A DNA stretch of 40,571 nt, taken from positions 1 through 40,571 of the forward strand of contig JAUWGF010000001.1 of the NCBI GenBank assembly GCA_030606515.1, read 5' to 3'. The DNA comes from Deltaproteobacteria bacterium. GTDB lineage: Bacteria > Desulfobacterota > Dissulfuribacteria > Dissulfuribacterales > UBA3076. Shown piece by piece: positions 1-40,571 of this stretch; positions within the stretch are counted from its first letter, which is position 1; each line of letters opens with the position of its first letter. The notes below the pieces were generated by a model, which was not told where the DNA came from, searched no databases, and worked only from the letters and a program-made list of their open reading frames with translations. The position numbers and the translations under genes are program-made.

Positions 1-52
1 GGTAAACCCTGAACCCTAACCTCTGAACCTCTGAACCCGTGAACGCTTACGG
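1..52. repeat. Simple-sequence tract (CCCTGAA-like units) ending in GTGAACGCTTAC. It is the truncated edge of the dispersed repeat family.
   Basis: Units read ccctgaa / ccctaa / cctctgaa x2 / cccgtgaa. The terminal gtgaacgcttac (39-50) resembles gtgaacgtttac at 1644-1655 and its reverse complement at 24979-24997. The same unit class is tandemly duplicated at 15691-15718. Confidence 0.55.
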
Positions 53-75
53 ATGCCAAAAAAACCTGCATTTTA

Positions 76-105
76 TTGACAGCATCTATATTAGCCTGTT
101 AATAA
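76..105 (+). promoter_or_regulatory. Candidate sigma-70 promoter for the riboswitch-cbiK transcript
   Basis: TTGACA at 76-81, then a 17-18 nt spacer, then TTAATA/TAATAA at 99-105. It lies just upstream of the first riboswitch helix. Confidence 0.35.
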
Positions 106-107
106 CA

Positions 108-394
108 AGTCAGGTACCATCGGGTTTAAAAGGGAAGACGGTGTAAATCCGTCGCGGTCCCGCCGCTGTAACCGGGGACGAACGCCGCATAAGACCACTG
201 CCCTGCCCAAGCAGGGTGGGAAGGTGCGGCAAGTAGGTAGATCCGGGAGCCAGAAGACCTGCCTGAATACCATACTGCAGCCCCAGCGAAGGACAGGGTG
301 CTGTAAGGGCCGGAGGATATTCTCCGCGCCGGCTTGAGGATAAAGAAACTGGGTGCAATCCTTAAGTCCTTAACGGACTTAAGGATTTTTTTTG
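108..394 (+). promoter_or_regulatory. Cobalamin (B12) riboswitch with a terminator expression platform
   Basis: Conserved core aaaagggaagacggtgtaaatccgtcgcggtcccgccgctgtaacc, then gaccactgccc...gggtgggaaggtg, and the B12 box gggagccagaagacctgcc (245-263). It is followed by an intrinsic terminator hairpin and lies directly upstream of a cobaltochelatase gene. Confidence 0.85.
358..394 (+). terminator. Intrinsic terminator (riboswitch OFF structure)
   Basis: Perfect 12-bp stem atccttaagtcc (358-369) / ggacttaaggat (375-386), loop ttaac, followed by a T8 run at 387-394. Confidence 0.7.
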
Positions 395-425
395 TTAAAA
401 ACAAGCTGAGAGGAGGAATTTGTTC

Positions 426-1307
426 ATGCAATCACAAAAAACCGTTGTTTTATTGGTGCTTGTCTTCATCCTGGCGTCATTTGCAAGTGCCTTTGCAGGT
501 GAACACAGAGATGCAAGACCTCAGAAAAAGGGAATCCTGTTAGTGGGATTTGGCAGTAGTGTACCTCAGGCCCAGGTCTCTTTTGAAAACATAGACAAAA
601 AAGTCAAAGAGGCATTTCCTGAAATACCCGTTCGTTGGGCCTATACTTCCGCGATTATCCGTCACAAAATGGCCAAGGAAGGAAAACAGATGGATTCTGT
701 CGAGGTAGCACTGGCCAAAATGATGGATGAGGGATTCACCCATGTGGCTGTGCAGTCTCTGCACACCATTGGGGGAGAGGAATACCATGACTTGTACAGA
801 AACGCCCATGCCTTCAGCGACATGGCAGGAGGCTTCCAGCGGATACTTGTTGGTTATCCCCTGCTTGCAAAGCATGAAGACCTGGTCCGAGTGTCAGAAG
901 CAATGATCAGCCATATTCCGCCGGAGAGAAAAAAAGACGAGGCAGTCGTCTTTATGGGTCACGGGACCCCCCATCCGGCTAATGCCTTTTACGAAGCCAT
1001 GATGTTCGAGTTCCAACTCAAGGACCCGAACATCTTTGTGGGGACCGTTGAAGGGTATCCGGACATTGAGGATATCAAGGCCATGCTCCTGTCAAAAGGG
1101 ATCAAGAAGGCCTATCTCATTCCTTTCATGTCAGTAGCGGGTGACCACGCCCGAAACGACATGGCAGGTGACGAACCGGATTCCTGGAAATCCATCCTGA
1201 CTAAAGCTGGTATTACTTCCGTGCCGATACTCAAGGGAACGGCAGAGTATGATGACATTGTTGATATCTGGGTCGACCACTTAAAGGGAGTTATGTCACA
1301 CTTTTAG
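426..1307 (+). CDS. cbiK: Sirohydrochlorin cobaltochelatase CbiK with an N-terminal signal peptide (periplasmic type)
   Basis: Translation has CbiK-like features (GILLVGFGSS, FMGHGTPHPANAFY, SVAGDHA). The N-terminus MQSQKTVVLLVLVFILASFASAFA|GEH looks like a Sec signal with an AFA cleavage site. SD gagaggagga sits at 408-417. The track start at 420 is TTG, and the ATG at 426 is preferred. Confidence 0.8.
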   Translation: MQSQKTVVLLVLVFILASFASAFAGEHRDARPQKKGILLVGFGSSVPQAQVSFENIDKKVKEAFPEIPVRWAYTSAIIRHKMAKEGKQMDSVEVALAKMMDEGFTHVAVQSLHTIGGEEYHDLYRNAHAFSDMAGGFQRILVGYPLLAKHEDLVRVSEAMISHIPPERKKDEAVVFMGHGTPHPANAFYEAMMFEFQLKDPNIFVGTVEGYPDIEDIKAMLLSKGIKKAYLIPFMSVAGDHARNDMAGDEPDSWKSILTKAGITSVPILKGTAEYDDIVDIWVDHLKGVMSHF

Positions 1308-1394
1308 TTTTTCTGACCATAAAGGTCTGTCACGAAATAAACGGCAATTACAGGAAGGTATCAGCAATCATAAATCGACAGGGGTGGGGCCTCA

Positions 1395-1673
1395 TAAGCG
1401 CTAAGTTATTTTTGCACCGGATGGACTAATGAACATCGAACATCGAACGTCCAACATCGAATGCTGAATGGGAAAAAAGAACTTTATAAGCTTCGTATCT
1501 CATTAAAGGAACTTAGAGAGACCCAGAGATGGTTAAAACTCATTCAGCGTGTACCGTTGAATATTCGGTATTGGATATTCGTTTTTCATTCGACGTTGGA
1601 CGTTCGATGTTCGATGTTCGACGTTCATTTTTCAATGTAACCTGTGAACGTTTACAAAACAACTTAGCGCTTA
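1395..1673 (+). repeat. Palindromic heptamer-armed cassette, copy A (contains a C-terminal relic of a four-helix-bundle ORF)
   Basis: The left arm (1431-1472) is six tandem heptamers: GAACATC GAACATC GAACGTC CAACATC GAATGCT GAATGGG. The right arm (1591-1626) is its inverted complement. A perfect 13-bp outer inverted repeat taagcgctaagtt (1395-1407) / aacttagcgctta (1661-1673) is flanked by a direct 13-mer gggtggggcctca (1382-1394 and 1676-1688). Confidence 0.7.
1461..1640 (+). pseudogene. Relic of a four-helix-bundle (23S rRNA IVS-type, PF05635-like) protein gene; only the C-terminal helix remains
   Basis: A 59-codon frame reads MLNGKKELYKLRISLKELRETQRWLKLIQRVPLNI..., then runs into the repeat arm. 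The segment SLKELRETxxWL is the signature helix I recall for this family. The N-terminal roughly 80 aa are missing. Confidence 0.45.
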
Positions 1674-1812
1674 AAGGGTGGGGCCTCACAGGCCTTTCCC
1701 TGTCACATCACCTTGCGTATTGGTCCGTACACGGCGGTTCGGCTGGTTGAGCATCGGCTCAAGGCAAGCCTAAGGGGGATTTTCTTCAATTTCTGATTGA
1801 CTGGCTGTAATC

Positions 1813-1840
1813 AGTAATTATTATTTTAATAATAATTACT
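1813..1840. promoter_or_regulatory. 28-bp AT-rich palindrome, a candidate operator upstream of the 113-aa ORF
   Basis: agtaattattatt-tt-aataataattact has 13/13 complementary arms around a 2-nt centre. It lies 40 nt upstream of the ATG at 1880. Confidence 0.4.
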
Positions 1841-1879
1841 TTTTCAAAATATACCTATTGCGGAGAGGAGAAAAGACCT

Positions 1880-2221
1880 ATGATCCCCATTATTTGTCGT
1901 CTTGAAGACTTGATTCAGATGGCCCAAGAAGGAAAGAAGGTAGAGGGAGATGTTGTCCTCCACAAGATACCTATTAGTCTAAAGATACATCCGGAGGCAG
2001 GAATAACCGAAGACCAGGAGGCTTTCTTGCTCAATGCTGCATATCGTTTTCATGCAAAAGGCATGACTTATTCAGTTAGCAAGAATTATGTCACGGTCTT
2101 ACCTACCGCGTCCGTGGATGTTGCTCATAGCAATCGCGCCATCGCAAATGACCGTCTCAAGGCAGACTATAAACGCTTGAGTACTGCGGGCATATCAGTG
2201 GAAGAAAAGTATTTCGAGTAG
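1880..2221 (+). CDS. Hypothetical protein (113 aa), no family recognised
   Basis: Clean ORF with a strong SD (ggagaggag) 6-8 nt upstream of the ATG. No motif recognised. Confidence 0.5.
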   Translation: MIPIICRLEDLIQMAQEGKKVEGDVVLHKIPISLKIHPEAGITEDQEAFLLNAAYRFHAKGMTYSVSKNYVTVLPTASVDVAHSNRAIANDRLKADYKRLSTAGISVEEKYFE

Positions 2222-2311
2222 TCACACAAAGCCTGGAAGCCAGCTGCCTGCTCAGGTCCATACAGCTCGAAATAAATTAAGGAATTAACAACCATCCTCT
2301 CAATTCCTAAA

Positions 2312-4117
2312 TTAGAATCTATTAAGTTCTTCTATCTTTTTTGCCTGGGCCTTTCTGTATTCCTTCAACTTCCTTGCAAGGTCCTGGTCTTCCAGTGCCA
2401 GGATCTGAAGTGCCAACAAGGCGGCATTTTTTGCCCCGGCTTCTCCTATTGCCATGGTTGCAACCGGGACACCAGGGGGCATCTGGGCAGTGGAAAGCAA
2501 GGCATCAAGTCCATTCAAAGCCGAACTGTCCACCGGCACCCCTATTACAGGAAGGATCGTATTAGCTGCCAGGCTGCCGGCCAGGTGTGCCGCCATTCCG
2601 GCGCCGGCTATCAAGACCTTTATTCCTCTGGTTTCTGCCTCCCTGGCATATGATGCAGTAAGTTCCGGGGAGCGATGGGCTGAAGCAACCTTCAACTCAC
2701 ATGCTATATCAAACTCATTCAGAATATCCCGGGCCGCTTCCATAACCTCCTTGTCACTGAGGCTTCCCATGACAATGCCTACCTTGGCAGAGCTGCCGGA
2801 ATGCGGGGAAACCGGCGTGCTGGTCGCACCGGACGTGTATCTGAGGGCCTTTTGACCAATATCCCTTCTATAATGCATCCCCTCCCAGGAGATTTGTCCA
2901 ACTGCTTCATATACAAGGTCTATTGCCTCTGAAACGGTATTCCCAAGTGCCGTAACCCCAAGGACTCTTCCGCCGGATGTGACGAATCGGTCTCCATCCT
3001 TGGCGGTCCCTGCGTGAAAAACCATTACGTCCTGCATCTCAGCCACTTTTTCAAGACCGTGGATGACCTTGCCTGTCTCATAGCTTCCAGGATAGCCTCC
3101 GGAGGCCAGGACAACGCAAATAGCAGCCCTTGGATCCCACTCAAGTTTGACTTCATTCAGCCTGCCTTCAATTGCTGCCTCAAATATCTCCATCAGGTCA
3201 GTGCGGAGTCGCATCAGGATCGGCTGGGCCTCAGGATCACCGAACCGGCAGTTAAATTCCAAGACCTCAAACATACCGTCTTTAATTATTAGGCCACCAT
3301 AAAGCACTCCCTGATAGGGCCTTTTTGCCCTTGCCATAGCTTCCACAGTGGGCCTCATAACCGTATCCATGATATCGTCAAACAGGCCACTGCTTACCAC
3401 CGGGGCTGGGGAGTAAGCACCCATACCGCCGGTATTAGGCCCCTGGTCATTATCAAATATGGGCTTATGGTCCTGGGAAGTGGCAAGAGGAAGGACAGTT
3501 GTTCCGTCGGTTATAGCCATGAAGGAGGCCTCTTCCCCGGTGAGAAATTCCTCTACTATCAGACGATTGCCCGCTTCACCAAAGGCCTTTTTGCAAAGAA
3601 TGAGATCTATTGCCTCCTCCGCCTCAGCCAGGGAATGAGCGAGCAACACCCCCTTGCCGGCTGCCAGCCCGTCTGCCTTTATTGCAATTGGCACTCCAAC
3701 TACGTTCTTGATATAATCAAAGGCGGCATCCGGCTCGGTAAAGACCTTGTAGGCCCCTGTTCGTATACCTGCCTCAGTGAGTAAGTCTTTTGAAAATACC
3801 TTACTTGCCTCGATCTCAGCAGCCGCTTTAGTGGGTCCGAATACTGCAAGTCCCTGTTCGTTGAATCTGTCTACCAGACCTTCAGCCAGAGGGGCTTCCG
3901 GGCCTACTAAGGTTATATCGATACCCTCCTTTTTAACAAATGATACAAGACCATTAATGTCAGAGACCTTTAAAGGTACACAGACGGCATGTTGACTTAT
4001 GCCGGCATTTCCGGGAGCACAGAATACTCTGGAAATTCTGGGACTGGACGCCAGCTTCCAGCAAAGAACGTGTTCGCGTCCTCCGGAACCCACGACTAAT
4101 ATTTTCTTCTTATCCAT
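2312..4117 (-). CDS. purD: Bifunctional PurD-PurE fusion (phosphoribosylamine-glycine ligase plus N5-CAIR mutase domain)
   Basis: The N-terminal roughly 425 aa are PurD-like ([15 protein letters not shown]-grasp region, ...[12 protein letters not shown]). A Ser/Thr/Pro linker ([18 protein letters not shown]) follows. The C-terminal region is PurE-like ([28 protein letters not shown]). The start is set at ATG 4117 (SD ggagaaggag), and the GTG-initiated extension to 4231 is rejected. Confidence 0.85.
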
Positions 4118-4160
4118 AATCTCCTTCTCCCCATGTTTATTCTCAGAACAAGGCAGGCTC

Positions 4161-4188
4161 AACCTACCATCTGATGTAAAGGTGTCAA
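4161..4188 (-). promoter_or_regulatory. Candidate sigma-70 promoter for purD-purE
   Basis: On the minus strand, TTGACA (4188..4183), then 16 nt, then TAGGTT (4166..4161), about 45 nt upstream of ATG 4117. This position argues against the longer ORF start. Confidence 0.3.
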
Positions 4189-4258
4189 CGCCTGTTCTGA
4201 TGATCCGATGCCTGATTTTCGAGACAGTCACAATCTACGTGGTATAATGCCTGGGTAA

Positions 4259-4497
4259 GCACCGGATGGACTAATGAACATCGAACATCGAACGTCCAAC
4301 ATCGAATGTTGAATGGGAAAAGATGAAGAAACAGACTTATGACCTGGAAGAAAGGCTGCTAATTAAACGTCTCGGAAATTCTACAACTCATTGAATTTAC
4401 AGAGGGTTGTTGAGGCTTGGATTTTTGCCCCGAATCTGGAATAATGGAATAGTTCGATTTTCGATGTTCATCTTTCAAAACACTGATAGTAAACGTT
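4259..4497 (+). repeat. Palindromic heptamer-armed cassette, copy B (contains an N-terminal relic of the four-helix-bundle ORF)
   Basis: gcaccggatggactaatgaacatcgaacatcgaacgtccaacatcgaatg is nearly identical to copy A 1414-1463. A degenerate right arm agttcgattttcgatgttcat sits at 4451-4471, with the terminal gtaaacgtt at 4489-4497. Confidence 0.7.
4323..4394 (+). pseudogene. N-terminal relic of the four-helix-bundle protein gene (frameshifted and truncated)
   Basis: MKKQTYDLEERLLIKRLGNSTTH*. The xYDLEERLL N-terminus is as I recall for the family. The +2 frame continues VSEILQLIEFTEG, consistent with a frameshift followed by a deletion. Confidence 0.4.
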
Positions 4498-4524
4498 AAG
4501 TGAAAGGGAAAAGGGAAAAGGGAA

Positions 4525-5271
4525 ATGTACGCAGAATTGAAAAAAGCGCTGAATGATATAGCTGCAGAAAATGGTCTCATGGAAAGTGAAGTGAATATCA
4601 CGGCGAAAATCCTGACACCTGAAGAAGCCATAGGCAAGACAGAAAGGAAGGATTTCCCTCTGCTTCAAGGCAAAGAGTCTTTAATCCAGGCGGATTTCAA
4701 AAAAGCCTTGGGACAGGCCTTCACTGACATCCCAAGGTCTTTCAGGGGCAAACTCAAGGAAATACTCAAATTAAGATTAATGGATAACGGCGAGAGAGCG
4801 CTCTTCGTCGCTTCGCTGAACGCGCTGATGCGATACGCGGGTATAGTTAACGGCACTATTCACTGCAAGGACAAGGAGCCTGAATTATGTGCCAAGGAAA
4901 TGGTCAGAGCAGTCATCGATAAATACGGTTCTGATGTCAGGATCGGAATTGTTGGCTTCCAGCCTGCAATAATAGATAATTTCTCCAGCAGGTTATCTGC
5001 GGAAAATCTGAAAGTAACAGACCTTGATAGAGATAATATTAATAGAATAAAATATGGGGTGTCTATCTGGGATGGCAAAGAAATGACAGAAGAACTCTTT
5101 AAGGCCTGCGACGTCATCCTGGCAACAGGCTCAACAATAGTAAATGATTCCCTGTCTCAATTGATTTCTCTTTCAGACAAATATCAAAAGCCACTTTATC
5201 TCTATGGTACAACAATCGCCGGAGCCGGCATGATTTTGAACTTGAAAAGACTATGCTTTCAAGCTTCTTAA
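4525..5271 (+). CDS. DUF364/DUF4213-type Rossmann-like protein (putative heavy-metal chelation domain family)
   Basis: RIGIVGFQPAIIDNF ... ACDVILATGSTIVNDSLSQLI ... LYGTTIAGAG matches my recollection of PF04016 architecture. The ATG is preceded by (AAAGGGA)x3. Confidence 0.55.
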   Translation: MYAELKKALNDIAAENGLMESEVNITAKILTPEEAIGKTERKDFPLLQGKESLIQADFKKALGQAFTDIPRSFRGKLKEILKLRLMDNGERALFVASLNALMRYAGIVNGTIHCKDKEPELCAKEMVRAVIDKYGSDVRIGIVGFQPAIIDNFSSRLSAENLKVTDLDRDNINRIKYGVSIWDGKEMTEELFKACDVILATGSTIVNDSLSQLISLSDKYQKPLYLYGTTIAGAGMILNLKRLCFQAS

Positions 5272-5385
5272 GCAGACATGCATTTTGGTAATCATACTGA
5301 CTCTCCCGGGCCAAAGGGCCTGGAAAAAAATAATAAGGATGCCTATTTGTAGGCGTTCACAGGTTCATATTTCACCGTTAAGGCA

Positions 5386-5677
5386 CTAATTATTACCCGG
5401 GTTCATGTTTCCAATACCTTTATCACCCCTGGTACTTACGAGCACATCAAACTCTCCGGTATTCTCTAAATTGATTACGCTGAAAAAAGTCCCTTTTTAG
5501 CCACTGACTCGAAATAGCTATATAAGTTTCGTATGCGTAACTTATATATTACGAATATGTTTATGTTATAGCTTTGGATCGACTCCGACTTTTTGCAGTG
5601 TAATCTAAATTGGCTTTCAAAAAGAAACATAAATCCTTTTCATCATCGATTAATAGTATCCTCTTCTTTTCCGCCAT
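5386..5677 (-). pseudogene. Response-regulator receiver gene, interrupted by a MITE and truncated
   Basis: Minus-strand ATG at 5677, 16 nt after the kinase stop, with SD aagggga. It reads MAEKKRILLIDDEKDLCFFLKANL, then the 133-bp insertion. The frame resumes at 5466 as ENTGEFDVLVSTRGDKGIGNMNPGNN* (stop 5388..5386). Only about 50 of the roughly 120 REC residues remain. Confidence 0.6.
5473..5605. mobile_element. 133-bp MITE-like element with 19-bp terminal inverted repeats and a 6-bp target-site duplication
   Basis: The left TIR is GATTACGCTGAAAAAAGTC (5473-5491). The right TIR, read as its reverse complement, is GATTACACTGCAAAAAGTC (5587-5605), giving 17/19 identity. The flanking direct repeat is TAAATT (5467-5472 and 5606-5611). 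Removing the element plus one TAAATT restores the REC reading frame (..KANLENTGEF..). No internal ORF. Confidence 0.65.
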
Positions 5678-5693
5678 ATTGTTCCCCTTTGAC

Positions 5694-7298
5694 CTAATTG
5701 TTTCCTAATTGCAGATTAATAATAAACTTTGTGCCTTTATTTACCTCGCTCTCTACTTCAATAGATCCCTTATGTCTATCTATAATTAAATGTGCCAAGC
5801 TGAGACCAAGACCCGTCCCCTTTTCTGCGTCCTTTGTAGTGAAAAAAGGCTCAAATATTTTCAGTAACAAATCTTCAGGAATGCCCTCGCCGCTATCCTC
5901 AATTTCAACCACAGCCATCTTATCACCTATCTTAAAGTAATCATCCCCTCTCCTGCCTACTTTATTGTTTAACTTCGATGCTAACTTACAAAAGACATTT
6001 ACTTTAATCTCGCCTCTCTCTTGTATGGTATCGACAGCATTGTTCAATAGATTAACAACTACCTGCTGAAGCATGTTCTTGTCAGCTTTACATTTTACTG
6101 GTTCTTTTGGATAATTTCGGTTTATTTTTATTTTTTTCAAATTCTCACTACGCTCAACCAAGCTTATTGTGTTATCTAATAATTCACAAATATCTACAGA
6201 TTCAAATTTAAGTTCGGCCTTTCTTGAAAATTGTAGAATATCAACAATAATTTTGTTTGCCCTACCTACAGCCTGTTTTATGATTTTAATAGATCCTGCA
6301 CATTGTTCATCTTTCTCTGACAAAGTATTATCAAGATACTCTACACCCATCAAAATAATACCCAGGGGATTTCTAATTTGATGAGCAACTCCAGATGTCA
6401 AACGCCCTATAGCTGCCATTTTTTCATTCTGTATTAACTGATCATGGGTTTCCTTAAGTTCATTATATGCCTTTTTTAAATCCTGTTCTGCTTTCTTAGG
6501 CCCAGTAATATTTTTTGATATTACTGAAACAGCTATTACATTCTTAGTATCAGGTTCTTTAATTGGACCAAGCGTTTTCATAAACCATTTGTCATATTTT
6601 TTGCTGTAAGATTCATAGTCTGTGGTTGTACCAGTTTCAAAAACTCTATTTACATTCTTGGCAAAATTTTTCGTTTCTTCTGTTGCATGAAATGCGTCAA
6701 ATGTCTTGCCCAAAACTTGGCTCCTTAATAGGCCAAATTGAGACAACAACATATCGTTTACAAAAAGATATTTACACTCTTTATCTACTATGTAGATTAA
6801 ATCACTTGTAGATTCCACGAGAGAACGATATTTTTCCTCGGATTTTCGCACTTTCATTTCTTCTTTAACTTTTCCCTCGCTGATAAGTGCGATAACATAA
6901 GCTAATAATATGAAAACTCCCGCCCTCTCAATGGTTCCTACTATAAGAGTTCCAAGAGCAGAATATGCTAAATATATATGAAAACAACCTAAAAAAACTG
7001 CCAGCGGGATGACTTTTTTTCTATACCATATAGCTGTCAGTATAATTGGGATATAGAATATGTTGGTATATAGAATCTGTAAGCTGAAATAATTAAGGAG
7101 GGTATTAAACTCTTGAGCTGTGTAAACATCAGCATAATCAATTTTTGCTCTCGTAACAAAATTAAAGTAATAACCTCCTATAATACATAAAAATATTGTA
7201 AAAAGCAATATAATACTCCGACTCCCTCTGGATTTTGTAAATCCTTCCATCATGAATATTTTGGGTAAACGAAGTCCCTGCCGAGCACTTAAATTCAT
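5694..7298 (-). CDS. Membrane sensor histidine kinase (multi-TM N-terminus, PAS, HisKA, HATPase_c)
   Basis: H-box SGVAHQIRNPL, N-box VVNLLNNAVD, G-boxes EDSGEGIP and GTGLGLS. A PAS-like segment (YRSLVESTSDLIYIVDKECKYLFVN) and 5-6 hydrophobic helices sit at the N-terminus. The start may be the internal MM at codons 16-17. Confidence 0.85.
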   Translation of the reverse strand: MNLSARQGLRLPKIFMMEGFTKSRGSRSIILLFTIFLCIIGGYYFNFVTRAKIDYADVYTAQEFNTLLNYFSLQILYTNIFYIPIILTAIWYRKKVIPLAVFLGCFHIYLAYSALGTLIVGTIERAGVFILLAYVIALISEGKVKEEMKVRKSEEKYRSLVESTSDLIYIVDKECKYLFVNDMLLSQFGLLRSQVLGKTFDAFHATEETKNFAKNVNRVFETGTTTDYESYSKKYDKWFMKTLGPIKEPDTKNVIAVSVISKNITGPKKAEQDLKKAYNELKETHDQLIQNEKMAAIGRLTSGVAHQIRNPLGIILMGVEYLDNTLSEKDEQCAGSIKIIKQAVGRANKIIVDILQFSRKAELKFESVDICELLDNTISLVERSENLKKIKINRNYPKEPVKCKADKNMLQQVVVNLLNNAVDTIQERGEIKVNVFCKLASKLNNKVGRRGDDYFKIGDKMAVVEIEDSGEGIPEDLLLKIFEPFFTTKDAEKGTGLGLSLAHLIIDRHKGSIEVESEVNKGTKFIINLQLGNN

Positions 7299-7423
7299 TA
7301 TATTTGTGTTCCTCTTGTGGATTGGTTTATTATGAATGCTGCAAAGTTGCCGGGATGAATGTCAATCCCACAATTCATTTTCCTCATTCATTCCGCGATA
7401 CTCAATCGAAGAACCTCTTTTTC

Positions 7424-7450
7424 TTATCGAAAAATTTTATGGAATAGTTA
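7424..7450 (-). promoter_or_regulatory. Weak sigma-28-like promoter candidate upstream of the kinase
   Basis: Minus strand TAAC (7450..7447), N15, TTCGATAA (7431..7424), about 125 nt upstream of the kinase start. It has two mismatches to the GCCGATAA consensus. Confidence 0.2.
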
Positions 7451-7606
7451 AGAAATAAGAACACCTGAGGAGAATATTTTTAATTAACTTAAGCTGCGGT
7501 TTCGGGGTGGTTTTGGTATAATTTCTGGGTCTTGGGAATGAAACCCGAAAAAAGGCGACCGATTCAAAGGCAGATGTCGTGTAGAAATGGAATTTCAATA
7601 ATGGAA

Positions 7607-8332
7607 TTAATGACGACGAAGTAAAGGGCTTAGCCCCCAGATCCTGAGGCCCTTGTCTTTGAGCCCAATAACCAGCAATGTGAGCAGTTCAATAAAAAGG
7701 GGCTCAGGAGGCGATCTCAAAGGATCATTTTTCACAAGAATTATGTCACCAGGACCCACATGTGTCAGAATGCGCTCAACTGAAGTATTAAAAAGGACTC
7801 CCTCACGCCACCTGAGCTTAATGGATGGATTGACCACGAAAAGACCCAGCTCTCTTGCCATTTTTACCAGTCGAAGGTCCTTCCATCCATGAGGCGGCAT
7901 AAGAAAGCAGGCGTCCCTTCCCTGGATGTCGCCTGCCAATGTCAGGCAGGGCTTGAGCATGTGCCTTAATTCTATTTTATTTTGAAAAATAAGCGATCTG
8001 TAAGTCTCTCCATGAATCCCTATCTCAAAGGACTGCAGAAGACGCATGGCCCTGGGATTACTCCTGGCTCTCTTCCCTTCTATGAAAAATGTGGCTGGTA
8101 TCTCAAGCTCATGCAGTCGTTTACAAATGGGCTCTGTTAACGGGTTTGGGCTCCGGTCGAACACAAGACTTATTGCGGGTACATTTCTGGAACCATGGGT
8201 TAACACCCTGCCCCATAAGGTGGCCCTGAGGCAAAAGATCTCATATGCGCCTGCTGCCAGAGCACCTGCCCCTCCTGCGAGAATAAAGCCCTTTAAAGCA
8301 CTCTTGGAAAAAATCCCCGTTGATTTCAGCAC
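7607..8332 (-). CDS. Polysaccharide deacetylase (NodB-homology) family protein with a divergent catalytic motif
   Basis: AISLVFDRSPNPLTEPICKRLHELEIPATFFIEGKRARSNP...EIGIHGETY resembles the NodB fold. The usual TFDDG motif reads VFDRSP. Confidence 0.5.
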   Translation of the reverse strand: MLKSTGIFSKSALKGFILAGGAGALAAGAYEIFCLRATLWGRVLTHGSRNVPAISLVFDRSPNPLTEPICKRLHELEIPATFFIEGKRARSNPRAMRLLQSFEIGIHGETYRSLIFQNKIELRHMLKPCLTLAGDIQGRDACFLMPPHGWKDLRLVKMARELGLFVVNPSIKLRWREGVLFNTSVERILTHVGPGDIILVKNDPLRSPPEPLFIELLTLLVIGLKDKGLRIWGLSPLLRRH

Positions 8333-8342
8333 TGTCTTAACC

Positions 8343-9353
8343 TCACTTATGACGCTCTAAAACAAACCATGCAAGACCATGGAGCAAGTCCCTTGTCTCT
8401 AATGGAGCAAATGTCTCTAAACTTTCACAGGCCAAGCCAACCAAGGCTTTTGCCCGACTTCGCGTATAATCCAGCCCCCCGGTATTGGCCAGCAAATCCT
8501 TCACCCACACAAGTTCCTTCTCGGAGGGATTGCCACCACTGAGCACCTGTAACAACCTCTCTTTTTCTCTGGAAGATGCCTTCTCAATGGCCACAACAAG
8601 GGGCAGTGTAATTTTTCCCTCCGCAAGGTCTGTCCCAATGGTCTTTCCCAACTCACCGGCATCTGCAGTATAATCAAGGATGTCGTCAATCATCTGAAAT
8701 GCCTGGCCCATATAGAGGCCATAATCGCTGAGGGCCTGCACCTCGGACTTCCCGGCACCGGCCAGGAGTGCCCCGATTTTACATGATGCAGAAATCAGCG
8801 AGGCCGTCTTTCTGCTAATGATTTCAAGATAGGTCTCCTCGTCAAAACTCGGGGTCTTTGCCTGTAAAAGCTGTATAATCTCACCTTCAGACATCAGGGC
8901 AACTGTCTCTGCAATGGCTTCTGCTATGCGGGTATCCCCGAACCGGCTGGCAAGCTCAATGGCCCTGCCATAGAGGAAATCCCCAACCAGGACCGTGGCC
9001 TTATTCCCCCAGATTTTATAGGCAGGGGATTTGCCGCGACGCATCACACCTCCATCTACTACGTCATCGTGGAGAAGACTGGCAGCATGGAGGTACTCCG
9101 GGACTGCTGAAAGACCGAACACGGCATCATCGTCTCTTCCACATAATCTTGCCGCGCATACGGTAAGTAGTGGCCTTAGACGTTTTCCTCCTGCGAAAAG
9201 GATGTACTGGCTTACTTTGTTTACAAAGGGTATATGAGAAGCAAAATGCCTGTTCAGCACCTGCTCAATTTTTTCAAAATCCGGTTTGAAGGAGTCCAAA
9301 ATGCCTTTGACCTTGGGTCTGTGGTCAGATAACTTCTCAGGAGATGCCTCCAC
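8343..9353 (-). CDS. ispB: Long-chain trans-polyprenyl diphosphate synthase
   Basis: GGKRLRP, first DDxxD block LLHDDVVDGGVMRRG, second block MIDDILDY. GTG start with SD aaaggggg. Product chain length cannot be read from the sequence. Confidence 0.8.
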   Translation of the reverse strand: MEASPEKLSDHRPKVKGILDSFKPDFEKIEQVLNRHFASHIPFVNKVSQYILFAGGKRLRPLLTVCAARLCGRDDDAVFGLSAVPEYLHAASLLHDDVVDGGVMRRGKSPAYKIWGNKATVLVGDFLYGRAIELASRFGDTRIAEAIAETVALMSEGEIIQLLQAKTPSFDEETYLEIISRKTASLISASCKIGALLAGAGKSEVQALSDYGLYMGQAFQMIDDILDYTADAGELGKTIGTDLAEGKITLPLVVAIEKASSREKERLLQVLSGGNPSEKELVWVKDLLANTGGLDYTRSRAKALVGLACESLETFAPLETRDLLHGLAWFVLERHK

Positions 9354-9426
9354 CTATAAAAAACCCCCTTTCCTAATCTTGAATAAAGAAATAACATAGA
9401 AAATAATAAAGGGCTATGCTCACGTA

Positions 9427-12114
9427 ATGGCACAGAACCGGAACATAAAAGATAAAACGATAAATATCACCCCTATGTTGCAACAATACAAAGACATTAA
9501 GTCCCAGTATCCTGACGCAATTTTATTTTTTCGCATGGGAGATTTTTACGAAATGTTTCTGGATGATGCCGAGATAGCCTCCCGGATTCTGGAAATCACA
9601 CTTACATCCAGAAACAAGCACAAAGAGGAGAAAATCCCGATGTGTGGTGTCCCGGTACATGCGGCTGAGAACTATCTGACCAGGCTCGTGCAGTCCGGGC
9701 ACCGGGTGGCAATATGTGAGCAGGTAGAAGACCCCAAAAAGGCCAAAGGGTTAGTCAAAAGAGAAGTGATCCGGGTGATGACTCCCGGACTCATCACTAC
9801 AGAAGGGAGCATAGGAGCCAAAACCAACAACTTCCTGATTTCTATAAATCCCGGAAGCACCAAAGACCCGTGGGGATTCTCCTGTCTTGACATCTCAACA
9901 GGAGAATTCAGGGTGACCGAACTTTTCAGGGAGGAAGATGCCCTTACAGAACTCTTCCGTCTGGAGCCTGCGGAAGTCCTCTTGCCGGAGAGCCGGCAGG
10001 AAGGACAACTTGTTGTCCGGGTGAAACAGGCCATCCCGGGGACCTTTCTGAGCTTCAGGCCGGACGTATGGTGGCAATATGACAGGGCTAAAGCAGACCT
10101 TCAGGAGCATTTAAGGACCCTTTCCCTGGATGGTTTCGGGCTCGCAGGGCTTAGTTCCGGCATCGGGGCGGCAGGGGCGCTTCTATCGTATGCTTCTGAG
10201 ACCCAAAAGGGCGAGGCATCTCATATAAACCATCTAAAACCTTATCGCCTGAGCGATCACCTCATCATAGATGAGGCCACAAAACAGAACCTGGAGCTGC
10301 TGTCAAACTCTTTGGACCGTGGCCGCCAAGGTACTCTGTTGGACGTTCTGGACCTCACTGTAACTCCCATGGGAGGGCGTCTTCTCAAGAAGTGGATACT
10401 CTATCCCTCAAGAGATATTGCTGAAATACAAGGCAGGCTGTCTGCCGTGGAAATCCTTAAAGAAAATCCTTCGGTTCGAGGAAATTTAAGAAAAGAGATG
10501 CGCCAGGTTTATGACATTGAGCGACTCGTGGCCAGGACAGTCCTTGGCACTGCAAATGGGAGGGACCTCCTGGCCCTCAAGCAATCTATTATTCGAATAC
10601 CAGGGATAAAAAAATCTCTTGAGAGTCTCTTGCAAATTCCCTCTTCAAAAAAAGACAAAAAAGGAGATTTGACTGAAATTCACATGGCCTTGGATCCCTT
10701 GCAGGACATAGCAGATATCATAAACCGTTCCATAAGAGATGACTGCCCAGTACTTCTCAGAGAGGGTAGGCTCATCAGGGAGGGATTCAACAAAGAACTT
10801 GATGAACTCATTCATATTCAGAGGGATGGCAGGTCTTTTATCGCCGGGTTGGAAGCCAGAGAACAAGAGAGGACCGGCATCCCATCTCTCAAAGTCGGAT
10901 TTAACAAGGTCTTTGGTTATTACCTTGAGATTTCAAAGGCCCGGGCCGACACTGTCCCTGATGATTACATCAGGAGGCAGACCCTTGTGGCGGCAGAACG
11001 CTATATTACTCCGGAACTAAAGGAGGTAGAATCAAAGATCCTTACTGCCCAGGACCAGAGGCTGGCCCTTGAATTCGAGCTGTTCCTGGAGATCCGGCTT
11101 CAAGTAGCTGAAGCAGGAATTCGCCTACAGAACACTGCTGCTGCACTGGCAAGGATAGACTGCCTGTCTTCCCTTGCAGAGGCAGCTGAACGCTATAACT
11201 ACGTGAGGCCCAAGCTGGATCACGACAGGAGAATATTTATACGCCAAGGCAGACATCCAGTTATAGAATATACCCTGAAGGAAGGTTTTGTTCCAAACGA
11301 CGTGGAGCTGAACCACCGCAATTCTCAGCTTCTGATTATAACCGGGCCGAACATGGCTGGTAAATCCACGGTCCTCAGGCAGACCGCCCTTATTGTCTTA
11401 ATGGCTCAGATGGGAAGCTTTGTCCCGGCAGAGGAGGCACAGATAGGTGTGGTGGACCGGATATTCACACGGGTAGGTGCTACAGACTACTTGACCCGGG
11501 GCCAAAGTACGTTCATGGTGGAAATGAATGAGACAGCAAATATCCTGCATAACGCCACGAGCCGGAGCCTTGTAATCTTGGACGAGATAGGCCGGGGGAC
11601 AAGCACCTACGATGGCCTTGCCATCGCATGGGCAGTGGCGGAAAATTTATTGTACAAAGACAAAAAGGGAGTAAAAACTCTCTTTGCCACCCATTATCAT
11701 GAACTGACAGACCTGGCAAAAAAGCACGACAGGGTGCGCAACATGCATATAGCTGTTAAAGAGTGGGAGGATCAGATAGTCTTTTTGCGACGCCTGGTGG
11801 ATGGGTTCACCAGTCGCAGTTACGGAATCCAGGTTGCTGCCCTGGCCGGTGTGCCTGAGTCAGTAATCAAAAAGGCCAAGGAGATCCTGAAAAGTATTGA
11901 AAAGAAGATCTCTAAGGACAAAAAGGAAATTCCTGCCGGTCCTGTGCGGGAAATGAGGCCTAAACAGCATCCGGTCCAGATGCCCCTACCACTTGTAATT
12001 GATCAGGGGGCTGAACTCAGAGAAAAGGTACTCTCTGCCGATATCAATAATATGACACCTCTTGAAGCCATTAACTACTTAGCAGAACTCAAATCTATGG
12101 CAGAAAAGAAGTAA
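9427..12114 (+). CDS. mutS: DNA mismatch repair protein MutS
   Basis: TPMLQQYKDIKSQYPDAILFFRMGDFYEMF N-terminus, Walker A ITGPNMAGKST, STFMVEM, DEIGRGTSTYDG. Confidence 0.95.
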   Translation: MAQNRNIKDKTINITPMLQQYKDIKSQYPDAILFFRMGDFYEMFLDDAEIASRILEITLTSRNKHKEEKIPMCGVPVHAAENYLTRLVQSGHRVAICEQVEDPKKAKGLVKREVIRVMTPGLITTEGSIGAKTNNFLISINPGSTKDPWGFSCLDISTGEFRVTELFREEDALTELFRLEPAEVLLPESRQEGQLVVRVKQAIPGTFLSFRPDVWWQYDRAKADLQEHLRTLSLDGFGLAGLSSGIGAAGALLSYASETQKGEASHINHLKPYRLSDHLIIDEATKQNLELLSNSLDRGRQGTLLDVLDLTVTPMGGRLLKKWILYPSRDIAEIQGRLSAVEILKENPSVRGNLRKEMRQVYDIERLVARTVLGTANGRDLLALKQSIIRIPGIKKSLESLLQIPSSKKDKKGDLTEIHMALDPLQDIADIINRSIRDDCPVLLREGRLIREGFNKELDELIHIQRDGRSFIAGLEAREQERTGIPSLKVGFNKVFGYYLEISKARADTVPDDYIRRQTLVAAERYITPELKEVESKILTAQDQRLALEFELFLEIRLQVAEAGIRLQNTAAALARIDCLSSLAEAAERYNYVRPKLDHDRRIFIRQGRHPVIEYTLKEGFVPNDVELNHRNSQLLIITGPNMAGKSTVLRQTALIVLMAQMGSFVPAEEAQIGVVDRIFTRVGATDYLTRGQSTFMVEMNETANILHNATSRSLVILDEIGRGTSTYDGLAIAWAVAENLLYKDKKGVKTLFATHYHELTDLAKKHDRVRNMHIAVKEWEDQIVFLRRLVDGFTSRSYGIQVAALAGVPESVIKKAKEILKSIEKKISKDKKEIPAGPVREMRPKQHPVQMPLPLVIDQGAELREKVLSADINNMTPLEAINYLAELKSMAEKK

Positions 12115-12167
12115 AAAGACAACATGAAACCGCATATGAACACAAAAGAGCGCGGATTTCTAAAACC

Positions 12168-13955
12168 ATGAGCCTGTTATTATCTGAGCGTAACTGCGTC
12201 TGGCTACGGTTTTTTCTATCCCTGTTTATCATTGTTTTCCTGTCAGGGACATTCTTGCTAATTGCCCTGGACTCTGCCCACGCAAAGCCCAGCAGAGCTG
12301 AATACACCTATCGTCAGGCCAAATCCGAATACGATCGCCTTGCCAGGAATTCCCGGCTCCGCACTCACAGAACAGCATGGGTCCGGGTAATTAAGAAGTT
12401 CAGAAAAGTCTACCTCACTTATCCCAATGACAAGAAGGTTGCCCCAAAGGCCCTCTTTATGATGGCCCGTTGCTACAGTGAATTATATGGATATTCAGGA
12501 GCCGGGAAGGACATCAGGGAGGCCATTGAGCGATATCAGGTCCTGGTAGAGAGATTCCCTAAAAGCCGCCTGGCAGATGACGCCCTCTACGCCCTTGGCG
12601 AGCTTTACAAGCGTACTGGAAATACCGGAAAGGCCCGAGAGGCCTGGGAAAAGATAGTTAAGGAATACCCTAAAAGAGACAAGGCCAGGATTGCCGGAAA
12701 CAAGCTGAAAACCTTAGGTCCTAAGCAACGGCAGAAAACAAAATCTTTAAAGCAGACAACACATTATGAGAAGGAAAAAGGGTCCGCCGGCCTCTCCAGC
12801 CCGAGGATTGCTCCAGGTGCAAAACCTGCCACTGTGCAGGAGGTGAGGCACTGGTCTGCTTCAGACTACACCAGGGTAGTAATTGACACGGCAGGCCCTG
12901 TATCCTTTAAGAAAGGATATCTTCCTGCCAATAAGGCCAAGCATCTTCCGGAACGTGTTTATTTAGACCTTAAGCCGGCCCGTATAGGGAAAAAACTCAA
13001 AGACAACATCTCTATACAGGACGGGCTACTCAAAGGAGTGAGAGTAGCCCAGTTCAACCGTAGTACAGTCCGGGTGGTACTTGACCTCAGGAAGACCCAT
13101 AAGACCAAAATCTTTTATCTTGAGGATCCCTTCAGGGTGGTGGTGGACGCCTTTGGAGAAAACTACTTCCAGAGGCCTTCCTGTCCTCCCCAGTCCTCAA
13201 AAATATATAAAAAGACCAGGGGCCAATTAAAAGGTAATGGTCTTTCTCTCGCGCAACAGTTAGGCCTCTGTGTAAAACGAGTGGTGATAGATGCAGGCCA
13301 TGGCGGAAAGGATCCGGGGGCTATCGGGCCTACCGGCCTAAGGGAAAAAGACGTTGTGCTCAAGATTTCGAAAAAAGTGGCTTCACGACTTGAAAAAGAC
13401 CTTGGCTGCCAGGTTATCCTGACCAGAAAGAAAGATCGGTTTCTGCCACTTACACAAAGGACTGCCATTGCCAACGCCAAAAAGGCCGATCTCTTTGTAT
13501 CTATTCATGCAAATGCAGCTCCCAACAAGAGAGCCAGGGGAGTTGAGACCTACTTTTTAAACTTTGCCCTGGATAAAGAGGCCATGAGGGTGGCAGCCAG
13601 AGAAAATGCTACATCTACTAAAAGCATAGGGGACCTCAAGAACATCCTCAACGACATAATGAAAAATGCCAAGGTCGATGAGTCCTCACGCCTGGCAGGT
13701 TATGTACAGAGGGAAGTTGTAAAGAACCTCAGAAAAAAATATCGAAATGTAAAAAGCAAAGGAGTCAAACAGGCCCCATTCTTTGTCCTGATAGGTGCAA
13801 GGATGCCTTCTGTTCTTGTTGAAGTATCGTTTATCAGTAACAGGAAAGAGGAAGAGCGCCTCAAAAGTGACCGCTATCTGGACCGCGTGGCCGAGGGAAT
13901 CGTAAACGGTATAAAATCATATATCAGTGGCACCAAATTGGCCTATCTTCCTTGA
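12168..13955 (+). CDS. N-acetylmuramoyl-L-alanine amidase with an N-terminal CpoB/YbgF-like TPR module and an AMIN domain
   Basis: TM or signal segment, then YbgF-like TPR (ALFMMARCYSEL..RYQVLVERFPKSRLADDALYALGELY..AWEKIVKEYPKRDKA). The AMIN region follows (VRHWSASDYTRVVIDTAG...VRVVLDL), then Amidase_3 (VVIDAGHGGKDPGAIG, SIHANA, ETYFL). Confidence 0.85.
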   Translation: MSLLLSERNCVWLRFFLSLFIIVFLSGTFLLIALDSAHAKPSRAEYTYRQAKSEYDRLARNSRLRTHRTAWVRVIKKFRKVYLTYPNDKKVAPKALFMMARCYSELYGYSGAGKDIREAIERYQVLVERFPKSRLADDALYALGELYKRTGNTGKAREAWEKIVKEYPKRDKARIAGNKLKTLGPKQRQKTKSLKQTTHYEKEKGSAGLSSPRIAPGAKPATVQEVRHWSASDYTRVVIDTAGPVSFKKGYLPANKAKHLPERVYLDLKPARIGKKLKDNISIQDGLLKGVRVAQFNRSTVRVVLDLRKTHKTKIFYLEDPFRVVVDAFGENYFQRPSCPPQSSKIYKKTRGQLKGNGLSLAQQLGLCVKRVVIDAGHGGKDPGAIGPTGLREKDVVLKISKKVASRLEKDLGCQVILTRKKDRFLPLTQRTAIANAKKADLFVSIHANAAPNKRARGVETYFLNFALDKEAMRVAARENATSTKSIGDLKNILNDIMKNAKVDESSRLAGYVQREVVKNLRKKYRNVKSKGVKQAPFFVLIGARMPSVLVEVSFISNRKEEERLKSDRYLDRVAEGIVNGIKSYISGTKLAYLP

Positions 13956-13966
13956 ACCTAAGTTGA

Positions 13967-14231
13967 GCGATTAGCTGTTAGCCATTAGCGTTTAGCTTTT
14001 GAATAAAACTGTTGGCATCCTTCATAGCAATCCAAAAGTAGTTTACGTTTTTGGGGGTAATATACCTCGAAAAATATGACCTGTGCGATTAGCTACTGAC
14101 CGTTAACTTTTAGCTTAATAACCCGTTTTTATACAAAGTTTTTACCTATACCTAACGGCTAACGGCTAACGGCTAACGGCTGGCATCCGTCTATGTTGAA
14201 AAAGTGTAAACTACAAAATGAAGGATGCCAA
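13967..14231. repeat. Second palindromic heptamer-armed element (TAACGGC-type arms plus an inner inverted repeat)
   Basis: The left arm reads GCGATTA GCTGTTA GCCATTA GCGTTTA (13967-13994). It faces four perfect TAACGGC units at 14153-14180, which are the inverted complement of GCCGTTA. The inner inverted repeat is ttggcatccttcat (14012-14025) / atgaaggatgccaa (14218-14231), plus gtagtttac (14038-14046) / gtaaactac (14206-14214). A direct copy of the left arm lies at 14085-14114. Confidence 0.6.
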
Positions 14232-14348
14232 TAAAACAGGTTGAATTTTGTTTCTCCTCTGCTAAAGTGGAGCACAATCTGTGGATTCCAAGTGTAATTC
14301 AATTGTAGTTGCATGGTGCGACAAAAAACCATTTTGCGGGAGGCGTCT

Positions 14349-14945
14349 ATGTATTGGGGAAATATGGGAGTAAAAATTTGTTTGCTGGCACTGATCTCGA
14401 TATTGAGCCTGGGACTTCTTGCCGGGTGCGGCAAAAAACCAGTAAGAGGCGGAGAAGAAGTACTTGTCACTGAGCAGATCGGGGAATCGGCCATAGGGCC
14501 TGAAGGAATGCCCGGTATTGCTGAAGTTGGTATGGGTGAGACGGAAATCCCAGGCGAAGCTATGGGCACTGCTGCCGGCTTTGGAGAGACTATTTCTGAG
14601 GGCAGAACCAGCGCCCCCATGCATCCCATATACTTTGACTTTGACCGTTTCAACATCCGGGACGACATGAAACCCGTAATGGAAGAGAATGCTCTGTTCC
14701 TGCTTGATCATCCGGAGGTCATGATCGAAATCCAGGGTAACTGTGATGACCGCGGTACCAATGAGTATAACCTGGCTCTTGGGGAAAGAAGGGCAAAAGG
14801 CGCCCAGGCATATCTTGTCAATCTGGGTGTAAACCCGGATCGTATAGGAACTGTGAGCTTTGGTGAGGAACGCCCTCTGGATCCAGAGCAAAACGAGGAC
14901 GCATGGGCAAAAAATCGTAGAGATGACTTAGTTGTCATAAAGTAG
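14349..14945 (+). CDS. pal: Peptidoglycan-associated lipoprotein Pal (OmpA-like domain)
   Basis: Lipobox LLAGC after a hydrophobic leader. The C-terminal OmpA_C domain reads IYFDFDRFNIR...NCDDRGTNEYNLALGERRA...VSFGEERP. SD gggagg lies 6 nt before ATG 14349, so the track start at 14313 is rejected. Confidence 0.85.
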   Translation: MYWGNMGVKICLLALISILSLGLLAGCGKKPVRGGEEVLVTEQIGESAIGPEGMPGIAEVGMGETEIPGEAMGTAAGFGETISEGRTSAPMHPIYFDFDRFNIRDDMKPVMEENALFLLDHPEVMIEIQGNCDDRGTNEYNLALGERRAKGAQAYLVNLGVNPDRIGTVSFGEERPLDPEQNEDAWAKNRRDDLVVIK

Positions 14946-14976
14946 TCTAAAAGGTTTTGATTATCCCAGGAAACTT

Positions 14977-15015
14977 TGACCACGCGTTGCATAGCAACGC
15001 CGTGGTCATTATTTT
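14977..15015 (+). terminator. Intrinsic terminator after pal
   Basis: Stem tgaccacgcgttgc (14977-14990), loop ata, stem gcaacgccgtggtca (14994-15008, one bulged C), followed by ttatttt. Confidence 0.6.
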
Positions 15016-15125
15016 GCAAAAGTGCCTTTTGAAAAAATCCTTAATCTTGTTCAATGGCAAAGCGTACAGAGCCATATGACAGAAGATGGGAGTTATGAAA
15101 AGGCTCGGGAGGTATTGATTGCCTT

Positions 15126-15689
15126 ATGAAAGGTCGCCTAAGCTTAATACCTGTGCTGCTGATTTTTCTGTGGACCGCGGTCCTGTGCTGTAGTGTAACT
15201 GCTGGAGAAGCCGCACAGGTAAAGATAGCTGTCATCAATATGCAAAAAGTGGTACGAAAATCCGTAGCCGGCCAAAAGGCTATGGAGAAGCTCAATAATA
15301 AATTTGAAAGCCTTCAGAAACAACTCAGGGCTAAACAAGATGAGTTGAAGGCCTTTAAGGAAGACCTTGAAAAAAAGGGCCCTTTGATGAATGAGGATGC
15401 CAAGGCAGAAAAAGAACGCGAATATAAGAAGGCCCTTCGGGATTTTAAAGATCAAAGCGACGATGCCCAGTTTGAAATGCGCCAGGCAGAATCCAAAAGT
15501 ATGGAGCCGGTACTCAAGGAACTTGAAAAGGTTGTGACCCGTATTGGTGAGGAAGGTGGATATACACTCATTCTGGAAAAAAACATACCTGGTATATATT
15601 TTAATGCCTCTAATGTCGATATCACGGACGAGGTCATAAAAGCCTACGATAACGAGGTAAAATCCAAGAACAAAAAGGATAAGAAATAG
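15126..15689 (+). CDS. skp: Periplasmic chaperone Skp/OmpH family
   Basis: Signal peptide, then KIAVINMQKV..., a long K/E-rich coiled region, and the C-terminal GGYTLILEKN...DITDEVIKAYD typical of OmpH. Confidence 0.8.
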   Translation: MKGRLSLIPVLLIFLWTAVLCCSVTAGEAAQVKIAVINMQKVVRKSVAGQKAMEKLNNKFESLQKQLRAKQDELKAFKEDLEKKGPLMNEDAKAEKEREYKKALRDFKDQSDDAQFEMRQAESKSMEPVLKELEKVVTRIGEEGGYTLILEKNIPGIYFNASNVDITDEVIKAYDNEVKSKNKKDKK

Positions 15690-15690
15690 A

Positions 15691-15718
15691 CCCTGAACCT
15701 TGAACCCTGAACCTTGAA
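15691..15718. repeat. Perfect tandem duplication of a 14-mer (two CCCTGAA/CCTTGAA heptamer pairs)
   Basis: ccctgaaccttgaa at 15691-15704 is repeated exactly at 15705-15718, between the skp stop and the tkt start. It is the same unit class as 1-40. Confidence 0.8.
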
Positions 15719-15725
15719 TTGGCCT

Positions 15726-17681
15726 ATGTTTCACATAGATATAGAAAAACAAAACGAACTTACACAGGAACAGATCTCTGAGCTACAGACCATGTGGAAC
15801 AGATGTGCCGCGCGCATTATCCTTTCCACTACCCTTGCAAAAAGCGGTCATCCAGGTGGCTCTCTTTCTTCCCTGCACACCCTGCTTGTCCTTTACAGCA
15901 TAATCAAACATCGTCCGGCAGAACCCCGCTGGCCGGACCGTGACCGCGTAGTCGTGAGCATCGGGCATATCTCTCCATGTGTATACAGCGTACTCGCTGA
16001 ATTTGGTTATTTCTCAGAGGAAGATTTCCTTACCGAGTTTCGTCGTGCCGGTTCACCCTGTGCAGGCCATGTAGAACAAACCATGCCGGGAATTGAGTGG
16101 AATACTGGAAATCTAGGCCAGGGACTTTCAGTAGGTACAGGCATATGTCTTGCCCAAAATCTCCTTGGCCGGCCGGGCAAAACAATCGTCCTCATGGGCG
16201 ACGGAGAACAGCAGAAGGGACAGGTAGCTGAAGCCAGACGATTTGCAACAAAATTCGGGCAAGGAAACCTGATCGGTGTAGTCGACAGGAATCACCTCCA
16301 GATTGGAGGTTCCACTGAAGATATCATGCCGGTCCATGTAAGGGATGAATATGTTGCCGCAGGCTGGAATGTATTGTATGTACCGGACGGCCATGATTTT
16401 CAGACCATATTCCAGGCCCTGAAAAGGGCATGGGTACATGACGGCCTTACGCCCAGCCGCCCCACGGTTATGGTCATGCGTACTGTCATGGGAAAAGGCA
16501 TCTCTTTTATGGAAGACAAGGCAAAGTATCATGGGTCTCCGCTGCCAAAAGATGATGCCGAGACGGCTTTGAGAGAACTGGGACAAGATAAGGACCTACT
16601 TGAGCTGTGGTCAAAAAACAGGGCTGAACACAAAATAAAGGGACCATGCAAAATACCAGAGGCAGACTTCCCATCTATTGACGCTGGAGAACCCATTGTC
16701 TACGGCATTGAGACCAAAACAGACTGCCGCTCTGCATACGGCTTAGCATTAAAGGATCTGGCTCAAAGGAACAATGTTCAGGATTCCACCCCAAAGATCG
16801 TAGGATTTAGCTGTGACCTGGAAGGATCAGTAAAGATGCAGGGGCTTCACCATGTTTCCCCCACTGCCTTCATAGAGACAGGCATACAAGAGCACCACGC
16901 AGCTACCTGCGCCGGAGCAGTGAGCAGAGAGGGATTGGCCACCTTCTTCAGCACCTTTGGGGTCTTTGCCGCAGCAGAGACTTACAACCAGCACCGTTTA
17001 AATGATCTCAATGAAACCCACCTTAAAATTGTGTCTACTCACGTAGGACTGGACGTGGGAGAAGATGGCCCGACCCATCAAAGCATCGACTATGTAGGAC
17101 TTTTCAACAACCTCTTTGGCTTCTCTATATTCATGCCGGCAGATCCAAATCAAACTGACAGGATAGTCCGTTATGTGGCCACCAATCCGGGCAATGTCTT
17201 TGTGGGTATGGGAAGGTCCAAGTTGTCAATTATTACCACAGAGGATGGAAAACCGTTGTTCGATGCAGACTATGTGTTTCGGCCCGGGCAGGCAGACTGG
17301 TTGAGACAGGGGGATAGGGCCACTTTTCTCACCTATGGTTCAGCCACATCCCATGTTCTCGAAGCATGGTCAATTCTTGACTCGGAGGGCCTATCAACAG
17401 GGGTGCTCAACATGGCCTCACTCAAGCCTATAGACAGAGAATCAATACTTGAGGCGGCCAAGAAAGGGCCCCTCGTAACGGTTGAAGACCATGTGGCCCG
17501 CACAGGTCTGGGGACCATGGTGGCGCAGGAACTTATAGCGGCAGGCGCACACCAGCAGCTCCTCACTCTTGGAGTGACTCATTATGGTTCTTCAGGCAAG
17601 CCGGATGATCTGTATCGCGTTCAGGGCCTTGATGCCGAAAGCCTTGCCAGAAAGGTGGAAGAGTTCCTGATGTTGTCTTAA
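15726..17681 (+). CDS. tkt: Transketolase (single-chain)
   Basis: LAKSGHPGGSLS, GNLGQGLSVG, MGDGEQQKGQ (ThDP motif), and pyrimidine-binding and C-terminal domains (GIQEHHA, HVGLDVGEDGPTHQ). ATG 15726 is preferred to TTG 15714. No clear SD. Confidence 0.85.
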   Translation: MFHIDIEKQNELTQEQISELQTMWNRCAARIILSTTLAKSGHPGGSLSSLHTLLVLYSIIKHRPAEPRWPDRDRVVVSIGHISPCVYSVLAEFGYFSEEDFLTEFRRAGSPCAGHVEQTMPGIEWNTGNLGQGLSVGTGICLAQNLLGRPGKTIVLMGDGEQQKGQVAEARRFATKFGQGNLIGVVDRNHLQIGGSTEDIMPVHVRDEYVAAGWNVLYVPDGHDFQTIFQALKRAWVHDGLTPSRPTVMVMRTVMGKGISFMEDKAKYHGSPLPKDDAETALRELGQDKDLLELWSKNRAEHKIKGPCKIPEADFPSIDAGEPIVYGIETKTDCRSAYGLALKDLAQRNNVQDSTPKIVGFSCDLEGSVKMQGLHHVSPTAFIETGIQEHHAATCAGAVSREGLATFFSTFGVFAAAETYNQHRLNDLNETHLKIVSTHVGLDVGEDGPTHQSIDYVGLFNNLFGFSIFMPADPNQTDRIVRYVATNPGNVFVGMGRSKLSIITTEDGKPLFDADYVFRPGQADWLRQGDRATFLTYGSATSHVLEAWSILDSEGLSTGVLNMASLKPIDRESILEAAKKGPLVTVEDHVARTGLGTMVAQELIAAGAHQQLLTLGVTHYGSSGKPDDLYRVQGLDAESLARKVEEFLMLS

Positions 17682-17701
17682 TACATGGTGCCGAAGAAAC
17701 A

Positions 17702-18742
17702 CTAAATGATCAGGTTTGGAATTTCCATTTCCCCATTTTGGAAAGCTCTGATGAAAGCATCGACGACTTTGGGATCAAAATCCTTTCCCGAACCTTTAAC
17801 GATGATTTCCTTGGCTTTAAATGGAGATACTGCCTTGCGGTAAGGACGATCGCTTACCAGGGCATCATATACATCTGCCACGGAGAGGACTTTAGCCTCT
17901 ATAGGGATCTTTTCCCCTTTGATCGGATGATAGCCTGATCCATCATACTTGTCGTGGTGAGCCAAAATGATAGGAATAATGTTGCCCAGGGGAGCTTCTA
18001 CTAAATCCAGAATATCAGCACCCAGTTCCACATGGTTTTTCATTGTTTCACGCTCTTTCTCGGTCAATTGCGCTGCCTTGTAAAGAATTTCCCGGCCGAT
18101 ATCGATTTTTCCAATGTCATGGAGCAAGGCAGCGGCACGAACCGTTTCAATTTGTTGAGGAGCGAGTCCGAGGTAGGTAGCGATCTTAGCTGAATAGATC
18201 GAAACGCGGTAACAATGGTTTTCGGTATACTTATCTTTGGAAATGAAATGGCGCAGAATCACCAGAAGACCCCGGTAGGTCTTTTGGAGTTCACGCATCT
18301 GTAGTGCCTGACGCTCATAGAGAGTACCCATTGAATATGCAATAATCACTAACATACTGGCCCAAGCCATGATTTCATACCATTGGCCGCTCACTGAATT
18401 GAATTGTTCCATCTCGTTGAACAGATCTGAGTTGAAGTGTAAAACAAGACCTACTAGTAAGATGCTGGCCACTGCAGTCAGAACGGCATGGCGACGTCCG
18501 AAAAAATAGGCGGAAAAAATGGTAGGAATGACGTATAGCTGCAGCAACATCTGTTGGGCGGTCAACAGATAATTCATGATGCCAATGATAGAAAACATGG
18601 ACAAGATCATCCACAGCTCTTTGTTCGCTTCCATAATCTGGCGCAACAATTTTGTCTTCCATCGCCGAAATTTGTCTGAAGTTAAACCGGGCGGTATAGT
18701 GTCGAGAATCAATTCTTCTCTGCTTTTAGCTTGCTCAGTCAT
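17702..18742 (-). CDS. Membrane-anchored HD-GYP-type phosphohydrolase (probable c-di-GMP phosphodiesterase), variant GYHP motif
   Basis: About 5 TM helices, then the HD domain (AALLHDIGKI) and HHDKYDGSGYHP in place of HHExxDGxGYP. ATG 18742 has SD agggggg. The alternative upstream ATG is at 18772. Confidence 0.8.
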   Translation of the reverse strand: MTEQAKSREELILDTIPPGLTSDKFRRWKTKLLRQIMEANKELWMILSMFSIIGIMNYLLTAQQMLLQLYVIPTIFSAYFFGRRHAVLTAVASILLVGLVLHFNSDLFNEMEQFNSVSGQWYEIMAWASMLVIIAYSMGTLYERQALQMRELQKTYRGLLVILRHFISKDKYTENHCYRVSIYSAKIATYLGLAPQQIETVRAAALLHDIGKIDIGREILYKAAQLTEKERETMKNHVELGADILDLVEAPLGNIIPIILAHHDKYDGSGYHPIKGEKIPIEAKVLSVADVYDALVSDRPYRKAVSPFKAKEIIVKGSGKDFDPKVVDAFIRAFQNGEMEIPNLII

Positions 18743-18817
18743 TTTAACCCCCCTGCCATTAACTTCGAGCATCCAATAAAAAAAATCCCATGAGACATTC
18801 TTTTTGACCTTAATTTG

Positions 18818-18844
18818 TTATCGACCATTAAGTTCAATTTCTTA
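18818..18844 (-). promoter_or_regulatory. Sigma-28 (FliA)-like promoter for the HD-GYP gene
   Basis: Minus strand TAAG (18844..18841), N15, GTCGATAA (18825..18818). The consensus I recall is TAAA-N15-GCCGATAA. Confidence 0.5.
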
Positions 18845-18849
18845 AAAAT

Positions 18850-18882
18850 GGAAGGTGGATACACGCTCATTCTGGAAAAAAC
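18850..18882 (+). pseudogene. 33-nt relic of an skp paralogue
   Basis: ggaaggtggatacacgctcattctggaaaaaac compared with skp 15551-15584 ggaaggtggatatacactcattctggaaaaaaac. Both substitutions are synonymous in the skp frame (tat->tac, aca->acg). Similarity ends abruptly on both sides. Confidence 0.55.
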
Positions 18883-18963
18883 GCGGAGTGCACTTGGATG
18901 TGTGAGCACTTTTAACAACGAGCAACGCAGCCATCGGACCAAAGACAGAATTCTGCATAAGCC

Positions 18964-19764
18964 TCAGGATTTTCCTGGTTCGGTCATCTTATCATCACCA
19001 ACAAGCTCGGGAAGCAGATCTACCAGTCTCAACCAGATCTGTTTCAATGGTCCCGGATCAAAACTATTGCTGCCGTAGCTTGTTGAAAGGGCCTCGACCA
19101 GTCTCTCTTCCCACTCGTCAAGAGCTGCCGCCACCTCACCGTAATCCATGTATTTTGCAGAGGCCCTTAGCCTTTTTATTGCATCCTGACTGGCAGACAA
19201 CCATTCCTCCTCGGGCCAGTCAGGCACATTGGCCAGAGGTTCGGATACCTCTTTTGAGAACAAAGGAGTAATTGCTCCATCCCTAGCCTTTATCGCATTC
19301 CGGGCCTGTCGATCCGGTAATCCCGAATCATGGCCGGGAGTTGCTTCGCGTGCGTCAGAATCGACTTTCTCCGACCGTGAATCAAAGAGTATGGCGTTCT
19401 GATCTTCAACATTGTCTAATGCACTGCTTGATTCCGCATTCTTCTCTGCTACTTCTTGCACCAGCTTCTGTAATCGATCCAGCCTTGAAAAAATCAGGTT
19501 AATAACATCTTCTGTAAAAACCAGACTACCCTTACGGGCCTTATCAAACAGATTTTCCATACTATGGGCAAGTGTGGCTATTTGTTCAAGGCCCACATGG
19601 TCCGCTGCACCTTTTATACTTTGCATATTACGAAAACATTCATCCAGAAAAGAAGAGTTGTGAGACTCCTGTCCTAATAGCAACAGGTTTAATTCCATCT
19701 CCTGGAGGTTTCCCTCGACTTCAACAACAAAATTTTGCAAAATTTCCTGATCAAACTGATTCAT
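18964..19764 (-). CDS. CheA-P1-like Hpt domain protein with Gln in place of the phospho-accepting His
   Basis: Residues 40-80 read LDECFRNMQSIKGAADHVGLEQIATLAHSMENLFDKARKG. This parallels CheA P1 FRAAHSIKGG...HLMENLLDEARRG (recalled). Codon 48 is CAA (19623..19621). The C-terminal roughly 150 aa are acidic and unrecognised. SD aggggat. Confidence 0.75.
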   Translation of the reverse strand: MNQFDQEILQNFVVEVEGNLQEMELNLLLLGQESHNSSFLDECFRNMQSIKGAADHVGLEQIATLAHSMENLFDKARKGSLVFTEDVINLIFSRLDRLQKLVQEVAEKNAESSSALDNVEDQNAILFDSRSEKVDSDAREATPGHDSGLPDRQARNAIKARDGAITPLFSKEVSEPLANVPDWPEEEWLSASQDAIKRLRASAKYMDYGEVAAALDEWEERLVEALSTSYGSNSFDPGPLKQIWLRLVDLLPELVGDDKMTEPGKS

Positions 19765-19817
19765 AGTATCCCCTGGCTCTCCCTGGAATCCAACACTTCA
19801 ATCTGGCTATAAGTTGT

Positions 19818-19844
19818 TTATCGACCGCTGAGTTTAATGTCTTG
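19818..19844 (-). promoter_or_regulatory. Sigma-28-like promoter for the Hpt-like gene
   Basis: Minus strand CAAG (19844..19841), N15, GTCGATAA (19825..19818), 54 nt upstream of the ATG at 19764. Confidence 0.5.
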
Positions 19845-19890
19845 ATGCAATTTCTGCGATCAGAAAAAACATGCCCGCCACAGAAATCTT

Positions 19891-19917
19891 TAACATATGA
19901 AATGATTTGGTCGATAA
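19891..19917 (+). promoter_or_regulatory. Sigma-28-like promoter for the mglB-mglA operon
   Basis: Plus strand TAAC (19891-19894), N15, GTCGATAA (19910-19917), 91 nt upstream of the mglB TTG at 20008. Confidence 0.5.
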
Positions 19918-20007
19918 AGGCTTTAGAGTATTTAATACGGGAGTCTCATTTGAGTGTTTATGCGTCTTTGATACAGAATGGCCTTTTCTTTTTGGGGAGT
20001 TTAAGCC

Positions 20008-20406
20008 TTGGCTGATTTAGTGCTGACCGCCTCAGTCCTGGAAGAAACCAGAATACAGATAGAAAACACCCTTATTAAGGCAGGCGTTAATAATGTGCTC
20101 CTGGTTGATGAAGCGGGCAATATAGTAGTTGCTTGCGGGCACAAAATCTACAACATGGACACTACATCTCTTGCTGCGCTGGCAGCAGCTAACTTTGGCG
20201 CCAGTTCACAGATTGCAAAGTTGATAGGAGAGGACGACTTTGCACTCCTGTTTCACAAAGGGAAAAAAGACAGCATACACGTTGCACGAATAGGCACTGA
20301 TTTGATCCTGGTAACAATTTTCGGAGACAATGTTTCACTGGGCTTGATCAGGCTGAGAGTAGCACAATTGGCAAAAACTATAGAAAAGACATTTGGCCAA
20401 AAATAA
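20008..20406 (+). CDS. mglB: MglB, a Roadblock/LC7-fold GTPase-activating protein
   Basis: NVLLVDEAGNIV, DTTSLAALAAANFGASSQIAKLIGEDDF, FHKGKKDS, SLGLIRLR all closely parallel Myxococcus MglB as I recall it. TTG start with SD ggggag 8 nt upstream. Confidence 0.85.
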   Translation: MADLVLTASVLEETRIQIENTLIKAGVNNVLLVDEAGNIVVACGHKIYNMDTTSLAALAAANFGASSQIAKLIGEDDFALLFHKGKKDSIHVARIGTDLILVTIFGDNVSLGLIRLRVAQLAKTIEKTFGQK

Positions 20407-20413
20407 TTAAAAT

Positions 20414-21031
20414 ATGGCGCTAATAAATCTCAGCAAAAGGGAAATATGCTGCAAGATAGTCTACTACGGTCCCGGACGATGCGGGAAGACTACGAATTTG
20501 CTCTATATATATAATGCCATGAATAATAAAGCCCGTGGCAAAATGTTGACCATTGAGACAAAAGGAGACAGAACGCTTTTTTTTGACCTCCTTCCTTTAA
20601 ATCTGGGGAAAATAAATGGCTTTAGTATAAAAATCCAGCTTTACACCGTACCTGGTCAGACAATTTATGAAGCAACCAGGAGACTGGTTCTTAGGGGTGT
20701 GGATGGTCTGGTCTTTGTTGCTGACTATCTTAAGGTACGTCATGAAAAAAACATAGGAAGCCTCCAAGATCTGCACCGCAATCTCCTTGAGCACAATCTA
20801 ACTCTGGAAGAAATCCCGATTATTCTTCAATTTAACAAATGTGACTTAGTGCCGACACCCATACCCACGCTGACTAAAGAAGAGCTTGAAACAGAGCTAA
20901 ACAGAGAACTTAAGACAAAAATTTTTGAAGCAGCAGCTACTAAAGGCACAGGGGTCTTTGAAACCCTGAAAGAAATAAGCAAAAGGACCGTTCACTATGT
21001 GGCAACAAAGCATCTTTTAACAAATCACTGA
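20414..21031 (+). CDS. mglA: MglA, a Ras-like polarity/motility GTPase
   Basis: KIVYYGPGRCGKTTNLLYIY (P-loop), GDRTLFFD (intrinsic Arg), YTVPGQ (catalytic Gln), FNKCDL, ATKGTGVFETL. It starts 7 nt downstream of mglB. Confidence 0.9.
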   Translation: MALINLSKREICCKIVYYGPGRCGKTTNLLYIYNAMNNKARGKMLTIETKGDRTLFFDLLPLNLGKINGFSIKIQLYTVPGQTIYEATRRLVLRGVDGLVFVADYLKVRHEKNIGSLQDLHRNLLEHNLTLEEIPIILQFNKCDLVPTPIPTLTKEELETELNRELKTKIFEAAATKGTGVFETLKEISKRTVHYVATKHLLTNH

Positions 21032-21084
21032 GGAAATACTCTCAGACTTGTTATTGAAATAAAAAATACTCAAGGAGAACAGCC

Positions 21085-22611
21085 ATGGATCAGACACAAA
21101 AAATCCCTGATCCCAAGAACTTCACTGAAAACCTAGAAAGTACTATTGACGAACTATTTAGTGCATCACGACAGATAGAAATCGACCCCTTAACTAATGA
21201 AGTGAAGGATTTGTCGCAAGACAAAACAGATCAAGGAACGTCCTTTCAGGTTGTAGACCAGGGAGAAAAGCATCCGGAAGAAATCCAGATCTCAGATACC
21301 ATAGAGATGGAAGCTCCTGCTCAACAAATAGATATTACCACTGACGAAAAGATATTGGAATTAGATTCAGGGCCGGAGCTGGAGCCTGAAGAGAAAGAGA
21401 CTGAGGCTGTCAATCTGGAACAACAGTTCAGCCAACTCAATCAGCTGTTGTTGACCCTGGAGTGGGAGGTCACTCAACCACACGTAGTATCAGCCAAAAA
21501 CCTGATAGAGACAATCCGGAAAAATCCAAAGATAGAGGCAGACAAAAATCTCCACGAACTGTTCAATCTTATAATAAGGATCCTTGAAGGGATGGCGGAC
21601 AATCCTGAAAAAGTGCCCACTTCCGGGCCCGAAGCCCTGCAGAAAGGCCTTGACAGTTTAAAAAACCTTGTTTGGAACGAGGAACAGGACCCAAAGGCTA
21701 AAGAGGAACTCTTGAGATCCGCCAAGAAAGAGCTTGAATCAGCCATAGACATGGCAGTGCCTGAGGTTGCCCACGAAGTGTCCGAGGAGGCGGTTTCAGA
21801 ACGCCTTGTTGAGGATGTTAATGATCTTGAACCAGTGCTTGAAGATGCAGTCAAATTCCATATCAAAGTCCTTGATGACTGTATAGGTTATATTTTACCA
21901 GTTGAAAAGCTCCTTGCCCGGACTCCGGGGATGGAAAAGCTACATCATTTTCAGCAAAATGTTAAAAGCAGGCTTGAAAAACAAAAGAAAATATTGGAAA
22001 AGGCCTTAACCGGCGATTACGAGCCATCAGTTGATGTGCGTGATTATGCTGCTCAACAAACCGAAGACATCACCATAGAAATTGATAAAAAAGAAGAAAC
22101 ACCCTCAGTGACCATATCCTGCCCGTGGTATGAACTTGTAATTGCCCAATGGGACCAGAAGCAAGTGGCATTTGTCCCTGAAGATGTAGCATTTGCCGGG
22201 ACTGCTCCCTGGCGGGCCAAGAAAGGCATTAATAAGCTGGAAACCTTTAAATTAAAGAAGCTCAAGACCTGGCCATGGACAAAGCTTCAGCCATTGATGC
22301 AAGGGGAATTGTCGAATCAGGAAGAATCACAGCTTATAAAACTCGAGTTTCCGGTATTGCAAAAATCGATTTCATCTTTCAGCTACTCTCAGCCCCCAGA
22401 CAATCCGACTGTATCAGTCTTATGCCGTGGGGATAAAGGACTGGTCCTCATGCTGGACACCCCTTTAGAGACCATTTCTGTAACACCTGAGTGTTCATGG
22501 GAACCGTCCGCAGAAAGTAATGGACCATGGGTCGGCAACCTGAAGATAGAAAACAAACAAATATCCGTGGCAACGCTGGAAAGTCTCTTAAATACACTGA
22601 CAAATGAATAA
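21085..22611 (+). CDS. Orphan acidic protein (508 aa), function unknown; possible degenerate CheW-like C-terminal domain
   Basis: Strong SD aaggaga. The first roughly 120 aa are rich in E, D and Q. A helical middle follows (LLLTLEWEVTQPHVVSAKNLIETI...). The beta-rich C-terminus (YELVIAQWDQKQVAFVPEDVAF ... VSVLCRGDKGLVLMLDTPLETISV ... VGNLKIENKQISVATLESLL) is loosely CheW-like. Its stop overlaps the next start. Confidence 0.6.
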   Translation: MDQTQKIPDPKNFTENLESTIDELFSASRQIEIDPLTNEVKDLSQDKTDQGTSFQVVDQGEKHPEEIQISDTIEMEAPAQQIDITTDEKILELDSGPELEPEEKETEAVNLEQQFSQLNQLLLTLEWEVTQPHVVSAKNLIETIRKNPKIEADKNLHELFNLIIRILEGMADNPEKVPTSGPEALQKGLDSLKNLVWNEEQDPKAKEELLRSAKKELESAIDMAVPEVAHEVSEEAVSERLVEDVNDLEPVLEDAVKFHIKVLDDCIGYILPVEKLLARTPGMEKLHHFQQNVKSRLEKQKKILEKALTGDYEPSVDVRDYAAQQTEDITIEIDKKEETPSVTISCPWYELVIAQWDQKQVAFVPEDVAFAGTAPWRAKKGINKLETFKLKKLKTWPWTKLQPLMQGELSNQEESQLIKLEFPVLQKSISSFSYSQPPDNPTVSVLCRGDKGLVLMLDTPLETISVTPECSWEPSAESNGPWVGNLKIENKQISVATLESLLNTLTNE

Positions 22612-24967
22612 TCTCGATTCAACTTCGGACAATTTAATTAAAACCAGGTTGGCAGAAGTCGATCTTTACTGTAGTCAAGGTCTTAATAAAGAAGCTCGTC
22701 TTATTTGTTTAGAGCTTCTGAAACTGACAGGTGATAAGTCCCATCCCCTCTATACTGAAGTAGAGTCCCGTCTGAAAGGACTTCAGTTTAATGGCATAGA
22801 AACAGTCCCGTCAGGAAAAACGGATTTCACCACCAGCCCTGAAGATCTTAAACCTGAAGACCTTAAAGAATATCAGGACAATCAATTCAACAGTTGTATA
22901 GGTCTGATAGAAGCGGGCTTTCATTCAGAGGCCATAGAGGAGCTTAAAGCCTTACTTGTAGCAGGATACAGGCCGGGAATAATTCGAGCGAAAATCGGAG
23001 AATCATACCTGCGGCTGGATACGCCCTTTGAGGCCCTTGAGTATTTACAGGAGGCGATTGAGGACACGCAACTATCCAAGGATGAACGTCTGGATGTACT
23101 ATATCAACTGGTACTTACCCATGAACGAACAGGCGCGGTGCCCAAGGCCATTGAGGCTCTGGAACAAATCATCCGCCTTGATCCCGCCTTTAGAAACGCC
23201 AAACAGAGGCTTGAGGAACTTTCCCAAACAGCGCAGAAATATGGCCGGTTCTATTATCTGATTCGTAATCAGTTCCTCTCTGAAGAACAACTCAAAAGGA
23301 CCAAAGAACTGGCCAAACAGGGAAAAAAATCCATAGAAAGTATCCTGCTAAACCAGGTTGGCATAGACAAGACAGAGCTTGGCCGCTCCCTCAGCGAATA
23401 CTATCGATGCCCCTTTGTGGAATTTGACGAACTGGAAGTAGGAACCACACCATCTTGCGTGCGCGGTATCAAAGAACATTTTTTCAGGACCAATTCCTGT
23501 GCCCCGATTCGCGAAAAATTAGGGACCCTTATAGTTGCACTGGACAACCCCCATGACTTAGCAAAGATAGACAATATAAGAAGGGTCCTTAAGGCCAAAG
23601 GCTTTCAATTTGCAGTTTCCCTAAAGGAAGATATCAACAGATTCATAGACTATTTCTATGGGAAATATTCCACAGGAGGATCTGATGATGACGTGTTTGA
23701 GCAATTGGAAGTTGTTGATGAGGATACGGAACTCGAGGAAGAGGATAATGGCTTAGCATCAGATGCTGATAGCGTAGTAGTACAGATAGCCAATAAAACC
23801 ATAGAGGATGCCTATCATCGCAGGGCCTCTGATATTCACATTGAATCCCTGGCAGGCAAACGGGGGGCCCTGGTCCGCTTCAGGATCGATGGCGACTGTA
23901 TGCGTTATCAGACCGTTCCGTATAACTACAAGCGGGCCATGATTTCCAGAATCAAGATCATGTCCAACCTTGACATTGCCGAGAAACGCCTGCCTCAAGA
24001 CGGAAAAATAAAGTTCAGGACTCGCTCTGGTAAAACCCTGGAATTACGTGTAGCCACACTTCCCACAACTGAAGGCAACGAAGATATCGTACTCAGGCTA
24101 CTGGGCTCTTCCGAGGCCATGCCGATTGATCGCATAGGGCTCCTTGATCAAAACCTGGAGCAGCTAAAACAGCTTTTGCAATTGCCTTATGGGCTTATAT
24201 TGGCAGTTGGTCCTACCGGATCAGGAAAGACAACTACCCTGCATGCTGCACTTGGCTATATAAATCGGCCTGAGAAAAAAATCTGGACAGCGGAAGATCC
24301 TGTAGAAATCATGCAGGATGGATTGCGCCAGGTGCAGGTGAAACCCGGTATCGGCCTGACTTTTGCCCGGATTCTCAGGGCCTTTTTAAGGGCAGATCCG
24401 GATGTGATAATGATCGGCGAAACTCGAGACGAAGAAACTGCCACAACCGCAATAGAAGCATCCCTGACAGGTCACCTGGTCTTTTCAACCCTCCATACCA
24501 ATTCCGCCCCTGAGACAGTTACAAGGCTTTTAGGAATGGGAATGGACCCATTCAACTTTGCTGACGCCCTCTTGGGGGTCTTGGCACAGAGGCTTGTAAA
24601 AAGACTTTGTCCCAAGTGCCGCGAGGCCTATCAGCCTGATGACCACGAGAAAAAACATATTTTACACGAGTACGGGCATCATCCAACTCAACCCTTAGAG
24701 TTATCAGACCTAAATGAAATAACACTTTATCGGCCAAAGGGCTGCCAACATTGCAACAGGACCGGCTTCAGAGGCAGGCTTGCAATCCACGAACTACTGG
24801 TGTCAGATGACGGTCTCAAAAAGCTCATTCAGGAAAAACGCCCCGTGGGAGAGATACGGGAACATGCCATGAAGCATGGAATGTCGATCCTGAAACAGGA
24901 CGGCATACAAAAGGTCTTAAGGGGAGATACAGATCTGAAACAGATTAGGGCAGCCTGCATAAGGTAA
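22604..24967 (+). CDS. TPR::T2SSE_N::PilB/GspE-family secretion ATPase fusion
   Basis: Residues 1 to about 205 are TPR-like (e.g. GFHSEAIEELKALL, AIEALEQIIRLDPAFRNAKQRLEEL). Residues about 215-350 are a GspE-N-type domain (LGRSLSEYYRCPFVEFD). The ATPase core has Walker A GPTGSGKTTT, TAEDPVE, Walker B DPDVIMIGETRD, His box TGHLVFSTLHTN, and the tetra-Cys motif CPKC...CQHC. Confidence 0.85.
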   Translation: MNNLDSTSDNLIKTRLAEVDLYCSQGLNKEARLICLELLKLTGDKSHPLYTEVESRLKGLQFNGIETVPSGKTDFTTSPEDLKPEDLKEYQDNQFNSCIGLIEAGFHSEAIEELKALLVAGYRPGIIRAKIGESYLRLDTPFEALEYLQEAIEDTQLSKDERLDVLYQLVLTHERTGAVPKAIEALEQIIRLDPAFRNAKQRLEELSQTAQKYGRFYYLIRNQFLSEEQLKRTKELAKQGKKSIESILLNQVGIDKTELGRSLSEYYRCPFVEFDELEVGTTPSCVRGIKEHFFRTNSCAPIREKLGTLIVALDNPHDLAKIDNIRRVLKAKGFQFAVSLKEDINRFIDYFYGKYSTGGSDDDVFEQLEVVDEDTELEEEDNGLASDADSVVVQIANKTIEDAYHRRASDIHIESLAGKRGALVRFRIDGDCMRYQTVPYNYKRAMISRIKIMSNLDIAEKRLPQDGKIKFRTRSGKTLELRVATLPTTEGNEDIVLRLLGSSEAMPIDRIGLLDQNLEQLKQLLQLPYGLILAVGPTGSGKTTTLHAALGYINRPEKKIWTAEDPVEIMQDGLRQVQVKPGIGLTFARILRAFLRADPDVIMIGETRDEETATTAIEASLTGHLVFSTLHTNSAPETVTRLLGMGMDPFNFADALLGVLAQRLVKRLCPKCREAYQPDDHEKKHILHEYGHHPTQPLELSDLNEITLYRPKGCQHCNRTGFRGRLAIHELLVSDDGLKKLIQEKRPVGEIREHAMKHGMSILKQDGIQKVLRGDTDLKQIRAACIR

Positions 24968-25165
24968 GGTAAGGTAAGGTAAACGTTCACAGGTTACGTT
25001 TATGCAGTACGGAATTGTTTTAAAAGATGAACGTCGAATATCGAACATCGAACGTCCAACGTCGAATAAAAAACGAATATCCAATACCGAACATTCAACG
25101 GCTATTTCTGTTTCTTCATCTTTTCCCATTCAACATTCGATGTTGGATGTTCGATGTTCATTAAA
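24963..25165 (-). repeat. Palindromic heptamer-armed cassette, copy C (empty: the arms are joined and the ORF deleted), preceded by (GGTAA)x4
   Basis: (GGTAA)x4 spans 24963-24982. gtaaacgttcacaggttac (24979-24997) is the exact reverse complement of 1637-1655. 25027-25100 is the reverse complement of copy A's right arm region (about 1554-1628). 25103-25165 is the reverse complement of copy B's left arm. The internal ORF is reduced to MKKQK*. Confidence 0.75.
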
Positions 25166-25713
25166 GGGCATCTGGCCAAAGGACTGTATAAAGGTCCACG
25201 GGGAGTTAGCCGGCTTTTGTATACTATTACTTTTTCTACTGTAAAAGGCTCAATTACGATCTTATCCTTTAAAAATACCTCAAGAAGCCGTGAAAGCCTA
25301 CGGGGAGAACGGACTCGTCCTACAGTCAGGTGAGGCGTAAAGGCACGGTCTTCCCGTGGGAAGCCCTTTTCCTCCAGGGCTGTTTCAATACTGTTTTGCA
25401 GTTTGCACAGAAGATCTGTTTCACCTCCGATTCCGATCCACAGTATCCGGGGCCGTCTAAGGTTTGGAAAGATGCCTGTACCATTTAAAAACAAAGAACA
25501 ACCCCTGTGAAGGCAACAGACCTCTTTGCAGGCAGCTATCACGCTCTCCTTACTTGATTCCTGAATTTCACCCAGAAATTTGAGTGTCAGGTGCATATTG
25601 GACGGATAGATCCACCTCACATCCGCCTTGGCGGACTTCCACCGGCCCTGATGTTCTTCAAGTATCTTACGCTGTGTGCCCGGCATGTCTATTGCCAGGA
25701 AAGTACGTACCAT
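25102..25713 (-). CDS. thpR: RNA 2',3'-cyclic phosphodiesterase (2'-5' RNA ligase family) with a repeat-derived C-terminal tail
   Basis: Two H-x-T/S-x motifs (HLTLKFLG, HLTVGR). N-terminus MVRTFLAIDMP. The last roughly 20 codons (MNIEHPTSNVEWEKMKKQK*) lie inside cassette copy C. Confidence 0.8.
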   Translation of the reverse strand: MVRTFLAIDMPGTQRKILEEHQGRWKSAKADVRWIYPSNMHLTLKFLGEIQESSKESVIAACKEVCCLHRGCSLFLNGTGIFPNLRRPRILWIGIGGETDLLCKLQNSIETALEEKGFPREDRAFTPHLTVGRVRSPRRLSRLLEVFLKDKIVIEPFTVEKVIVYKSRLTPRGPLYSPLARCPLMNIEHPTSNVEWEKMKKQK

Positions 25714-26941
25714 AACTTAAATACAGTCTCAGCAAATCAAGAGCAGTTTCCGCTGCCAATGTCTGTATCATGTGTCTTGTTCCGGCAAATCGGAATTGCT
25801 CGGCTACTGTCCGTTCAGGGGTTGATAAAGCAATATAGACTGTGCCCACAGGCTTTTGAGTAGTACCTCCGGATGGACCGGCAATACCGGTAATGGCAAG
25901 ACTATAGCCTGTATCGGCCAAGCGTTTTACACCATCTGCCATTTCCACGGCAGTCTGGGAACTCACTGCGCCATAGAGGGATAATGTCTCGCGAGAGACC
26001 CCAAGGAGATCTTCCTTTGACTTGTTGCTATAGGTAATTATTCCCCTTTCAAACCACCCGGAACTGCCGGAAATGCTGGTCACCCGTTGGCTTACCAGAC
26101 CACCTGTACATGACTCCGCAAGGGAAAGAACACCACCTTTTTCCAGCAGAAGTTTACCTACTATTTCCTCAAGAGTTTCATCATTGACGGCAACTACATG
26201 TTTGTCCAGCAGTTGTTTTATGGTGTTACATGCCATATGAAAAATTTCAGTAACTTTTTCCGGATTCAAGCCCTTTACAGTGGCAGTTACATTGACTTCG
26301 GGAAAGTTGGGATAATAACCAATGCTCAAGCCGTCCCGGCTGGATTCCAGCTTTTCAAAAAGGGCGTTTATCTCTGTCTCTGATAGGCCAAAGACCTTGA
26401 AGGTCTGCTGTCTTATATTTAATTTTCTGGTAATAAGCTTGGTAAGCCTGGGGATAACCCGCTGAACCATGTGATCTTCCAACTCCCCAGGCACTCCCGG
26501 CAGAAAAAAAAGAGGGGTATCCTGGTGGACCAGGAGATATCCTGCAGCACGACCTTCGGGATTCAGGACTTCAGCACCTTCAGGTAACCAGGCCAACTTT
26601 TCCGGCAAAAAAACTGGATTGACAAACCGCTGTTTCGCCCTTCTGATCTTCTCTAGAATCATCTCATTCAAGATCAAGGGACGCCCTAAGGCCTTGGCTG
26701 TCACCTCGTTTGTTATATCATCAGTAGTCGGACCAAGCCCGCCTGTGATGATAACGTATTTTGATCTCTTTATTGCTGCCAGCAGACATTCTTCAATATC
26801 ATCGGGATCATCACCAATGGATGTGATCCGGGTCACCTGGCAACCAGCATAAAAGAGCTTATTAGCTGCAAAGCTGGCAGTGGTATTTAATACCTTGCCG
26901 GATACAAGTTCATCTCCTATAGCTATAATTTCTCCATACAT
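25667..26941 (-). CDS. cinA: CinA: MoCF-type domain plus nicotinamide-nucleotide amidase (PncC) domain
   Basis: MYGEIIAIGDELVSGKVLNT, ITGGLGPTTDDIT, C-terminal AESCTGGL...SGGTTQKPVGTVYIAL. The 3' end overlaps thpR by 47 nt. Confidence 0.9.
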   Translation of the reverse strand: MYGEIIAIGDELVSGKVLNTTASFAANKLFYAGCQVTRITSIGDDPDDIEECLLAAIKRSKYVIITGGLGPTTDDITNEVTAKALGRPLILNEMILEKIRRAKQRFVNPVFLPEKLAWLPEGAEVLNPEGRAAGYLLVHQDTPLFFLPGVPGELEDHMVQRVIPRLTKLITRKLNIRQQTFKVFGLSETEINALFEKLESSRDGLSIGYYPNFPEVNVTATVKGLNPEKVTEIFHMACNTIKQLLDKHVVAVNDETLEEIVGKLLLEKGGVLSLAESCTGGLVSQRVTSISGSSGWFERGIITYSNKSKEDLLGVSRETLSLYGAVSSQTAVEMADGVKRLADTGYSLAITGIAGPSGGTTQKPVGTVYIALSTPERTVAEQFRFAGTRHMIQTLAAETALDLLRLYLSYGTYFPGNRHAGHTA

Positions 26942-27001
26942 GACTAATTACCTTGAGAGTCTAGAAGTTTCGGCATCTTTCATAAGACCCAAGAAGAAAT
27001 G

Positions 27002-27475
27002 TTAAGTGCCTAAATCCCACAGTCTCCATGCCAAATTTGCCATAACGCCGGCTGCAACATCATCAAGCACAATACCCCATCCCCCGGGGAAAGATTTATC
27101 TATATATCTTATTGGAAAAGGCTTCCAGATGTCAAAAAAACGAAAAAACATAAAAGCAACTATAATCAAAGAAGGTTCAATGGGGGCGCCCGCAAGCGCC
27201 ACTGCCATGCCGGCCACTTCATCTATCACTATTTGAGACGGATCTTTATTTCCAAGTAAAAGCTCTGCCCTGCTTGAGATCCACACAGATATCAGGATAA
27301 CAAATCCAAGAGAACATATTCCCAGGGAAATTGGAAGATGACTGAATAGCCAGTGGAGAGGAATGCCCAGGAGACTCCCGAATGTACCCGGGGCAAAGGG
27401 GATCAACCCCAGAAATAGTCCGCTTGCCAGAAATAGGACTAATCTATCTTTGAAATTCAAAATCTTGGGAGCCAC
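27002..27475 (-). CDS. pgpA: Phosphatidylglycerophosphatase A
   Basis: GLIPFAPGTFGS, IVIDEVAGM, FFRFFDIWKPFPI, GGWGIVLDDVAAG. Confidence 0.85.
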   Translation of the reverse strand: MAPKILNFKDRLVLFLASGLFLGLIPFAPGTFGSLLGIPLHWLFSHLPISLGICSLGFVILISVWISSRAELLLGNKDPSQIVIDEVAGMAVALAGAPIEPSLIIVAFMFFRFFDIWKPFPIRYIDKSFPGGWGIVLDDVAAGVMANLAWRLWDLGT

Positions 27476-27490
27476 TTGCAGGAGCCAAAA

Positions 27491-28708
27491 TTAAGAGTGA
27501 GCGCCTGAATTTTGAGGCACGACAGATCCTTCTTCATCTATGAAATCTTCAACCGACACCTGGCTTACAGCTTGATAAACTGTACCTAAAGGGACATTGA
27601 ACCGGCGTGCCACTTCTTTGCAGGTCTCGTACTCAGGAGAAATTGTGGACCGACCATCCGGCCTTGTGATCAATTTGGCTCGCACATTACCCCAGTTGGT
27701 TGGAACCATACCATTCCTTCTAGGCAAAATATACCTCAGACACCTGTTCAGGCGTATCCCTGAAGTAGTGGATTCCTCAAAAAGCATCTTACTGAGGCTA
27801 TGTTCATGACCAGGTGTGGTCAAGACTGTAATCTCAATACCTGGACGATTCTTTTTCATATGTATCGGACACATGACCACGTCCAGGGCACCTGCATCAA
27901 ACAAGCGCTCCATCAGATACTCAAACCACTCAGGGTTCATATCATCAATATAACTCCTTAGCTCCACTACAACTGATTCCTTTCCCGATGACCGGTCTTC
28001 ACCCAGCCAGATACGAAGGAGATTGGCCCATTGAGGTATATCCCTTGAACCCGCCCCATATCCGATTTTTTCCACTTTCATTTCGGGGAAGGTCCTGAAA
28101 TGATCCGCCAGCCCCTTTATCAGGGCACCACCGGTTGGTGTAACAAGCTCCCACTCCCCATCCACCCCATAAATCGGTACATTTTTTAACAACTCAGCAG
28201 TGGCAGGGGCAGGCAAAGGTAGTCTGCCGTGTTCGCAATCTATCCATCCCCTGACCACAGGAACGGGTGAGCAGTAGATCTTTCCAACAGAAAAATGGTT
28301 TAAGCCGCTGATGGTCCCCACAATATCCACCAATGTATCTACAGCCCCAATTTCATGGAAGTGGACCTCTTCTAATAAGCAGCCATGCACCTTGGCCTCA
28401 ACCTGGGCAAGGAGATTAAATACCTTCAGGGAAAGCCGAATTATCCCGGGTTGCAGATCAGATCTTTCAAGAATTGCCTCCACATCCCGCAGGTTCCTGA
28501 ATGGATGGGGCCCGGGCCCGGAGACCTTGACTTGAATGCCCTTTATACCTTTCCTTTTAACTCCCTGAACCTCAACTGCTGTATTCTCAAGGCCCAGTTT
28601 CTCCGGAAGGCACATTAATTCTTCCTCAGGCCACCCTGCATCAATCAGGGCCCCTAAAAACATATCTCCGCTGATCCCTGAGAAACAATCAAGGAAAGCT
28701 TGGCGCAT
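27491..28708 (-). CDS. larC: LarC-family nickel insertion protein (DUF111)
   Basis: FLDCFSGISGDMFLGALIDAG, VHFHEIGAVDTLVDIVG, HGRLPLPAPATAELL, ELVTPTGGALI, GYGAGSRD. It is a single uninterrupted ORF. Confidence 0.85.
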   Translation of the reverse strand: MRQAFLDCFSGISGDMFLGALIDAGWPEEELMCLPEKLGLENTAVEVQGVKRKGIKGIQVKVSGPGPHPFRNLRDVEAILERSDLQPGIIRLSLKVFNLLAQVEAKVHGCLLEEVHFHEIGAVDTLVDIVGTISGLNHFSVGKIYCSPVPVVRGWIDCEHGRLPLPAPATAELLKNVPIYGVDGEWELVTPTGGALIKGLADHFRTFPEMKVEKIGYGAGSRDIPQWANLLRIWLGEDRSSGKESVVVELRSYIDDMNPEWFEYLMERLFDAGALDVVMCPIHMKKNRPGIEITVLTTPGHEHSLSKMLFEESTTSGIRLNRCLRYILPRRNGMVPTNWGNVRAKLITRPDGRSTISPEYETCKEVARRFNVPLGTVYQAVSQVSVEDFIDEEGSVVPQNSGAHS

Positions 28709-28713
28709 TTACG

Positions 28714-29433
28714 TCACTCCTTAAGGCTATGTGTCTCCACCCACTGATAGATTCGCTCCCGGTAGTACAAGCTGGGTATCAATACCAGGAGGGTCAAAAA
28801 CAAAATACTTATGAAGCCCTCTATGTTTTTATCATATGTATTGGCCCCTTGTAGTGTCAGAACCAGTGTTCCGGGCATACGGCCTAATATGACTATAACC
28901 AGAAAGGCCAACCACGGCATACGGCTCAGTCCCAGAAGATAACAAAGAAAATCCTTTGGGAATCCAGGAAACAAGAACAGTATATAGAAGATGAAAAGCC
29001 CCTGGTGCTCGACAAGATGCTCAAACCTGTCGTATAAACGAGAACGGAGAAGCCACAATCTTACCAAACGCCTAAACTGACGAGATATAAAAAAAGCAAT
29101 TACAGACCCCAGGGTAAGACCGAGTGTTGAGTAAAAAAAACCTGCCCACTTCCCAAATAGAAAACCCCCGATAAAACCAGTTGCCTCACCGGGAACAGGA
29201 GATATCACGACCTGAAGGGCCTGTAGTGAAATAAAGGCAAAAGGCGCCAAATGACCCAGAGAGAGAGCATATGCTCGTACAGACTCTCTATGTTCAAATG
29301 CTTGTAATAGACCACACCAGAGAGACCATAGCTCATGCCTCCAGGTCCAGCAAAACCAAAAGATAAGAATCGAAATAAGAATAGCAAACCCCCAGACTCT
29401 GTGACCTAAAAGCCGTGGTTTGCCTATATTCAC
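28714..29433 (-). CDS. TVP38/TMEM64 (DedA-related) family membrane protein
   Basis: Polytopic membrane protein with VISPVPGEATGFIGGFLFG, typical of this family. It has a 4-nt overlap with nadB. Confidence 0.65.
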   Translation of the reverse strand: MNIGKPRLLGHRVWGFAILISILIFWFCWTWRHELWSLWCGLLQAFEHRESVRAYALSLGHLAPFAFISLQALQVVISPVPGEATGFIGGFLFGKWAGFFYSTLGLTLGSVIAFFISRQFRRLVRLWLLRSRLYDRFEHLVEHQGLFIFYILFLFPGFPKDFLCYLLGLSRMPWLAFLVIVILGRMPGTLVLTLQGANTYDKNIEGFISILFLTLLVLIPSLYYRERIYQWVETHSLKE

Positions 29434-31058
29434 GTTTCCTTCCGAAACCTTTGAATAATTGTATCTCTACGCCAGTTCCAGTCGTCTTTGTAGGGATAGT
29501 CTATGGTGAAGTGCCCCCCCCTGCTCTCCTTTCGCTGACTGGCTGCAATAATGATGAGTTCCGCAACCTGTGCGAGGTTCCTCAGTTCTATAAAATCCCG
29601 GGTGAGGATATATTCCCAGTAGTGCTGCCGGATTTCTTCAAGAATCGGTGAAAGGCGCTGTCCGGCCAGTTTAAGTCTTTTTGTGCTGCGGACAATGCCG
29701 ACATAGTTCCACATCAGACGCCGAATTACATCCCAATTGTGAGAGATAAGGACCGCCTCTTTTAAATCCACAGCTCCCTTGGTTTCCCAGGGAGGCACTT
29801 GGGGAAATGTTTTTCCCTTCAAACCAGGGAATATCTCACTGATCTTTAGAAAAGCCTGGTGAGCCATGGCAAGGGCTTCAAGAAGGGAGTTTGACGCAAG
29901 CCGATTGGCACCATGCAGACCAGTACATGCAGTTTCTCCCAAAGCAAAAAGGCCTTCAAGGTCTGTCTCTCCGTAGTTGTCAGTAACCACCCCTCCACAC
30001 ATATAGTGGGCCGCCGGCACAACCGGTATCGGCTCCTTTGTAATATCGATCCCAAAGCCCAGACAGGTCTCATAGATATTTGGGAAACGCTCCCGGATGA
30101 AATCAGCAGAACGGTGACTAATATCCAGATATACACAGTCCTTTCCACTATTCTTTAATTCAGTATCTATGGCCTTGGCGACTATATCTCTTCCGGCAAG
30201 CTCCTTCTGCTGAGGATCATATTTCTCCATGAAGGGCCTGTATTCAGGGTCCAGCAGCCTGGCGCCCTCTCCCCTGAGCGCTTCTGATATAAGAAAATTT
30301 TTGGCCTTAGGATGATAAAGACACGTGGGATGGAACTGCACGAATTCCAGATTGGCAATCCTGGCTCCGGCACGGTACGCCATAGCTATACCATCACCTG
30401 TGGTCACATCAGGATTGCTGGTATACAGGTAAACCTTGCCGCACCCGCCCGTGGCGAACACTGTTATAGGGGCCAGGAAAGTGTGGATCTTACCTGTAGC
30501 TACTTCCAGCAGATAAGCCCCCAGACAACGTTCCTTCTCCATGCTGCCGGGCGAATATGCCTTGATCATGCTTTCAGTAATGAGGTCAACTGCAACATAG
30601 TCTTCAAAGACCTCAACAGAAGGCAATCTGTCGACACTATCCATCAAGACACTCTGCACGGATCGTCCGGTAAAATCCCCAACGTGCACTATGCGGCGGC
30701 GAGAGTGTTCACCTTCCCTTCCCAGATCCATCACATCCGGATTGTGCGATTCCCTGTTGAATTCCAATCCAAGGTCTTCTAACTCCCTTATACGGTCCGG
30801 GCCCTGGCTGACTATCATTTTGACTATATCTTCATGACACAGACCATCCCCTGCGCGCTGCGTATCTTGTTGTTGCAGGTCAAAGCTATCATCAGGACCA
30901 AAGACACAGGCTATGCCGCCCTGAGCCAAGTTTGTAGCCGTGTCGGATTCGGTCTTTTTCGTGACCACGGTTACCTGTCCCAGCGGGGCGAGTTTTATTG
31001 CGAGACTCAGCCCGGCTATCCCGCTCCCTATGATAAGAAAATCGGTTTTGAACTGCAT
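29430..31058 (-). CDS. nadB: L-aspartate oxidase
   Basis: DFLIIGSGIAGLSLA FAD fold, LAQGGIA, HYMCGGV, GLHGANRLASNSLLE. Confidence 0.9.
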   Translation of the reverse strand: MQFKTDFLIIGSGIAGLSLAIKLAPLGQVTVVTKKTESDTATNLAQGGIACVFGPDDSFDLQQQDTQRAGDGLCHEDIVKMIVSQGPDRIRELEDLGLEFNRESHNPDVMDLGREGEHSRRRIVHVGDFTGRSVQSVLMDSVDRLPSVEVFEDYVAVDLITESMIKAYSPGSMEKERCLGAYLLEVATGKIHTFLAPITVFATGGCGKVYLYTSNPDVTTGDGIAMAYRAGARIANLEFVQFHPTCLYHPKAKNFLISEALRGEGARLLDPEYRPFMEKYDPQQKELAGRDIVAKAIDTELKNSGKDCVYLDISHRSADFIRERFPNIYETCLGFGIDITKEPIPVVPAAHYMCGGVVTDNYGETDLEGLFALGETACTGLHGANRLASNSLLEALAMAHQAFLKISEIFPGLKGKTFPQVPPWETKGAVDLKEAVLISHNWDVIRRLMWNYVGIVRSTKRLKLAGQRLSPILEEIRQHYWEYILTRDFIELRNLAQVAELIIIAASQRKESRGGHFTIDYPYKDDWNWRRDTIIQRFRKET

Positions 31059-31087
31059 ATAGATGGCTCCCGCACCAAATCACTCAA

Positions 31088-32521
31088 TTACTCATCTGCC
31101 TTATAAAAAGCATCAAACGCCCTATAGGTCATAAACAGGTCAGTCTTATGTGCAACCTCAAAGGGCGAGTGCATATTGAGCAGGGGAGGTCCCGCGTCGA
31201 CAATATCCAGGCCGCGCTGGGCGAGATACTTGGCCACAGTACCGCCTCCGCCTTCGTCCACCTTTCCCAACTCTCCGGCCTGCCAGACTACTTTGGCATC
31301 GTTCCAAACGCGCCTCAACCAGTTAACATATTCAGCATGAGCATCATTTGCTGAATACTTTCCTCCAGAGCCGGTATATTTCGTCAGGCAAACCCCGTGT
31401 CCGATCAGTGCATCATTACGTTCTTCATGGACTTCTTTATAATCAGGGTCTATCCCTGCTGTAACATCCGCTGAAATGGCCTTGGACGCAATAAGCATTC
31501 GTACGAGGCTATCCGCCTCGATTTGAAGCCCTCCATTCCGCATGAGATCATACAACACCATCTCAAAAAAACTGGACTTGGCCCCTGTATTTCCGTCACT
31601 ACCTATTTCTTCCTTGTCAAGGAACAGGGCGACTGAGGTAACTTGAGGTTCCTCAAGTTCAAGGATGGAGTATAGAGAGGCATATGCACAGGATCTATCA
31701 TCCTGCCCATAGCCACCTACAAAGGCCCCGTCCAGGCCCACATCCCTTGAACCACCTGCAGGGACAATTTCCAGCTCCGCACTTATTAGATCCTCTTCCA
31801 CCAGGCCGTATCTTTCGTTCAGAATCCTTAAAATACGTAATTTTACGCCATCCTTCAGGTCTTCAGGGCCTAAAAGAGGAAAACCACCTATCAACACATT
31901 AAGCTTTTCTGCCGGTATGGCCTCTGAAATCTTTTTCTCACCCTGCACCTTACGGGCAAGATGTGGCAAAAGATCATTTATTGTAAGTACAGGATCATGA
32001 GGATCCTCACCAAACTCAATAGGAATTGCACTCCCGTCTCCTTTCAGTGCCAGGCCATGGATGGCGAGAGGACGGGCTACCCAGTGAAACTTCTTGATCC
32101 CTCCGTAATAATGTGTCTTCAAAAAGGCCATCTCCAGATCTTCATAGATGGGATTCTGTTTCAGATCCAAACGGGGTGCGTCTATGTGTGAAGCAATGAT
32201 CCTGACCCCGTCACTGACAGGTGCCTTACCTGTTACGGCCAGGGCAGCCGCCTTCCCCCTAAAGGTCCACAAGACCCGATTGGAACCGGGCCCGGCCTGT
32301 TCAAACGGCACAAAACCCCTCTCCTGTGCCTTGCTTGCAATAATGTTAACAGACTCCCGTTCGGTCTTTGCCTTACTTATAAAGTCCTTATACTTGTCTG
32401 AATACAAAAGGGCCTTTTTTCGGTCTTTAGCTGTAATCTGAGACCAAACAGATCTTCGGCTACGGCATAGATCCTTTTCAAGGCGTTTCCATTCGGTTTT
32501 AGAAAGACGTTTTTCGCTCAT
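31088..32521 (-). CDS. M18-family aminopeptidase
   Basis: IIASHIDAPRLDLKQNPIYED..AFLKTHYYGGIKKFHW and C-terminal GGGGTVAKY...NMHSPFE, as I recall for M18 aminopeptidase 1. Confidence 0.7.
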   Translation of the reverse strand: MSEKRLSKTEWKRLEKDLCRSRRSVWSQITAKDRKKALLYSDKYKDFISKAKTERESVNIIASKAQERGFVPFEQAGPGSNRVLWTFRGKAAALAVTGKAPVSDGVRIIASHIDAPRLDLKQNPIYEDLEMAFLKTHYYGGIKKFHWVARPLAIHGLALKGDGSAIPIEFGEDPHDPVLTINDLLPHLARKVQGEKKISEAIPAEKLNVLIGGFPLLGPEDLKDGVKLRILRILNERYGLVEEDLISAELEIVPAGGSRDVGLDGAFVGGYGQDDRSCAYASLYSILELEEPQVTSVALFLDKEEIGSDGNTGAKSSFFEMVLYDLMRNGGLQIEADSLVRMLIASKAISADVTAGIDPDYKEVHEERNDALIGHGVCLTKYTGSGGKYSANDAHAEYVNWLRRVWNDAKVVWQAGELGKVDEGGGGTVAKYLAQRGLDIVDAGPPLLNMHSPFEVAHKTDLFMTYRAFDAFYKADE

Positions 32522-34427
32522 TTTTCCTCATCCTGGACCTAAGGGGTACAACCTTATCTTTTTTTGAACAGGCTGGTTCTTTTTCTCTGGATTTCACTAT
32601 TGGCAAAAGCGGTCGCACTCTATCACACTTCACACCATTATTTTTACAGATATCAGAAATCCCTTCAATCTGGCTGTCTGATGCCGACATGATAGACACA
32701 AAGACTCTCTTAACTCCGTATCTTTTAACAATGTCAGGTATGTCTTCCCTGGCTCCCAAGACCTTGATACCATGGATTATCTGGCTTTTTTTCGCAGGAT
32801 CGTCATCAATAAAACCCACCGGTAGATAATCGTGTTTTGAATTACGCCTGAGTTCCCTCAGAAACAGATCTCCGCCATCCCCTGCTCCCACTATTAGAAT
32901 AGGTGTCGAATTACTGCGTTCAGCCTGCAGGCTGAAATATTCCTTAAAGAGGCGCATAAGTAGACGGACGCCACCTATCATTATCAAAGTCAATAGGGCA
33001 TCGTTCAGGAAAAGAACTCTGGAATAACCTTCGAAGCGGTAAATATATAAAAGTAATCCGACAATAATTAGGGAGCTAGCTACAACTGCCTTAAAGATCT
33101 GCCACATATCTCCGATACTCATATACCGCCATTGACCTCTATACAGCCCAAAGATCCAAAAGCAGCACAGCTTGATAGGGATAATCAAAGGAAGAGATTT
33201 CTCTATAAGCTGTTGATTCCACAAACTAATAACACCATCGTATCGAAGAAGATAAGAAGTCAGATAGGCGATGCTTATAAGCACAGTATCCACCACTGCC
33301 TGGAGAATTTGCTTCTTATTAAGCATTCGGGATAAAAGTGAGGATCGTCGAAACAGGGTATCTGAATCCCCTGCCTTGCTATCATAAACAGTGCCATTCA
33401 AGTGTGTAAGAAATGTTCCGAAAAACAAGGAAATCACCGCCACCACACTCAGCATAACCAGGAGTCCCTGGGCACTTTGGTATGACAGATATAATGCTAA
33501 GGCTGATATGCTTCCCGCCCATGCCATGAGTGTTAACACAGTCCTTTTTTCTGAATATCCCAGCAAAACCATGCGATGAGAGGTATGATCACGCCCCCCT
33601 TTAGAAATAGGTCGTCCGGTCTGGACCCTGGTAAAGGATACAAGGGCGGTGTCAAAGAGTGGTATGATCAGGACCGCCACAGGGACCACCAGCACCAGTA
33701 CCAAGCTGGTAACTCCGGTATAACCTCCAGATGCTGGATCAGGTAGCCCTGACGTCCAAGTACCTGTTACGGTCAGACCGGCCAGGAGAAAGCCCAGGAA
33801 GAGGCTTCCGCAATCTCCCATAAATATTTTGGCGGGATTAAAGTTATATATCCAGAATCCAGCAGTAGCCCCCGCAAGGAGTATAGCCGGCAGACCTAAT
33901 AGAATCGGACCTCCAAGTTGGCTATATACCCAAAGTGAACAGGCAGCTATAAACGAAATGCCGGCCGCCAGACCATCCATGTTGTCCAGAATATTGACTG
34001 CATTGGTAATAGCTACGAACCAAAAAAGTGTTAAGATTATGGATGCGGCAGGATGCCACAGTCCTTGTATCCTCACCCCCCCGGCCACAATTAGAGCAGA
34101 GATGATTAATTGCCCTATAAATTTACTTTGAGGCGACAGGTCGTTAACATCATCAACCAGCCCCAATAAGAACATTGCACTTGCTCCCAGAGTCAGGACA
34201 AGCATGGGAGATGAGATTTCCCTGAGAAACAAATTGGGAAGCATAAATGACAAGAATAACGCAATGCCTCCCAGAAGGGCTGTTGGACGCCTATGCCACC
34301 GATCCTCCCTGGGCTGAGCCATAAAGCCAATGCGTCTCGAGAACCAGATCACGCATGGAGTCAGGAAAGCACTTAGTCCAAAGGAGTAGAGAAAAAAAAG
34401 GCCTGCATCAAGTAGGGTAATCGACAT
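32499..34427 (-). CDS. GT4 (WecA/MraY-like) polyprenyl-phosphate hexosamine-1-phosphate transferase fused to a CapD/WbpM-N-terminal-like membrane plus Rossmann module
   Basis: The N-terminal half has NILDNMDGLAAG and FMGDCGSLFLGF in about 10 TM helices. The C-terminal half has 4 TM helices, then ILIVGAGDGGDLFLRELRRNSKHDYLPVGFIDDDPAKK...IKVLG. It overlaps the aminopeptidase start by 23 nt. Confidence 0.75.
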   Translation of the reverse strand: MSITLLDAGLFFLYSFGLSAFLTPCVIWFSRRIGFMAQPREDRWHRRPTALLGGIALFLSFMLPNLFLREISSPMLVLTLGASAMFLLGLVDDVNDLSPQSKFIGQLIISALIVAGGVRIQGLWHPAASIILTLFWFVAITNAVNILDNMDGLAAGISFIAACSLWVYSQLGGPILLGLPAILLAGATAGFWIYNFNPAKIFMGDCGSLFLGFLLAGLTVTGTWTSGLPDPASGGYTGVTSLVLVLVVPVAVLIIPLFDTALVSFTRVQTGRPISKGGRDHTSHRMVLLGYSEKRTVLTLMAWAGSISALALYLSYQSAQGLLVMLSVVAVISLFFGTFLTHLNGTVYDSKAGDSDTLFRRSSLLSRMLNKKQILQAVVDTVLISIAYLTSYLLRYDGVISLWNQQLIEKSLPLIIPIKLCCFWIFGLYRGQWRYMSIGDMWQIFKAVVASSLIIVGLLLYIYRFEGYSRVLFLNDALLTLIMIGGVRLLMRLFKEYFSLQAERSNSTPILIVGAGDGGDLFLRELRRNSKHDYLPVGFIDDDPAKKSQIIHGIKVLGAREDIPDIVKRYGVKRVFVSIMSASDSQIEGISDICKNNGVKCDRVRPLLPIVKSREKEPACSKKDKVVPLRSRMRKNERKTSF

Positions 34428-34428
34428 A

Positions 34429-35394
34429 CTAGATAATAGAACGAAAATATTCTACAGTCTTTTCAAGAATTGTATCAAGAGGCGTTTGTGGAACAAAATC
34501 TATTAAGCTGTTGAGCTTTTCAGATGAAGGGACCCTGCGCATCATGTCTTCAAAGTCTTTGCCGTAGACCTGTTCATAAGGTACATAAATTATTTCAGAC
34601 TTGCTCCCGGCAATAGACTTAATACGCTCGGCAAGCTCTGATATAGAGATCTCTTCTGTGCCCCCTATGTTTACTATTTTACCTAGTGCCTCTTCGCACT
34701 TCATAAGCCGGTATATGGCCTCTACTACATCCCCAAAATAAGTGAACGTACGGGTCTGCCGGCCATCACCAAAAACTGTTATAGGCTCATCCCTAAGTGC
34801 CTGCTGAATAAACCTGGGTACCACCATCCCATAGAGACCTGTCTGCCTGGGACCTATGGTATTGAAACAACGGAATATGGCCACTTTAAGCTTTTTGGTG
34901 CGATGATATGCAAGTGCGGTAAACTCATCTATAAGCTTCGAAGCTGCATAGCTCCAGCGCATGGTACTGGGAGGACCATAAATTAAGTTATCATCCTCTT
35001 TAAGAGGGGCGTGCATATGTTTCCCATAGACTTCCGACGTTGATGCTATGAGTATTTTTTTCTTGTACCTGTTGGCCAGCTTAAGCGCAATTTCAGTCCC
35101 ACAAATGTTGGTTTCAATGGAGGAAAGCGGATTTTCTATGACATATTTGACACCTACAGCAGCAGCAAGATGAATTATTACATCACATTGCTGAATAAGA
35201 CTATCCATCCTATCTTTATTCAGGATAGTGTCGTTTATATATTGAAACCTCGGATCACCCTGCAGGTGGACTATATTTTCAAAGAAGCCCGTGGAAAGAT
35301 CATCTATGACTGAGACATAGTCTCCTTTAGAAATGAGGTAATCACATAGATGGGACCCGATAAAACCGGCTCCGCCCGTCACTAAAATATTCAT
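34429..35394 (-). CDS. Extended-SDR NAD-dependent sugar epimerase/dehydratase
   Basis: NILVTGGAGFIGSHL, the catalytic YAASK motif, and a 1-nt gap to the GT4 gene. Confidence 0.8.
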   Translation of the reverse strand: MNILVTGGAGFIGSHLCDYLISKGDYVSVIDDLSTGFFENIVHLQGDPRFQYINDTILNKDRMDSLIQQCDVIIHLAAAVGVKYVIENPLSSIETNICGTEIALKLANRYKKKILIASTSEVYGKHMHAPLKEDDNLIYGPPSTMRWSYAASKLIDEFTALAYHRTKKLKVAIFRCFNTIGPRQTGLYGMVVPRFIQQALRDEPITVFGDGRQTRTFTYFGDVVEAIYRLMKCEEALGKIVNIGGTEEISISELAERIKSIAGSKSEIIYVPYEQVYGKDFEDMMRRVPSSEKLNSLIDFVPQTPLDTILEKTVEYFRSII

Positions 35395-35472
35395 GCGCGC
35401 TTCTCTCCAGATATTAGCTTTACCTTTTTATCTATAACGTTTGAAAAAATCAAGGAATAATGAGAAAATTAT

Positions 35473-37983
35473 CTAATCGGAACAGAACACTCCTTCCCAG
35501 GATTCAAGGGCCATATCATCAAGCTTTCGCCACATACGCAAGCCCGAAGGCCCAACCTTTTCCAAGGCGGTCCTTGACTCACCGTAATCTTGGCCATAAA
35601 AAAGAAACAACCGTAGATTTTTTATTTTACCGCAAGTCCTGTACCGTATTTTTTTTGCATTCTCTACTTTACCCCTGCCCTCGTATATCCGAGCAAGACG
35701 TTCATAGCCAGACCAATACGTCTCGTGTCTTTTTAAAAAAGAGAGCCACATCACAACCGCTTCTGAAAAATTTTCAAAATATTCGTAGGATAAAGCAAGC
35801 AGTAAAGGGCATGCCTCTCCTTCCGTCTCACAAAATGGCGAAACAAGGATCTCTTTAGGTGATAACAATTCCTCACTTCGCACTAGTCCACTCAAGTAGG
35901 CCCCAGGAGCCGGCATCAGCCTCCCATTTTTTGCGAGCATTGGAACCGGTCTTTCTTTATTTCCATTTTCCTCTTCGCTACCATATAAAAAGGGGTATTT
36001 TCCTGTAATTATTTTTAAACCCAGGGCCTCTGTATCAGCCTCCTGTCCTAATCCATAGGCCGAAAAATTGATCCATCTGCCTCTGTGTGCTTCCAGATGA
36101 TTTGGTGCCTGTTGAATTATTTTCCCATAAAGATCGAGTGCCTCTTCATATCTTCCTGCCAAGCCAAGGGCATAGCCTTCACACAGCAGTTTTTTTTCTT
36201 CCCCCCACTTCCAATTATCGCCTGCACAAATTGAAGAAAGCACTTCCTCGGCTACTTCGGTCTCACCCATGTCAAGAAGCAGATAGGCCTGCTTTAGCTT
36301 AAGCCTTGCCGAAGAAGGATAAATAGATAGTGCCCCTTCAAGCAAAACAACAGCCTTCTTCCACATATTCATATCAAGATAACTATCGATCAGCATATCA
36401 ATAGACCACAGGGACCGGCCCTCAGACCAACAGTGTCTTAACACCCTGTCAGCCACATCATGCTGACCAAGACCCAAAAGCAACTTCACGCCGGCCTGCA
36501 GGAGATCTCTCCTTTTCTCAACCTGGCCGGCCAAAGCAAACAAAGCGTCGTTATATAAACGAAATCTCATCCGGGCACTCATATAACCAATCGATGTGGC
36601 AAGAGAAACATATGAGGTCAATATGTCATCATCCTTAAAGAAATCGCTTTCCCTGTCTAAAAGCCTTTCAACACCTTCTCCGTCCTCGTTCCCCAGATAG
36701 ACCTTTAACAGAAGCTCTCTTCCCTTGATGTCATTTTCCAGCGCACTATGCATATCCTCAGTAACTAAAAGGCCTGCCTGATCAAAATTCTCAGCCTCTA
36801 AAAGTAACTCAACCAAATGCATAGTAATGCCTGGATTGGGCTCAACAAGTAAGAGTTCCTCGTAAATGGCAATGGCTGGTGCAAAAAGCTGAAGGCGCTC
36901 ATACGCGCGGGCCATAAACAGCAGACCCATTTTATTGCTAGGTTCTTCTCTCAGAAAAATCCTGAATGTCTCAAGTGCCTTGAGATAATTACGTGAAGCA
37001 AAATACAGACGCCCCGAAGTCGCCAAAAGCTGCTTATCAAGCGCTTCCGGATGATCATGCTTCAAATCCTCAAGGACCTTGATTGCTGACTGGACATCTC
37101 CGTCCATCAAATATAAGGATACAAGCTCATTAACACCCCATATAAGATTATCTATGTGATCTTCCCCTGTATTATCGCTGGAAAGCGCCACAAACCTCTC
37201 AAATATCTTAATGGCCTTATCTCGATCTCCCACAGCTAAAAGGGCCTTTGCATAGTTAGCTAAAAAGTCTGGATCATCTTCATATTGAGGTAGCAATTTC
37301 TGGAAATGAGATAATGAACTCTTTGCTCTTTTCAGACGCAGAAGCCCACAAGCCAGATTAAACTCAAGGTCTTTTCGGTCAGGTTCAATGGCTAAAGCCT
37401 TTTGGAGATATGTTATAGACTCATTAAACCTTTTTTGGGATTCCAGGCAACGGGCAAGACCCTCTAAGACCTTTACCAAGGTCAACTCTTCAGGGATATT
37501 CAGCAATTCATTCCTGGCAACGTGGACATTTCCCCCTTGGAGACTGAGTTCTGTCACCAAATTCTTATAGATGACTGCAGCTTTATCACACTGACCTGAA
37601 CAGCTTAGAAGTTCTGCAAGAATGAACAATGCTTGAATATTATGGGGTCTGGCCTCCACAACATGCTCAAGTTCAAGTATAACTTGACTTTCTTTATTTA
37701 ACCGCATTAAAACTAAAGCCAGCTCCCATCTGGCTTCTATGAGACCTTGGCGATCTTTTAACAATTCTCTGTAAAGGGCTACAGCACCATCCAGTTCGTT
37801 TTTTTTCACCATTTCCCTGGCTTCATCCCAGACCAGTTGCCATGAAGGAGAAACCGCCTCATGAGTTACCTGAATTTTTGCCTGCGGCATGTTATTTTGA
37901 GAGATTTTTACCAAATCCTGCCCATTAGCAGTTGGTGCTAAAATGATGAGAAATGAAAAAATGCCTACAAGAAGGTCCCTCAT
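35473..37983 (-). CDS. Large secreted TPR-repeat protein
   Basis: Start set at ATG 37983 (MRDLLVGIFSFLIILAPTANGQ, signal-like). Many TPR-like A/L/Y-rich repeats run throughout. The track ORF extension to 38268 would overlap rpoZ and is rejected. Confidence 0.7.
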   Translation of the reverse strand: MRDLLVGIFSFLIILAPTANGQDLVKISQNNMPQAKIQVTHEAVSPSWQLVWDEAREMVKKNELDGAVALYRELLKDRQGLIEARWELALVLMRLNKESQVILELEHVVEARPHNIQALFILAELLSCSGQCDKAAVIYKNLVTELSLQGGNVHVARNELLNIPEELTLVKVLEGLARCLESQKRFNESITYLQKALAIEPDRKDLEFNLACGLLRLKRAKSSLSHFQKLLPQYEDDPDFLANYAKALLAVGDRDKAIKIFERFVALSSDNTGEDHIDNLIWGVNELVSLYLMDGDVQSAIKVLEDLKHDHPEALDKQLLATSGRLYFASRNYLKALETFRIFLREEPSNKMGLLFMARAYERLQLFAPAIAIYEELLLVEPNPGITMHLVELLLEAENFDQAGLLVTEDMHSALENDIKGRELLLKVYLGNEDGEGVERLLDRESDFFKDDDILTSYVSLATSIGYMSARMRFRLYNDALFALAGQVEKRRDLLQAGVKLLLGLGQHDVADRVLRHCWSEGRSLWSIDMLIDSYLDMNMWKKAVVLLEGALSIYPSSARLKLKQAYLLLDMGETEVAEEVLSSICAGDNWKWGEEKKLLCEGYALGLAGRYEEALDLYGKIIQQAPNHLEAHRGRWINFSAYGLGQEADTEALGLKIITGKYPFLYGSEEENGNKERPVPMLAKNGRLMPAPGAYLSGLVRSEELLSPKEILVSPFCETEGEACPLLLALSYEYFENFSEAVVMWLSFLKRHETYWSGYERLARIYEGRGKVENAKKIRYRTCGKIKNLRLFLFYGQDYGESRTALEKVGPSGLRMWRKLDDMALESWEGVFCSD

Positions 37984-38173
37984 ATTAGTCCTGTTATGAT
38001 AGCTATGTTGAATAAGGATTGCGACAACTAAAACTGATATTATAATAATATATTCTAAAAGGCACTTGCAAAATACTAAATCTTGTTCTAAGGGTCTGTC
38101 ACAAAATAAATGGAGGGCCCAAAGCACTATCCACTTATTAATGTTATGCTGTTTTTTAACTGGAGAATATGCA

Positions 38174-38437
38174 ATGGCGAGAATAACAATAGAAGACTGC
38201 CTGGAAAATTTGCCTAACCGTTTTGCATTAGTACACCTTGCGATCGAGAGGGTAAAGCAATTGCGCAAAGGCGCTCAGCCCTTGGTCAAATGCAAAAACA
38301 GAGAAATAGTCCGGGCATTGAGAGAAATTGCCAGAGACAAAGTAAAATTTGAAAATCTGGAAGAATTGGCTCGAGAGGCAGAAGAGCAACGAATTTTCCA
38401 AGCATTACAGACAGATACCAATCAGGCAGAAGGTTGA
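38174..38437 (+). CDS. rpoZ: DNA-directed RNA polymerase omega subunit
   Basis: MARITIEDCLENLPNRFALVHLAIERVKQLRKG. SD tggaga sits before ATG 38174. Confidence 0.85.
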   Translation: MARITIEDCLENLPNRFALVHLAIERVKQLRKGAQPLVKCKNREIVRALREIARDKVKFENLEELAREAEEQRIFQALQTDTNQAEG

Positions 38438-38463
38438 AAAAAGACCGCTTTTAGGCATTATCA

Positions 38464-39603
38464 ATGAAAAAAGACTACTATGAGATTTTGGGGGTCTCCC
38501 GAGACTGCTCATCTGAAGAACTAAAAAAAGCCTACCGGAAGCTGGCTTTAAAATATCATCCTGATAAAAATCAGGGTGATAAAGACGCAGAGGAACACTT
38601 CAAGGAGGCGGCAGAGGCCTATGAAGTGCTCAGAGATCCTCATAAAAGGCAGACCTATGATCTTTACGGTCACGAAGGAATAGCCGGGACAGGCTTCAGA
38701 GGTTTTTCCGGACCACAAGACATATTTAGTAACTTTGGCGACCTGTTTGAAGATCTGTTTGGTTTCTCTGCTACTCACCGACGACATGGCGCATCCATGG
38801 GGCCGGAGGCAGGTACGGATCTGAGATACAACCTTGAGGTTTCCTTTGAAGATGCTGCCAGGGGTACGGAGACTGAAATCGAGATAGTTCGTCTTGAGTC
38901 CTGTTCCATCTGCAAAGGAACAGGTATGGCCTCTGGGAGCCATCCTGCTACCTGTCCTACTTGCCAGGGAAGAGGCCAAATAATAAGGTCGGAAGGCTTC
39001 TTCAGGATCTCCTCTACTTGTCCACACTGTTCCGGAACCGGAACGATTATCACAAACCCCTGCAAAACCTGCCAAGGTAAAGGCAGAATCCGAGAACGAC
39101 ATAAGGTAAGGGTACGTATTCCTGCAGGTGTAGATACAGGCTCGAGATTGCGCCTGAGGAAGGAGGGTGAAGCCGGTCTCAGGGATGGGTCCAGGGGGGA
39201 TCTCTACATAATAATCCACGTAAAACCCCACGACCTTTTCGAACGTCATGGCAATGATATATATTTTCGCCTTCCTATTTCTATTGTCCAGGCGGCCCTG
39301 GGAGACAAAGTCGAAGTATCGACCCTGGATGGACCTCGCAACTTAAAGATTCCAGCAGGAACCCAGACAGGAGAGCACTTCAGGCTGAAAGGACTTGGCA
39401 TTCCTGATCTTAGAGGATTTGGGGCCGGGGATCAGATAGTTGAAGTTGCTATTATAACACCAACCAAGTTGACAGAGCGCCAATGTGCCCTGCTTCAGGA
39501 ATTCGCTGATATCGAAAGAGAAAAAAAAGAAGGCGGCTTCTTTCATAAACTGTTTAGACGATCCGAAGCACATGGGCACTCCAGCCAGGAGAGGACATCT
39601 TGA
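38464..39603 (+). CDS. dnaJ: Chaperone DnaJ
   Basis: J domain ([13 protein letters not shown]), G/F region, and four CxxCxGxG zinc motifs ([32 protein letters not shown]). Confidence 0.95.
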
Positions 39604-40085
39604 GCAAGGATTCCTTTTCTCATCTGAACCAAAAAGGCCAGGCCCACATGGTGGACGTAAGCCCAAAACCTATGACCCAAAGGGAAGCGGTTGCTTCAGG
39701 ACGGGTAATAATAGGACCTGATGCCTTTAATCTTCTTATTGACAGTAAAATCTCCAAAGGTGATATTCTGGCTGTAGCCAGGATAGCGGGGATAATGGCT
39801 GCCAAAAAAGTGGAAACCTTGATTCCCCTTTGTCACTCTTTAACTTTGCAAAAAATAGAAATTGACTTCACTCCGGACTCAGAGAAAAATGCCATAGAAA
39901 TTTTGGCACGTGCAAAGGCAAAAGGCGCTACTGGCGTAGAAATGGAAGCACTAACAGCTGTTTCAGTTGCTGCTTTGACCATTTACGATATGTGCAAGTC
40001 AGCAGAGAAAAATATAACTATTGAAAAAATACAATTGGATTATAAAACCGGCGGAAAGAGCGGAACCTGGAAAAGAAAGTTCTGA
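39600..40085 (+). CDS. moaC: Cyclic pyranopterin monophosphate synthase MoaC
   Basis: [63 protein letters not shown]. The TTG start overlaps the dnaJ stop. Confidence 0.9.
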
Positions 40086-40098
40086 GGAGAATACTAGC

Positions 40099-40461
40099 AT
40101 GGAACAGGCCCAACTGGAATATTTTCGCAGCCTACTCCAGAAAAAACTCGATGATCTTTTAGGGGAAGCGGATAAGACCTTGGAAGAGATGACTGACATG
40201 AACAACCACTTTCCTGACCCAACAGATCGGGCGTCCGTAGAGTCTGATCGTAGTTTTGAGCTACGCATCAGAGATAGGGAGAGAAAGCTCATAAAAAAGA
40301 TTAATAAGGCCTTAGAGAGGATCGAAGATGGGACTTATGGCATCTGTGAAGATTGTGGTGAAGAAATAGGGGCTAAACGGCTGACGGCCAGACCTGTCAC
40401 AACCCGTTGCATTGAGTGCAAGTCCAAGCAAGAAAGGGAGGAAAAGGCCAGAGGCATATAA
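40099..40461 (+). CDS. dksA: DksA/TraR-family C4 zinc-finger regulator
   Basis: Coiled-coil N-terminus and [28 protein letters not shown] gaggaga sits before ATG 40099. Confidence 0.8.
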
Positions 40462-40571
40462 TGCTGCAGTTATATATTGCCTTCCTTTGGCATATGCATC
40501 AACCTCTGTACCTTGACCCGACAAGGGATCGCTTTGCGATGCCCTGGGTCAGGCTCCATGCCGTCAAGGCT
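40461..40571 (+). CDS. Glycoside hydrolase family 57-like protein, 5' fragment (runs off the window)
   Basis: [37 protein letters not shown]. The WHxHQPxY and PWVRLHA motifs are as I recall for GH57 N-termini. The ATG overlaps the dksA stop (TAATG). Confidence 0.5.

Follow-up and report, generated by a model that had tools for sequence, protein, structure and literature searches.

The intervening sequences (IVSs) of bacterial 23S rRNA genes are among the described systems closest to the elements reported here, and their origin and mobility, like the role of the ORF that they conserve, have been debated since about 1990. IVSs with an ORF are known from Leptospira and from Coxiella burnetii, in the latter as the S23p IVS (PMC4990558). 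Their sporadic distribution has been read as suggesting horizontal transfer, and Ralph and McClelland proposed in 1993 that the ORF is a component of mobility (as cited in PMC4990558). The Coxiella ORF has a poor Shine-Dalgarno sequence, and its translation is doubtful (PMC4990558). Within the literature searched, mobility of IVSs has been proposed but never shown (PMC4990558).

A second group of related systems comprises dispersed heptamers: the GGGNATC repeats of Xanthomonas and Nostoc (abstract and outline of PMC4692102), the TAACTGA repeats of Beggiatoaceae, for which an unknown repeat-binding protein, maybe itself a mobile entity, has been proposed (PMC4679880), and the multicopy intergenic sequences of Geobacter metallireducens (abstract and outline of PMC2700814). 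No known partner protein is given for these abundant repeats in PMC4679880 or in the abstract and outline of PMC4692102. The four-helix-bundle family discussed below is not mentioned in PMC4679880 (term search), nor in the abstracts and outlines of PMC4692102 and PMC2700814. The genus analysed here offers a natural experiment for both the IVS mobility and the heptamer partner questions, based on a multi-copy PF05635 cassette, filled and empty sites, a full decay series, and subfamily-specific heptamers. Both questions become directly testable, and annotators gain a rule for spotting these repeats and their relics.

Several other systems are relevant for comparison. MIC231 of Bacillus cereus is a mobile insertion cassette moved in trans by IS231A. 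The Correia elements of Neisseria are MITEs without an ORF, which duplicate TA and are transcribed into hairpins cut by RNase III, while REP elements make no target duplication and go with a Y1 gene (RAYT) that they flank. Avd, the partner of a reverse transcriptase, is an accessory protein with a pentameric four-helix-bundle structure; it belongs to a system that resembles mobile elements, and binds nucleic acid. The Avd of diversity-generating retroelements is listed under PF05635 (PMC10053308).

The window, a stretch of 40,571 nucleotides from a Deltaproteobacteria bacterium (GCA_030606515.1 JAUWGF010000001.1:1-40571), holds three copies of one repeat family, all sited between genes: copy A (1395-1673, + strand), copy B (4259-4497, + strand), and copy C (about 24958-25165, - strand). 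Their parts are given below, with congener genomes designated G and contigs C.

1382-1394, + strand: left target-site duplication of copy A, GGGTGGGGCCTCA, which recurs at 1676-1688 and is single in the element-free orthologue of G007
1395-1414, + strand: left terminal inverted repeat of copy A, TAAGCGCTAAGTTATTTTTG, pairing with 1654-1673 in the fold
1431-1463, + strand: left heptamer arm of copy A (GAACATC, GAACATC, GAACGTC, CAACATC, GAATG), 97% complementary to 1587-1619
1474-1556, + strand: ORF relic of copy A, equal to reference positions 273-356 (helix ...KLRISLKELRETQRWLKLIQRVP) by alignment to the intact reference element, with a weak PF05635 match
1557-1635, + strand: inner right segment and right heptamer arm of copy A, by reference alignment; 94% complementary to copy C at 25020-25101
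1636-1673, + strand: tail of copy A, GTAACCTGTGAACGTTTAC, and right terminal inverted repeat, AACTTAGCGCTTA, by repeat pairing and fold
1676-1688, + strand: right target-site duplication of copy A, with 12 of 12 matches in fixed geometry (at most 9 in 90 mismatched controls)
4259-4322, + strand: left end and left heptamer arm of copy B, terminal repeat deleted; 98% identical to 1414-1476
4323-4361, + strand: N-terminal ORF relic of copy B, MKKQTYDLEERLL, matching reference positions 97-134
4362-4451, + strand: foreign insert of copy B, a fragment of another dispersed repeat, matching C154, C200, C55, C88, C18, and C56
4452-4482, + strand: right heptamer arm of copy B, truncated; 90% complementary to 25016-25046
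24958-25000, - strand: degenerate terminal repeat of copy C (CATAAG, then (GTAAG)n), read directly, and tail, the exact reverse complement of 1637-1655
25016-25101, - strand: right heptamer arm and inner right segment of copy C, by repeat pairing and reference alignment
25102-25119, - strand: mini-ORF of copy C, MKKQK*, left when a deletion joined two AAGAAACAGA words, one at each end of the ORF
25121-25163, - strand: left heptamer arm of copy C, 98% complementary to 4283-4335

An earlier, sequence-only reading had described these features as a deletion series of one cassette with shared arms around a PF05635-type ORF, and the shared arms are borne out at the coordinates that it gave. Positions 1414-1476 and 4259-4321 are 98% identical, the arms common to copies B and C are 98% complementary (4283-4335 against 25107-25159), those of copies A and C 94% (1554-1635 against 25020-25101), and the 19-mers at 1637-1655 and 24979-24997 are exact reverse complements, as it had stated. 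The inverted repeat that it placed around copy A is also present (TAAGCGCTAAGTT at 1395-1407 and AACTTAGCGCTTA at 1661-1673), and full elements in G004, G010, and G017 have the same termini.

Other details had to be revised. In copy B, the N-terminal remnant of the ORF stands, but not the frameshift ascribed to it: beyond codon 13, a piece of another dispersed repeat (about 4362-4451), with six other copies in the genome, takes the place of the ORF, and this insert is also found at the orthologous locus in G015 and G016. Comparison with orthologues indicates that the left terminal repeat of copy B was lost through a deletion between two GCACCGG words, and G014, G015, and G009 retain CATAAGCGCTAAGTT at this point. 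In copy C, the MKKQK* remnant was correctly recognised, but its extent was not, since the element reaches about 24958 with its terminal repeat decayed to (GTAAG)n; the junction of this mini-ORF is common to eight other copies in the same genome. The further end fragments claimed at 39-50 and 5353-5365 are doubtful, because they match a 12-nt motif, GTGAACGNNTAC, with 67 occurrences in the genome (5 in the reversed control), which also terminates CTGAACC-type arrays, so that they need not belong to this family. The relics align to an intact 121-aa PF05635 ORF of a congener, but on their own both are too short to reach the Pfam threshold (13.2 bits and E 0.11 for copy A; no match for copy B).

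The family holds about 27 copies on 25 contigs of this 1.7-Mb MAG, in agreement with the prediction of further copies. With up to 2 mismatches allowed, the genome contains 44 occurrences of the 26-mer arm and none of the reversed control, and the recurrence of the arm is therefore not due to chance. The arm pattern is found in all 17 congeners, with 1 to 69 matches each, and is absent from the 23 genomes of neighbouring genera (reversed control, 0). Other lineages also carry the exact 26-mer, on at least 116 contigs, with a patchy spread across further Desulfobacterota and a few MAGs belonging to different phyla. Of 80 such loci retrieved, just 13 have flanks in common with this genome; as these extra-genus matches come mostly from MAGs, mis-binning is possible. 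Every copy is located between protein-coding genes or at the end of one, frequently just 3' of a stop codon. This position, together with the strong hairpins and a Y1 (IS200/RAYT-type) gene in the genome, would fit host structural repeats, that is, vertically inherited and non-mobile terminators or REP-like mRNA stabilisers that some lineages have lost. Such an origin is barely credible, given near-identical copies at about 27 unrelated loci, a patchy presence in distant lineages, a coding core under purifying selection, and a Y1 gene without these repeats around it, and it is already contradicted by the target duplications and the single-copy targets at empty sites described below.

The intact arm-ORF-arm form of about 120 aa that had been predicted does exist, with members of 118–121 aa in G004, G017, and G002 (3 of the 18 genomes, all MAGs). 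The arms, however, are not the element ends, since they are enclosed by a separate terminal inverted repeat of 20 bp. The intact element, of about 600 bp, consists of this terminal repeat (CATAAGCGCTAAGTTRTTTTG, starting CATAAGCGCTAAGTT...), an arm of about five GAACATC-type heptamers, the ORF, the inverted arm, a tail, and the second terminal repeat. Its single gene, for a PF05635/TIGR02436 four-helix-bundle protein, is the sole ORF, confirming that no transposase is present inside the element. The G004 ORF passes the thresholds of both PF05635 (51.4 bits, cut-off 33.8) and TIGR02436 (86.7 bits, cut-off 24), the intact ORF matches PDB 2rld in sequence (E 1.7e-15), and it is under purifying selection (pN/pS 0.15 at pS 0.24). 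Both terminal repeats are retained in copy A, in C69 and C109, and in seven congener elements, whereas many copies are without one or both of them, which counts against the cassette reading.

The elements insert between genes with a 12-bp target duplication. Ten elements have both terminal repeats; in four of them, the 12-mers on either side match at 12, 12, 11, and 11 of 12 positions, whereas 90 mismatched left/right pairings reach at most 9 matches, and none of them 10 or more; the other six complete elements show no recognisable duplication. Close species differ, site by site, in whether a site is filled or empty. The site of copy A is occupied in this genome but empty in G007, where the 13-mer is single, and the direct repeat is thus a real target duplication, as the sequence-only reading had supposed; the expected polymorphism among relatives is likewise found. 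Similarly, a locus filled in G004 (C55) and G017 (C173) is empty in four congeners, which hold a single 12-bp target, GTGCATAGGACC. A second cassette family, with GTTAGCC arms, an intact ORF and unrelated termini, also makes a duplication of about 12 bp, and is filled in G009 (C324) and G010 (C62), both with intact ORFs, and empty in G005 and G007. This comparison of filled and empty sites was made manually and is decisive over an automatic scan for direct-plus-inverted repeats around 30 PF05635 ORFs, which found 3 against 4 in 600 controls and whose criteria were too stringent for ends with gaps. It was also considered whether the elements insert into the loop of an existing hairpin; this fits the target of copy A (GGGG..GGCC TCAC GGCC..CCCC) and perhaps that of GGGTTTATCCCC, but the remaining targets do not conform, and it was abandoned as a general rule. 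The probability that the three features of the window are remnants of a mobile cassette making 12-bp target duplications is estimated at about 0.9.

The copies in the window arose by deletion, their junctions falling at short repeats, and the deletion map proves the proposed series to be real and broader than first noted. Once an element has inserted, its interior is removed step by step through deletions between short direct repeats, and the arms then collapse together; at one locus, the ORF is intact in G004 and the copy in this genome is decayed. Some ORF-less derivatives with improbable junctions are found at several unrelated loci, which argues that they were copied as such: a chimeric class II derivative occurs at 5 unrelated loci with about 95% identity, and the 134|358 junction, whose microhomology is just 2 nt, at four or more loci. 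The argument is kept for these two cases only; it is weakened for junctions at AAGAAACAGA or AAAAAG microhomologies, which are recurrent and could have arisen repeatedly and independently. Gene conversion between copies could also mimic the copying of derivatives. Alternatively, pre-existing heptamer arrays could have served as homology arms through which gene conversion or replication slippage carried cassettes and their derivatives in and out, with in-place decay behind most interspecies differences and no transposition. The copy B locus, occupied in all 13 congeners compared with highly varied contents that include arms of other heptamer families, is in line with this, as are collapsed arms, tandem half-elements, and the minimal and longer forms found at one locus in different species. 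Spread in this manner alone is nonetheless improbable, because it leaves unexplained both the clean empty sites without any heptamer array and the duplicated 12-bp targets of four GAACATC-family and two GTTAGCC-family insertions. Gene conversion and slippage probably act beside transposition, not in its place.

Regarding the enzyme involved, no transposase with matching ends was found among the DDE, Y1, and reverse-transcriptase loci inspected; ends like ATAAGCGCTAAG were present at none of 10 transposase or reverse-transcriptase loci. The elements may still derive from a conventional IS, for example of IS4 type, in the manner of MITEs or mobile insertion cassettes, and be moved in trans by an unlinked DDE transposase acting on their terminal repeats, with the gene as cargo and the arms as its regulatory or binding sites. 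IS4-type elements make duplications of 9–13 bp, and the clear terminal inverted repeats, the fixed 12-bp duplication, the spread of ORF-less derivatives, a protein family without known catalytic activity, and the DDE transposases of congeners (PF01609 matches in G004, G010, and G012) would all suit such a passenger. On the opposite side, no pair of terminal repeats at insertion-sequence spacing was detected in G004 and G010, the two best-assembled congeners, the termini are on no DDE locus inspected, and the multi-copy DDE element of G004 was rejected as the mobiliser for having different ends, GAGCGTGTCCCG, and a 4-bp duplication. Moreover, the two families have equal duplication lengths despite unrelated termini, which would require two matched transposases or one with loose recognition of ends. 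A passenger role is considered rather unlikely. An RNA-mediated route, in which a hairpin transcript processed as in IVSs is reverse-transcribed with the help of an Avd-like protein, would draw on the shared Pfam family (PMC10053308), the long stable stem predicted for the element RNA, and the one RVT_1 match in the genome. This match is partial and lies on C27, away from the PF05635 matches on C86 and C200, adjoining no PF05635 gene; no poly-A-like or template/variable repeat pair was seen, and a constant duplication length and geometry with defined inverted-repeat ends typify DNA transposition rather than target-primed reverse transcription, making this route quite improbable.

The decayed-cassette reading leaves the role of the protein to be considered. 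Of 30 PF05635 ORFs in the genus, 21 have inverted repeats on their flanks that exceed the 99th percentile of 1000 random controls, and each of the eight protein clusters, or subfamilies, has its own heptamer unit. Copy A has a predicted fold of -108 kcal/mol (z = -10.9), and the intact element one of -184 kcal/mol (z -4.3), whose stem encloses the ORF and buries its start codon. The PF05635 protein is suggested to bind its cognate heptamer arms as a specificity or architectural factor, and it may also be supplied in trans to ORF-less copies, with strand cleavage and joining carried out by some other enzyme; the transcribed arms would form a long stem, like those of rRNA intervening sequences. 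To our knowledge, PF05635 proteins have no catalytic or transposition role, which counts against mobility driven by the protein, and its participation is rated slightly below even odds. The complete account, a decayed non-autonomous transposable cassette together with this role of the protein, has about an even chance, which reflects the inferred part. A bolder and more doubtful proposal is that PF05635 cassettes constitute a widespread class of autonomous transposons without a recognised transposase, where the pentameric protein would recognise its own arms and direct or perform insertion with a 12-bp stagger, the 23S IVSs would be members that landed in rRNA, and many bacterial and phage heptamer arrays would be their footprints or binding sites. 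The more limited suggestion of the sequence-only reading, a non-autonomous and possibly mobile cassette in stages of decay, is supported, and its own tests—further and intact copies, a PF05635 affiliation of the relics, and loci differing among relatives—all came out in its favour.

No published description of this element was found in the literature on PF05635/TIGR02436, on heptamers with four-helix bundles, or on MITEs with IVSs. Like REP/BIME and Correia elements, these are abundant intergenic palindromic repeats; however, the single Y1_Tnp gene of the genome (C155) is not flanked by them, and the family has target duplications. Avd differs in its context, as the window gene lies in a single-gene hairpin cassette with target duplications, with no adjacent reverse transcriptase and no template/variable repeats. 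The resemblance to MITEs and insertion cassettes comprises small size, terminal inverted repeats, a fixed-length duplication with single-copy empty sites, a multi-copy state without transposase, internal deletions, and, as in mobile insertion cassettes, a passenger gene unrelated to transposition. The differences are that no parent IS with matching ends appeared in the loci inspected (in MAGs, which may be incomplete evidence of absence), that two families with unrelated ends have one duplication length, and that a PF05635 gene is the passenger in every case, its subfamily varying together with the internal heptamer arrays. Dispersed heptamers have in common short tandem 7-nt arrays, mostly intergenic, with a strain-specific distribution, but those of the window are paired and inverted around a four-helix-bundle gene or its relic.

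With IVSs, the family shares a PF05635/TIGR02436 protein encoded in the loop of a long stem of terminal inverted repeats, which encloses the ORF in the predicted folds of copy A and the intact element, a sporadic distribution, and a doubtful translation, here through a predicted stem that covers the start codon. RNase III cuts the IVS stem-loop out of its transcript. IVSs lie within the 23S rRNA gene, in helix 9, 25, or 45, where these copies do not; a location in rRNA was rejected for them, as the five complete congener 23S genes are uninterrupted (2948 nt over 2925 model positions). PMC4990558 describes for an IVS neither a multi-copy state nor a separate terminal repeat, target duplication, empty sites, or ORF-less derivatives. 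Unlike IVSs, the window family is found outside rRNA in multiple copies, with a separate 20-bp terminal repeat, 12-bp target duplications, clean empty sites, and many ORF-less derivatives, and its filled and empty sites, together with the target duplication, are direct evidence, at the level of sequence, that this kind of element moves.

The three GAACATC-armed cassette copies of the window lie where the sequence-only reading had placed them, and comparison of the sequence and its repeats bore out that their arms are common to all three.

Cassette copies of the window and ends of the family
1395-1673, plus strand: copy A, in the order outer inverted repeat, left arm, ORF relic, right arm, tail
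1431-1463: left arm of copy A, GAACATC-type heptamers
83 nt between left and right arms: ORF relic of copy A
1587-1635: right arm of copy A
4259-4497: copy B, left arm and 13 codons retained (MKKQTYDLEERLL)
24979-25165, minus strand: copy C, both arms retained with MKKQK* between them
Ends of GAACATC-family cassettes: CATAAGCGCTAAGTT

Copy A is bounded by a 13-nt outer inverted repeat (TAAGCGCTAAGTT and AACTTAGCGCTTA) and by a direct repeat, GGGTGGGGCCTCA, at 1382-1394 and 1676-1688, both as first read. Its predicted RNA fold has an energy of -108 kcal/mol (z -10.9), and that of copy C -51.9 kcal/mol (z -3.4); of the Rfam families, only the cobalamin riboswitch (RF00174, 120 bits, at 95-280) has a match in the window. 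The riboswitch lies upstream of a 295-aa ORF (420-1307), which by eye we take to be a CbiK-type cobalt chelatase and whose stop codon is 88 bp before copy A. Beside copy C, a 203-aa minus-strand ORF (25102-25713) has no stop of its own, crosses the left arm of the copy and ends at the TAG of the relic, and a plus-strand 787-aa ORF (22604-24967) has its stop codon inside a (GTAAG)n tract that replaces the terminal repeat of copy C (24958-24967). Next to copy B, a short tandem array of GGGAAAA type (4506-4524, at least three units) directly precedes the start codon of ORF 4525-5271 and is kept in congeners as GGCAAAAGGGAA-like sequence.

The intact arm-ORF-arm form of about 120 aa, postulated from these relics, exists in three of the 17 congeners. 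G004 holds a 119-121-aa ORF between GAACATC arms at two loci, G002 (C42) a 120-aa ORF that is 90% identical, and G017 (C202) a 118-aa ORF in an element that is complete, with a terminal repeat at either end. The expected membership of this protein in PF05635 was likewise confirmed (51.4 bits, cut-off 33.8; TIGR02436, 86.7 bits, cut-off 24), and it matches PDB 2rld with an E value of 1.7e-15. Between G004 and G017 the ORF has a pN/pS of 0.15 at a pS of 0.24, and the intact gene is therefore under purifying selection. In the predicted fold of the intact element, the arms are paired and the start-codon region is covered. One intact G004 cassette (L013, on C5) sits inside a further inverted repeat (GTAACTACCCAGG and CCCTGAGTAGTTA), itself flanked by a 10-bp direct repeat (TATAATGTTT), which suggests nested insertion layers.

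BLAST of copies A-C against the MAG (1.70 Mb, 202 contigs) found about 27 copies, spread over 25 contigs and no two with the same flanks. A 26-mer of the arm, allowing up to two mismatches, has 44 occurrences in this genome and between 1 and 69 per genome in the 17 congeners, every genome of the genus being a MAG, so that the usual caveats on copy numbers, absences and cross-phylum matches apply; it is absent from all 23 genomes scanned outside the genus but within its family or order, and its reversed control from every genome scanned. In a scan of one genome per species, the exact 26-mer was present in at least 116 further contigs, from many Desulfobacterota lineages, including the complete genome of Desulfosarcina widdelii PP31, and from MAGs labelled Nitrospirota, Verrucomicrobiota relatives and Gammaproteobacteria, where mis-binning is possible for the cross-phylum cases. 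Only 13 of 80 retrieved loci share flanking DNA with this genome. A Nitrospirota MAG holds a near-identical element, and at other outside loci the same arms enclose unrelated interiors: inverted arm pairs surround about 150 nt of unrelated sequence without an ORF in the cultured D. widdelii PP31 (L188) and at L167, L172 and L181, a group that includes Verrucomicrobiota-type MAGs. Thus, the arms appear to be conserved independently of the interior. In six IMG/VR viral contigs (L244-L249), the exact 26-mer forms an isolated array resembling a left arm (…GATGAACATCGAACATCGAACGTCCAACATCGAATGATGAATGAAAAAA), intergenic and upstream of phage genes, with other heptamer arrays close by; within 600 nt it has no inverted arm partner, and a four-helix-bundle ORF is absent.

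That the cassette moves is indicated by filled and empty sites at orthologous loci. The joined flanks of 23 copies were searched against the closest congeners, and the insertion polymorphism anticipated from the sequence was found. At the copy A locus, whose flanks are both single-copy in this genome, the element lies between two 13-mers; G007 has the site (...ACAGGGGTGGGGCCTCA|CGGGCCTTTCCCC...) with a single 13-mer and no element, as a target duplication predicts, and in G013 the element at this point has collapsed. The cleanest case is a site between two ABC-transporter genes, where G004 and G017 hold a 330-bp ORF-deleted element between GTGCATAGGACC and GTGCATAAGACC, and G010, G002, G009 and G001 have exactly one GTGCATAGGACC and no element. 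At the C76 locus, a composite within an extra outer inverted repeat is flanked by a 9-bp duplication (GAAGCTCCT), and the G007 site is empty; C31, C46b, C109 and C191 are polymorphic too, with untidy remnants. Elements with both terminal repeats have a constant geometry (12 nt, A, TAAGCGC...GCGCTTA, NN, 12 nt), and in four of ten the flanking 12-mers match at 12, 12, 11 and 11 positions, against a maximum of 9 among 90 mismatched left/right pairings; the remaining six have no recognisable duplication. Some of the turnover is probably due to conversion between arrays, but this gives no account of the clean empty sites.

The supposed deletion series also held when 29 copies of this genome were mapped onto an intact reference element. 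The minimal form, MKKQK*, represented by nine copies including copy C, arose by deletion between two AAGAAACAGA words at the start and end of the ORF. In other classes, 13 to 24 N-terminal codons are retained, or the left arm is joined to ORF position 273 (copy A, C103) or 365, and a chimeric class includes a stretch of about 62 bp that derives from another cassette family's 3' end. Collapsed arms are seen in G014 at the copy B locus (ATGAACATCGAACATCGACGTTCATC) and in G013 at the copy A locus (ATGAACATCGA|CGTTCATC). At the C46b locus, G004 keeps an intact ORF where this genome has a chimeric derivative, the argG end upstream being common to both genomes, as is the right flank (79% over 439 bp), so that decay in place can be observed directly. 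At the orthologue of the C46a copy, G010 (L015, C132:94100-94900) has five tandem half-elements of about 110 bp each, composed of GGTTCAG heptamers, the GAACATC left arm and then ATGAAGAAACAGAACAT; arms thus also expand through tandem duplication.

Junctions at AAGAAACAGA or AAAAAG were rejected as proof that deleted forms are copied, since they clearly recur in place, as at the copy B locus, where G006 has the minimal form and G015, G016 and this genome longer ones. However, the chimeric class is found at three unrelated loci in this genome (C46b, C180, C184) and two more in G010, about 95% identical over the foreign piece, and the 134|358 junction, with only 2 nt of microhomology, recurs in C25 of this genome, in G004:C55 with G017:C173, in G004:C81 and in G010:C97. 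The G004:C55/G017:C173 insertion is polymorphic and hence relatively recent. Independent deletions are an unlikely source of both, and the non-autonomous derivatives have therefore been copied, through transposition in trans or else through conversion from one copy to another.

This architecture extends beyond the GAACATC family. PF05635 matches, about 90 in total, occur in 17 of the 18 genomes of the genus, and inverted arrays of tandem heptamers flank nearly every such ORF, the flank inverted repeats of 21 of 30 exceeding the 99th percentile of 1000 random controls. The proteins form eight clusters (at least 60% identity within, at most 50% between), each with its own heptamer unit (GTTAGCC, GAAGGCT, GAAATTG, AGTAAGG, TTGGGTT, GTGATTT and others); the sole intact PF05635 gene in this genome (C86) is of the GAAATTG family. 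GTTAGCC cassettes have intact 119-aa ORFs, different termini (CGAYCTGTGCGGTTAGC) and clean filled and empty sites: one in G009 (C324) is empty in G005 and G007, with the target TCAAATACTTTC duplicated and one change in the right copy, and another in G010 (C62) is empty in G007, with GTCAAGAAATTTG duplicated. Two families with unrelated ends therefore agree in architecture, in gene family and in making a duplication close to 12 bp long.

A TTAGC-type heptamer array that occurs twice in direct orientation, at 13964-13998 and again 118 bp further on (14082-14116), may be a relic of the GTTAGCC family, and such an array also lies at the copy B locus in G017. A CTGAACC-type array at 3-50 has GTGAACGCTTAC at its end, and GCGTTCACAGGTT stands alone at 5351-5368; GTGAACGNNTAC, a motif that terminates CTGAACC arrays and also the GAACATC cassette tail, has 67 occurrences in the genome, compared with 5 for its reversed control. 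In the left flank of the C24 copy (about 2790-2950) lies a distinct dispersed repeat, about 160 bp long (GGTAAGCGTTCACATGGCACAGCATCTGC...GTAAACGCTTACAG), with roughly 50 among the matches listed for G007, G010 and G013 combined. Another palindromic family (…TTCGTCATTCCGGCGAAAGCCGGAATCC…), found at L092 (G013:C6) and in C41 and C65 of this genome, ends in TAAGCGCTAACTT, one base apart from the cassette terminal repeat; in G013 it occupies the intergenic site that holds a GAACATC cassette in this genome.

As first noted, no transposase lies inside the element. Terminal-repeat pairs at insertion-sequence spacing are absent from the two best assemblies, cassette termini were found at none of ten candidate loci, and the one Y1 transposase gene of this genome is not associated with element repeats. 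Neither is its one partial reverse-transcriptase match, and spread through RNA is poorly supported, as is a purely structural role in the host. G004 carries a DDE insertion sequence (L109, L117, L120-L122) in about 13 copies, with ends GAGCGTGTCCCG...CGGGACAGACTC; it was ruled out as the mover by these other ends and its 4-bp target duplication. We tentatively favour, at a probability of about 0.45, a model that has the four-helix-bundle protein bind the heptamer arms cognate to it; so bound, it would confer element specificity, also serving ORF-less copies in trans. This is suggested by its gene being alone in the element and under purifying selection, by the co-variation of protein and arms, and by its being the sole component common to two families that make the same duplication. 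The main rival, a conventional MITE (small transposase-less element) or insertion cassette moved by an unlinked transposase, with the gene as cargo, seems to us less probable.

The cassette has all the hallmarks of a MITE or insertion cassette except a known parent transposase. Bacterial heptamer repeats are the subject of PMC4692102, PMC2700814 and PMC4679880, and PMC4679880 calls for a repeat-binding, possibly mobile, protein, with no mention of the PF05635 four-helix-bundle family under a term search; no published description of a PF05635 heptamer-arm cassette was found in the literature searched. Of the elements described so far, ORF-bearing 23S rRNA intervening sequences come closest; in these, as in the cassette, the same protein family is encoded inside a stem, and for them mobility, with the ORF as a possible component of it, was proposed earlier (cited in PMC4990558). 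However, the cassettes lie outside the 23S rRNA location that defines intervening sequences, and PMC4990558 describes no intervening sequence with separate terminal repeats, duplicated targets, empty sites or ORF-less derivatives in many copies, as seen here.

Follow-up and report, generated by a model that had tools for sequence, protein, structure and literature searches.

In E. coli and Salmonella (class 3 promoters) and in Bacillus, FliA and SigD recognize promoters of the form TAAAGTTT-N11-GCCGATAA. Chemotaxis-type genes are a classical sigma-28 target class, and the E. coli c-di-GMP phosphodiesterase gene pdeH/yhjH is among the FliA targets. Chlamydia sigma-28 (RpsD) controls late developmental genes in a non-flagellated host; we know of no link between this factor and MglA or pili. 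In Myxococcus xanthus, the Frz chemosensory system acts on MglA/MglB. Another FliA-driven c-di-GMP phosphodiesterase gene, P. putida bifA, is described in PMC5300878. The FliA consensus of Bdellovibrio bacteriovorus, derived from mapped transcription start sites, is TTAAG-N16-CCGATA (PMC3627812), and FliA control in this organism extends to many non-flagellar genes, including those for Tad pili, chemotaxis and surface proteins (PMC3627812, PMC5430801); a precedent for FliA driving pili is found in PMC5430801. It has been proposed that Seep-SRB2 uses type IV pili in connecting with its archaeal partner (PMC5947290).

Here we analyzed a 40,571-nt stretch of DNA, referred to as the window, from the Seep-SRB2 clade, bacterial partners of ANME archaea. 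Sites in the window share their total spacing (TAAN-N15-octamer) and CGATAA core with the promoters read by E. coli/Salmonella FliA and Bacillus SigD, and their -35 element (TAAG) and spacing with the Bdellovibrio FliA consensus. E. coli-type class 3 promoters serve flagellin, mot and canonical che genes, whereas the predicted targets here are MglAB, the remnant of a CheA and a PilB-like ATPase. A c-di-GMP phosphodiesterase target is common to the sites described here (where it is putative), E. coli pdeH/yhjH and P. putida bifA. Bdellovibrio also has MglA, as does the window; it is flagellated and its FliA regulon is experimentally supported, whereas the regulon proposed here is read from sequence.

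Three sites of sigma-28 type in the window

A first-pass annotation of this DNA had reported an octamer repeated three times within 1.1 kb. An exact count confirmed this, with GTCGATAA present in three copies in the window, at 18818-18825 (-), 19818-19825 (-) and 19910-19917 (+). The surroundings were also as claimed, with a G before each octamer, -35 elements TAAG, CAAG and TAAC, and distances of 46 or 76 nt to the HD-GYP ATGs at 18772 and 18742, 54 nt to the Hpt-like ATG at 19764 and 91 nt to the mglB TTG at 20008. The block of about 32 nt said to be common to the two minus-strand copies was roughly right, as the copies are identical at 21 of 27 core positions and at 27 of 45 positions in a wider frame. 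A weaker match described before a histidine kinase gene was likewise present. The sites are listed below, with transcription starts predicted approximately 7 nt downstream of the -10 element of the three strong sites.

7424..7450, minus strand: weaker sigma-28-type site, TAAC-N15-TTCGATAA, 126 nt 5' of the ATG of the PAS histidine kinase gene
18818..18844, minus strand: P(HD-GYP), sigma-28-type; -35 TAAG, N15, -10 GTCGATAA; predicted start ~18811 (-)
19818..19844, minus strand: P(pseudo-Hpt), sigma-28-type; -35 CAAG, N15, -10 GTCGATAA; predicted start ~19811 (-)
19891..19917, plus strand: P(mglB), sigma-28-type; -35 TAAC, N15, -10 GTCGATAA; predicted start ~19924 (+)

Analysis of shuffled sequences gave a mean of 0.71 copies of the bare octamer, with at least three copies in 4 of 100 shuffles. 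The composite pattern YAAS-N15-GTCGATAA matched three times within 1.1 kb of the window, compared with no match in 100 shuffles. All three composite sites are intergenic and each is aimed at its own gene; across the promoter sites compared, the -10 core lies 28-119 nt from the start codon and is oriented towards the gene. The -10 element of all three sites agrees with the sigma-28 -10 element GCCGATAA at 7 of 8 positions, CGA core included, and differs from the E. coli-type consensus by a T for C. The -35 elements (TAAG, CAAG, TAAC) share two to three of four positions with TAAA and do not have the GTTT extension. Counting mismatches to the E. coli-type pattern TAAA-N15-GCCGATAA gave six matches with two or fewer mismatches compared with 3.3 expected, which was not significant; the significance of the sites lies in their shared pattern, intergenic position, orientation and conservation.

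No sigma-70-like promoter was called in a sigma-70 scan of the three intergenic regions, an Rfam search of the 5' leaders returned no riboswitch or other RNA element, and no sigma factor gene lies inside the window. One antisense match, CAAT-N15-GCCGATAA at 24727-24753 (-), is located inside the PilB-like gene and was discounted as a promoter because it falls within a conserved coding segment.

Genes adjoining the sites

The genes associated with these sites are as follows.

5694..7298, minus strand: PAS-HisKA-HATPase histidine kinase (Pfam), with the weaker promoter site upstream
17702..18772, alternative start 18742, minus strand: membrane HD-GYP-type (HD_5) protein, putative c-di-GMP phosphodiesterase (Pfam HD_5 2.4e-30, HD 5.9e-24)
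18964..19764, minus strand: pseudo-Hpt (Pfam Hpt 2.1e-13; matches CheA P1 structures)
20008..20406, plus strand: mglB, Roadblock/LC7 GTPase-activating protein (Pfam Robl_LC7 9.5e-15)
20414..21031, plus strand: mglA, Ras-like polarity GTPase (Pfam Ras/Arf; motifs YTVPGQ and DRTLFFD)
21085..22611, plus strand: orf508, conserved partner gene (helical bundles, C-terminal CheW-like fold)
22604..24967, plus strand: PilB-like TPR-MshEN-T2SSE ATPase, encoded at the end of the mglB operon (Pfam T2SSE 5.7e-121, MshEN 3.4e-13, weak TPR)

Domain, motif and orthologue evidence bore out the earlier gene calls of an HD-GYP-type protein, a His-less Hpt protein, MglB and MglA. The analysis also led beyond these calls: the "Hpt" is a decayed CheA, and the locus in its entirety represents a che-mgl-pilB supercluster in reduced form. 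The protein has an Hpt fold but the His of the H-x-x-K-G motif is absent, and it is therefore referred to as pseudo-Hpt. It is the remnant of the N-terminal ~370 residues of CheA, comprising the P1 domain and a second helical region. In its motif FRNMQSIKG, Gln48 replaces the phospho-His and is invariant in five orthologues, whereas CheA of the relatives retains His at the same position (CFRxxHSIKG). Comparison by blastp with the CheA encoded next to the relatives' mglB operon revealed 33-41% identity over residues 1-173 and 48-53% over residues 169-254. The dN/dS of pseudo-Hpt was 0.18-0.49, indicating purifying selection; the genes that follow the sites are under such selection and hence need a promoter.

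The HD-GYP protein carries the motifs HDIGK and HHDKYDGSGYHP, i.e. GYH followed by P in place of GYP, and its N-terminus has a weak MASE1-like match in Pfam. The gene was seen only in Seep-SRB2-clade loci, and blastp detected no homologue in the che operons of three relatives (L024, L027 and L028). Descent of this gene from the relatives' HDOD gene was considered and rejected, as the two have no blastp similarity.

The mglB product is 64-78% identical to MglB of the relatives and matches the NCBIfam MglB model at 7.2e-15, which is under that model's curated cut-off; its orthologues have ATG at the position where the window gene has TTG. MglA is 71-83% identical to its relatives and shows the hallmarks of the MglA/MglB module, namely Thr for Asp in G3 (TxxGQ), an intrinsic Arg and a Roadblock/LC7 partner. 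The orf508 product has no Pfam or NCBIfam match. It has 80 homologues, encoded between mglA and the PilB-like gene wherever the context was read, and its AF2 model (pLDDT 70) matched CheW and CheA-P5 in Foldseek (E 1e-4, target TM 0.60-0.64). The PilB-like gene, whose first 8 nt overlap the end of orf508, encodes an ATPase that matches NCBIfam PilB at 1.5e-150, under that model's cut-off.

Conservation of the sites

All three sites were kept in every Seep-SRB2-clade locus spanning them, with a spacing of exactly 15 nt. P(HD-GYP) was kept in five loci (L001, L003, L005, L021 and L023), among which none of the 8 positions of the -10 element varied, and this promoter copy was seen only in loci of the clade. 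P(pseudo-Hpt) showed a single -10 variant within the clade, GCCGATAA, in L003 and L014. The weaker kinase site is conserved in L005 as CAAC-N15-TTCGATAA (19551-19577) with a changed spacer. When the mglB and Hpt promoters were aligned across the clade, 5 of 24 columns were variable in the -35 and -10 boxes compared with 20 of 30 in the spacers. The dS within Seep-SRB2 is modest (0.13-0.65), and the within-clade footprint alone is therefore weak.

Outside the clade, the mglB-side site was identified in seven lineages (L024, which is Dissulfurimicrobium hydrothermale, L025, L027, L028, L029, L034 and L035) and the che-side site in five (L024, L027, L028, L029 and L034). The spacers of these distant relatives are 14-16 nt long and unrelated in sequence. 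The only 5-mer common to all six 200-nt mglB upstream regions tested was CGATA; the che-side regions had no k-mers in common other than CGATA and those of the divergent site read in reverse complement. The -10 forms among orthologous sites were GCCGATAA, TCCGATAA, ACCGATAA and GTCGATAT. In L027 and L028, cheW-mcp likewise has a promoter of this type upstream, the third at these loci; in L028 this is a near-perfect E. coli-type site, CTAAAGTTT-N11-TCCGATAA, and the -35 element is TAAA at mglB and TAAAGTTT at cheW. The motif was absent from L030, the most distant relative with mglB-orf508. ML8_D and L035 have no che genes left and still retain the mglB site. The site before pseudo-Hpt and the one before mglB are thus an ancient divergent pair of predicted promoters. 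The first-pass proposal that one type of alternative sigma factor links the HD-GYP, pseudo-Hpt and mglBA units is supported, as the divergent pair is conserved in five distant lineages.

The locus in relatives and its reduction in Seep-SRB2

In the five relatives with both sites, the divergent pair would drive a che-like operon in one direction and the mglB operon in the other. The che-like operon encodes HDOD, three CheB-like response regulators, CheY and CheA, and the other operon consists of mglB-mglA-orf508-TPR/MshEN-PilB-like ATPase. Similar to Frz and MglA/MglB in M. xanthus, these relatives physically couple a CheA/CheY/CheB-type pathway to mglBA and a type IV pilus-type ATPase. Unlike Frz, the pathway has HDOD, three CheB-like regulators, a PatA_N domain, the CheW-like orf508 product and sigma-28-type promoters. 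The chemotaxis-type genes in the relatives' operons belong to the classical sigma-28 target class, which supports a sigma-28 reading of the sites.

Several relatives have flagellar genes. D. hydrothermale is cultured and flagellated, and has the anti-sigma-28 factor FlgM. The che operon adjoins flgI...fliW in L028 and L031, and a flagellar flg operon lies beside transketolase in L032, with none at that junction in Seep-SRB2. MCP-CheW genes follow the PilB-like gene in L027 and L028, and there are none at this place in Seep-SRB2. Only one flagellar structural operon could be seen in a relative, flgI-fliW of L031, and the site upstream of it is sigma-54-like and not sigma-28-like. A gammaproteobacterial locus, L009 (among L007-L012, which were recruited by a weak Hpt match), has no fliA, and the che cluster that includes its CheA is of non-flagellar type.

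In Seep-SRB2 the chemosensory part of the locus has decayed, and both predicted divergent promoters have been kept, P(pseudo-Hpt) being the one that belonged to the ancestral che operon. CheB2 was retained in only one examined Seep-SRB2 lineage, L005. The Seep-SRB2 locus has no kinase core, CheY, MCP or CheW, and therefore encodes no Frz-like phosphorelay. The supercluster of che, mglBA and PilB genes with sigma-28-type promoters, found in several Dissulfuribacterales-related lineages, would link the MglA polarity switch of flagellated bacteria to the regulatory tier of late flagellar and chemotaxis genes, and its decay can be followed stepwise in a consortium-dwelling lineage.

A sigma-28-family regulon and the question of flagella

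We consider it probable that the three sites and the weaker fourth are promoters for an RNA polymerase carrying a group-3 FliA/sigma-28-family factor. The proposed consensus would be -35 yTAAg and -10 G(T/C)CGATAA with 15 nt between them. That the factor belongs to this family, that transcription starts where predicted and that the units are co-regulated is inferred; the motif and its conservation, the decay of the locus and the identities of its genes are shown by the comparison. In Seep-SRB2, CheA has been cut to a His-less N-terminal fragment, the predicted promoter pair has been retained, and a further copy of the promoter motif sits before the HD-GYP gene of the clade. One alternative sigma factor would then co-express MglAB, the PilB-like ATPase, the CheA remnant and the putative c-di-GMP phosphodiesterase, probably along with the PAS histidine kinase, a candidate fourth member of the regulon. 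A single sigma factor for the MglAB/PilB-like module would provide a concrete, testable regulator of Seep-SRB2 pilus behaviour, and the motif could be used as a probe for the regulon in Seep-SRB2 genomes and metatranscriptomes.

The further claim that this factor is flagellar FliA, and hence that MglA is under "flagellar-class control" in Seep-SRB2, is unproven. Indirect hints suggest that Seep-SRB2 has lost its flagellar genes. Bacterial flagella and FliA are unmentioned in the accessible parts of the Seep-SRB2 literature searched (PMC5947290, and PMC10553843 with its supplement). Homologue searches with FliW and FlgI gave no match traceable to annotated Seep-SRB2 MAGs among the best 120 for each, most of which are nameless; this is a weak negative. 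These hints raise the question of whether FliA survives in Seep-SRB2. One tentative scenario, which we regard as possible but rather doubtful, is that Seep-SRB2 lost its flagella and chemosensory kinase core and keeps a FliA-family sigma factor for MglAB, the PilB-type ATPase, the phosphodiesterase and a repurposed CheA fragment. If true, a flagellar sigma factor would have been recycled as the master switch of pilus-based behaviour in a syntrophic partner. Chlamydia sigma-28 would be the closest analogy for loss of flagella with retention of a FliA-type factor.

Alternative explanations for the sites

The sites could also be fossils, with fliA lost together with the flagella, the motifs surviving as relics and the genes now read from other, unrecognised promoters. 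The flagellar operon and MCP-CheW genes that are present at the relatives' locus and missing in Seep-SRB2, the decayed che operon, and the listed FliW and FlgI matches, none of which could be traced to a Seep-SRB2 MAG, are consistent with this explanation, and at the low dS of the clade the motifs could outlast selection for a while. However, the boxes vary less than the spacers within the clade, the motif also stands before the HD-GYP gene that was seen only in Seep-SRB2-clade loci and before the PAS kinase gene (where the spacer has changed in L005), and ML8_D and L035 hold the mglB site after full loss of the che genes. The sigma-70 scan offered no other promoter from which the genes might now be read. 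We therefore regard relic promoters as unlikely.

A second possibility is that a DNA-binding regulator uses GTCGATAA as its operator, in which case the octamer would not be a -10 element and the upstream TAA would be incidental. Read on the plus strand, the divergent copies make up an inverted repeat (TTATCGACC...GGTCGATAA), and most lineages have another conserved block, TTAGAG, a few nt 3' of the mglB site; since this block is conserved, a further factor may bind there. The arms of the repeat, however, are ~90 nt apart, too distant for one dimeric operator. The motif is also bipartite, with 14-16 nt to a yAA box in all ~20 independent sites, the sites are always oriented towards the gene, and the motif exactly matches experimentally mapped FliA promoters (Bdellovibrio, PMC3627812). 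An operator is thus a distinctly improbable explanation for a motif that we read as a sigma-28-type promoter.

Ordinary sigma-70 promoters might resemble sigma-28 promoters by accident, and TTAACA (5/6)-N17-GATAAA (4/6) is one way to read the mglB site. This -10 element would be without the critical final T, the sigma-70 scan made no call, the Hpt and HD-GYP sites fit poorly, and the bases conserved across lineages are CGATA and not TAnnnT; accidental resemblance is very unlikely. Chance recurrence of the octamer in AT-rich intergenic DNA, compatible with the shuffles that reached three bare copies and with the lack of enrichment in consensus-mismatch counts, is refuted by the composite pattern, which no shuffle reproduced, and by conservation at orthologous positions in at least 20 loci from eight lineages.

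Probable sigma-28-type promoters upstream of the HD-GYP, pseudo-Hpt and mglB genes

The octamer GTCGATAA was identified three times in the window, against a mean of 0.71 in shuffled sequence:

18818-25 (-), in the predicted promoter of the HD-GYP gene
19818-25 (-), in the predicted promoter of the pseudo-Hpt gene
19910-17 (+), in the predicted promoter of mglB

The extended pattern YAAS-N15-GTCGATAA gave three matches at the same places as the bare octamer and none in the shuffles (0/100). These counts agree with the first-pass annotation, which had described three copies, each directly preceded by G. The octamer-to-start-codon distances it gave were correct, and the weak site that it placed before the PAS histidine kinase gene is present (7424-7450, minus strand). 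A longer block had also been claimed for the two minus-strand copies; the likeness found was 21 of 27 core positions. The TTG start of mglB is supported by an ATG at the same position in orthologues. Mismatch counts against TAAA-N15-GCCGATAA revealed no enrichment in the window (6 matches, 3.3 expected), so likeness to the E. coli consensus alone is not the evidence. Scans of the three promoter intergenic regions identified neither sigma-70-like sites nor Rfam elements.

Gene identities were assigned by Pfam, NCBIfam and PDB comparisons:

17702-18772 (-), HD_5/HD-GYP-type membrane protein (Pfam)
18964-19764 (-), pseudo-Hpt
21085-22611 (+), orf508, 508 residues, without Pfam or NCBIfam match
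22604-24967 (+), PilB-like ATPase (TPR-MshEN-T2SSE), in which MshEN and T2SSE domains follow a fused N-terminal TPR region

In the HD-GYP-type protein the motif is HHDKYDGSGYHP, with GYH then P for the canonical GYP; at the N-terminus lies a multi-pass membrane region that weakly matches MASE1. The Hpt-like protein is CheA-P1-like, with Gln replacing the phospho-His. MglB and MglA were confirmed; MglA carries TVPGQ as well as its intrinsic Arg. In the AF2 model of orf508 (pLDDT 70), the C-terminal domain has a CheW/CheA-P5 fold (Foldseek E 1e-4, target TM 0.6) and the helical bundles weakly resemble CheA P1; in each lineage for which gene context was read, orf508 sits between mglA and the gene for the PilB-like ATPase. 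The c-di-GMP-binding MshEN motif, searched for with a simple regular expression, was not matched in the PilB-like ATPase. In Myxococcus, MglA is linked to PilB by SgmX, a TPR protein encoded separately. No flagellar, chemotaxis or sigma genes were found in the window. The Hpt-like protein was found only in Seep-SRB2-labelled or -related MAGs (E20SeepSRB2, FWG174_SeepSRB2, UBA3076 and others) and seep metagenomes, which places the window in the Seep-SRB2 clade.

Conservation of the predicted promoters within and beyond Seep-SRB2

Each of the three sites recurs, at an orthologous position, in every Seep-SRB2-clade locus spanning it. Across the mglB and Hpt promoters, 5 of 24 columns vary in the -35/-10 boxes versus 20 of 30 in the spacers, and the -10 variants include GCCGATAA, the exact sigma-28 -10. 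Divergence inside the clade is modest (dS 0.13-0.65), so this conservation taken alone is no more than suggestive.

Distant relatives were reached through orf508 homologues (L024, L027, L028/L031, L029, L034, L025/L026, L035 and L030). L024, Dissulfurimicrobium hydrothermale, is cultured and has a polar flagellum (PMC8780430); FlgM is annotated in it. In L024, L027, L028, L029 and L034, the mglB-mglA-orf508-PilB-like operon and a complete che-like operon are divergently oriented; the che-like operon is ordered HDOD/HD, three response regulators of CheB-like type (one of them with PatA_N), CheY and CheA (in L027, no separate CheY gene is called). In each of these five lineages the divergent region carries the motif on both sides, and the spacers, 14-16 nt long, are unrelated in sequence. 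On the mglB side it reads TAAT, TAAA or CAAT followed by (G/T)(T/C)CGATAA, and on the che side TAAG or CAAG followed by GTCGATA(A/T), GACGATAA or ACCGATAA. Synteny in L025/L026 (ML8_D) and L035 is as in the window, and both retain the mglB site despite having no che genes at all; L030 lacks the mglB-side motif. An unbiased k-mer test revealed CGATA as the sole 5-mer common to all six 200-nt mglB upstream regions; the che-side regions had no k-mers in common other than CGATA and the divergent site's reverse complement. A third site precedes cheW-mcp in L027 and L028, that of L028 (CTAAAGTTT-N11-TCCGATAA) being near the E. coli consensus. This deep comparison is the decisive evidence for the proposal of one sigma-28-type regulon, a reading that comparison supports well.

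A second conserved block, (A/G)GGC(A/T)TTAGAG, lies directly 3' of the mglB -10 (window 19918-19935, plus strand) and at orthologous positions in L025, L027, L028, L029, L034 and L035. It falls at or just past the predicted mglB start site and may be a regulator site or leader element.

Promoters of the FliA/SigD/WhiG type are recognised by a CGATAA core and, 15 nt upstream of it, a TAA box. The window sites have the same -35 and spacing as the TSS-mapped Bdellovibrio FliA consensus, TTAAG-N16-CCGATA (PMC3627812). Bdellovibrio FliA also drives many non-flagellar genes, Tad pili among them (PMC5430801), and in P. putida the c-di-GMP phosphodiesterase gene bifA offers a precedent for FliA control (PMC5300878). 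Chemotaxis-type targets and flagellated, FlgM-bearing relatives fit a FliA reading. Upstream of the L031 flgI operon (2394-2660, plus strand) lies a sigma-54-like TGGCCT-N5-TTGC, and no sigma-28-type site was found in that region. Sigma-54 sites are usual for early and middle flagellar genes of polar flagellates, so this site argues neither for nor against sigma-28. The sites probably add new members to a known class of promoters, and the set of target genes is unusual.

Reduction of the che-mgl-pilB supercluster in Seep-SRB2

Pseudo-Hpt aligns with roughly the first 370 residues of CheA in the relatives (33-41% identity over residues 1-173, 48-53% over 169-254) and lacks P3-P5. The phospho-His is kept in the relatives' CheA, and Gln is invariant in Seep-SRB2. 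With dN/dS of 0.18-0.49, the fragment is still under purifying selection. In L005, of the FWG174 lineage, a REC-CheB methylesterase gene (8857-9957, plus strand), orthologous to the relatives' CheB2 (47-53% identity), lies between the sigma-28-type promoter and pseudo-Hpt; the window has a clean junction of CCAGGGAGAGC and CAGGGGATACT where this gene is missing (19765-19817). MCP and CheW genes lie 3' of the PilB-like gene in L027 and L028 and are absent in Seep-SRB2, ML8_D and L035; the window's intergenic region there (24968-25101) contains (TAAGG)x4 and several GAACGTCGAA/ATCGAAC repeat units. No HD-GYP homologue was found in the relatives' che operon, and the HD-GYP gene with its promoter copy was seen only in Seep-SRB2-clade loci. 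The CheA remnant and lost genes show that the locus is a reduced che-mgl-pilB supercluster with its promoters kept.

In L028/L031, a flgI-flgJ-flgN-flgK-flgL-csrA-fliW operon adjoins cheA at the end of the che-mgl supercluster. In the relative L032 (1148-16729), OmpA-OmpH-transketolase is followed directly by flgF-G-A-H-I-J-N-K-L-csrA-fliW; in the window, HD-GYP, pseudo-Hpt and mglBA come after OmpA-OmpH-transketolase (transketolases 62% identical). This arrangement suggests loss of a flagellar cluster at the Seep-SRB2 transketolase junction. The literature searched on the clade made no mention of bacterial flagella, and among the best 120 matches listed in FliW and FlgI searches, most of them unnamed, none was traceable by accession to annotated Seep-SRB2 MAGs; the FlgI matches listed include more distant taxa such as Thermodesulfatator. 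Together with the missing operon, these negatives hint that Seep-SRB2 may have lost flagella. In that case, either a FliA-type sigma has been retained to serve this regulon, or these are fossil promoters. Three observations favour a living sigma over fossils: the clade has conserved the -35/-10 boxes, further copies of the motif precede the HD-GYP and PAS kinase genes, and no alternative promoter was found at the sites. The 'flagellar-class control' of the first-pass annotation holds as an evolutionary statement for flagellated relatives but is not established for Seep-SRB2 itself.

Other features of the locus and window

MITE-like elements of ~245-300 nt, with terminal inverted repeats GTAACCGTTCAC...GTGAACGGTTAC, lie directly 3' of the pseudo-Hpt -10 box in four strains:

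L017, 9700-9960
L003, 9690-9990
L013, 3715-3960
L014, 5450-5730

One of the four has an Hpt protein with 98% identity to that of the window, where GTAAACGTTCACAGGTTAC (24980-24998) resembles the repeat end. CAAT-N15-GCCGATAA, with a perfect sigma-28 -10, lies on the strand opposite to the PilB-like gene, within its 3' end (24727-24753, minus strand), and is kept in every locus spanning it. It may be an antisense promoter; the segment is conserved coding sequence, and the match is probably a coincidence of coding constraint. At 2312-4231 (-), PurD (GARS N/A/C domains) and PurE (AIR carboxylase) are fused in one ORF, and a cobalamin riboswitch (Rfam RF00174, 120 bits; 95-280, plus strand) precedes the gene for the cobalt chelatase CbiK (420-1307).

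Follow-up and report, generated by a model that had tools for sequence, protein, structure and literature searches.

The gene under study lies on the minus strand of the window (the whole stretch of 40,571 nucleotides that was analysed), with a membrane HD-GYP gene downstream of it and a divergently transcribed mglBA cassette upstream. The features of the locus are given below by coordinates and strand, with the evidence for each in brackets.

17702..18772, minus strand: membrane HD-GYP (HD_5) gene, downstream of the window gene (Pfam).
18818..18825, minus strand: third GTCGATAA box, upstream of the HD-GYP gene (motif count).
18964..19764, minus strand: the whole window gene, 266 aa from an ATG start, a CheA-derived fragment consisting of a pseudo-Hpt P1, a linker and a truncated Hpt-like module 3.
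18997..19263, minus strand: residues 168–256, 'module 3', a His-less Hpt-like helical module with the motif SAxYMDY...EW.ERL (CheA alignment, hhalign, pLDDT).
19264..19428, minus strand: residues 113–167, a poorly conserved disordered linker at the site of the deleted module 2 (CheA alignment, pLDDT, dN/dS).
19429..19764, minus strand: residues 1–112, a P1/Hpt four-helix bundle without the acceptor His (Pfam, CheA P1 alignments, model, Foldseek).
19621..19623, minus strand: codon 48, CAA, which encodes Gln where CheA has its phospho-acceptor His (E. coli His48) (alignments, locus sequences).
19818..19825, minus strand: GTCGATAA box, 54 nt upstream of the start codon of the window gene, a putative sigma-28-type −10 element (motif count, orthologous loci).
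19910..19917, plus strand: matching GTCGATAA box upstream of mglB (motif count, orthologous loci).
20008..20406, plus strand: mglB, first gene of the divergent cassette (20008..24967) (Pfam).
20414..21031, plus strand: mglA, same cassette (Pfam).
21085..22611, plus strand: protein X, 508 aa, same cassette.
22604..24967, plus strand: TPR-MshEN-PilB-type ATPase, same cassette (Pfam).

The window protein was matched by Pfam Hpt (PF01627) over residues 7–106 with 50.7 bits (E = 2e-13; cut-off 24.6 bits), and no kinase, dimerisation, CheW or receiver domain was detected in its 266 residues with Pfam, so that the CheA kinase core of H-kinase_dim (P3), HATPase_c (P4) and CheW (P5) is missing. Residues 6–122 were aligned by phmmer with the solved CheA P1 domains 2LD6, 1TQG, 8C5V, 1I5N and 2LP4 (E = 1e-11 to 8e-14), without gaps around the acceptor site in the case of 2LD6, 1TQG and 8C5V; in the helix that follows, 'lahsmenlfdkarkg' pairs with 'tthlmenlldearrg', Glu included. 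The AlphaFold2 model was computed from a 51-sequence alignment that included full-length CheAs and has a pLDDT of about 75–95 in P1 and 79–95 in module 3 (a model from 13 close orthologues alone had a mean pLDDT of 54 and was not used). Foldseek superposed the P1 model on CheA P1 structures with TM scores of 0.82–0.91 and r.m.s.d. values of 1.1–2.5 Å; the values were TM 0.91 and 1.1 Å for 1TQG and TM 0.82–0.85 for 1I5N. The original prediction of a CheA-P1-like Hpt domain without kinase, dimerisation or receiver domains, and with a downstream helix that matches CheA including its Glu (Glu70), was thereby borne out.

Residues 44–52 read FRNMQSIKG, and the acceptor His of the solved P1 domains falls on Gln48 in the phmmer alignments; the replacement of this His by Gln and its CAA codon at 19623..19621 had both been read correctly from the window. 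A conserved phospho-acceptor His has been called 'the defining feature' of Hpt (PMC10782961). The window protein has the Hpt profile and the four-helix-bundle fold, and since Gln48 aligns with the acceptor His on helix B (the equivalent of E. coli CheA His48) it is a pseudo-Hpt, that is an Hpt homologue and not a functional Hpt. Around the site, Arg45, Lys51, His67 and Glu70 are all kept.

Position 48 is His in 40/40 full-length relatives; among 11 aligned stand-alone forms it is Gln in nine, His in one and Glu in one. At the nucleotide level, CAA was found in 12 of 14 locus sequences, from at least seven separate assemblies (two of these loci are one record, and in three pairs the proteins are identical), the other two having CAC (His; P0002/L042) and GAA (Glu). 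Whether orthologues keep Gln48 had been proposed as the check on the prediction: most of them do (61–93% identity to the window protein), and the position is not strictly fixed because one close orthologue has His and one has Glu. The stand-alone forms make up a clade with 100/100 support that is placed among CheA N-termini in the tree, with Gln on both basal branches and the His form nested, and Gln48 is thus ancestral to the clade. No other conserved His able to replace the acceptor was found among the 11 stand-alone forms and 40 full-length relatives: His35 varies among orthologues, and His56, that of AADHVG, is Tyr in 4/11 stand-alone forms, including those of 293 aa, and in 40/40 full-length relatives. 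The AADHVG His was considered as the real acceptor and was ruled out by this lack of conservation and by the gapless alignments.

The C-terminal half had been described as unrecognised, which stands in so far as it has no Pfam match; it is not novel, and consists of a linker and module 3 of a family of long CheAs. The linker has a pLDDT below 50 at residues 117–122 and 128–167 and lies where a gap at module 2 is visible in the alignment to full-length CheAs. Module 3, which lacks its first helix (helix A) in the 266-aa form, is 37–60% identical to the same module within long CheAs. Its profile matched that of module 2 with an hhalign probability of 95%, and the probabilities against Hpt were 60% for module 2 and 30% for module 3; in Pfam, Hpt was the top match of module 3, seen below threshold in 3/15 members. 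Nothing significant was returned by a search of PDB sequences with the module 3 profile (best E = 0.26), and the Foldseek matches of the whole model were dominated by P1.

Both halves of the window protein match inside single CheA frames of 880–1040 aa in at least 40 relatives, and these frames have Hpt, H-kinase_dim, HATPase_c and CheW in Pfam. The CheA of the order (870–1030 aa) consists of P1, two degenerate His-less Hpt-like modules (2 and 3) and P3-P4-P5, and in the alignment the window protein corresponds to P1 plus module 3, with module 2 and the first helix (A) of module 3 absent. When 1.84 billion representatives were searched with a profile, one stand-alone cluster was returned and, beyond it, long CheAs only. 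Close loci were taken from genome contigs (five Seep-SRB2) and distant relatives from a genome-wide search. The site divergent from mglBA is occupied in Dissulfuribacterales by an operon encoding HDOD–CheB–CheB–PatA_N/REC/CheB–CheY–CheA, in which the CheB members are CheB-like, and it is complete, with mglBA divergent from it, in loci L027–L034 and L054. The fragment descends directly from the full-length CheA of Dissulfuribacterales (for example Dissulfurirhabdus thermomarina P0168; P0163, of 903 aa, is the closest): P1 and module 3 are 35–62% identical and the genomic site and divergent promoter arrangement are the same, whereas only the parent has His48, module 2, the first helix of module 3, P3-P4-P5 and a linker with the motif LESAIDDLF, a type of motif that protein X also has. 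An intermediate state was found in genome G017, where a CheB2-like gene is followed by a 293-aa fragment and then by HD-GYP; the CheB2-like receiver protein encoded just upstream of this fragment is intact.

By orthologous position and sequence, the window gene is identified as the remaining N-terminal portion of a CheA kinase. The 'stand-alone' design originally proposed did not hold, the protein being the truncated N-terminus of a CheA of about 900 aa found at this site in related genera. The che operon was eroded by deletions in the Seep-SRB2 genus, leaving in the window genome P1 and most of module 3, joined in frame and directly behind the old che-operon promoter box. The acceptor His changed to Gln at the base of the stand-alone clade by a single third-base transversion (CAY to CAA).

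The window contains exactly three copies of GTCGATAA, compared with 0.71 expected, each lying just upstream of one of the HD-GYP gene, the window gene and mglB. Orthologous loci retain a divergent pair of such boxes, which in the full-operon locus L027 stand ahead of mglB and the HDOD gene. A FliA orthologue was found in the window genome (267 bits), and a sigma-70 promoter scan of the intergenic region found nothing. The box ahead of the window gene marks what was once the che-operon promoter, and the matching promoter once suggested for the gene and mglBA has a basis in the boxes on both sides. In all relatives examined, the mglB–mglA–X–ATPase cassette faces the che operon or what is left of it. 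Only some Seep-SRB2 genomes carry the HD-GYP gene (G017 and G015 have it; L001 and the full-operon loci lack it), which did not belong to the ancestral che operon.

Among the genomes of the genus, H-kinase_dim was absent from the six with an intact window gene (G000, G003, G005, G007, G010 and G017; 76–95% complete) and present in eight others. MCP matches numbered 0–1 in these six, four of which had none, and no CheW, MCP or CheB was found in the window genome (G000). When the ancestral operon proteins were searched against this genome with tblastn only generic receiver matches were obtained, and for the parent CheA only a generic HATPase match. The absence of CheA leans mainly on the relatives that are 94–95% complete, because the window genome is a fragmented MAG (202 contigs) of only 76% completeness. 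Since the six genomes have no CheA dimerisation domain and the window genome has neither CheW nor CheB, the fragment is left without a cognate kinase as well as without an acceptor residue. A split CheA with its kinase half encoded elsewhere, as in R. sphaeroides CheA3/CheA4, was considered and ruled out by the lack of H-kinase_dim in the six fragment-carrying genomes and by the tblastn result for the parent CheA. A hybrid kinase–receiver–Hpt system is encoded on contig C22 of the window genome.

The reading that we favour, with moderate confidence and from sequence comparison, is that a non-phosphorylatable CheA relic has survived in some lineages, still behind the old promoter of the che operon, as a binding module that works independently of phosphate. 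The strongest competitor of this reading, which we judge distinctly less probable, is a non-functional relic, a slowly decaying pseudogene that has yet to acquire a stop codon and in which any constraint is residual or reflects short divergence times. The loss of the catalytic His, of module 2 and of helix A of module 3 would fit such decay, as would the state of the same site in sister species, where the gene is frameshifted (G009), reduced to scraps of 20–47 aa (G015, G006, G002, G012 and G008) or gone (G016, G004 and G011). In a tree of the adjacent tkt gene, genomes with such decay are intermingled with genomes that have the intact gene, the decay appearing in at least four to five separate places. 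The gene can therefore be dispensed with and was lost on repeated occasions; it does not represent a new kind of system, and many sister species do without it. The linker is also loosely constrained, with a dN/dS of 0.54 and values of up to 1.29 in some pairs.

Against simple decay, the frame of 266–293 codons is intact in 14/14 locus sequences from at least nine separate assemblies, at dS values of up to 0.65. The dN/dS of the window gene is about 0.29 overall (0.18–0.49 in pairs), with 0.26 in P1 and 0.16 in module 3, and binomial tests against neutrality gave P values of 6e-16 to 5e-3; the neighbouring genes gave 0.11–0.26 for mglB (0.43 in one near-identical pair), 0.07–0.24 for mglA and 0.32 for X. 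Identity to the full-length homologues is 51% in P1 and 48.5% in module 3, compared with 54% and 47.5% among the full-length homologues themselves. The four residues kept around the acceptor site, the start context and the promoter box likewise argue against a pseudogene. We infer that the fragment is still a working protein in the lineages in which it is intact, because the frame persists to a dS of 0.65 with a dN/dS of about 0.3 (0.16 in module 3) and divergence is no greater than that of the full-length homologues.

A more specific alternative, that the His-less P1 and module 3 are kept for direct contact with MglA/MglB, protein X or the TPR-PilB-type ATPase, is regarded as doubtful on the comparisons made here. 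The divergent mglBA and its matching promoter had been mentioned beside the suggestion of a CheY-like or MglA-associated partner; the closeness of mglBA and the shared promoter type are inherited from the ancestral divergent che operon and do not point to a dedicated MglA partnership. Co-occurrence of the fragment with mglBA did not extend beyond this shared locus ancestry. Moreover, mglB is present in 16/18 genomes of the genus and the intact fragment in only six of them, the others having an empty site or scraps, and hence the mgl cassette does not need the fragment. If contact with the polarity and pilus machinery were true, the fragment would be a phosphorylation-independent vestige of Che-to-Mgl coupling and would expose a scaffold function of His-less N-terminal Hpt modules of CheA, the kind of module that ChpA and CheA3 also have.

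It is very unlikely that the protein still takes part in phosphotransfer, through another residue or through the His of the CAC variant, with the hybrid histidine kinase/receiver of the genome as its partner. The single orthologue with His48, the hybrid system on contig C22 and the intact surroundings of the site speak for this; against it are Gln in 12/14 locus sequences and on both basal branches, Glu in another variant and the lack of an alternative conserved His. E. coli CheA H48Q, the classic non-phosphorylatable laboratory mutant, is itself not phosphorylated. The His-less Hpt domains of ChpA are also unphosphorylated in vitro (PMC10782961). A miscalled base in codon 48 or a chimeric contig truncating cheA, conceivable in so fragmented a MAG, has a negligible probability and is refuted by separately assembled genomes from different studies, as CAA, the gene boundaries and the neighbours recur in E20SeepSRB2, UBA3076, Guaymas B4_G9, CSMAG_2277 and JGI and ENA metagenomes.

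For the favoured binding module, a mechanism can be outlined. Having lost the His and yet being kept by selection, the fragment most likely acts by binding a partner and not by transferring phosphate. Its function would be independent of phosphorylation and would most likely be the partner binding done earlier by P1 and module 3 inside the parent CheA. CheA P1 binds receiver domains beside the His site, and because Arg45, Lys51, His67 and Glu70 are kept the fragment would be a putative adaptor or decoy, co-expressed with the MglA/MglB–PilB module. Indirect evidence that it may bind receivers or kinases and so inhibit a phosphorelay comes from these four residues and from the intact CheB2-like receiver protein of G017.

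Several known systems resemble the fragment in part. With the CheA P1 domains of T. maritima (1TQG), Salmonella (1I5N) and E. coli (8C5V/2LP4) it shares the fold, the sequence family, the FRxxHSIKG and HxxENLxD motifs and Lys51/His67/Glu70; it differs in having Gln for the acceptor His, in lacking P3-P4-P5 and in a host genome without a CheA kinase. The H48Q mutant of E. coli has the same substitution at the same position, but it was engineered in a full-length kinase, whereas Gln48 is natural, clade-fixed and in a kinase-less fragment. Pseudo-HPt proteins of the Arabidopsis AHP6 type are thought to compete for partners without transferring phosphate. They too are stand-alone Hpt folds with the His replaced; AHP6 is, however, a eukaryotic YPD1-type Hpt derived from a stand-alone Hpt, whereas the fragment is of the CheA-P1 type and arose by truncation of a kinase, and competition would be its presumed mode of action. 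His-less Hpt domains inside multi-Hpt CheAs are known from P. aeruginosa ChpA and from Hpt2/Hpt3 of R. sphaeroides CheA3; they are unphosphorylated and their function is 'yet to be determined' (PMC10782961). The parent CheA has two such Hpt folds that lack the conserved His, its modules 2 and 3, but the domains of ChpA and CheA3 sit in active or partnered kinases, whereas the fragment stands alone and its own P1 lost the His after deletion of the kinase. Finally, the Frz chemosensory system of Myxococcus xanthus acts on MglA/MglB polarity (PMC3441718), a Che-type system coupled to MglA/MglB and type IV pilus motility, which is paralleled here by the pairing of the ancestral operon with mglBA and a PilB-type ATPase. 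Here, in contrast, the coupling is suggested by synteny alone, the operon encodes three CheB-like proteins while its cluster lacks MCP, CheW and CheR, and the window genome keeps only the His-less fragment.

Seep-SRB2 are obligately syntrophic partners of methane-oxidising archaea, and chemotaxis, MglA and flagella go unmentioned in the main text of the principal genomics paper on Seep-SRB (PMC10553843). The locus documents the stepwise erosion of a chemosensory operon in Seep-SRB2 in which the adjacent MglA–PilB cassette was retained. A formerly active P1 lost its His only after deletion of the kinase and operon, and together with the His-less Hpt-like module it has remained under purifying selection at the usual rate of its family; the fragment is thus a clean case, provided by nature, in which to test whether the N-terminal modules of CheA have a binding role independent of phosphorylation.

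The 266-residue protein examined here (the fragment) and its acceptor-site codon lie in the window as follows.

18964..19764, minus strand, reading frame of the fragment (266 aa)
19623..19621, minus strand, codon 48 (CAA), encoding Gln48 within FRNMQSIKG (residues 44–52)

The Pfam Hpt profile (PF01627) matched residues 7–106 of the fragment at 50.7 bits (cut-off 24.6), and no kinase, dimerisation, CheW or receiver domain was detected in it by Pfam; NCBIfam CheA models were matched over the first ∼110–150 positions only. A phmmer search of PDB sequences placed residues 6–122 on CheA P1 of T. maritima, E. coli and Salmonella. In the printed alignments Gln48 was the partner of the acceptor His, the surroundings of the site were gap-free and the helix LAHSMENLFDKARKG paired with TTHLMENLLDEARRG of CheA P1. 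The original prediction of a CheA-P1-like Hpt domain with Gln for its acceptor His and without kinase, dimerisation or receiver domains was thereby borne out throughout. AlphaFold2 (51-sequence alignment) modelled both folded parts confidently (pLDDT about 80–95), with residues 117–167 disordered; the modelled P1 superposed on 1TQG with a TM score of 0.91 (1.1 Å). Judged by sequence, the fragment is an Hpt/CheA-P1 homologue lacking the defining His; it derives from a CheA but has none of the three other core domains.

A search of 60 related genomes matched residues 1–147 and 169–255 within one frame of 880–1040 aa, this single-frame match applying to genomes outside part of the fragment's own genus; the frames encode CheA kinases with Hpt, H-kinase_dim, HATPase_c and CheW domains. 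A profile search of 1.84 billion representatives returned one stand-alone cluster and then long CheAs only. Alignment of the N-termini gave the parent CheA, the full-length kinase found at the same site in related Dissulfuribacterales, three helical modules ahead of P3: P1 (motif FRNMHSIKGAAGYMG), module 2 (DM.RVTNY.G) and module 3 (EED.ELY.IFL.F...PLANIP..W...SA.YMDY...EW.ERL). In hhalign comparisons module 3 matched module 2 with a probability of 95% (E-value 5e-8), module 2 matched P1 with 60% (9e-5, in register) and module 3 matched P1 with 30% (5e-4); the best Pfam match of module 3 was a sub-threshold one to Hpt. By these comparisons modules 2 and 3 are degenerate, His-less Hpt-like repeats, as reported for ChpA and R. 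sphaeroides CheA3 (PMC10782961). The fragment consists of P1, the disordered linker and module 3 minus its first helix, EEDREIYKIFLDFAKEIS, which is retained in the 285–293-aa orthologues.

A search of 5.8 billion proteins yielded twelve orthologues at 61–93% identity. Gln48, the conservation of which the original prediction had proposed checking, is present in all except P0002 (His) and P0007 (Glu). CAA is the codon in 12 locus sequences representing seven or more separate assemblies (named records include E20SeepSRB2, FWG174_SeepSRB2, UBA3076, a Guaymas MAG and CSMAG_2277), which rules out a sequencing error; the variant codons CAC (His) and GAA (Glu) are each one step from CAA. Residue 48 is His in 40/40 full-length CheAs, and in the stand-alone forms Gln in 9/11, His in 1/11 and Glu in 1/11. 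Arg45, His67 and Glu70 are conserved in all 40 CheAs and all 11 stand-alone forms, as is Lys51 but for one stand-alone Arg (Lys in 10/11); residue 56, His in the window, is Tyr in 40/40 CheAs and His in six, Gln in one and Tyr in four stand-alone forms. The stand-alone forms constitute a single clade (support 100/100) with Gln on both basal branches and the His form nested beside Gln forms. The simplest history is a single His-to-Gln change on the stem, after which one form reverted to His and another changed to Glu.

No H-kinase_dim domain was found in the six genomes with an intact fragment (76–95% complete, 0–1 MCP each); eight further genomes of the genus do have it. CheW, MCP and CheB were not found in the window genome, where tblastn with the ancestral operon proteins returned generic receivers only and the sole other Hpt is part of a hybrid kinase system. 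That Hpt is a 120-aa protein with a normal SHSLKG site (contig C22, L005 1462..3244); its gene follows those of a receiver protein and a histidine-kinase fragment, and together they form an ordinary hybrid phosphorelay.

The host is a member of Seep-SRB2 (order Dissulfuribacterales), sulfate reducers that live as partners of ANME archaea. Elsewhere in the order, other genera and families carry a che-like operon (HDOD, two CheB-like proteins, PatA_N/DUF4388-REC-CheB-like, CheY and a three-module CheA), which was always divergent from a mglB-mglA-X-(TPR-MshEN-PilB-type ATPase) cassette in the relatives examined (L027, L028, L029, L030, L032, L034 and L054), X being a protein of 508 aa in the window; the closest full-length relative (P0163, L054) has the same arrangement. 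No MCP, CheW or CheR gene was found within these seven clusters. The pairing is reminiscent of Frz–MglA coupling in Myxococcus. Its retained half in the window spans 19765..24967. Between mglB and the transketolase gene (tkt), Seep-SRB2 genomes represent all stages of erosion.

G017: CheB2-like gene, 293-aa fragment and HD-GYP gene
Window: 266-aa fragment and HD-GYP gene
L001, L043: fragment alone
G009: frameshifted piece (residues 133–266)
G015, G006, G002, G012, G008: scraps of 20–47 aa
G016, G004, G011: nothing at the site

Intact and decayed states are interleaved on the tkt tree, which implies that the gene was lost independently four or five times at the least, as far as a midpoint-rooted single-gene tree can serve as a proxy.

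The sequence GTCGATAA, which we take to be a sigma-28-type −10 box by the established consensus, occurs only three times in the 40.6 kb.

18818..18825, minus strand, ahead of the HD-GYP gene
19818..19825, minus strand, ahead of the fragment gene
19910..19917, plus strand, ahead of mglB/mglBA

Orthologous loci retain the divergent pair, which in L027, a locus with the full operon, fronts the HDOD gene and mglB. FliA has an orthologue in the window genome and occurs in 18/18 genomes of the genus, persisting in the six intact-fragment genomes despite the lack of CheA and the 0–1 MCP. The fragment therefore lies behind the old che-operon promoter, which accounts for the matching promoter that had been claimed for it and mglBA. 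One orthologue, P0005 (308 aa; L001 8001..8927, JGI gene call), has a 42-aa N-terminal extension unique among the orthologues, with the promoter box inside it; translation probably begins instead at the conserved MNQFDQE.

Pairwise dN/dS (NG86) was 0.18–0.49 (median about 0.29) for the whole fragment, with P1 at 0.26, the linker at 0.54 and module 3 at 0.16; values were 0.11–0.26 for mglB (one near-identical pair at 0.43), 0.07–0.24 for mglA, 0.32 for X and 0.14–0.19 for tkt. The non-synonymous deficit in the fragment was significant (P from 6e-16 to 5e-3). Similarity to full-length homologues was 51% for P1 and 48.5% for module 3, on a par with that of the latter among themselves (54 and 47.5%). 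Both folded modules have thus continued to evolve under the family's normal constraint, the acceptor residue excepted. That the fragment is a neutral relic would fit its repeated loss in sister species and the missing first helix of module 3, but is rather unlikely given the purifying selection on P1 and module 3; a functional but dispensable protein is the somewhat favoured reading.

Such a functional protein, with neither acceptor His nor cognate kinase but with two selected helical modules and a kept che-operon promoter box, would act by binding. P1 of CheA is where the receiver domains of CheY and CheB dock, beside His48, e.g. in structures 2LP4 and 3KYJ, and the corresponding surface beside residue 48 appears intact in the fragment. 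Because of this surface, and because in G017 the gene for an intact CheB2-like receiver protein lies 43 nt upstream of the fragment's, a receiver-domain protein would be the most likely candidate partner; a less likely alternative would be some part of the co-regulated Mgl-X-PilB cassette. The synteny behind the earlier idea of an MglA decoy goes back to the ancestral che operon, and the mglBA cassette survives in species without the fragment.

Two unrelated proteins, X and the parent CheA, share the motif [LIVMF][EDNQ]x[AST][ILVM][DE]x[LIMF]F, which occurs only five times in the window genome's 775 000 aa of open frames. It stands at the N-terminus of 8/8 examined X proteins (in the window LESTIDELF, X residues 17–25, 21133..21159) and is found in 28/40 full-length CheAs, within the linker that joins module 3 to P3 (e.g. 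P0015 residues 385–393); the 266-aa fragment is without it. It resembles the peptides of FliM-N and CheZ-C that bind CheY-P, so both the kinase and its output may carry it as a docking site for the CheY of the operon. The membrane HD-GYP gene (17702..18772, minus strand) is limited to some of the Seep-SRB2 genomes (the window, G017 and G015, with a partial copy in G009) and lies outside the ancestral che operon (loci compared: window, L033, L046 and L053). The cassette ATPase carries an MshEN domain, a binder of c-di-GMP, so a c-di-GMP link from HD-GYP to the cassette is possible.

The classic inactive mutant of CheA carries H48Q, a laboratory substitution that occurs naturally in the fragment. 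Stand-alone pseudo-HPts are known in plants. The His-less Hpt domains of ChpA and CheA3 are located inside CheA (PMC10782961), whereas the fragment is free-standing. While CheA-internal and plant cases of its kind are already known, the fragment appears to be new as a free-standing bacterial remnant of CheA-P1 that is under selection and has H48Q by nature.

Follow-up and report, generated by a model that had tools for sequence, protein, structure and literature searches.

Polar type IVa pilus extension in Myxococcus xanthus is controlled by an MglA/MglB-SgmX-(SopA, FrzS)-PilB pathway, with the Frz chemosensory system upstream. In this pathway SgmX uses its three C-terminal TPRs to bind MglA-GTP and is needed for polar PilB; direct SgmX-PilB contact has not been detected (PMC11580455). 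The pathway is made of separate proteins whose genes are scattered, and SgmX contains 14 TPRs. In Bdellovibrio, MglA reportedly binds the TPR protein Bd2492. This MglA-Bd2492-RomR system of Bdellovibrio bacteriovorus (RomR system: PMC3983030), in which MglA and a free-standing TPR partner control the type IV pilus-bearing pole, lacks MglB.

In the cyanobacterial Tax/Pix type IV pilus chemosensory systems, PATAN-REC regulators bind PilB1; in Synechocystis, PATAN regulators bind the N-terminal half of PilB1, as well as PilC (bioRxiv 10.1101/2021.06.11.447907). The MshE and PilB2-type ATPases are activated by c-di-GMP and carry an MshEN/N1 domain ahead of the T2SSE core. Finally, the actinobacterial conservons CvnA-D are fixed four-gene operons encoding a histidine kinase, an MglB-like protein, an unknown protein and an MglA-like GTPase (PMC4316618).

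The four-gene locus and its conservation

Four tightly spaced ORFs on the same strand fill positions 20008-24967 of the window, i.e. the whole stretch of 40,571 nucleotides analysed here. The locus and its immediate surroundings contain:

17702..18772, minus strand: membrane-anchored HD-GYP-like (HD_5) protein of 356 aa, encoded by the outer of the two divergent genes in the Seep-SRB2 clade
18964..19764, minus strand: Hpt-only protein, 266 aa, Pfam Hpt 2.1e-13
19765..20007, no strand: divergent intergenic region separating mglB from the Hpt stub, 243 bp, presumed promoter region by position only
20008..20406, plus strand: mglB, TTG start, 132 aa, Roadblock/LC7, presumed GAP of MglA
20414..21031, plus strand: mglA, 205 aa, MglA-type Ras-like GTPase
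21085..22611, plus strand: ORF3, 508 aa, scaffold-like, family without annotation
22604..24967, plus strand: TPR::PilB-type ATPase, 787 aa, 215-aa N-terminal TPR module and complete ATPase
25027..25161, no strand: imperfect palindrome built of 7-nt repeats, where the ATPase and LigT genes converge

The coordinates of the four genes are those of the original prediction, and its junctions are also found in the sequence: the mglB stop at 20406 is followed by the mglA ATG at 20414, a 53-nt gap with AAGGAGA leads to the ORF3 ATG at 21085, and the ORF3 stop overlaps the ATPase start inside ATGAATAA (22604-22611). A GGGGAG Shine-Dalgarno sequence lies 5' of the mglB TTG start. A sigma-70 consensus scan of the 243-bp Hpt-mglB intergenic region returned nothing above chance. 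The palindrome has inverted arms of 25-41 nt, consists of (GAACGTC) x5.4 and inverted (TTCGATG) x3.4, has an RNA fold z of -3.6, and may be a bidirectional terminator or a REP-like element.

The gene order mglB-mglA-ORF3-ATPase is conserved in 53 species-level Desulfobacterota genomes (N-module ATPase in 44/44, MglA in 49/49, MglB in 46/47), with median gaps of 3 nt between mglB and mglA (mglB lies upstream in 46/47 loci), 45 nt between mglA and ORF3 and 4 nt between ORF3 and the ATPase. As the order recurs in all these genomes while ORF3 identity is only 23-85 %, the arrangement is far beyond chance. The converse search, seeded from the N-terminal module of the ATPase (N-module), finds ORF3 directly upstream in all 32 metagenome loci with upstream sequence. 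Lack of synteny in relatives had been named as grounds for rejecting the unit; the order is instead conserved and, judged by gene order, the four genes form a conserved cassette with operon-like spacing. A literature search for an MglB-MglA-ORF3-TPR::ATPase unit found no published description, in line with the earlier view that this is not a described system.

Both small proteins are what they were proposed to be. MglB matches Pfam Robl_LC7 (9.5e-15), as expected of a Roadblock protein, and scores 55 bits against the MglB equivalog model, under its cutoff of 200. MglA matches the M. xanthus MglA structures (6hjh, 5ymx) at 1.8e-57 and T. thermophilus MglA (3t12) at 1e-55, with 52 % identity to the M. 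xanthus protein. The predicted motifs GPGRCGKT, DRTLFFD, TVPGQ and NKCD are all present, and the P-loop, DRTLFFD and TVPGQ are kept at at least 95 % among 58 family sequences. By its motifs this is a true MglA with complete catalytic residues.

The cassette shares several features with the M. xanthus pathway. Each has a true MglA with a Roadblock protein as its GAP, and in each a TPR element stands between this GTPase and an extension ATPase of the PilB type, with a further helper protein that has no TPRs. In most cassette lineages there is also an upstream chemosensory system, here a CheA cluster. However, all parts of the cassette are syntenic, and its TPR element is a 4-TPR module joined covalently to the ATPase. 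For ORF3, searches of Pfam, NCBIfam, PADLOC and PDB sequences detected no homology with a described protein. By analogy, we infer that the cassette represents the MglA-SgmX-PilB logic of M. xanthus in a fused, syntenic form. The cassette differs from the Bdellovibrio system in having MglB, and an ATPase fusion, an ORF3-like gene and a conserved operon are all absent there. The conservons have a different gene order, another MglA group and no TPR module, and a membrane histidine kinase takes the place of the PilB ATPase.

The fused ATPase and its candidate machine

The ATPase consists of three parts:

22604..23248, plus strand: N-module, aa 1-215, a TPR-like hairpin (L.E..LY..QGL), a variable linker and three TPRs
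23249..23662, plus strand: MshEN / PilB N1 domain, Pfam MshEN 3.4e-13, non-canonical c-di-GMP motifs
23765..24946, plus strand: T2SSE ATPase core, N2 and C-terminal domain, Pfam T2SSE 5.7e-121

In the full-length window protein every Pfam TPR match is under its gathering score, while in the isolated N-module TPR_14 passes (26.6 vs 23.5). All 22 orthologous N-modules tested match Pfam TPR_2, TPR_12, TPR_6 and TPR_14, and the family profile matches PDB consensus TPR structures at 4e-29. The first roughly 200 residues, which had been put forward as TPRs, are thus a real module of about 215 aa at the family level. Its fusion to an intact PilB-type ATPase also stands: over residues 218-781 the protein aligns with the whole of M. 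xanthus PilB (3jc8, residues 8-557) at 6.7e-114, and likewise with full-length Geobacter PilB. All 18 displayed orthologues retain Walker A, Walker B, the His box and the tetra-Cys motif, which are kept at at least 90 % of positions across 49, except for the second Cys pair (GC..C), which is missing in 4/49. In one MAG whose ORF3 is identical (NKAJ01001628.1), three ORFs replace the single ATPase gene; this could be an assembly error or decay, and it counts against the mechanism proposed below.

As in MshE and PilB2, an MshEN/N1 domain precedes the core and c-di-GMP-related genes (HD-GYP-like, HDOD, PilZ) occur in the neighbourhood. However, family-specific residues, GRFYYL... and KKSIE..., stand in place of the two canonical RLGxx(L/V/I)(L/V/I)xxG...Q motifs (of 49 orthologues, at least 90 % keep GRFY and at least 60 % keep KK.IE), so canonical c-di-GMP binding is doubtful. 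We count the missing motifs against the mechanism proposed below.

The alignment with complete PilB proteins raises the question of whether this is simply the ordinary PilB of a type IVa pilus cluster elsewhere in the genome, with the TPRs and mglBA as a lineage-specific decoration and MglA dispensable. PilB is the best NCBIfam match, the family is annotated generically in databases as T2SS/T4P ATPase, and Seep-SRB2 genomes contain type IV pilus assembly genes, with pilA highly expressed in E20 consortia (PMC5947290). However, the score of 502 is under the PilB equivalog cutoff of 675, the synteny with MglB-MglA-ORF3 is strict in both directions down to 23 % ORF3 identity, and a second GspE/PilB-type ATPase, beside a secretin, is encoded in at least one Seep-SRB2 genome (L012). 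The N-module is also found at the N-terminus of Ser/Thr kinases in sister MglB-MglA-ORF3 cassettes (L062-L067; hhalign probability 97 %, E about 1e-10), where the product of the next gene has an N-module-like N-terminus in 6/6 loci and the kinase domain is confirmed in four. This sharing with kinases speaks for a module that is part of the GTPase unit and not of PilB, and gives indirect support to reading it as an adaptor; from these comparisons it looks like a portable one. We regard an ordinary PilB as unlikely.

A second question is whether the ATPase powers something other than a type IVa pilus, such as an MSHA-like or T2SS-like system or another type IV filament or secretion machine. The GspE score (485, cutoff 630) is nearly equal to that of PilB and both are under their cutoffs, the N1 domain is of the MshEN type, the cassette of L012 abuts the GspE-like ATPase and an MshL/PilQ-like secretin, and Seep-SRB2 live in tight consortia, where intercellular filaments seem more relevant than motility (PMC5947290). 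However, the L012 adjacency is followed by an IS4 transposase and is absent from the window and the other loci, and PilB is the type indicated by the N1-N2-CTD architecture and by the best matches in structure and sequence. The neighbours in variant loci, i.e. PilZ and PATAN genes downstream of the cassette in the Desulfobulbia variant and a pilin-like gene upstream in L062, also point to type IV pili. Another machine is in our estimate improbable; if it were true, the MglA cassette would control secretion or the assembly of a surface structure and not pilus-based motility.

The PilZ/PATAN neighbours, the pilin-like gene of L062, PATAN-PilB1 binding, SgmX and the Seep-SRB2 pili are independent links to type IV pili.

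ORF3 and the divergent signalling genes

The original prediction treated the 508-aa ORF as a passenger, which is too little. ORF3 lies between mglA and the gene of the N-module protein in every locus examined, for both effector types (ATPase and kinase), and it is an obligatory member of the cassette and the partner most tightly linked to the ATPase. Searches of Pfam, NCBIfam, PADLOC and PDB sequences gave no match, while its relatives form 342 representative clusters at E<=1e-3 among 1.84e9. Three regions can be distinguished:

21112..21210, plus strand: conserved motif near the N-terminus, aa 10-42, in which ...IEIDPLT... comes after a helix
21415..22011, plus strand: helical core, aa 111-309, a helix bundle (LTLEWEV...) and a long helical hairpin (ILPVE.LLA.TPGMEKLH.F)
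22117..22608, plus strand: C-terminal domain, aa 345-508, CheW / CheA-P5-like fold

In the N-terminal motif L24, I31, E32, I33, P35 and T37 are invariant (32 sequences), and the AF2 model shows a helix (10-26) and two short strands. The helical core, modelled by AF2 as a sub-domain, reaches pLDDT 85; its best Foldseek matches are CheA P1/Hpt domains, at E-values of only 0.2-1.4, and it has no conserved His. The P1-like reading is suggestive only. For the modelled C-terminal domain, the top 16 Foldseek PDB matches are all CheW or CheA P5 (probability 1.00, E from 4e-4), with TM-scores normalised by target of 0.52-0.63 for CheW chains and 0.23-0.63 overall. At the sequence level Pfam finds nothing and the hhalign probability is <5 %; thus, the predicted likeness to CheW is at the fold level only. 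That sequence profiles match neither the CheW-like nor the Hpt-like part counts against our preferred mechanism.

The original prediction left the Hpt and HD genes (17702-19764) unconnected to the locus, but in relatives they correspond to a full CheA-based cluster. In most lineages a divergent cluster of CheA / CheY-like / PATAN-REC-CheB-like / HDOD genes adjoins the cassette, complete in 22/31 loci with enough upstream sequence. The Hpt-only protein matches the CheA of L004 at 176 bits, and its motif reads FRNMQSIKG in 8/8 Seep-SRB2-clade copies while 14 module CheAs have FRNMHSIKG (FRGVHSIKG in L004). The alignment identifies it as a remnant of a CheA P1 domain with the phospho-accepting His replaced by Gln. 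The HD-GYP-like protein (Pfam HD_5 2.4e-30, HD 5.9e-24, weak MASE1), whose gene adjoins the Hpt stub in L002, L003, L012, L016 and L052, does not cross-match the HDOD-HD protein at the same position in other lineages. Going by these genes, in the Seep-SRB2 clade of the window the Che cluster has shrunk to the Hpt stub and a membrane HD-GYP-like protein, and with the Che input gone a chemosensory coupling role is weaker for the window copy.

The CheA-based cluster with a PATAN-REC regulator resembles Tax/Pix, as do the PATAN proteins flanking variant cassettes, and the Tax/Pix target is the N-terminal half of a PilB-type ATPase. However, Tax/Pix lacks MglA/MglB, ORF3 and a TPR-fused PilB, the regulator beside the cassette also has a CheB-like domain, and the cluster is wholly absent from the clade of the window.

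Proposed mechanism

We suggest that MglA-GTP would recruit or activate the ATPase through the fused TPR module, with MglB switching MglA off. The MglA-TPR contact could be direct, as between M. xanthus MglA-GTP and the C-terminal TPRs of SgmX, or run via ORF3. ORF3 would act as a scaffold, with its CheW-like domain as the link between the unit and a chemosensory kinase or array. The cassette would gate where or when a type IV pilus, or a related type IV filament, is extended, and the structural genes of this filament would lie elsewhere in the genome. A Pfam scan agrees with the original prediction that the window has no pilin, PilC, PilMNOPQ or secretin gene: among the ORFs scanned outside the locus, all that match Pfam are housekeeping, and a few short ORFs have no match. 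The lack, within the window, of any PilC, PilM, pilin or secretin gene linked with the cassette counts against the mechanism, as do the ATPase scores under the PilB and GspE cutoffs.

At least two wirings are viable, and direct contact between MglA and the TPRs is one of them. In another, ORF3 might itself be the MglA effector and dock on the TPR module of the ATPase or the sister kinase, without direct contact between MglA and the TPRs. Its gene is always inserted between mglA and the N-module gene and, whether the effector is an ATPase or a kinase, the presence of ORF3 co-varies with that of the N-module. The stop/start overlap in the window and the 4-nt median gap in the family suggest translational coupling and a stoichiometric complex of ORF3 and the ATPase. 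In M. xanthus the non-TPR partner SopA works with SgmX to localise PilB (PMC11580455). One protein, P0070, is an apparent in-frame MglA::ORF3 fusion; it is, however, truncated with internal deletions and may be an artefact. TPR proteins, moreover, are among the known MglA effectors (SgmX and, according to the original prediction, Bd2492). ORF3 as sole MglA effector is to us possible, if rather doubtful, although ORF3 may be the real bridge of the system.

The conserved cassette and the fusion support the earlier label of a compact GTPase -> TPR -> ATPase unit, but this label understates the system, as it leaves out ORF3 and the divergent CheA-related genes. From synteny and analogy, we consider it on balance probable that a GTPase-to-TPR-to-motor wiring operates here and that the window locus is a reduced, Seep-SRB2-type version of a conserved Desulfobacterota signalling-and-motor cassette. 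In the clade of the window, the phosphorelay input would have been lost, leaving the GTPase switch as the main controller. As the cassette is intact in more than 50 species of sulfate-reducing bacteria, it could be used to test GTPase control of pilus motors.

The four-gene cassette and its surroundings

The original prediction placed four genes on one strand, and all four are found as described:

20008-20406, forward strand, mglB (TTG start, 132 aa)
20414-21031, forward strand, mglA (205 aa)
21085-22611, forward strand, ORF3 (508 aa, unannotated)
22604-24967, forward strand, gene for a PilB-type ATPase (787 aa)

The operon-like spacing that had been claimed also holds. The mglB stop and the mglA ATG are separated by 7 nt, a 53-nt spacer with an AAGGAGA motif precedes ORF3, and the stop of ORF3 overlaps the start of the ATPase gene, the common letters being ATGAATAA. 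Read from the sequence in the same way, the TTG start of mglB is preceded by a GGGGAG Shine-Dalgarno motif. Scans for promoter and terminator consensus sequences gave counts at or near the shuffled expectation. Directly after the mglA stop, at 21028-21045 (forward strand), there is a weak hairpin with a 6-bp stem, followed by ACTTGTTATT. It does not rise above chance matches in the scan, and it might attenuate read-through into ORF3.

Judged from its sequence, 20414-21031 encodes a genuine MglA. The expected motifs GPGRCGKT, DRTLFFD, TVPGQ (within LYTVPGQ) and NKCD are in place, and across 58 family sequences the P-loop, the Arg finger, the Thr-for-Asp with the catalytic Gln, and NKxD are at least 95 % conserved, except for the x of NKxD. 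The protein aligns over residues 1-192 with the M. xanthus MglA structure 6hjh (1.8e-57, 198 bits) and is 52 % identical to M. xanthus MglA; T. thermophilus MglA (3t12) is matched at 1e-55. The Roadblock core ascribed to MglB is recognised by Robl_LC7 (PF03259) at 54.6 bits against a cutoff of 23 (9.5e-15). The curated MglB equivalog NF052242, a model built around the Thermus-type MglB, is not passed (55.4 bits, cutoff 200). MglB is the presumed GAP for MglA.

Elsewhere in the 40.6-kb window no pilus or secretion genes occur, in agreement with the earlier claim, and the remainder is housekeeping. It encodes CbiK, PurD-PurE, MutS, an amidase, OmpA, OmpH, transketolase, LigT, CinA, PgpA, LarC, a NadB-like protein, a 931-aa TPR protein, DnaJ, MoaC and DksA, and includes:

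95-280, forward strand, cobalamin riboswitch RF00174 (120 bits, E 9e-30), immediately before the gene for the cobalt chelatase CbiK (420-1307)
2312-4231, reverse strand, fusion ORF of PurD (GARS N, A and C) and PurE (AIR carboxylase), 639 aa

The G+C content falls to 36 % at 6001-8000, compared with 41-50 % in all other bins of 2 kb. This low-G+C stretch takes in the 5' part of the gene for a PAS histidine kinase (5694-7298, reverse strand), together with the intergenic space ahead of a gene for a polysaccharide deacetylase. At 24960-25161, (TAAGG) x4.6 runs across the ATPase stop and is followed by a palindrome of 7-nt repeats, (GAACGTC) x5.4 with inverted copies. The palindrome reaches into the 3' end of the LigT gene, which is convergent, and has an RNA fold z of -3.6. 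It might serve as a terminator in both directions or be a REP-like element. A reading of the region as a defence system was rejected, the only matches being two sub-threshold P-loop hits.

Conserved gene order and chemosensory neighbours

A scan of one genome per species with ORF3 returned 53 loci, all from Desulfobacterota, among them Seep-SRB2 MAGs, Dissulfuribacterales, Desulfobulbia and several MAGs that bear the label Thermodesulfatator. Seep-SRB2 is a genus within the Dissulfuribacterales (PMC10553843). Three NCBI MAGs carry genes 100 % identical to the ORF3 of the window, and the ORF3 of E20 Seep-SRB2 is 78 % identical to it. ORFs were called at each locus and searched with the seed proteins, and only loci with enough sequence were counted. 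The synteny with the ATPase is conserved: an ATPase carrying the N-module, i.e., the TPR-containing residues 1-215 of the window protein, follows ORF3 in 44/44 loci. MglA precedes ORF3 in 49/49 and MglB precedes MglA in 46/47, and this gene order holds although ORF3 identity drops to 23-30 %. The median gaps are 3 nt (mglB-mglA), 45 nt (mglA-ORF3) and 4 nt (ORF3-ATPase); these sizes are approximate, as the starts in the survey were crudely set at the first start codon. The converse search, seeded from the N-module in metagenome contigs, found ORF3 directly upstream in all 32 loci having upstream sequence.

The four-gene unit of the original prediction stands, and there are features that were absent from that account. 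One is that ORF3 is an obligatory member of the cassette, as seen from the synteny. Another is the chemosensory neighbourhood, which is represented in the window by an Hpt stub beside the cassette.

A divergent Che cluster precedes mglB in 22 of the 31 loci with enough upstream sequence. It encodes an HDOD-HD protein, two REC-CheB-like proteins, one PATAN-REC-CheB-like protein, usually a single REC protein, and CheA. The three REC-CheB-like genes, one with PATAN, are paralogous (L004, one of the related loci, 3824-8735; equivalent positions in about 30 loci). L004 belongs to the isolate Dissulfurimicrobium hydrothermale (CP085041). No CheR was detected in the cluster beside the cassette, and MCP and CheW genes are usually absent nearby; they lie downstream of the ATPase in three genome-derived loci (L005, L020 and L044). 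This composition is unusual for a chemosensory system.

The window lacks both the P3-P4-P5 kinase core of CheA and a receiver protein, and two genes divergent from mglB are found there:

17702-18772, reverse strand, membrane HD-GYP-like protein
18964-19764, reverse strand, Hpt stub (266 aa)

The stub matches Hpt PF01627 with 50.7 bits (cutoff 24.6) and the CheA of the module with 176 bits. The phospho-accepting His is replaced by Gln (FRNMQSIKG) in 8/8 copies from the Seep-SRB2 clade and kept in 14/14 module CheAs. The stub is a CheA-P1 remnant, the clade of the window having a reduced Che cluster.

The Desulfobulbia represent a third variant, with a dynamin-like GTPase upstream and PilZ and PATAN-DUF8082 downstream, the latter two seen where downstream sequence exists, i.e., only in L007/L050 and L057. 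The dynamin-like gene is divergent from mglB in L007/L050, L053, L057 and L058 (Desulfobulbia and Desulfobacterota M19).

Genes for pilT, pilC, pilM-Q and pilins are lacking within 7-10 kb in most related loci, the exceptions being L012, an E20 Seep-SRB2 MAG (PQXE01000024.1), and L062, a locus with a sister cassette (see below), which has a pilin-like gene. Directly downstream of the cassette in L012 (14173-19253) lie a second GspE/PilB-type ATPase (545 aa, 598 bits with the GspE model), an MshL/PilQ-like secretin and an IS4 transposase. The second ATPase and the secretin favour a rival explanation, in which the cassette ATPase would work for a different type IV filament or for a secretion machine; the window itself lacks this adjacency.

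The ATPase, its TPR module and ORF3

The ATPase matches T2SSE (5.7e-121) and MshEN (3.4e-13) in Pfam. Residues 218-781 align end to end with full-length M. xanthus PilB (3jc8, residues 8-557, 6.7e-114), and Geobacter PilB also aligns over its full length with the same residues (PilB structures 3jc8, 5tsg and 6olj). As this segment spans all of PilB, the protein is a complete PilB-type ATPase with about 215 extra N-terminal residues. The N1(MshEN)-N2-CTD architecture is present, and Walker A, Walker B, the His box and the tetra-Cys Zn site are conserved across 49 orthologues. A rival view is that the enzyme is merely an ordinary PilB. The complete PilB core accords with this view; against it, the score misses the PilB equivalog cutoff (TIGR02538, 502.5 vs 675.65). 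The GspE cutoff is missed as well (TIGR02533, 484.7 vs 630.25). Every one of the best 120 relatives of the ATPase in the database is a full-length fusion (770-800 aa), and they bear generic names only.

In one MAG (NKAJ01001628.1, GCA_002919985.1; L001 9520-12311, also L074) the ATPase gene is split into three ORFs of 108, 56 and 609 aa. Its ORF3 is identical to that of the window, and the ATPase is intact (787 aa) in two other MAGs. The split could be an assembly or frameshift error, or pseudogenisation.

MshEN (PF05157) is found at residues 267-353 with 49.8 bits (cutoff 23.1). The c-di-GMP motif of this domain, reportedly described by Wang et al. in 2016, is a tandem RLGxx(L/V/I)(L/V/I)xxG(L/V/I)(L/V/I)xxxxLxxxLxxQ. 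The canonical tandem motifs are absent from the window ATPase, which has GRFYYL... and KKSIE... instead; in the second, Tyr takes the place of the terminal Gln. In the alignment with M. xanthus PilB, GRFY stands opposite RLGE and KKSI opposite TRIG. At least 90 % of the 49 orthologues retain GRFY, and at least 60 % retain KK.I. Since the motifs are not conserved in the family, canonical c-di-GMP control through MshEN was judged unlikely.

The claim that the ATPase begins with TPRs survived the profile test. Individual TPR matches are below threshold in the full-length window ATPase, and the isolated N-module reaches 26.6 with TPR_14 (cutoff 23.5). All 22 orthologous N-modules examined match four TPR families (best E 1.8e-15), and the profile of the N-module family matches consensus TPR structures in the PDB at 3.9e-29. 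In the module, a single TPR-like hairpin bearing the signature L.E..LY..QGL is joined by a variable linker to three TPRs.

The same module is found in another context. Remote relatives of ORF3, from the search of representatives, also lie directly behind MglB-MglA, and the next gene encodes a Ser/Thr kinase in four of these sister cassettes (L062, L063, L065 and L066); L064 and L067 are further, partial loci. The kinase N-termini align with the N-module profile over about 155 columns (hhalign probability 97 %, E ~1e-10), and hmmsearch with the N-module gives 5e-10 to 3e-23 in 6/6 sister loci, the L.E..LY..QGL opening being included in the match. The MglB-MglA-ORF3 triad is therefore paired with an N-module fused to an enzyme, either a PilB-type ATPase or a kinase. 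Upstream of mglB, the sister cassettes have a PATAN-pentapeptide gene (L063, L066) or the pilin-like gene (L062). The portability of the TPR module is the strongest argument, an indirect one, that it may be a docking element for the GTPase unit. M. xanthus masABK was considered as a counterpart of ORF3 and the kinase and dropped, as its operon runs divergently from mglBA and its products MasA and MasB are membrane proteins or lipoproteins. The parallel that is left is an MglA-associated kinase beside mglBA.

ORF3 defines a new protein family. No annotation was obtained from Pfam, NCBIfam or PADLOC, from the family profile against PDB sequences, or from Pfam on 10 remote relatives. A word-indexed search gives about 80 homologues, and an exhaustive profile search of 1.84 billion representatives gives 342 at E<=1e-3 and 82 at <=1e-30. 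The AF2 model (mean pLDDT 72, folded parts 80-93) has a conserved helix-strand motif (...IEIDPLT...) near the N-terminus. A disordered, acidic linker leads from it to a helical bundle and a long helical hairpin, and a beta domain makes up the C-terminal part.

For the beta domain, modelled with a pLDDT of ~80-93 across most of its length, the top 16 Foldseek matches are all CheW or CheA-P5 (probability 1.00, E 3.8e-4 to 6.5e-2), and for the CheW chains among them the TM-score normalised by target is 0.52-0.63. The model thus points to a two-barrel CheW/CheA-P5-like fold. Sequence profiles show no such relation, so the CheW-like assignment is at the fold level only. ORF3 as a sequence-level relative of CheA or CheW was rejected, with hhalign probabilities of 0.5 % (CheA) and 4 % (CheW) and no CheW match in Pfam or NCBIfam. 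For the helical middle, CheA P1 ranks first by Foldseek in two independent models (E 0.2-1.4), and a conserved His is lacking; an Hpt/CheA P1-like nature of this region is a suggestion only.

A JGI metagenome protein of 319 aa (P0070) appears to be an in-frame fusion of a 5'-truncated MglA with an ORF3 that has internal deletions. Either the fusion is genuine or it arose as an artefact of assembly or gene calling; being N-terminally truncated and internally deleted, the protein is weak Rosetta-stone evidence for a contact between MglA and ORF3.

Proposed mechanism and significance

We suggest that MglA-GTP, reset by MglB, would recruit or activate the ATPase via the TPR module. The closest known system is MglA/MglB-SgmX-PilB of M. 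xanthus, which has the same logic of a GTPase, a TPR adaptor and an extension ATPase. There, MglA-GTP binds the three C-terminal TPRs of SgmX, and a direct contact between SgmX and PilB has not been detected (PMC11580455). Here, in contrast, adaptor and ATPase are one fused protein, the genes for all parts lie together in synteny, the ORF3 family is included, and the adaptor is also found on kinases. By analogy, the contact of MglA with the TPR module could be direct, as with SgmX, or go through ORF3. A rival explanation takes ORF3, rather than the TPR module, to be the MglA effector; its fixed place behind mglA accords with this, and the analogy with SgmX accords with the TPR module.

Further inputs to the unit can be envisaged. 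The CheW-like domain of ORF3 would tie the unit to a CheA array where one is present. PATAN regulators bind PilB1 in Synechocystis (bioRxiv 10.1101/2021.06.11.447907), and the PATAN regulator of the Che cluster could plausibly address the N-terminal half of the ATPase. With the phosphorelay decayed in the clade of the window, the GTPase switch would be left as the main input. The output would most likely be the gated extension of a type IV pilus whose genes lie elsewhere. Genes for type IV pilus assembly occur in Seep-SRB2 genomes, with high expression of pilA in E20 consortia (PMC5947290).

It can be speculated, as a tentative and rather doubtful generalisation, that MglB-MglA-ORF3 is a portable GTPase signalling triad. 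ORF3 would then act as a scaffold without a kinase, perhaps of CheA/CheW origin (P1-like bundle, helical hairpin, P5/CheW-like domain), that plugs a chemosensory array into interchangeable enzymes with a dedicated TPR docking module, the PilB-type motor ATPase in one branch and the Ser/Thr kinase in the sister branch. If true, this would be a class of bacterial systems for GTPase-effector coupling that had not been recognised before, beyond a fused variant of the M. xanthus pathway. A 2014 survey of prokaryotic Ras-like GTPases described variable neighbourhoods for MglA groups 1, 4 and 5; it mentions PATAN genes as occasional neighbours only, and no linkage to PilB (PMC4316618). In line with the original prediction, no published description of the cassette was found, within an incomplete coverage of the literature.

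The minimal set of four proteins (MglA, MglB, ORF3 and TPR::PilB) could be reconstituted for structural and biochemical tests of how MglA-GTP and SgmX switch on PilB, a question open in M. xanthus. The TPR module is exchangeable, as it heads a motor ATPase in one setting and a Ser/Thr kinase in another; this is a hint of how bacterial Ras-like GTPases might address effectors in general.

The window stems from an organism related to Seep-SRB2, which reduces sulfate in partnership with archaea that oxidise methane. For such consortia, pilus-like filaments between the cells are under discussion as an element of the syntrophic contact. A dedicated regulator of filament assembly, deprived of its chemosensory input in this clade, may therefore be ecologically relevant.

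Follow-up and report, generated by a model that had tools for sequence, protein, structure and literature searches.

A TPR-headed MshEN-T2SSE ATPase encoded in a cassette with mglB and mglA in Thermodesulfobacteriota

TPRs bind many different partners. In Myxococcus xanthus, the receptor for MglA-GTP on SgmX is a unit of three TPRs (PMC7668184), and SgmX is required for PilB-dependent pilus formation (PMC7668184, PMC7519303). SgmX is a separate protein with 14 TPRs, and the PilB protein of this species has none. In Bdellovibrio, the TPR protein Bd2492 is also a separate protein, and we know of no MglB in this organism. The MglA protein of Bdellovibrio is described as a partner of Bd2492; the likeness to the present locus is one of description and consists of MglA plus a TPR protein controlling polar type IV pili (PMC3983030). 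The locus analyzed here lies in a window of 40,571 nucleotides from a fragmented MAG (202 contigs, 76% completeness). It has in common with the M. xanthus MglA-GTP/SgmX/PilB pathway (PMC7668184, PMC7519303, PMC11580455) MglA, the GAP MglB, a TPR module and a PilB-type ATPase. In contrast to that pathway, the TPR module is located inside the ATPase polypeptide, mglBA are present in the same predicted operon, an extra, putatively CheA-like protein (termed X) is encoded, and the ATPase is a paralogue outside the canonical PilB clade.

The mglB-mglA-X-ATPase cassette

The features of the cassette are listed in Table 1. The product of mglB matched the Pfam Robl_LC7 family (E 9.5e-15) and the NCBIfam MglB model NF052242 (E 7.2e-15, under the cut-off of this model). 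A gap of 7 nt separates the mglB stop codon from mglA, and the mglA product, which contains a GPGRCGKTT P-loop and the MglA-type YTVPGQ motif, matched the MglA proteins of M. xanthus (6hjh and 5ymx; E ~2e-57) and Thermus thermophilus (3t12; E 1e-55) over the full length. This copy was the only MglA found in the source MAG, which is 76% complete. The X stop and ATPase start codons are contained within an 8-nt overlap (ATGAATAA). T4P parts detected in the source genome were PilM, PilC-type platform proteins and two PilT-like ATPases; no platform gene (pilC) was found adjoining the TPR-ATPase.

Table 1. Coordinates of the cassette genes and of the ATPase domains within the window
Feature	Position	Strand	Description
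mglB	20008..20406	+	132 aa, Roadblock/LC7 GTPase-activating protein, first cassette gene
mglA	20414..21031	+	205 aa, Ras-like polarity GTPase
Protein X	21085..22611	+	508 aa, no family hit above threshold
TPR-headed MshEN-T2SSE ATPase	22604..24967	+	787-aa ORF, last gene of the mglB-mglA-X-ATPase cassette
Head part 1	22628..22789	+	aa 9-62, single TPR-like helical hairpin plus third helix
Head spacer	22790..22852	+	aa 63-83, variable, low-confidence
Head part 2	22853..23233	+	aa 84-210, three TPRs plus capping helix
MshEN/GspE-N-type domain	23243..23656	+	aa 214-351, degenerate c-di-GMP motifs
Acidic disordered linker	23669..23761	+	aa 356-386, holds EVVDEDTELEEEDNG
ATPase core	23762..24964	+	N2 domain aa 387-500, C-terminal P-loop domain aa 501-787

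Searches with X detected only a sub-threshold Pfam match to dCache_2 (E 0.097) and no match in NCBIfam. Besides a short N-terminal motif and disordered linkers of acidic composition, the protein contains a helical bundle at aa 105-221, a coiled hairpin at aa 249-309 and, at aa 350-508, a beta domain resembling CheW/P5. The pLDDT was 76 for the AlphaFold2 model and ~90 for the folded parts. Foldseek matched this model to CheW (9a72_B, E 8.4e-5; 6s1k_C, E 2.7e-4) and to CheA P5, with TM values for CheW/CheA P5 of 0.6-0.67 when normalised to the target. A match to CheA P1 (1i5n; E 0.06, TM 0.67) was assigned, from its aligned length, to the helical bundle. As modelled, X looks like a CheA without the kinase domain.

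Domain layout and subfamily placement of the ATPase

The ORF and each of the ATPase motifs quoted in the initial annotation were confirmed, while the N-terminal region, reported as a block of ~205 residues of TPR-like repeats, required closer definition. All Pfam TPR families scored under their gathering thresholds on this head (TPR_12, 23.6 bits versus a cut-off of 30.1), yet stronger profile and structure tests were positive. In a single-sequence PDB search, residues 106-208 matched designed consensus-TPR proteins (9qhb, E 2.4e-11); a profile of 13 family heads matched consensus-TPR PDB entries with an E value of 3.9e-26 and also the TPRs of MamA and OGT; and the NCBIfam MamA model matched the second part of the head (aa 99-203). 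A phmmer search with residues 1-215 against 1.84 billion representatives produced 516 hits. Ten of these were scanned, and all of the non-family proteins among them (n = 7) were bona fide multi-TPR proteins; distant head homologues cleared the Pfam TPR cut-offs.

AlphaFold2 placed helices at residues 9-24, 28-42 and 50-62 of the first part of the head (pLDDT ~80) and seven helices over residues 84-210 (pLDDT ~85-90). Residues E18, Y22, G26 and L27 of the first part were invariant in an alignment of 54 homologues, and one homologue (P0071) had a TPR_14 match on the equivalent stretch. The spacer was disordered in the model (aa 62-83), with a pLDDT of <50 over aa 62-77, and differed in length and sequence among the aligned homologues. 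With a pTM of 0.37, the model is not a reliable guide to how the domains are placed relative to one another. The head (~210 aa) is composed of four TPR-like hairpins, arranged as one hairpin, a spacer and then three TPRs; the TPR assignment of the N-terminal block was, therefore, upheld but not its continuity as a single array.

The head is followed by an MshEN domain (Pfam, aa 267-353, E 3.4e-13, 49.8 bits versus a cut-off of 23.1) in a region that aligns with residues 29-164 of Geobacter PilB. MshE of Vibrio cholerae (5htl) similarly has an MshEN fold ahead of a T2SSE ATPase, and 5htl was matched weakly (E 0.06). The c-di-GMP-binding motif of MshEN is RLGxx(L/V/I)(L/V/I)xxG(L/V/I)(L/V/I)xxxxLxxxLxxQ. 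This consensus from the MshEN literature was scored at 11 positions in 24-residue windows. The best two windows of the TPR-ATPase met only 5 and 4 of the 11 positions, unlike MshE c-di-GMP receptors, and 3-6 positions were met across the family. In related genomes, PilB, PilB-like and GspE proteins met 7-10 positions for at least one motif and 6-10 for the second-best. Both motifs of the TPR-ATPase are, hence, degenerate. An acidic linker had been placed directly after the TPR block but actually separates MshEN from the N2 domain, with a pLDDT of <50 over aa 356-386 and the acidic string at aa 369-383 (nt 23708-23752).

The core matched Pfam T2SSE (aa 388-781, E 5.7e-121) and contains a Walker A motif (GPTGSGKTTT, aa 536-545, nt 24209-24238), an Asp box (TAEDPVE, aa 562-568), a Walker B motif (DPDVIMIGETRD, aa 598-609), a His box (TGHLVFSTLHTN, aa 622-633) and a tetracysteine zinc motif (CPKC, aa 669-672; CQHC, aa 714-717). 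All of these catalytic motifs were intact and invariant over 54 homologues, and the core is predicted to be catalytically competent. The top PDB sequence matches were to PilB of M. xanthus (3jc8, E 6.7e-114), PilB of Geobacter (5tsg, 6olj and 5zfr) and Thermus PilF, while Foldseek matched the model to GspE, PilB and PilF (E ~1e-31).

Canonical PilB (TIGR02538; 5tsg/6olj, 3jc8) has the same MshEN-type N-domain, N2 and P-loop domains, Asp and His boxes and tetracysteine motif, and canonical PilB entries were the best PDB matches over residues 218-782 (E 1e-107 to 7e-114). The TPR-ATPase differs in having ~215 added N-terminal residues and degenerate c-di-GMP motifs and in lacking an adjacent pilC. 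Its scores were below the cut-offs of both the PilB equivalog (502.5 versus 675.65 bits) and the GspE equivalog (484.7 versus 630.25 bits), whereas the true PilB proteins of related genomes scored ~760 bits on the PilB model. In a core-only tree, the TPR-ATPase fell into a clade with GAF-headed ATPases, split from canonical PilB with 100/100 support. The description of a complete GspE-N plus PilB core, thus, goes too far: the MshEN/GspE-N domain and a complete ATPase are present, but the equivalog scores, the separate clade and the degenerate motifs speak against it. The protein is a paralogue of canonical PilB and is probably a hexameric-type motor of the PilB/GspE family, within a subfamily of 'headed' ATPases that is distinct and has yet to be characterised.

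The GAF-headed MshEN-T2SSE ATPases, which come from other Thermodesulfobacteriota (L108-L113, L119), are of the same length class (767-799 aa), exhibit ~46-53% identity to the TPR-ATPase over MshEN plus core and also have degenerate MshEN motifs. They differ in having a GAF domain, not TPRs, at the head position; this domain was identified by a Pfam scan of L108, whose conserved N-terminal block was recognised by eye in the other six. No mglBA or X genes were present within ~6 kb of these ATPases, and we found no published description of them.

Conservation of the fusion and its gene neighbourhood

The TPR-MshEN-T2SSE architecture was found in >120 clusters at 90% identity, and genomes of 103 or more Thermodesulfobacteriota species encode the TPR-ATPase. 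Homologues of residues 1-215, down to 39% identity, occurred only on MshEN+T2SSE proteins of 768-832 aa. The fusion is, hence, real and conserved, though it has no dedicated annotation and no literature description of the family was found. The order mglB-mglA-X-ATPase was colinear in 61 of the 63 informative loci (those in which the available upstream DNA is 3.3 kb or longer), with ATPase identity falling to 47% and X identity to 23%; in 69 loci, X was the sole ORF between mglA and the ATPase. In each of five related genomes, four of them ~99% complete, only one MglA homologue was found, always in the cassette. Genomic linkage of the TPR-ATPase to mglBA and X is near-obligate.

Several loci depart from this arrangement. 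In a more distant family (f43), the only MglA found in 3 of 4 genomes was encoded on the same strand as the ATPase, at a distance of 6.7-8.7 kb upstream. X adjoins the ATPase in L117 and L118 though mglBA are several kb away, mglA directly abuts the ATPase in L114 without an intervening X, and the ATPase of L115 has as neighbours mglA, two mglB genes and a gene whose product contains an X-like domain. The TPR-ATPase of L077 has neither mglBA nor X nearby, and MglA was not detectable in one complete genome (G079) with a TPR-ATPase. Che-type genes or PATAN regulators were observed beside the cassette in L009, L008, L114, L117 and L118.

In another lineage (L116), the gene behind mglB-mglA-X encodes a 718-aa Ser/Thr kinase. 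Residues 1-227 of this kinase were colinear with residues 6-213 of the TPR-ATPase (26% identity, E 1e-22), in an alignment that runs from the first hairpin through the spacer to the last of the three TPRs. This homology between the heads of an ATPase and a kinase suggests that the TPR head is a portable element.

Possible connections between the TPR head and the MglA/MglB switch

The reading that we consider fairly probable is that the TPR head docks MglA-GTP or X, bringing the ATPase under the MglA/MglB switch, and that the ATPase powers a pilus-like filament. The four genes would be co-transcribed and translationally coupled; the switch would recruit or activate the ATPase at one cell pole via the head, acting directly as MglA-GTP or through X; and the ATPase would drive the building of a filament resembling a type IV pilus, on a platform whose genes lie elsewhere in the genome. 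An MglA connection had been guessed from the TPR fold and is now strongly backed by mglB-mglA immediately upstream in one tight predicted operon and in the colinear loci, evidence on which the initial annotation did not draw. Further support comes from the single cassette MglA of the five related genomes and from the TPR head on the L116 kinase behind mglB-mglA-X. The main block of the head has three TPRs plus a cap, and the MglA-GTP receptor of SgmX has three TPRs, a likeness of TPR count. The operon context argues strongly for the proposed functional link between the head and MglA, while we infer that MglA or X physically docks there, as well as the polar localization and the identity of the driven machine. 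The fusion is genuine and conserved, but a Rosetta-stone argument in the strict form would require parts homologous to SgmX or Bd2492 and to PilB, and the ATPase is a paralogue.

A less likely alternative, though one to be taken seriously, is that the head docks X or PATAN-domain response regulators rather than MglA and that the cassette is a chemosensory output arm. X would then be a CheA-like scaffold that has a CheW-like domain but no kinase domain, and MglA/MglB would reach the motor indirectly via X or its array. The persistence of X beside the ATPase in L117 and L118 indicates that the head may bind X rather than MglA. Consistent with this are the invariable position of X directly before the ATPase, with apparent translational coupling, its retention there in family f43 despite the distance of mglA, the fold matches of its C-terminal domain to CheW and CheA P5 and, weakly, of X to CheA P1, and the neighbouring Che-type and PATAN genes; PATAN regulators have been reported to interact with the Synechocystis T4P motor (bioRxiv 10.1101/2021.06.11.447907). 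The direct abutment of mglA and the ATPase in L114 points the other way, as does the precedent of TPR units as MglA-GTP receptors (PMC7668184), and docking of X and docking of MglA are not mutually exclusive.

It is improbable that the head is solely an intramolecular regulator of hexamer assembly, auto-inhibitory or aiding oligomerisation, with mglBA linked by mere co-expression. The GAF sensor domain of the sister ATPases does suggest that the head position generally hosts a cis regulatory module, and the degeneration of the c-di-GMP motifs in MshEN shows a rewiring of the regulatory input to this clade. However, an internal regulator is not expected on the L116 kinase in an mglB-mglA-X context, and a gene order conserved at such low ATPase and X identities, together with a single MglA per genome, argues for more than co-expression. 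The fragmentation and incompleteness of the MAG could have raised the suspicion of an assembly chimera or gene-calling artefact, but a false TPR-ATPase junction is effectively refuted, and its probability negligible, as the uninterrupted architecture and colinear head-MshEN junction recur in the 103 or more independently assembled species genomes, carriers include the isolates Desulfurivibrio dismutans and Hydrosulfovibrio ferrireducens and single-contig genomes, and residues F196, N198, F216 and L219 across the junction rank with the family's most conserved positions.

If docking of the MglA/MglB switch on the TPR head is correct, the cassette would correspond to the MglA-GTP to SgmX (TPR) to PilB relay of M. 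xanthus with its TPR module fused in cis, and ~100 sulfur-cycling species would have a motor ATPase that carries its own TPR docking head and is encoded in one operon with MglB and MglA.

Domain organization and spread of the TPR-headed ATPase

The product of the ATPase gene was matched by Pfam T2SSE (PF00437) with an E value of 5.7e-121 (404.1 bits; cut-off 24.9) and by Pfam MshEN with an E value of 3.4e-13 (49.8 bits; cut-off 23.1). Every ATPase motif quoted in the initial annotation was located in the protein, including the tetracysteine zinc motif that is typical of extension and secretion ATPases. All of the catalytic motifs were invariant in 54 homologues, as were residues K542, E606, H624, H631, C669, C672, C714 and C717. 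The AlphaFold2 (AF2) model had a mean pLDDT of 72, with values of 80 to 90 in the head, and a pTM of 0.37, at which the inter-domain geometry of the full-length model is unreliable. The order of elements along this model was TPR block, MshEN and linker, indicating that the acidic linker follows MshEN rather than the TPR block, behind which it had been placed.

Coordinates of the cassette genes, of the domains and motifs of the TPR-ATPase and X, and of PATAN proteins near related loci (L numbers)
Feature	Location	Strand	Remarks
mglB	20008-20406	+	Roadblock/LC7 (Robl_LC7)
mglA	20414-21031	+	begins 7 nt past mglB stop
X gene	21085-22611	+	508 aa; no family match above threshold
TPR-ATPase gene	22604-24967	+	787 aa; last cassette gene; start overlaps X stop by 8 nt (ATGAATAA)
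TPR-ATPase, first head helices	aa 9-24, 28-42, 50-62		AF2 model
TPR-ATPase, spacer	aa 62-83		AF2 model; disordered
TPR-ATPase, three TPRs plus cap	aa 84-210		AF2 model; seven regular helices
TPR-ATPase, MshEN	aa 214-351 (23243-23656)		AF2 model; helical, then alpha/beta subdomain
TPR-ATPase, Pfam MshEN	aa 267-353
TPR-ATPase, acidic linker	aa 356-386		AF2 model; disordered
TPR-ATPase, acidic string	aa 369-383		EVVDEDTELEEEDNG
TPR-ATPase, N2 then P-loop domain	C-terminal to acidic linker		AF2 model
TPR-ATPase, Pfam T2SSE	aa 388-781
Walker A	aa 536-545		GPTGSGKTTT; motif search
Asp box	aa 562-568		TAEDPVE; motif search
Walker B	aa 598-609		DPDVIMIGETRD
His box	aa 622-633		TGHLVFSTLHTN
Tetracysteine zinc motif	aa 669-672 and 714-717		CPKC and CQHC
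X, helical bundle	aa 105-221
X, coiled hairpin	aa 249-309
X, beta-rich domain	aa 350-508
PATAN protein, L008	10402-11529
PATAN protein, L114	9102-10199
PATAN protein, L117	12744-13517
PATAN protein, L118	10903-11688
PATAN protein, L009	642-2108

As all matches of the Pfam TPR families to this protein fell below the gathering thresholds, phmmer against the PDB, profile searches and the fold model were used to assess the head. Designed consensus-TPR proteins in the PDB were matched by the single sequence over residues 106 to 208 (E 2.4e-11), while a profile of 13 family heads matched consensus-TPR structures with an E value of 3.9e-26 and also detected the TPRs of MamA and OGT. A filter-only phmmer scan of residues 1 to 215 against 1.84 billion representative proteins produced 516 matches; ten were scanned altogether, and all seven from outside the family were bona fide multi-TPR proteins, aligning at about residues 90 to 210. 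Head homologues exceeded the Pfam TPR cut-offs, unlike the protein itself. The consensus-TPR matches and the helical repeats of the model confirmed that the N-terminal block is of TPR type.

Used as a query, residues 1 to 215 detected 63 clusters of proteins of 768 to 832 aa, plus one truncated match of 609 aa. All of these clusters had MshEN and T2SSE, with head identities as low as 39%. Residues 205 to 500 detected more than 120 clusters with an identical architecture, under generic source names ("type II/IV secretion system protein," "TadA" and "tetratricopeptide repeat protein"). When each species was represented by a single genome, the TPR-headed ATPase was found in 103 species, every one of them in the Thermodesulfobacteriota. 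These included Seep-SRB2 MAGs (84 to 90% identity), Dissulfurimicrobium, MAGs labelled Thermodesulfatator, Desulfobulbia and two isolates, Desulfurivibrio dismutans and Hydrosulfovibrio ferrireducens. An assembly artefact at the junction, which the initial annotation had named as a ground for abandoning the fusion, is effectively excluded, since the architecture is kept across independent assemblies of these species and residues F196, N198, F216 and L219 at the junction of head and MshEN are invariant.

The closest solved relatives by sequence were the type IVa pilus PilB proteins of Myxococcus xanthus and Geobacter and the PilF protein of Thermus, the matches covering MshEN too. Foldseek with the full-length model returned only the cores of GspE, PilB and PilF and nothing specific to the head. 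The score against the PilB equivalog TIGR02538 was 502.5 bits (cut-off 675.65) and that against the GspE equivalog TIGR02533 was 484.7 bits (cut-off 630.25). D. dismutans and H. ferrireducens each have, besides the headed ATPase, a true PilB (757 to 760 bits), a TfpB-like ATPase, a GspE encoded beside GspF and a second PilB-like gene that adjoins one of PilC type. A six-frame search for ATPases reaching the PilB cut-off found none in the order to which this MAG belongs and none in 14 control genomes either, so that this search does not discriminate.

In seven genomes of the phylum (L108 to L113 and L119), ATPases of 767 to 799 aa carried a GAF domain where the TPR-ATPase has its TPRs, as assigned by a Pfam scan of one member (L108) and, for the others, by a shared N-terminal block judged by eye. 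These proteins were about 46 to 53% identical to the TPR-ATPase over MshEN and core, and no mglBA or X was found within about 6 kb of their genes. As N-terminal columns in a first tree could have carried a bias from the heads, the tree was rebuilt on the core only. In this tree of 33 sequences from few genomes, constructed without a named reference set, the TPR- and GAF-headed ATPases formed one clade with 100/100 support and a long stem, apart from PilB, GspE, the TfpB-like ATPases and PilB-like2. Hence, of the complete GspE-N plus PilB core originally described, the intact T2SSE motifs and the presence of MshEN stood, while the designation PilB did not, as the cut-off was missed and the clade is separate. 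The TPR-ATPase belongs to the PilB/GspE family, has a head of a new kind and is predicted to be hard-wired into a regulatory partnership that is also new.

No platform gene adjoins the TPR-ATPase gene. PilM, PilC-type (T2SSF) and PilT genes are present elsewhere in the MAG, with T2SSF on other contigs, and each of three genomes examined had one T2SSF gene without an adjoining ATPase. In the MAG itself a PilC-type platform gene with no adjoining ATPase lies on contig C172 (5744-6721) and is a candidate partner for an orphan motor. The MAG also contains an orphan TfpB-like ATPase of 579 aa (C111:4243-5943) and a GspE-like ATPase (C62:3-1580) whose gene adjoins that of a GspG-like pseudopilin. 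The proposition that the TPR-ATPase is the only or main PilB of the organism was rejected as unproven; related genomes hold three to five other ATPases of PilB/GspE type.

The MshEN region aligned with residues 29 to 164 of Geobacter PilB. Binding of c-di-GMP by MshEN domains involves a tandem 24-residue motif, RLGxx(L/V/I)(L/V/I)xxG(L/V/I)(L/V/I)xxxxLxxxLxxQ. Against this consensus, the two motifs of the TPR-ATPase matched at 4 of 11 (GRFYYLIRNQFLSEEQLKRTKELA) and 5 of 11 (SIESILLNQVGIDKTELGRSLSEY) positions, and every one of the 54 family members scored between 3 and 6 of 11. The score of the GAF-headed ATPases was 5, so that decay of the motif is common to both headed families, while PilB, PilB-like2 and GspE of related genomes scored 7 to 10 for at least one motif and 6 to 10 for the second best. 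The TPR-ATPase has retained the MshEN fold but is unlikely to bind c-di-GMP in the canonical manner.

The mglB-mglA-X-ATPase cassette

The MglA of the cassette matched the M. xanthus MglA structures with an E value of 1.8e-57 and the Thermus thermophilus structure with 1e-55, over its full length, and contains the YTVPGQ motif. By these sequence matches, the GTPase is a true MglA with an MglB partner of the Roadblock type. The MAG has a single MglA, and exactly one MglA homologue, in the cassette, was found in D. dismutans and in four genomes of the same order as the MAG, each about 99% complete.

Upstream sequence of at least 3.3 kb was available for 63 of 80 related loci, and in 61 of these 63 the colinear arrangement mglB-mglA-X-ATPase was observed. 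X, the 508-aa protein, was the sole ORF between mglA and the ATPase gene in 69 loci. Identity across the related loci fell as low as 47% for the ATPase and 23% for X. The exceptions were L017, in which mglB was not detected, and L077, which has housekeeping neighbours. The TPR-headed ATPase of L077 (5974-8382; 60% identical) is flanked by a pseudouridine synthase gene and by priA, with no mglBA or X inside 6 kb, and hence represents an unlinked copy. The linkage of the TPR-ATPase to the MglA/MglB pair of these genomes and to X is near-obligate.

The model of X had a pLDDT of 76, with values of about 90 in the folded parts. Foldseek matched X to CheW (9a72_B, E 8.4e-5; 6s1k_C, E 2.7e-4), to the P5 domain of CheA with target-normalised TM scores of 0.6 to 0.67, and more weakly to the P1 domain of CheA (1i5n; E 0.06, TM 0.67). 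The P1 match probably falls on the helical bundle, as assigned from the aligned length. Judged by these fold matches, X looks like a CheA lacking the kinase domain, with a C-terminal domain that resembles CheW and P5. X has a conserved short motif near its N terminus, IE.TID.LF...IEIDP.T.EV, and a second motif, LEWEV, which is invariant. In several relatives the cassette has Che-type genes or PATAN regulators as neighbours.

Divergent from mglB on the minus strand (17702-19764) are genes for an Hpt-domain protein of 265 aa and a membrane protein of HD-GYP type, with HD_5 and a sub-threshold match to MASE1. Full Che operons take the place of these signalling genes in relatives, e.g. L009.

Exchange of partners and a proposed role for the head

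A wider survey covered a 151-genome sample of the phylum, with follow-up of selected loci. In one locus, L116 (G149:C203, 2986-8508), mglB-mglA-X is followed by a Ser/Thr kinase of 718 aa, with no ATPase in that place. The C-terminal domain of its X was recognised at 97% probability, and the N-terminal 227 residues of the kinase were colinear with residues 6 to 213 of the TPR-ATPase (26% identity, E 1e-22). The presence of the head on a kinase behind mglB-mglA-X indicates that it is the head, and not the ATPase, that travels with mglBA and X. The head may act as a coupling module, and this kinase swap was the strongest evidence obtained for such a role.

Other arrangements were observed in distant relatives. 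In L114, mglA immediately adjoins the TPR-ATPase gene, and the neighbours encode a ParA-like ATPase, a double-receiver-PATAN regulator, a receiver-HDOD protein and a PAS-domain histidine kinase-like protein. In L115, the ATPase gene has mglA and two mglB genes as neighbours, together with a gene whose product contains the helical-bundle domain found in X (hhalign probability 92%). Distant relatives repeatedly encode PATAN (DUF4388/PatA_N) proteins by the cassette; many of these are fusions with receiver domains, and Che-type genes or Cache-HAMP proteins sometimes accompany them.

A rival explanation is that the head binds X or PATAN regulators and not MglA. In a more distant family with the TPR-ATPase, f43, the ATPase is encoded together with X, a Cache-HAMP protein and a PATAN protein; in three of four genomes, the sole MglA found is encoded 6.7 to 8.7 kb farther upstream, on the same strand. 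In one genome of this family, G079, which is 100% complete and has a TPR-headed ATPase, no MglA homologue was detected at an E value of 1e-10; this genome may represent a natural uncoupling of MglA from the headed ATPase. A second rival explanation is that the head is solely a cis-acting regulator of the protein that carries it; the association of the kinase-borne head with mglBA and X in L116 argues against this reading.

In the mechanism that we propose, MglA-GTP or X would dock on the three-TPR unit of the head, and docking would recruit or activate the ATPase at one pole. MglB would serve as the GAP of MglA in this switch, and the motor would then act on a type IV filament platform whose genes lie elsewhere. 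In M. xanthus, a three-TPR unit of SgmX (TPR12-14) is bound by MglA-GTP (PMC7668184), and PilB-dependent pilus formation requires SgmX (PMC7668184; PMC7519303). In Bdellovibrio, the TPR protein Bd2492 is reported to be a partner of MglA (PMC3983030). That the TPR-ATPase may be an MglA effector of this type is suggested by its genomic linkage to mglA and by the swap of its head onto a kinase.

A broader reading is put forward tentatively, as a possibility that falls short of being probable. The TPR head, of roughly 210 residues, would serve MglB, MglA and X as a portable receptor, and through it MglA would gate a pilus-type motor ATPase in most lineages but a Ser/Thr kinase elsewhere. ATPases with a TPR or GAF head would form an unrecognised class of orphan PilB-like motors, in which input from proteins or small molecules, received by the head, would have taken over from c-di-GMP sensing by MshEN. 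Depending on polarity, these motors would compete with the housekeeping ATPase, or replace it, on a type IV filament platform that both share.

Implications for MglA-based control of pilus motors

No description of a TPR- or GAF-headed PilB-like ATPase or of the cassette operon was found in the literature, and nothing relevant was found there on MglA in the Desulfobacterota. In a 2014 survey of prokaryotic small GTPases, the gene neighbourhoods of the relevant MglA groups were reported to vary, and no conserved link between MglA and an ATPase was described. The present comparisons define a subfamily of PilB-like ATPases in which the c-di-GMP site has decayed and the sensor head, TPR or GAF, is exchangeable; its members are now annotated only as a generic "type II/IV secretion system protein."

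To our knowledge, Myxococcus is the only case in which the switching on of a pilus motor at one pole by a small Ras-like GTPase is understood, and there only in outline. That organism needs a number of separate adaptors (SgmX, FrzS and SopA), and we know of no definition of the contact with PilB. With a TPR adaptor and motor in one polypeptide, encoded beside a GTPase, its GAP and one scaffold, the cassette would constitute a minimal four-component system that could be rebuilt from purified proteins. MglA-based polarity control would, furthermore, be extended to sulfur-cycling Thermodesulfobacteriota, including Seep-SRB2, the partners of methane-oxidising archaea, for which surface appendages matter in consortium life.
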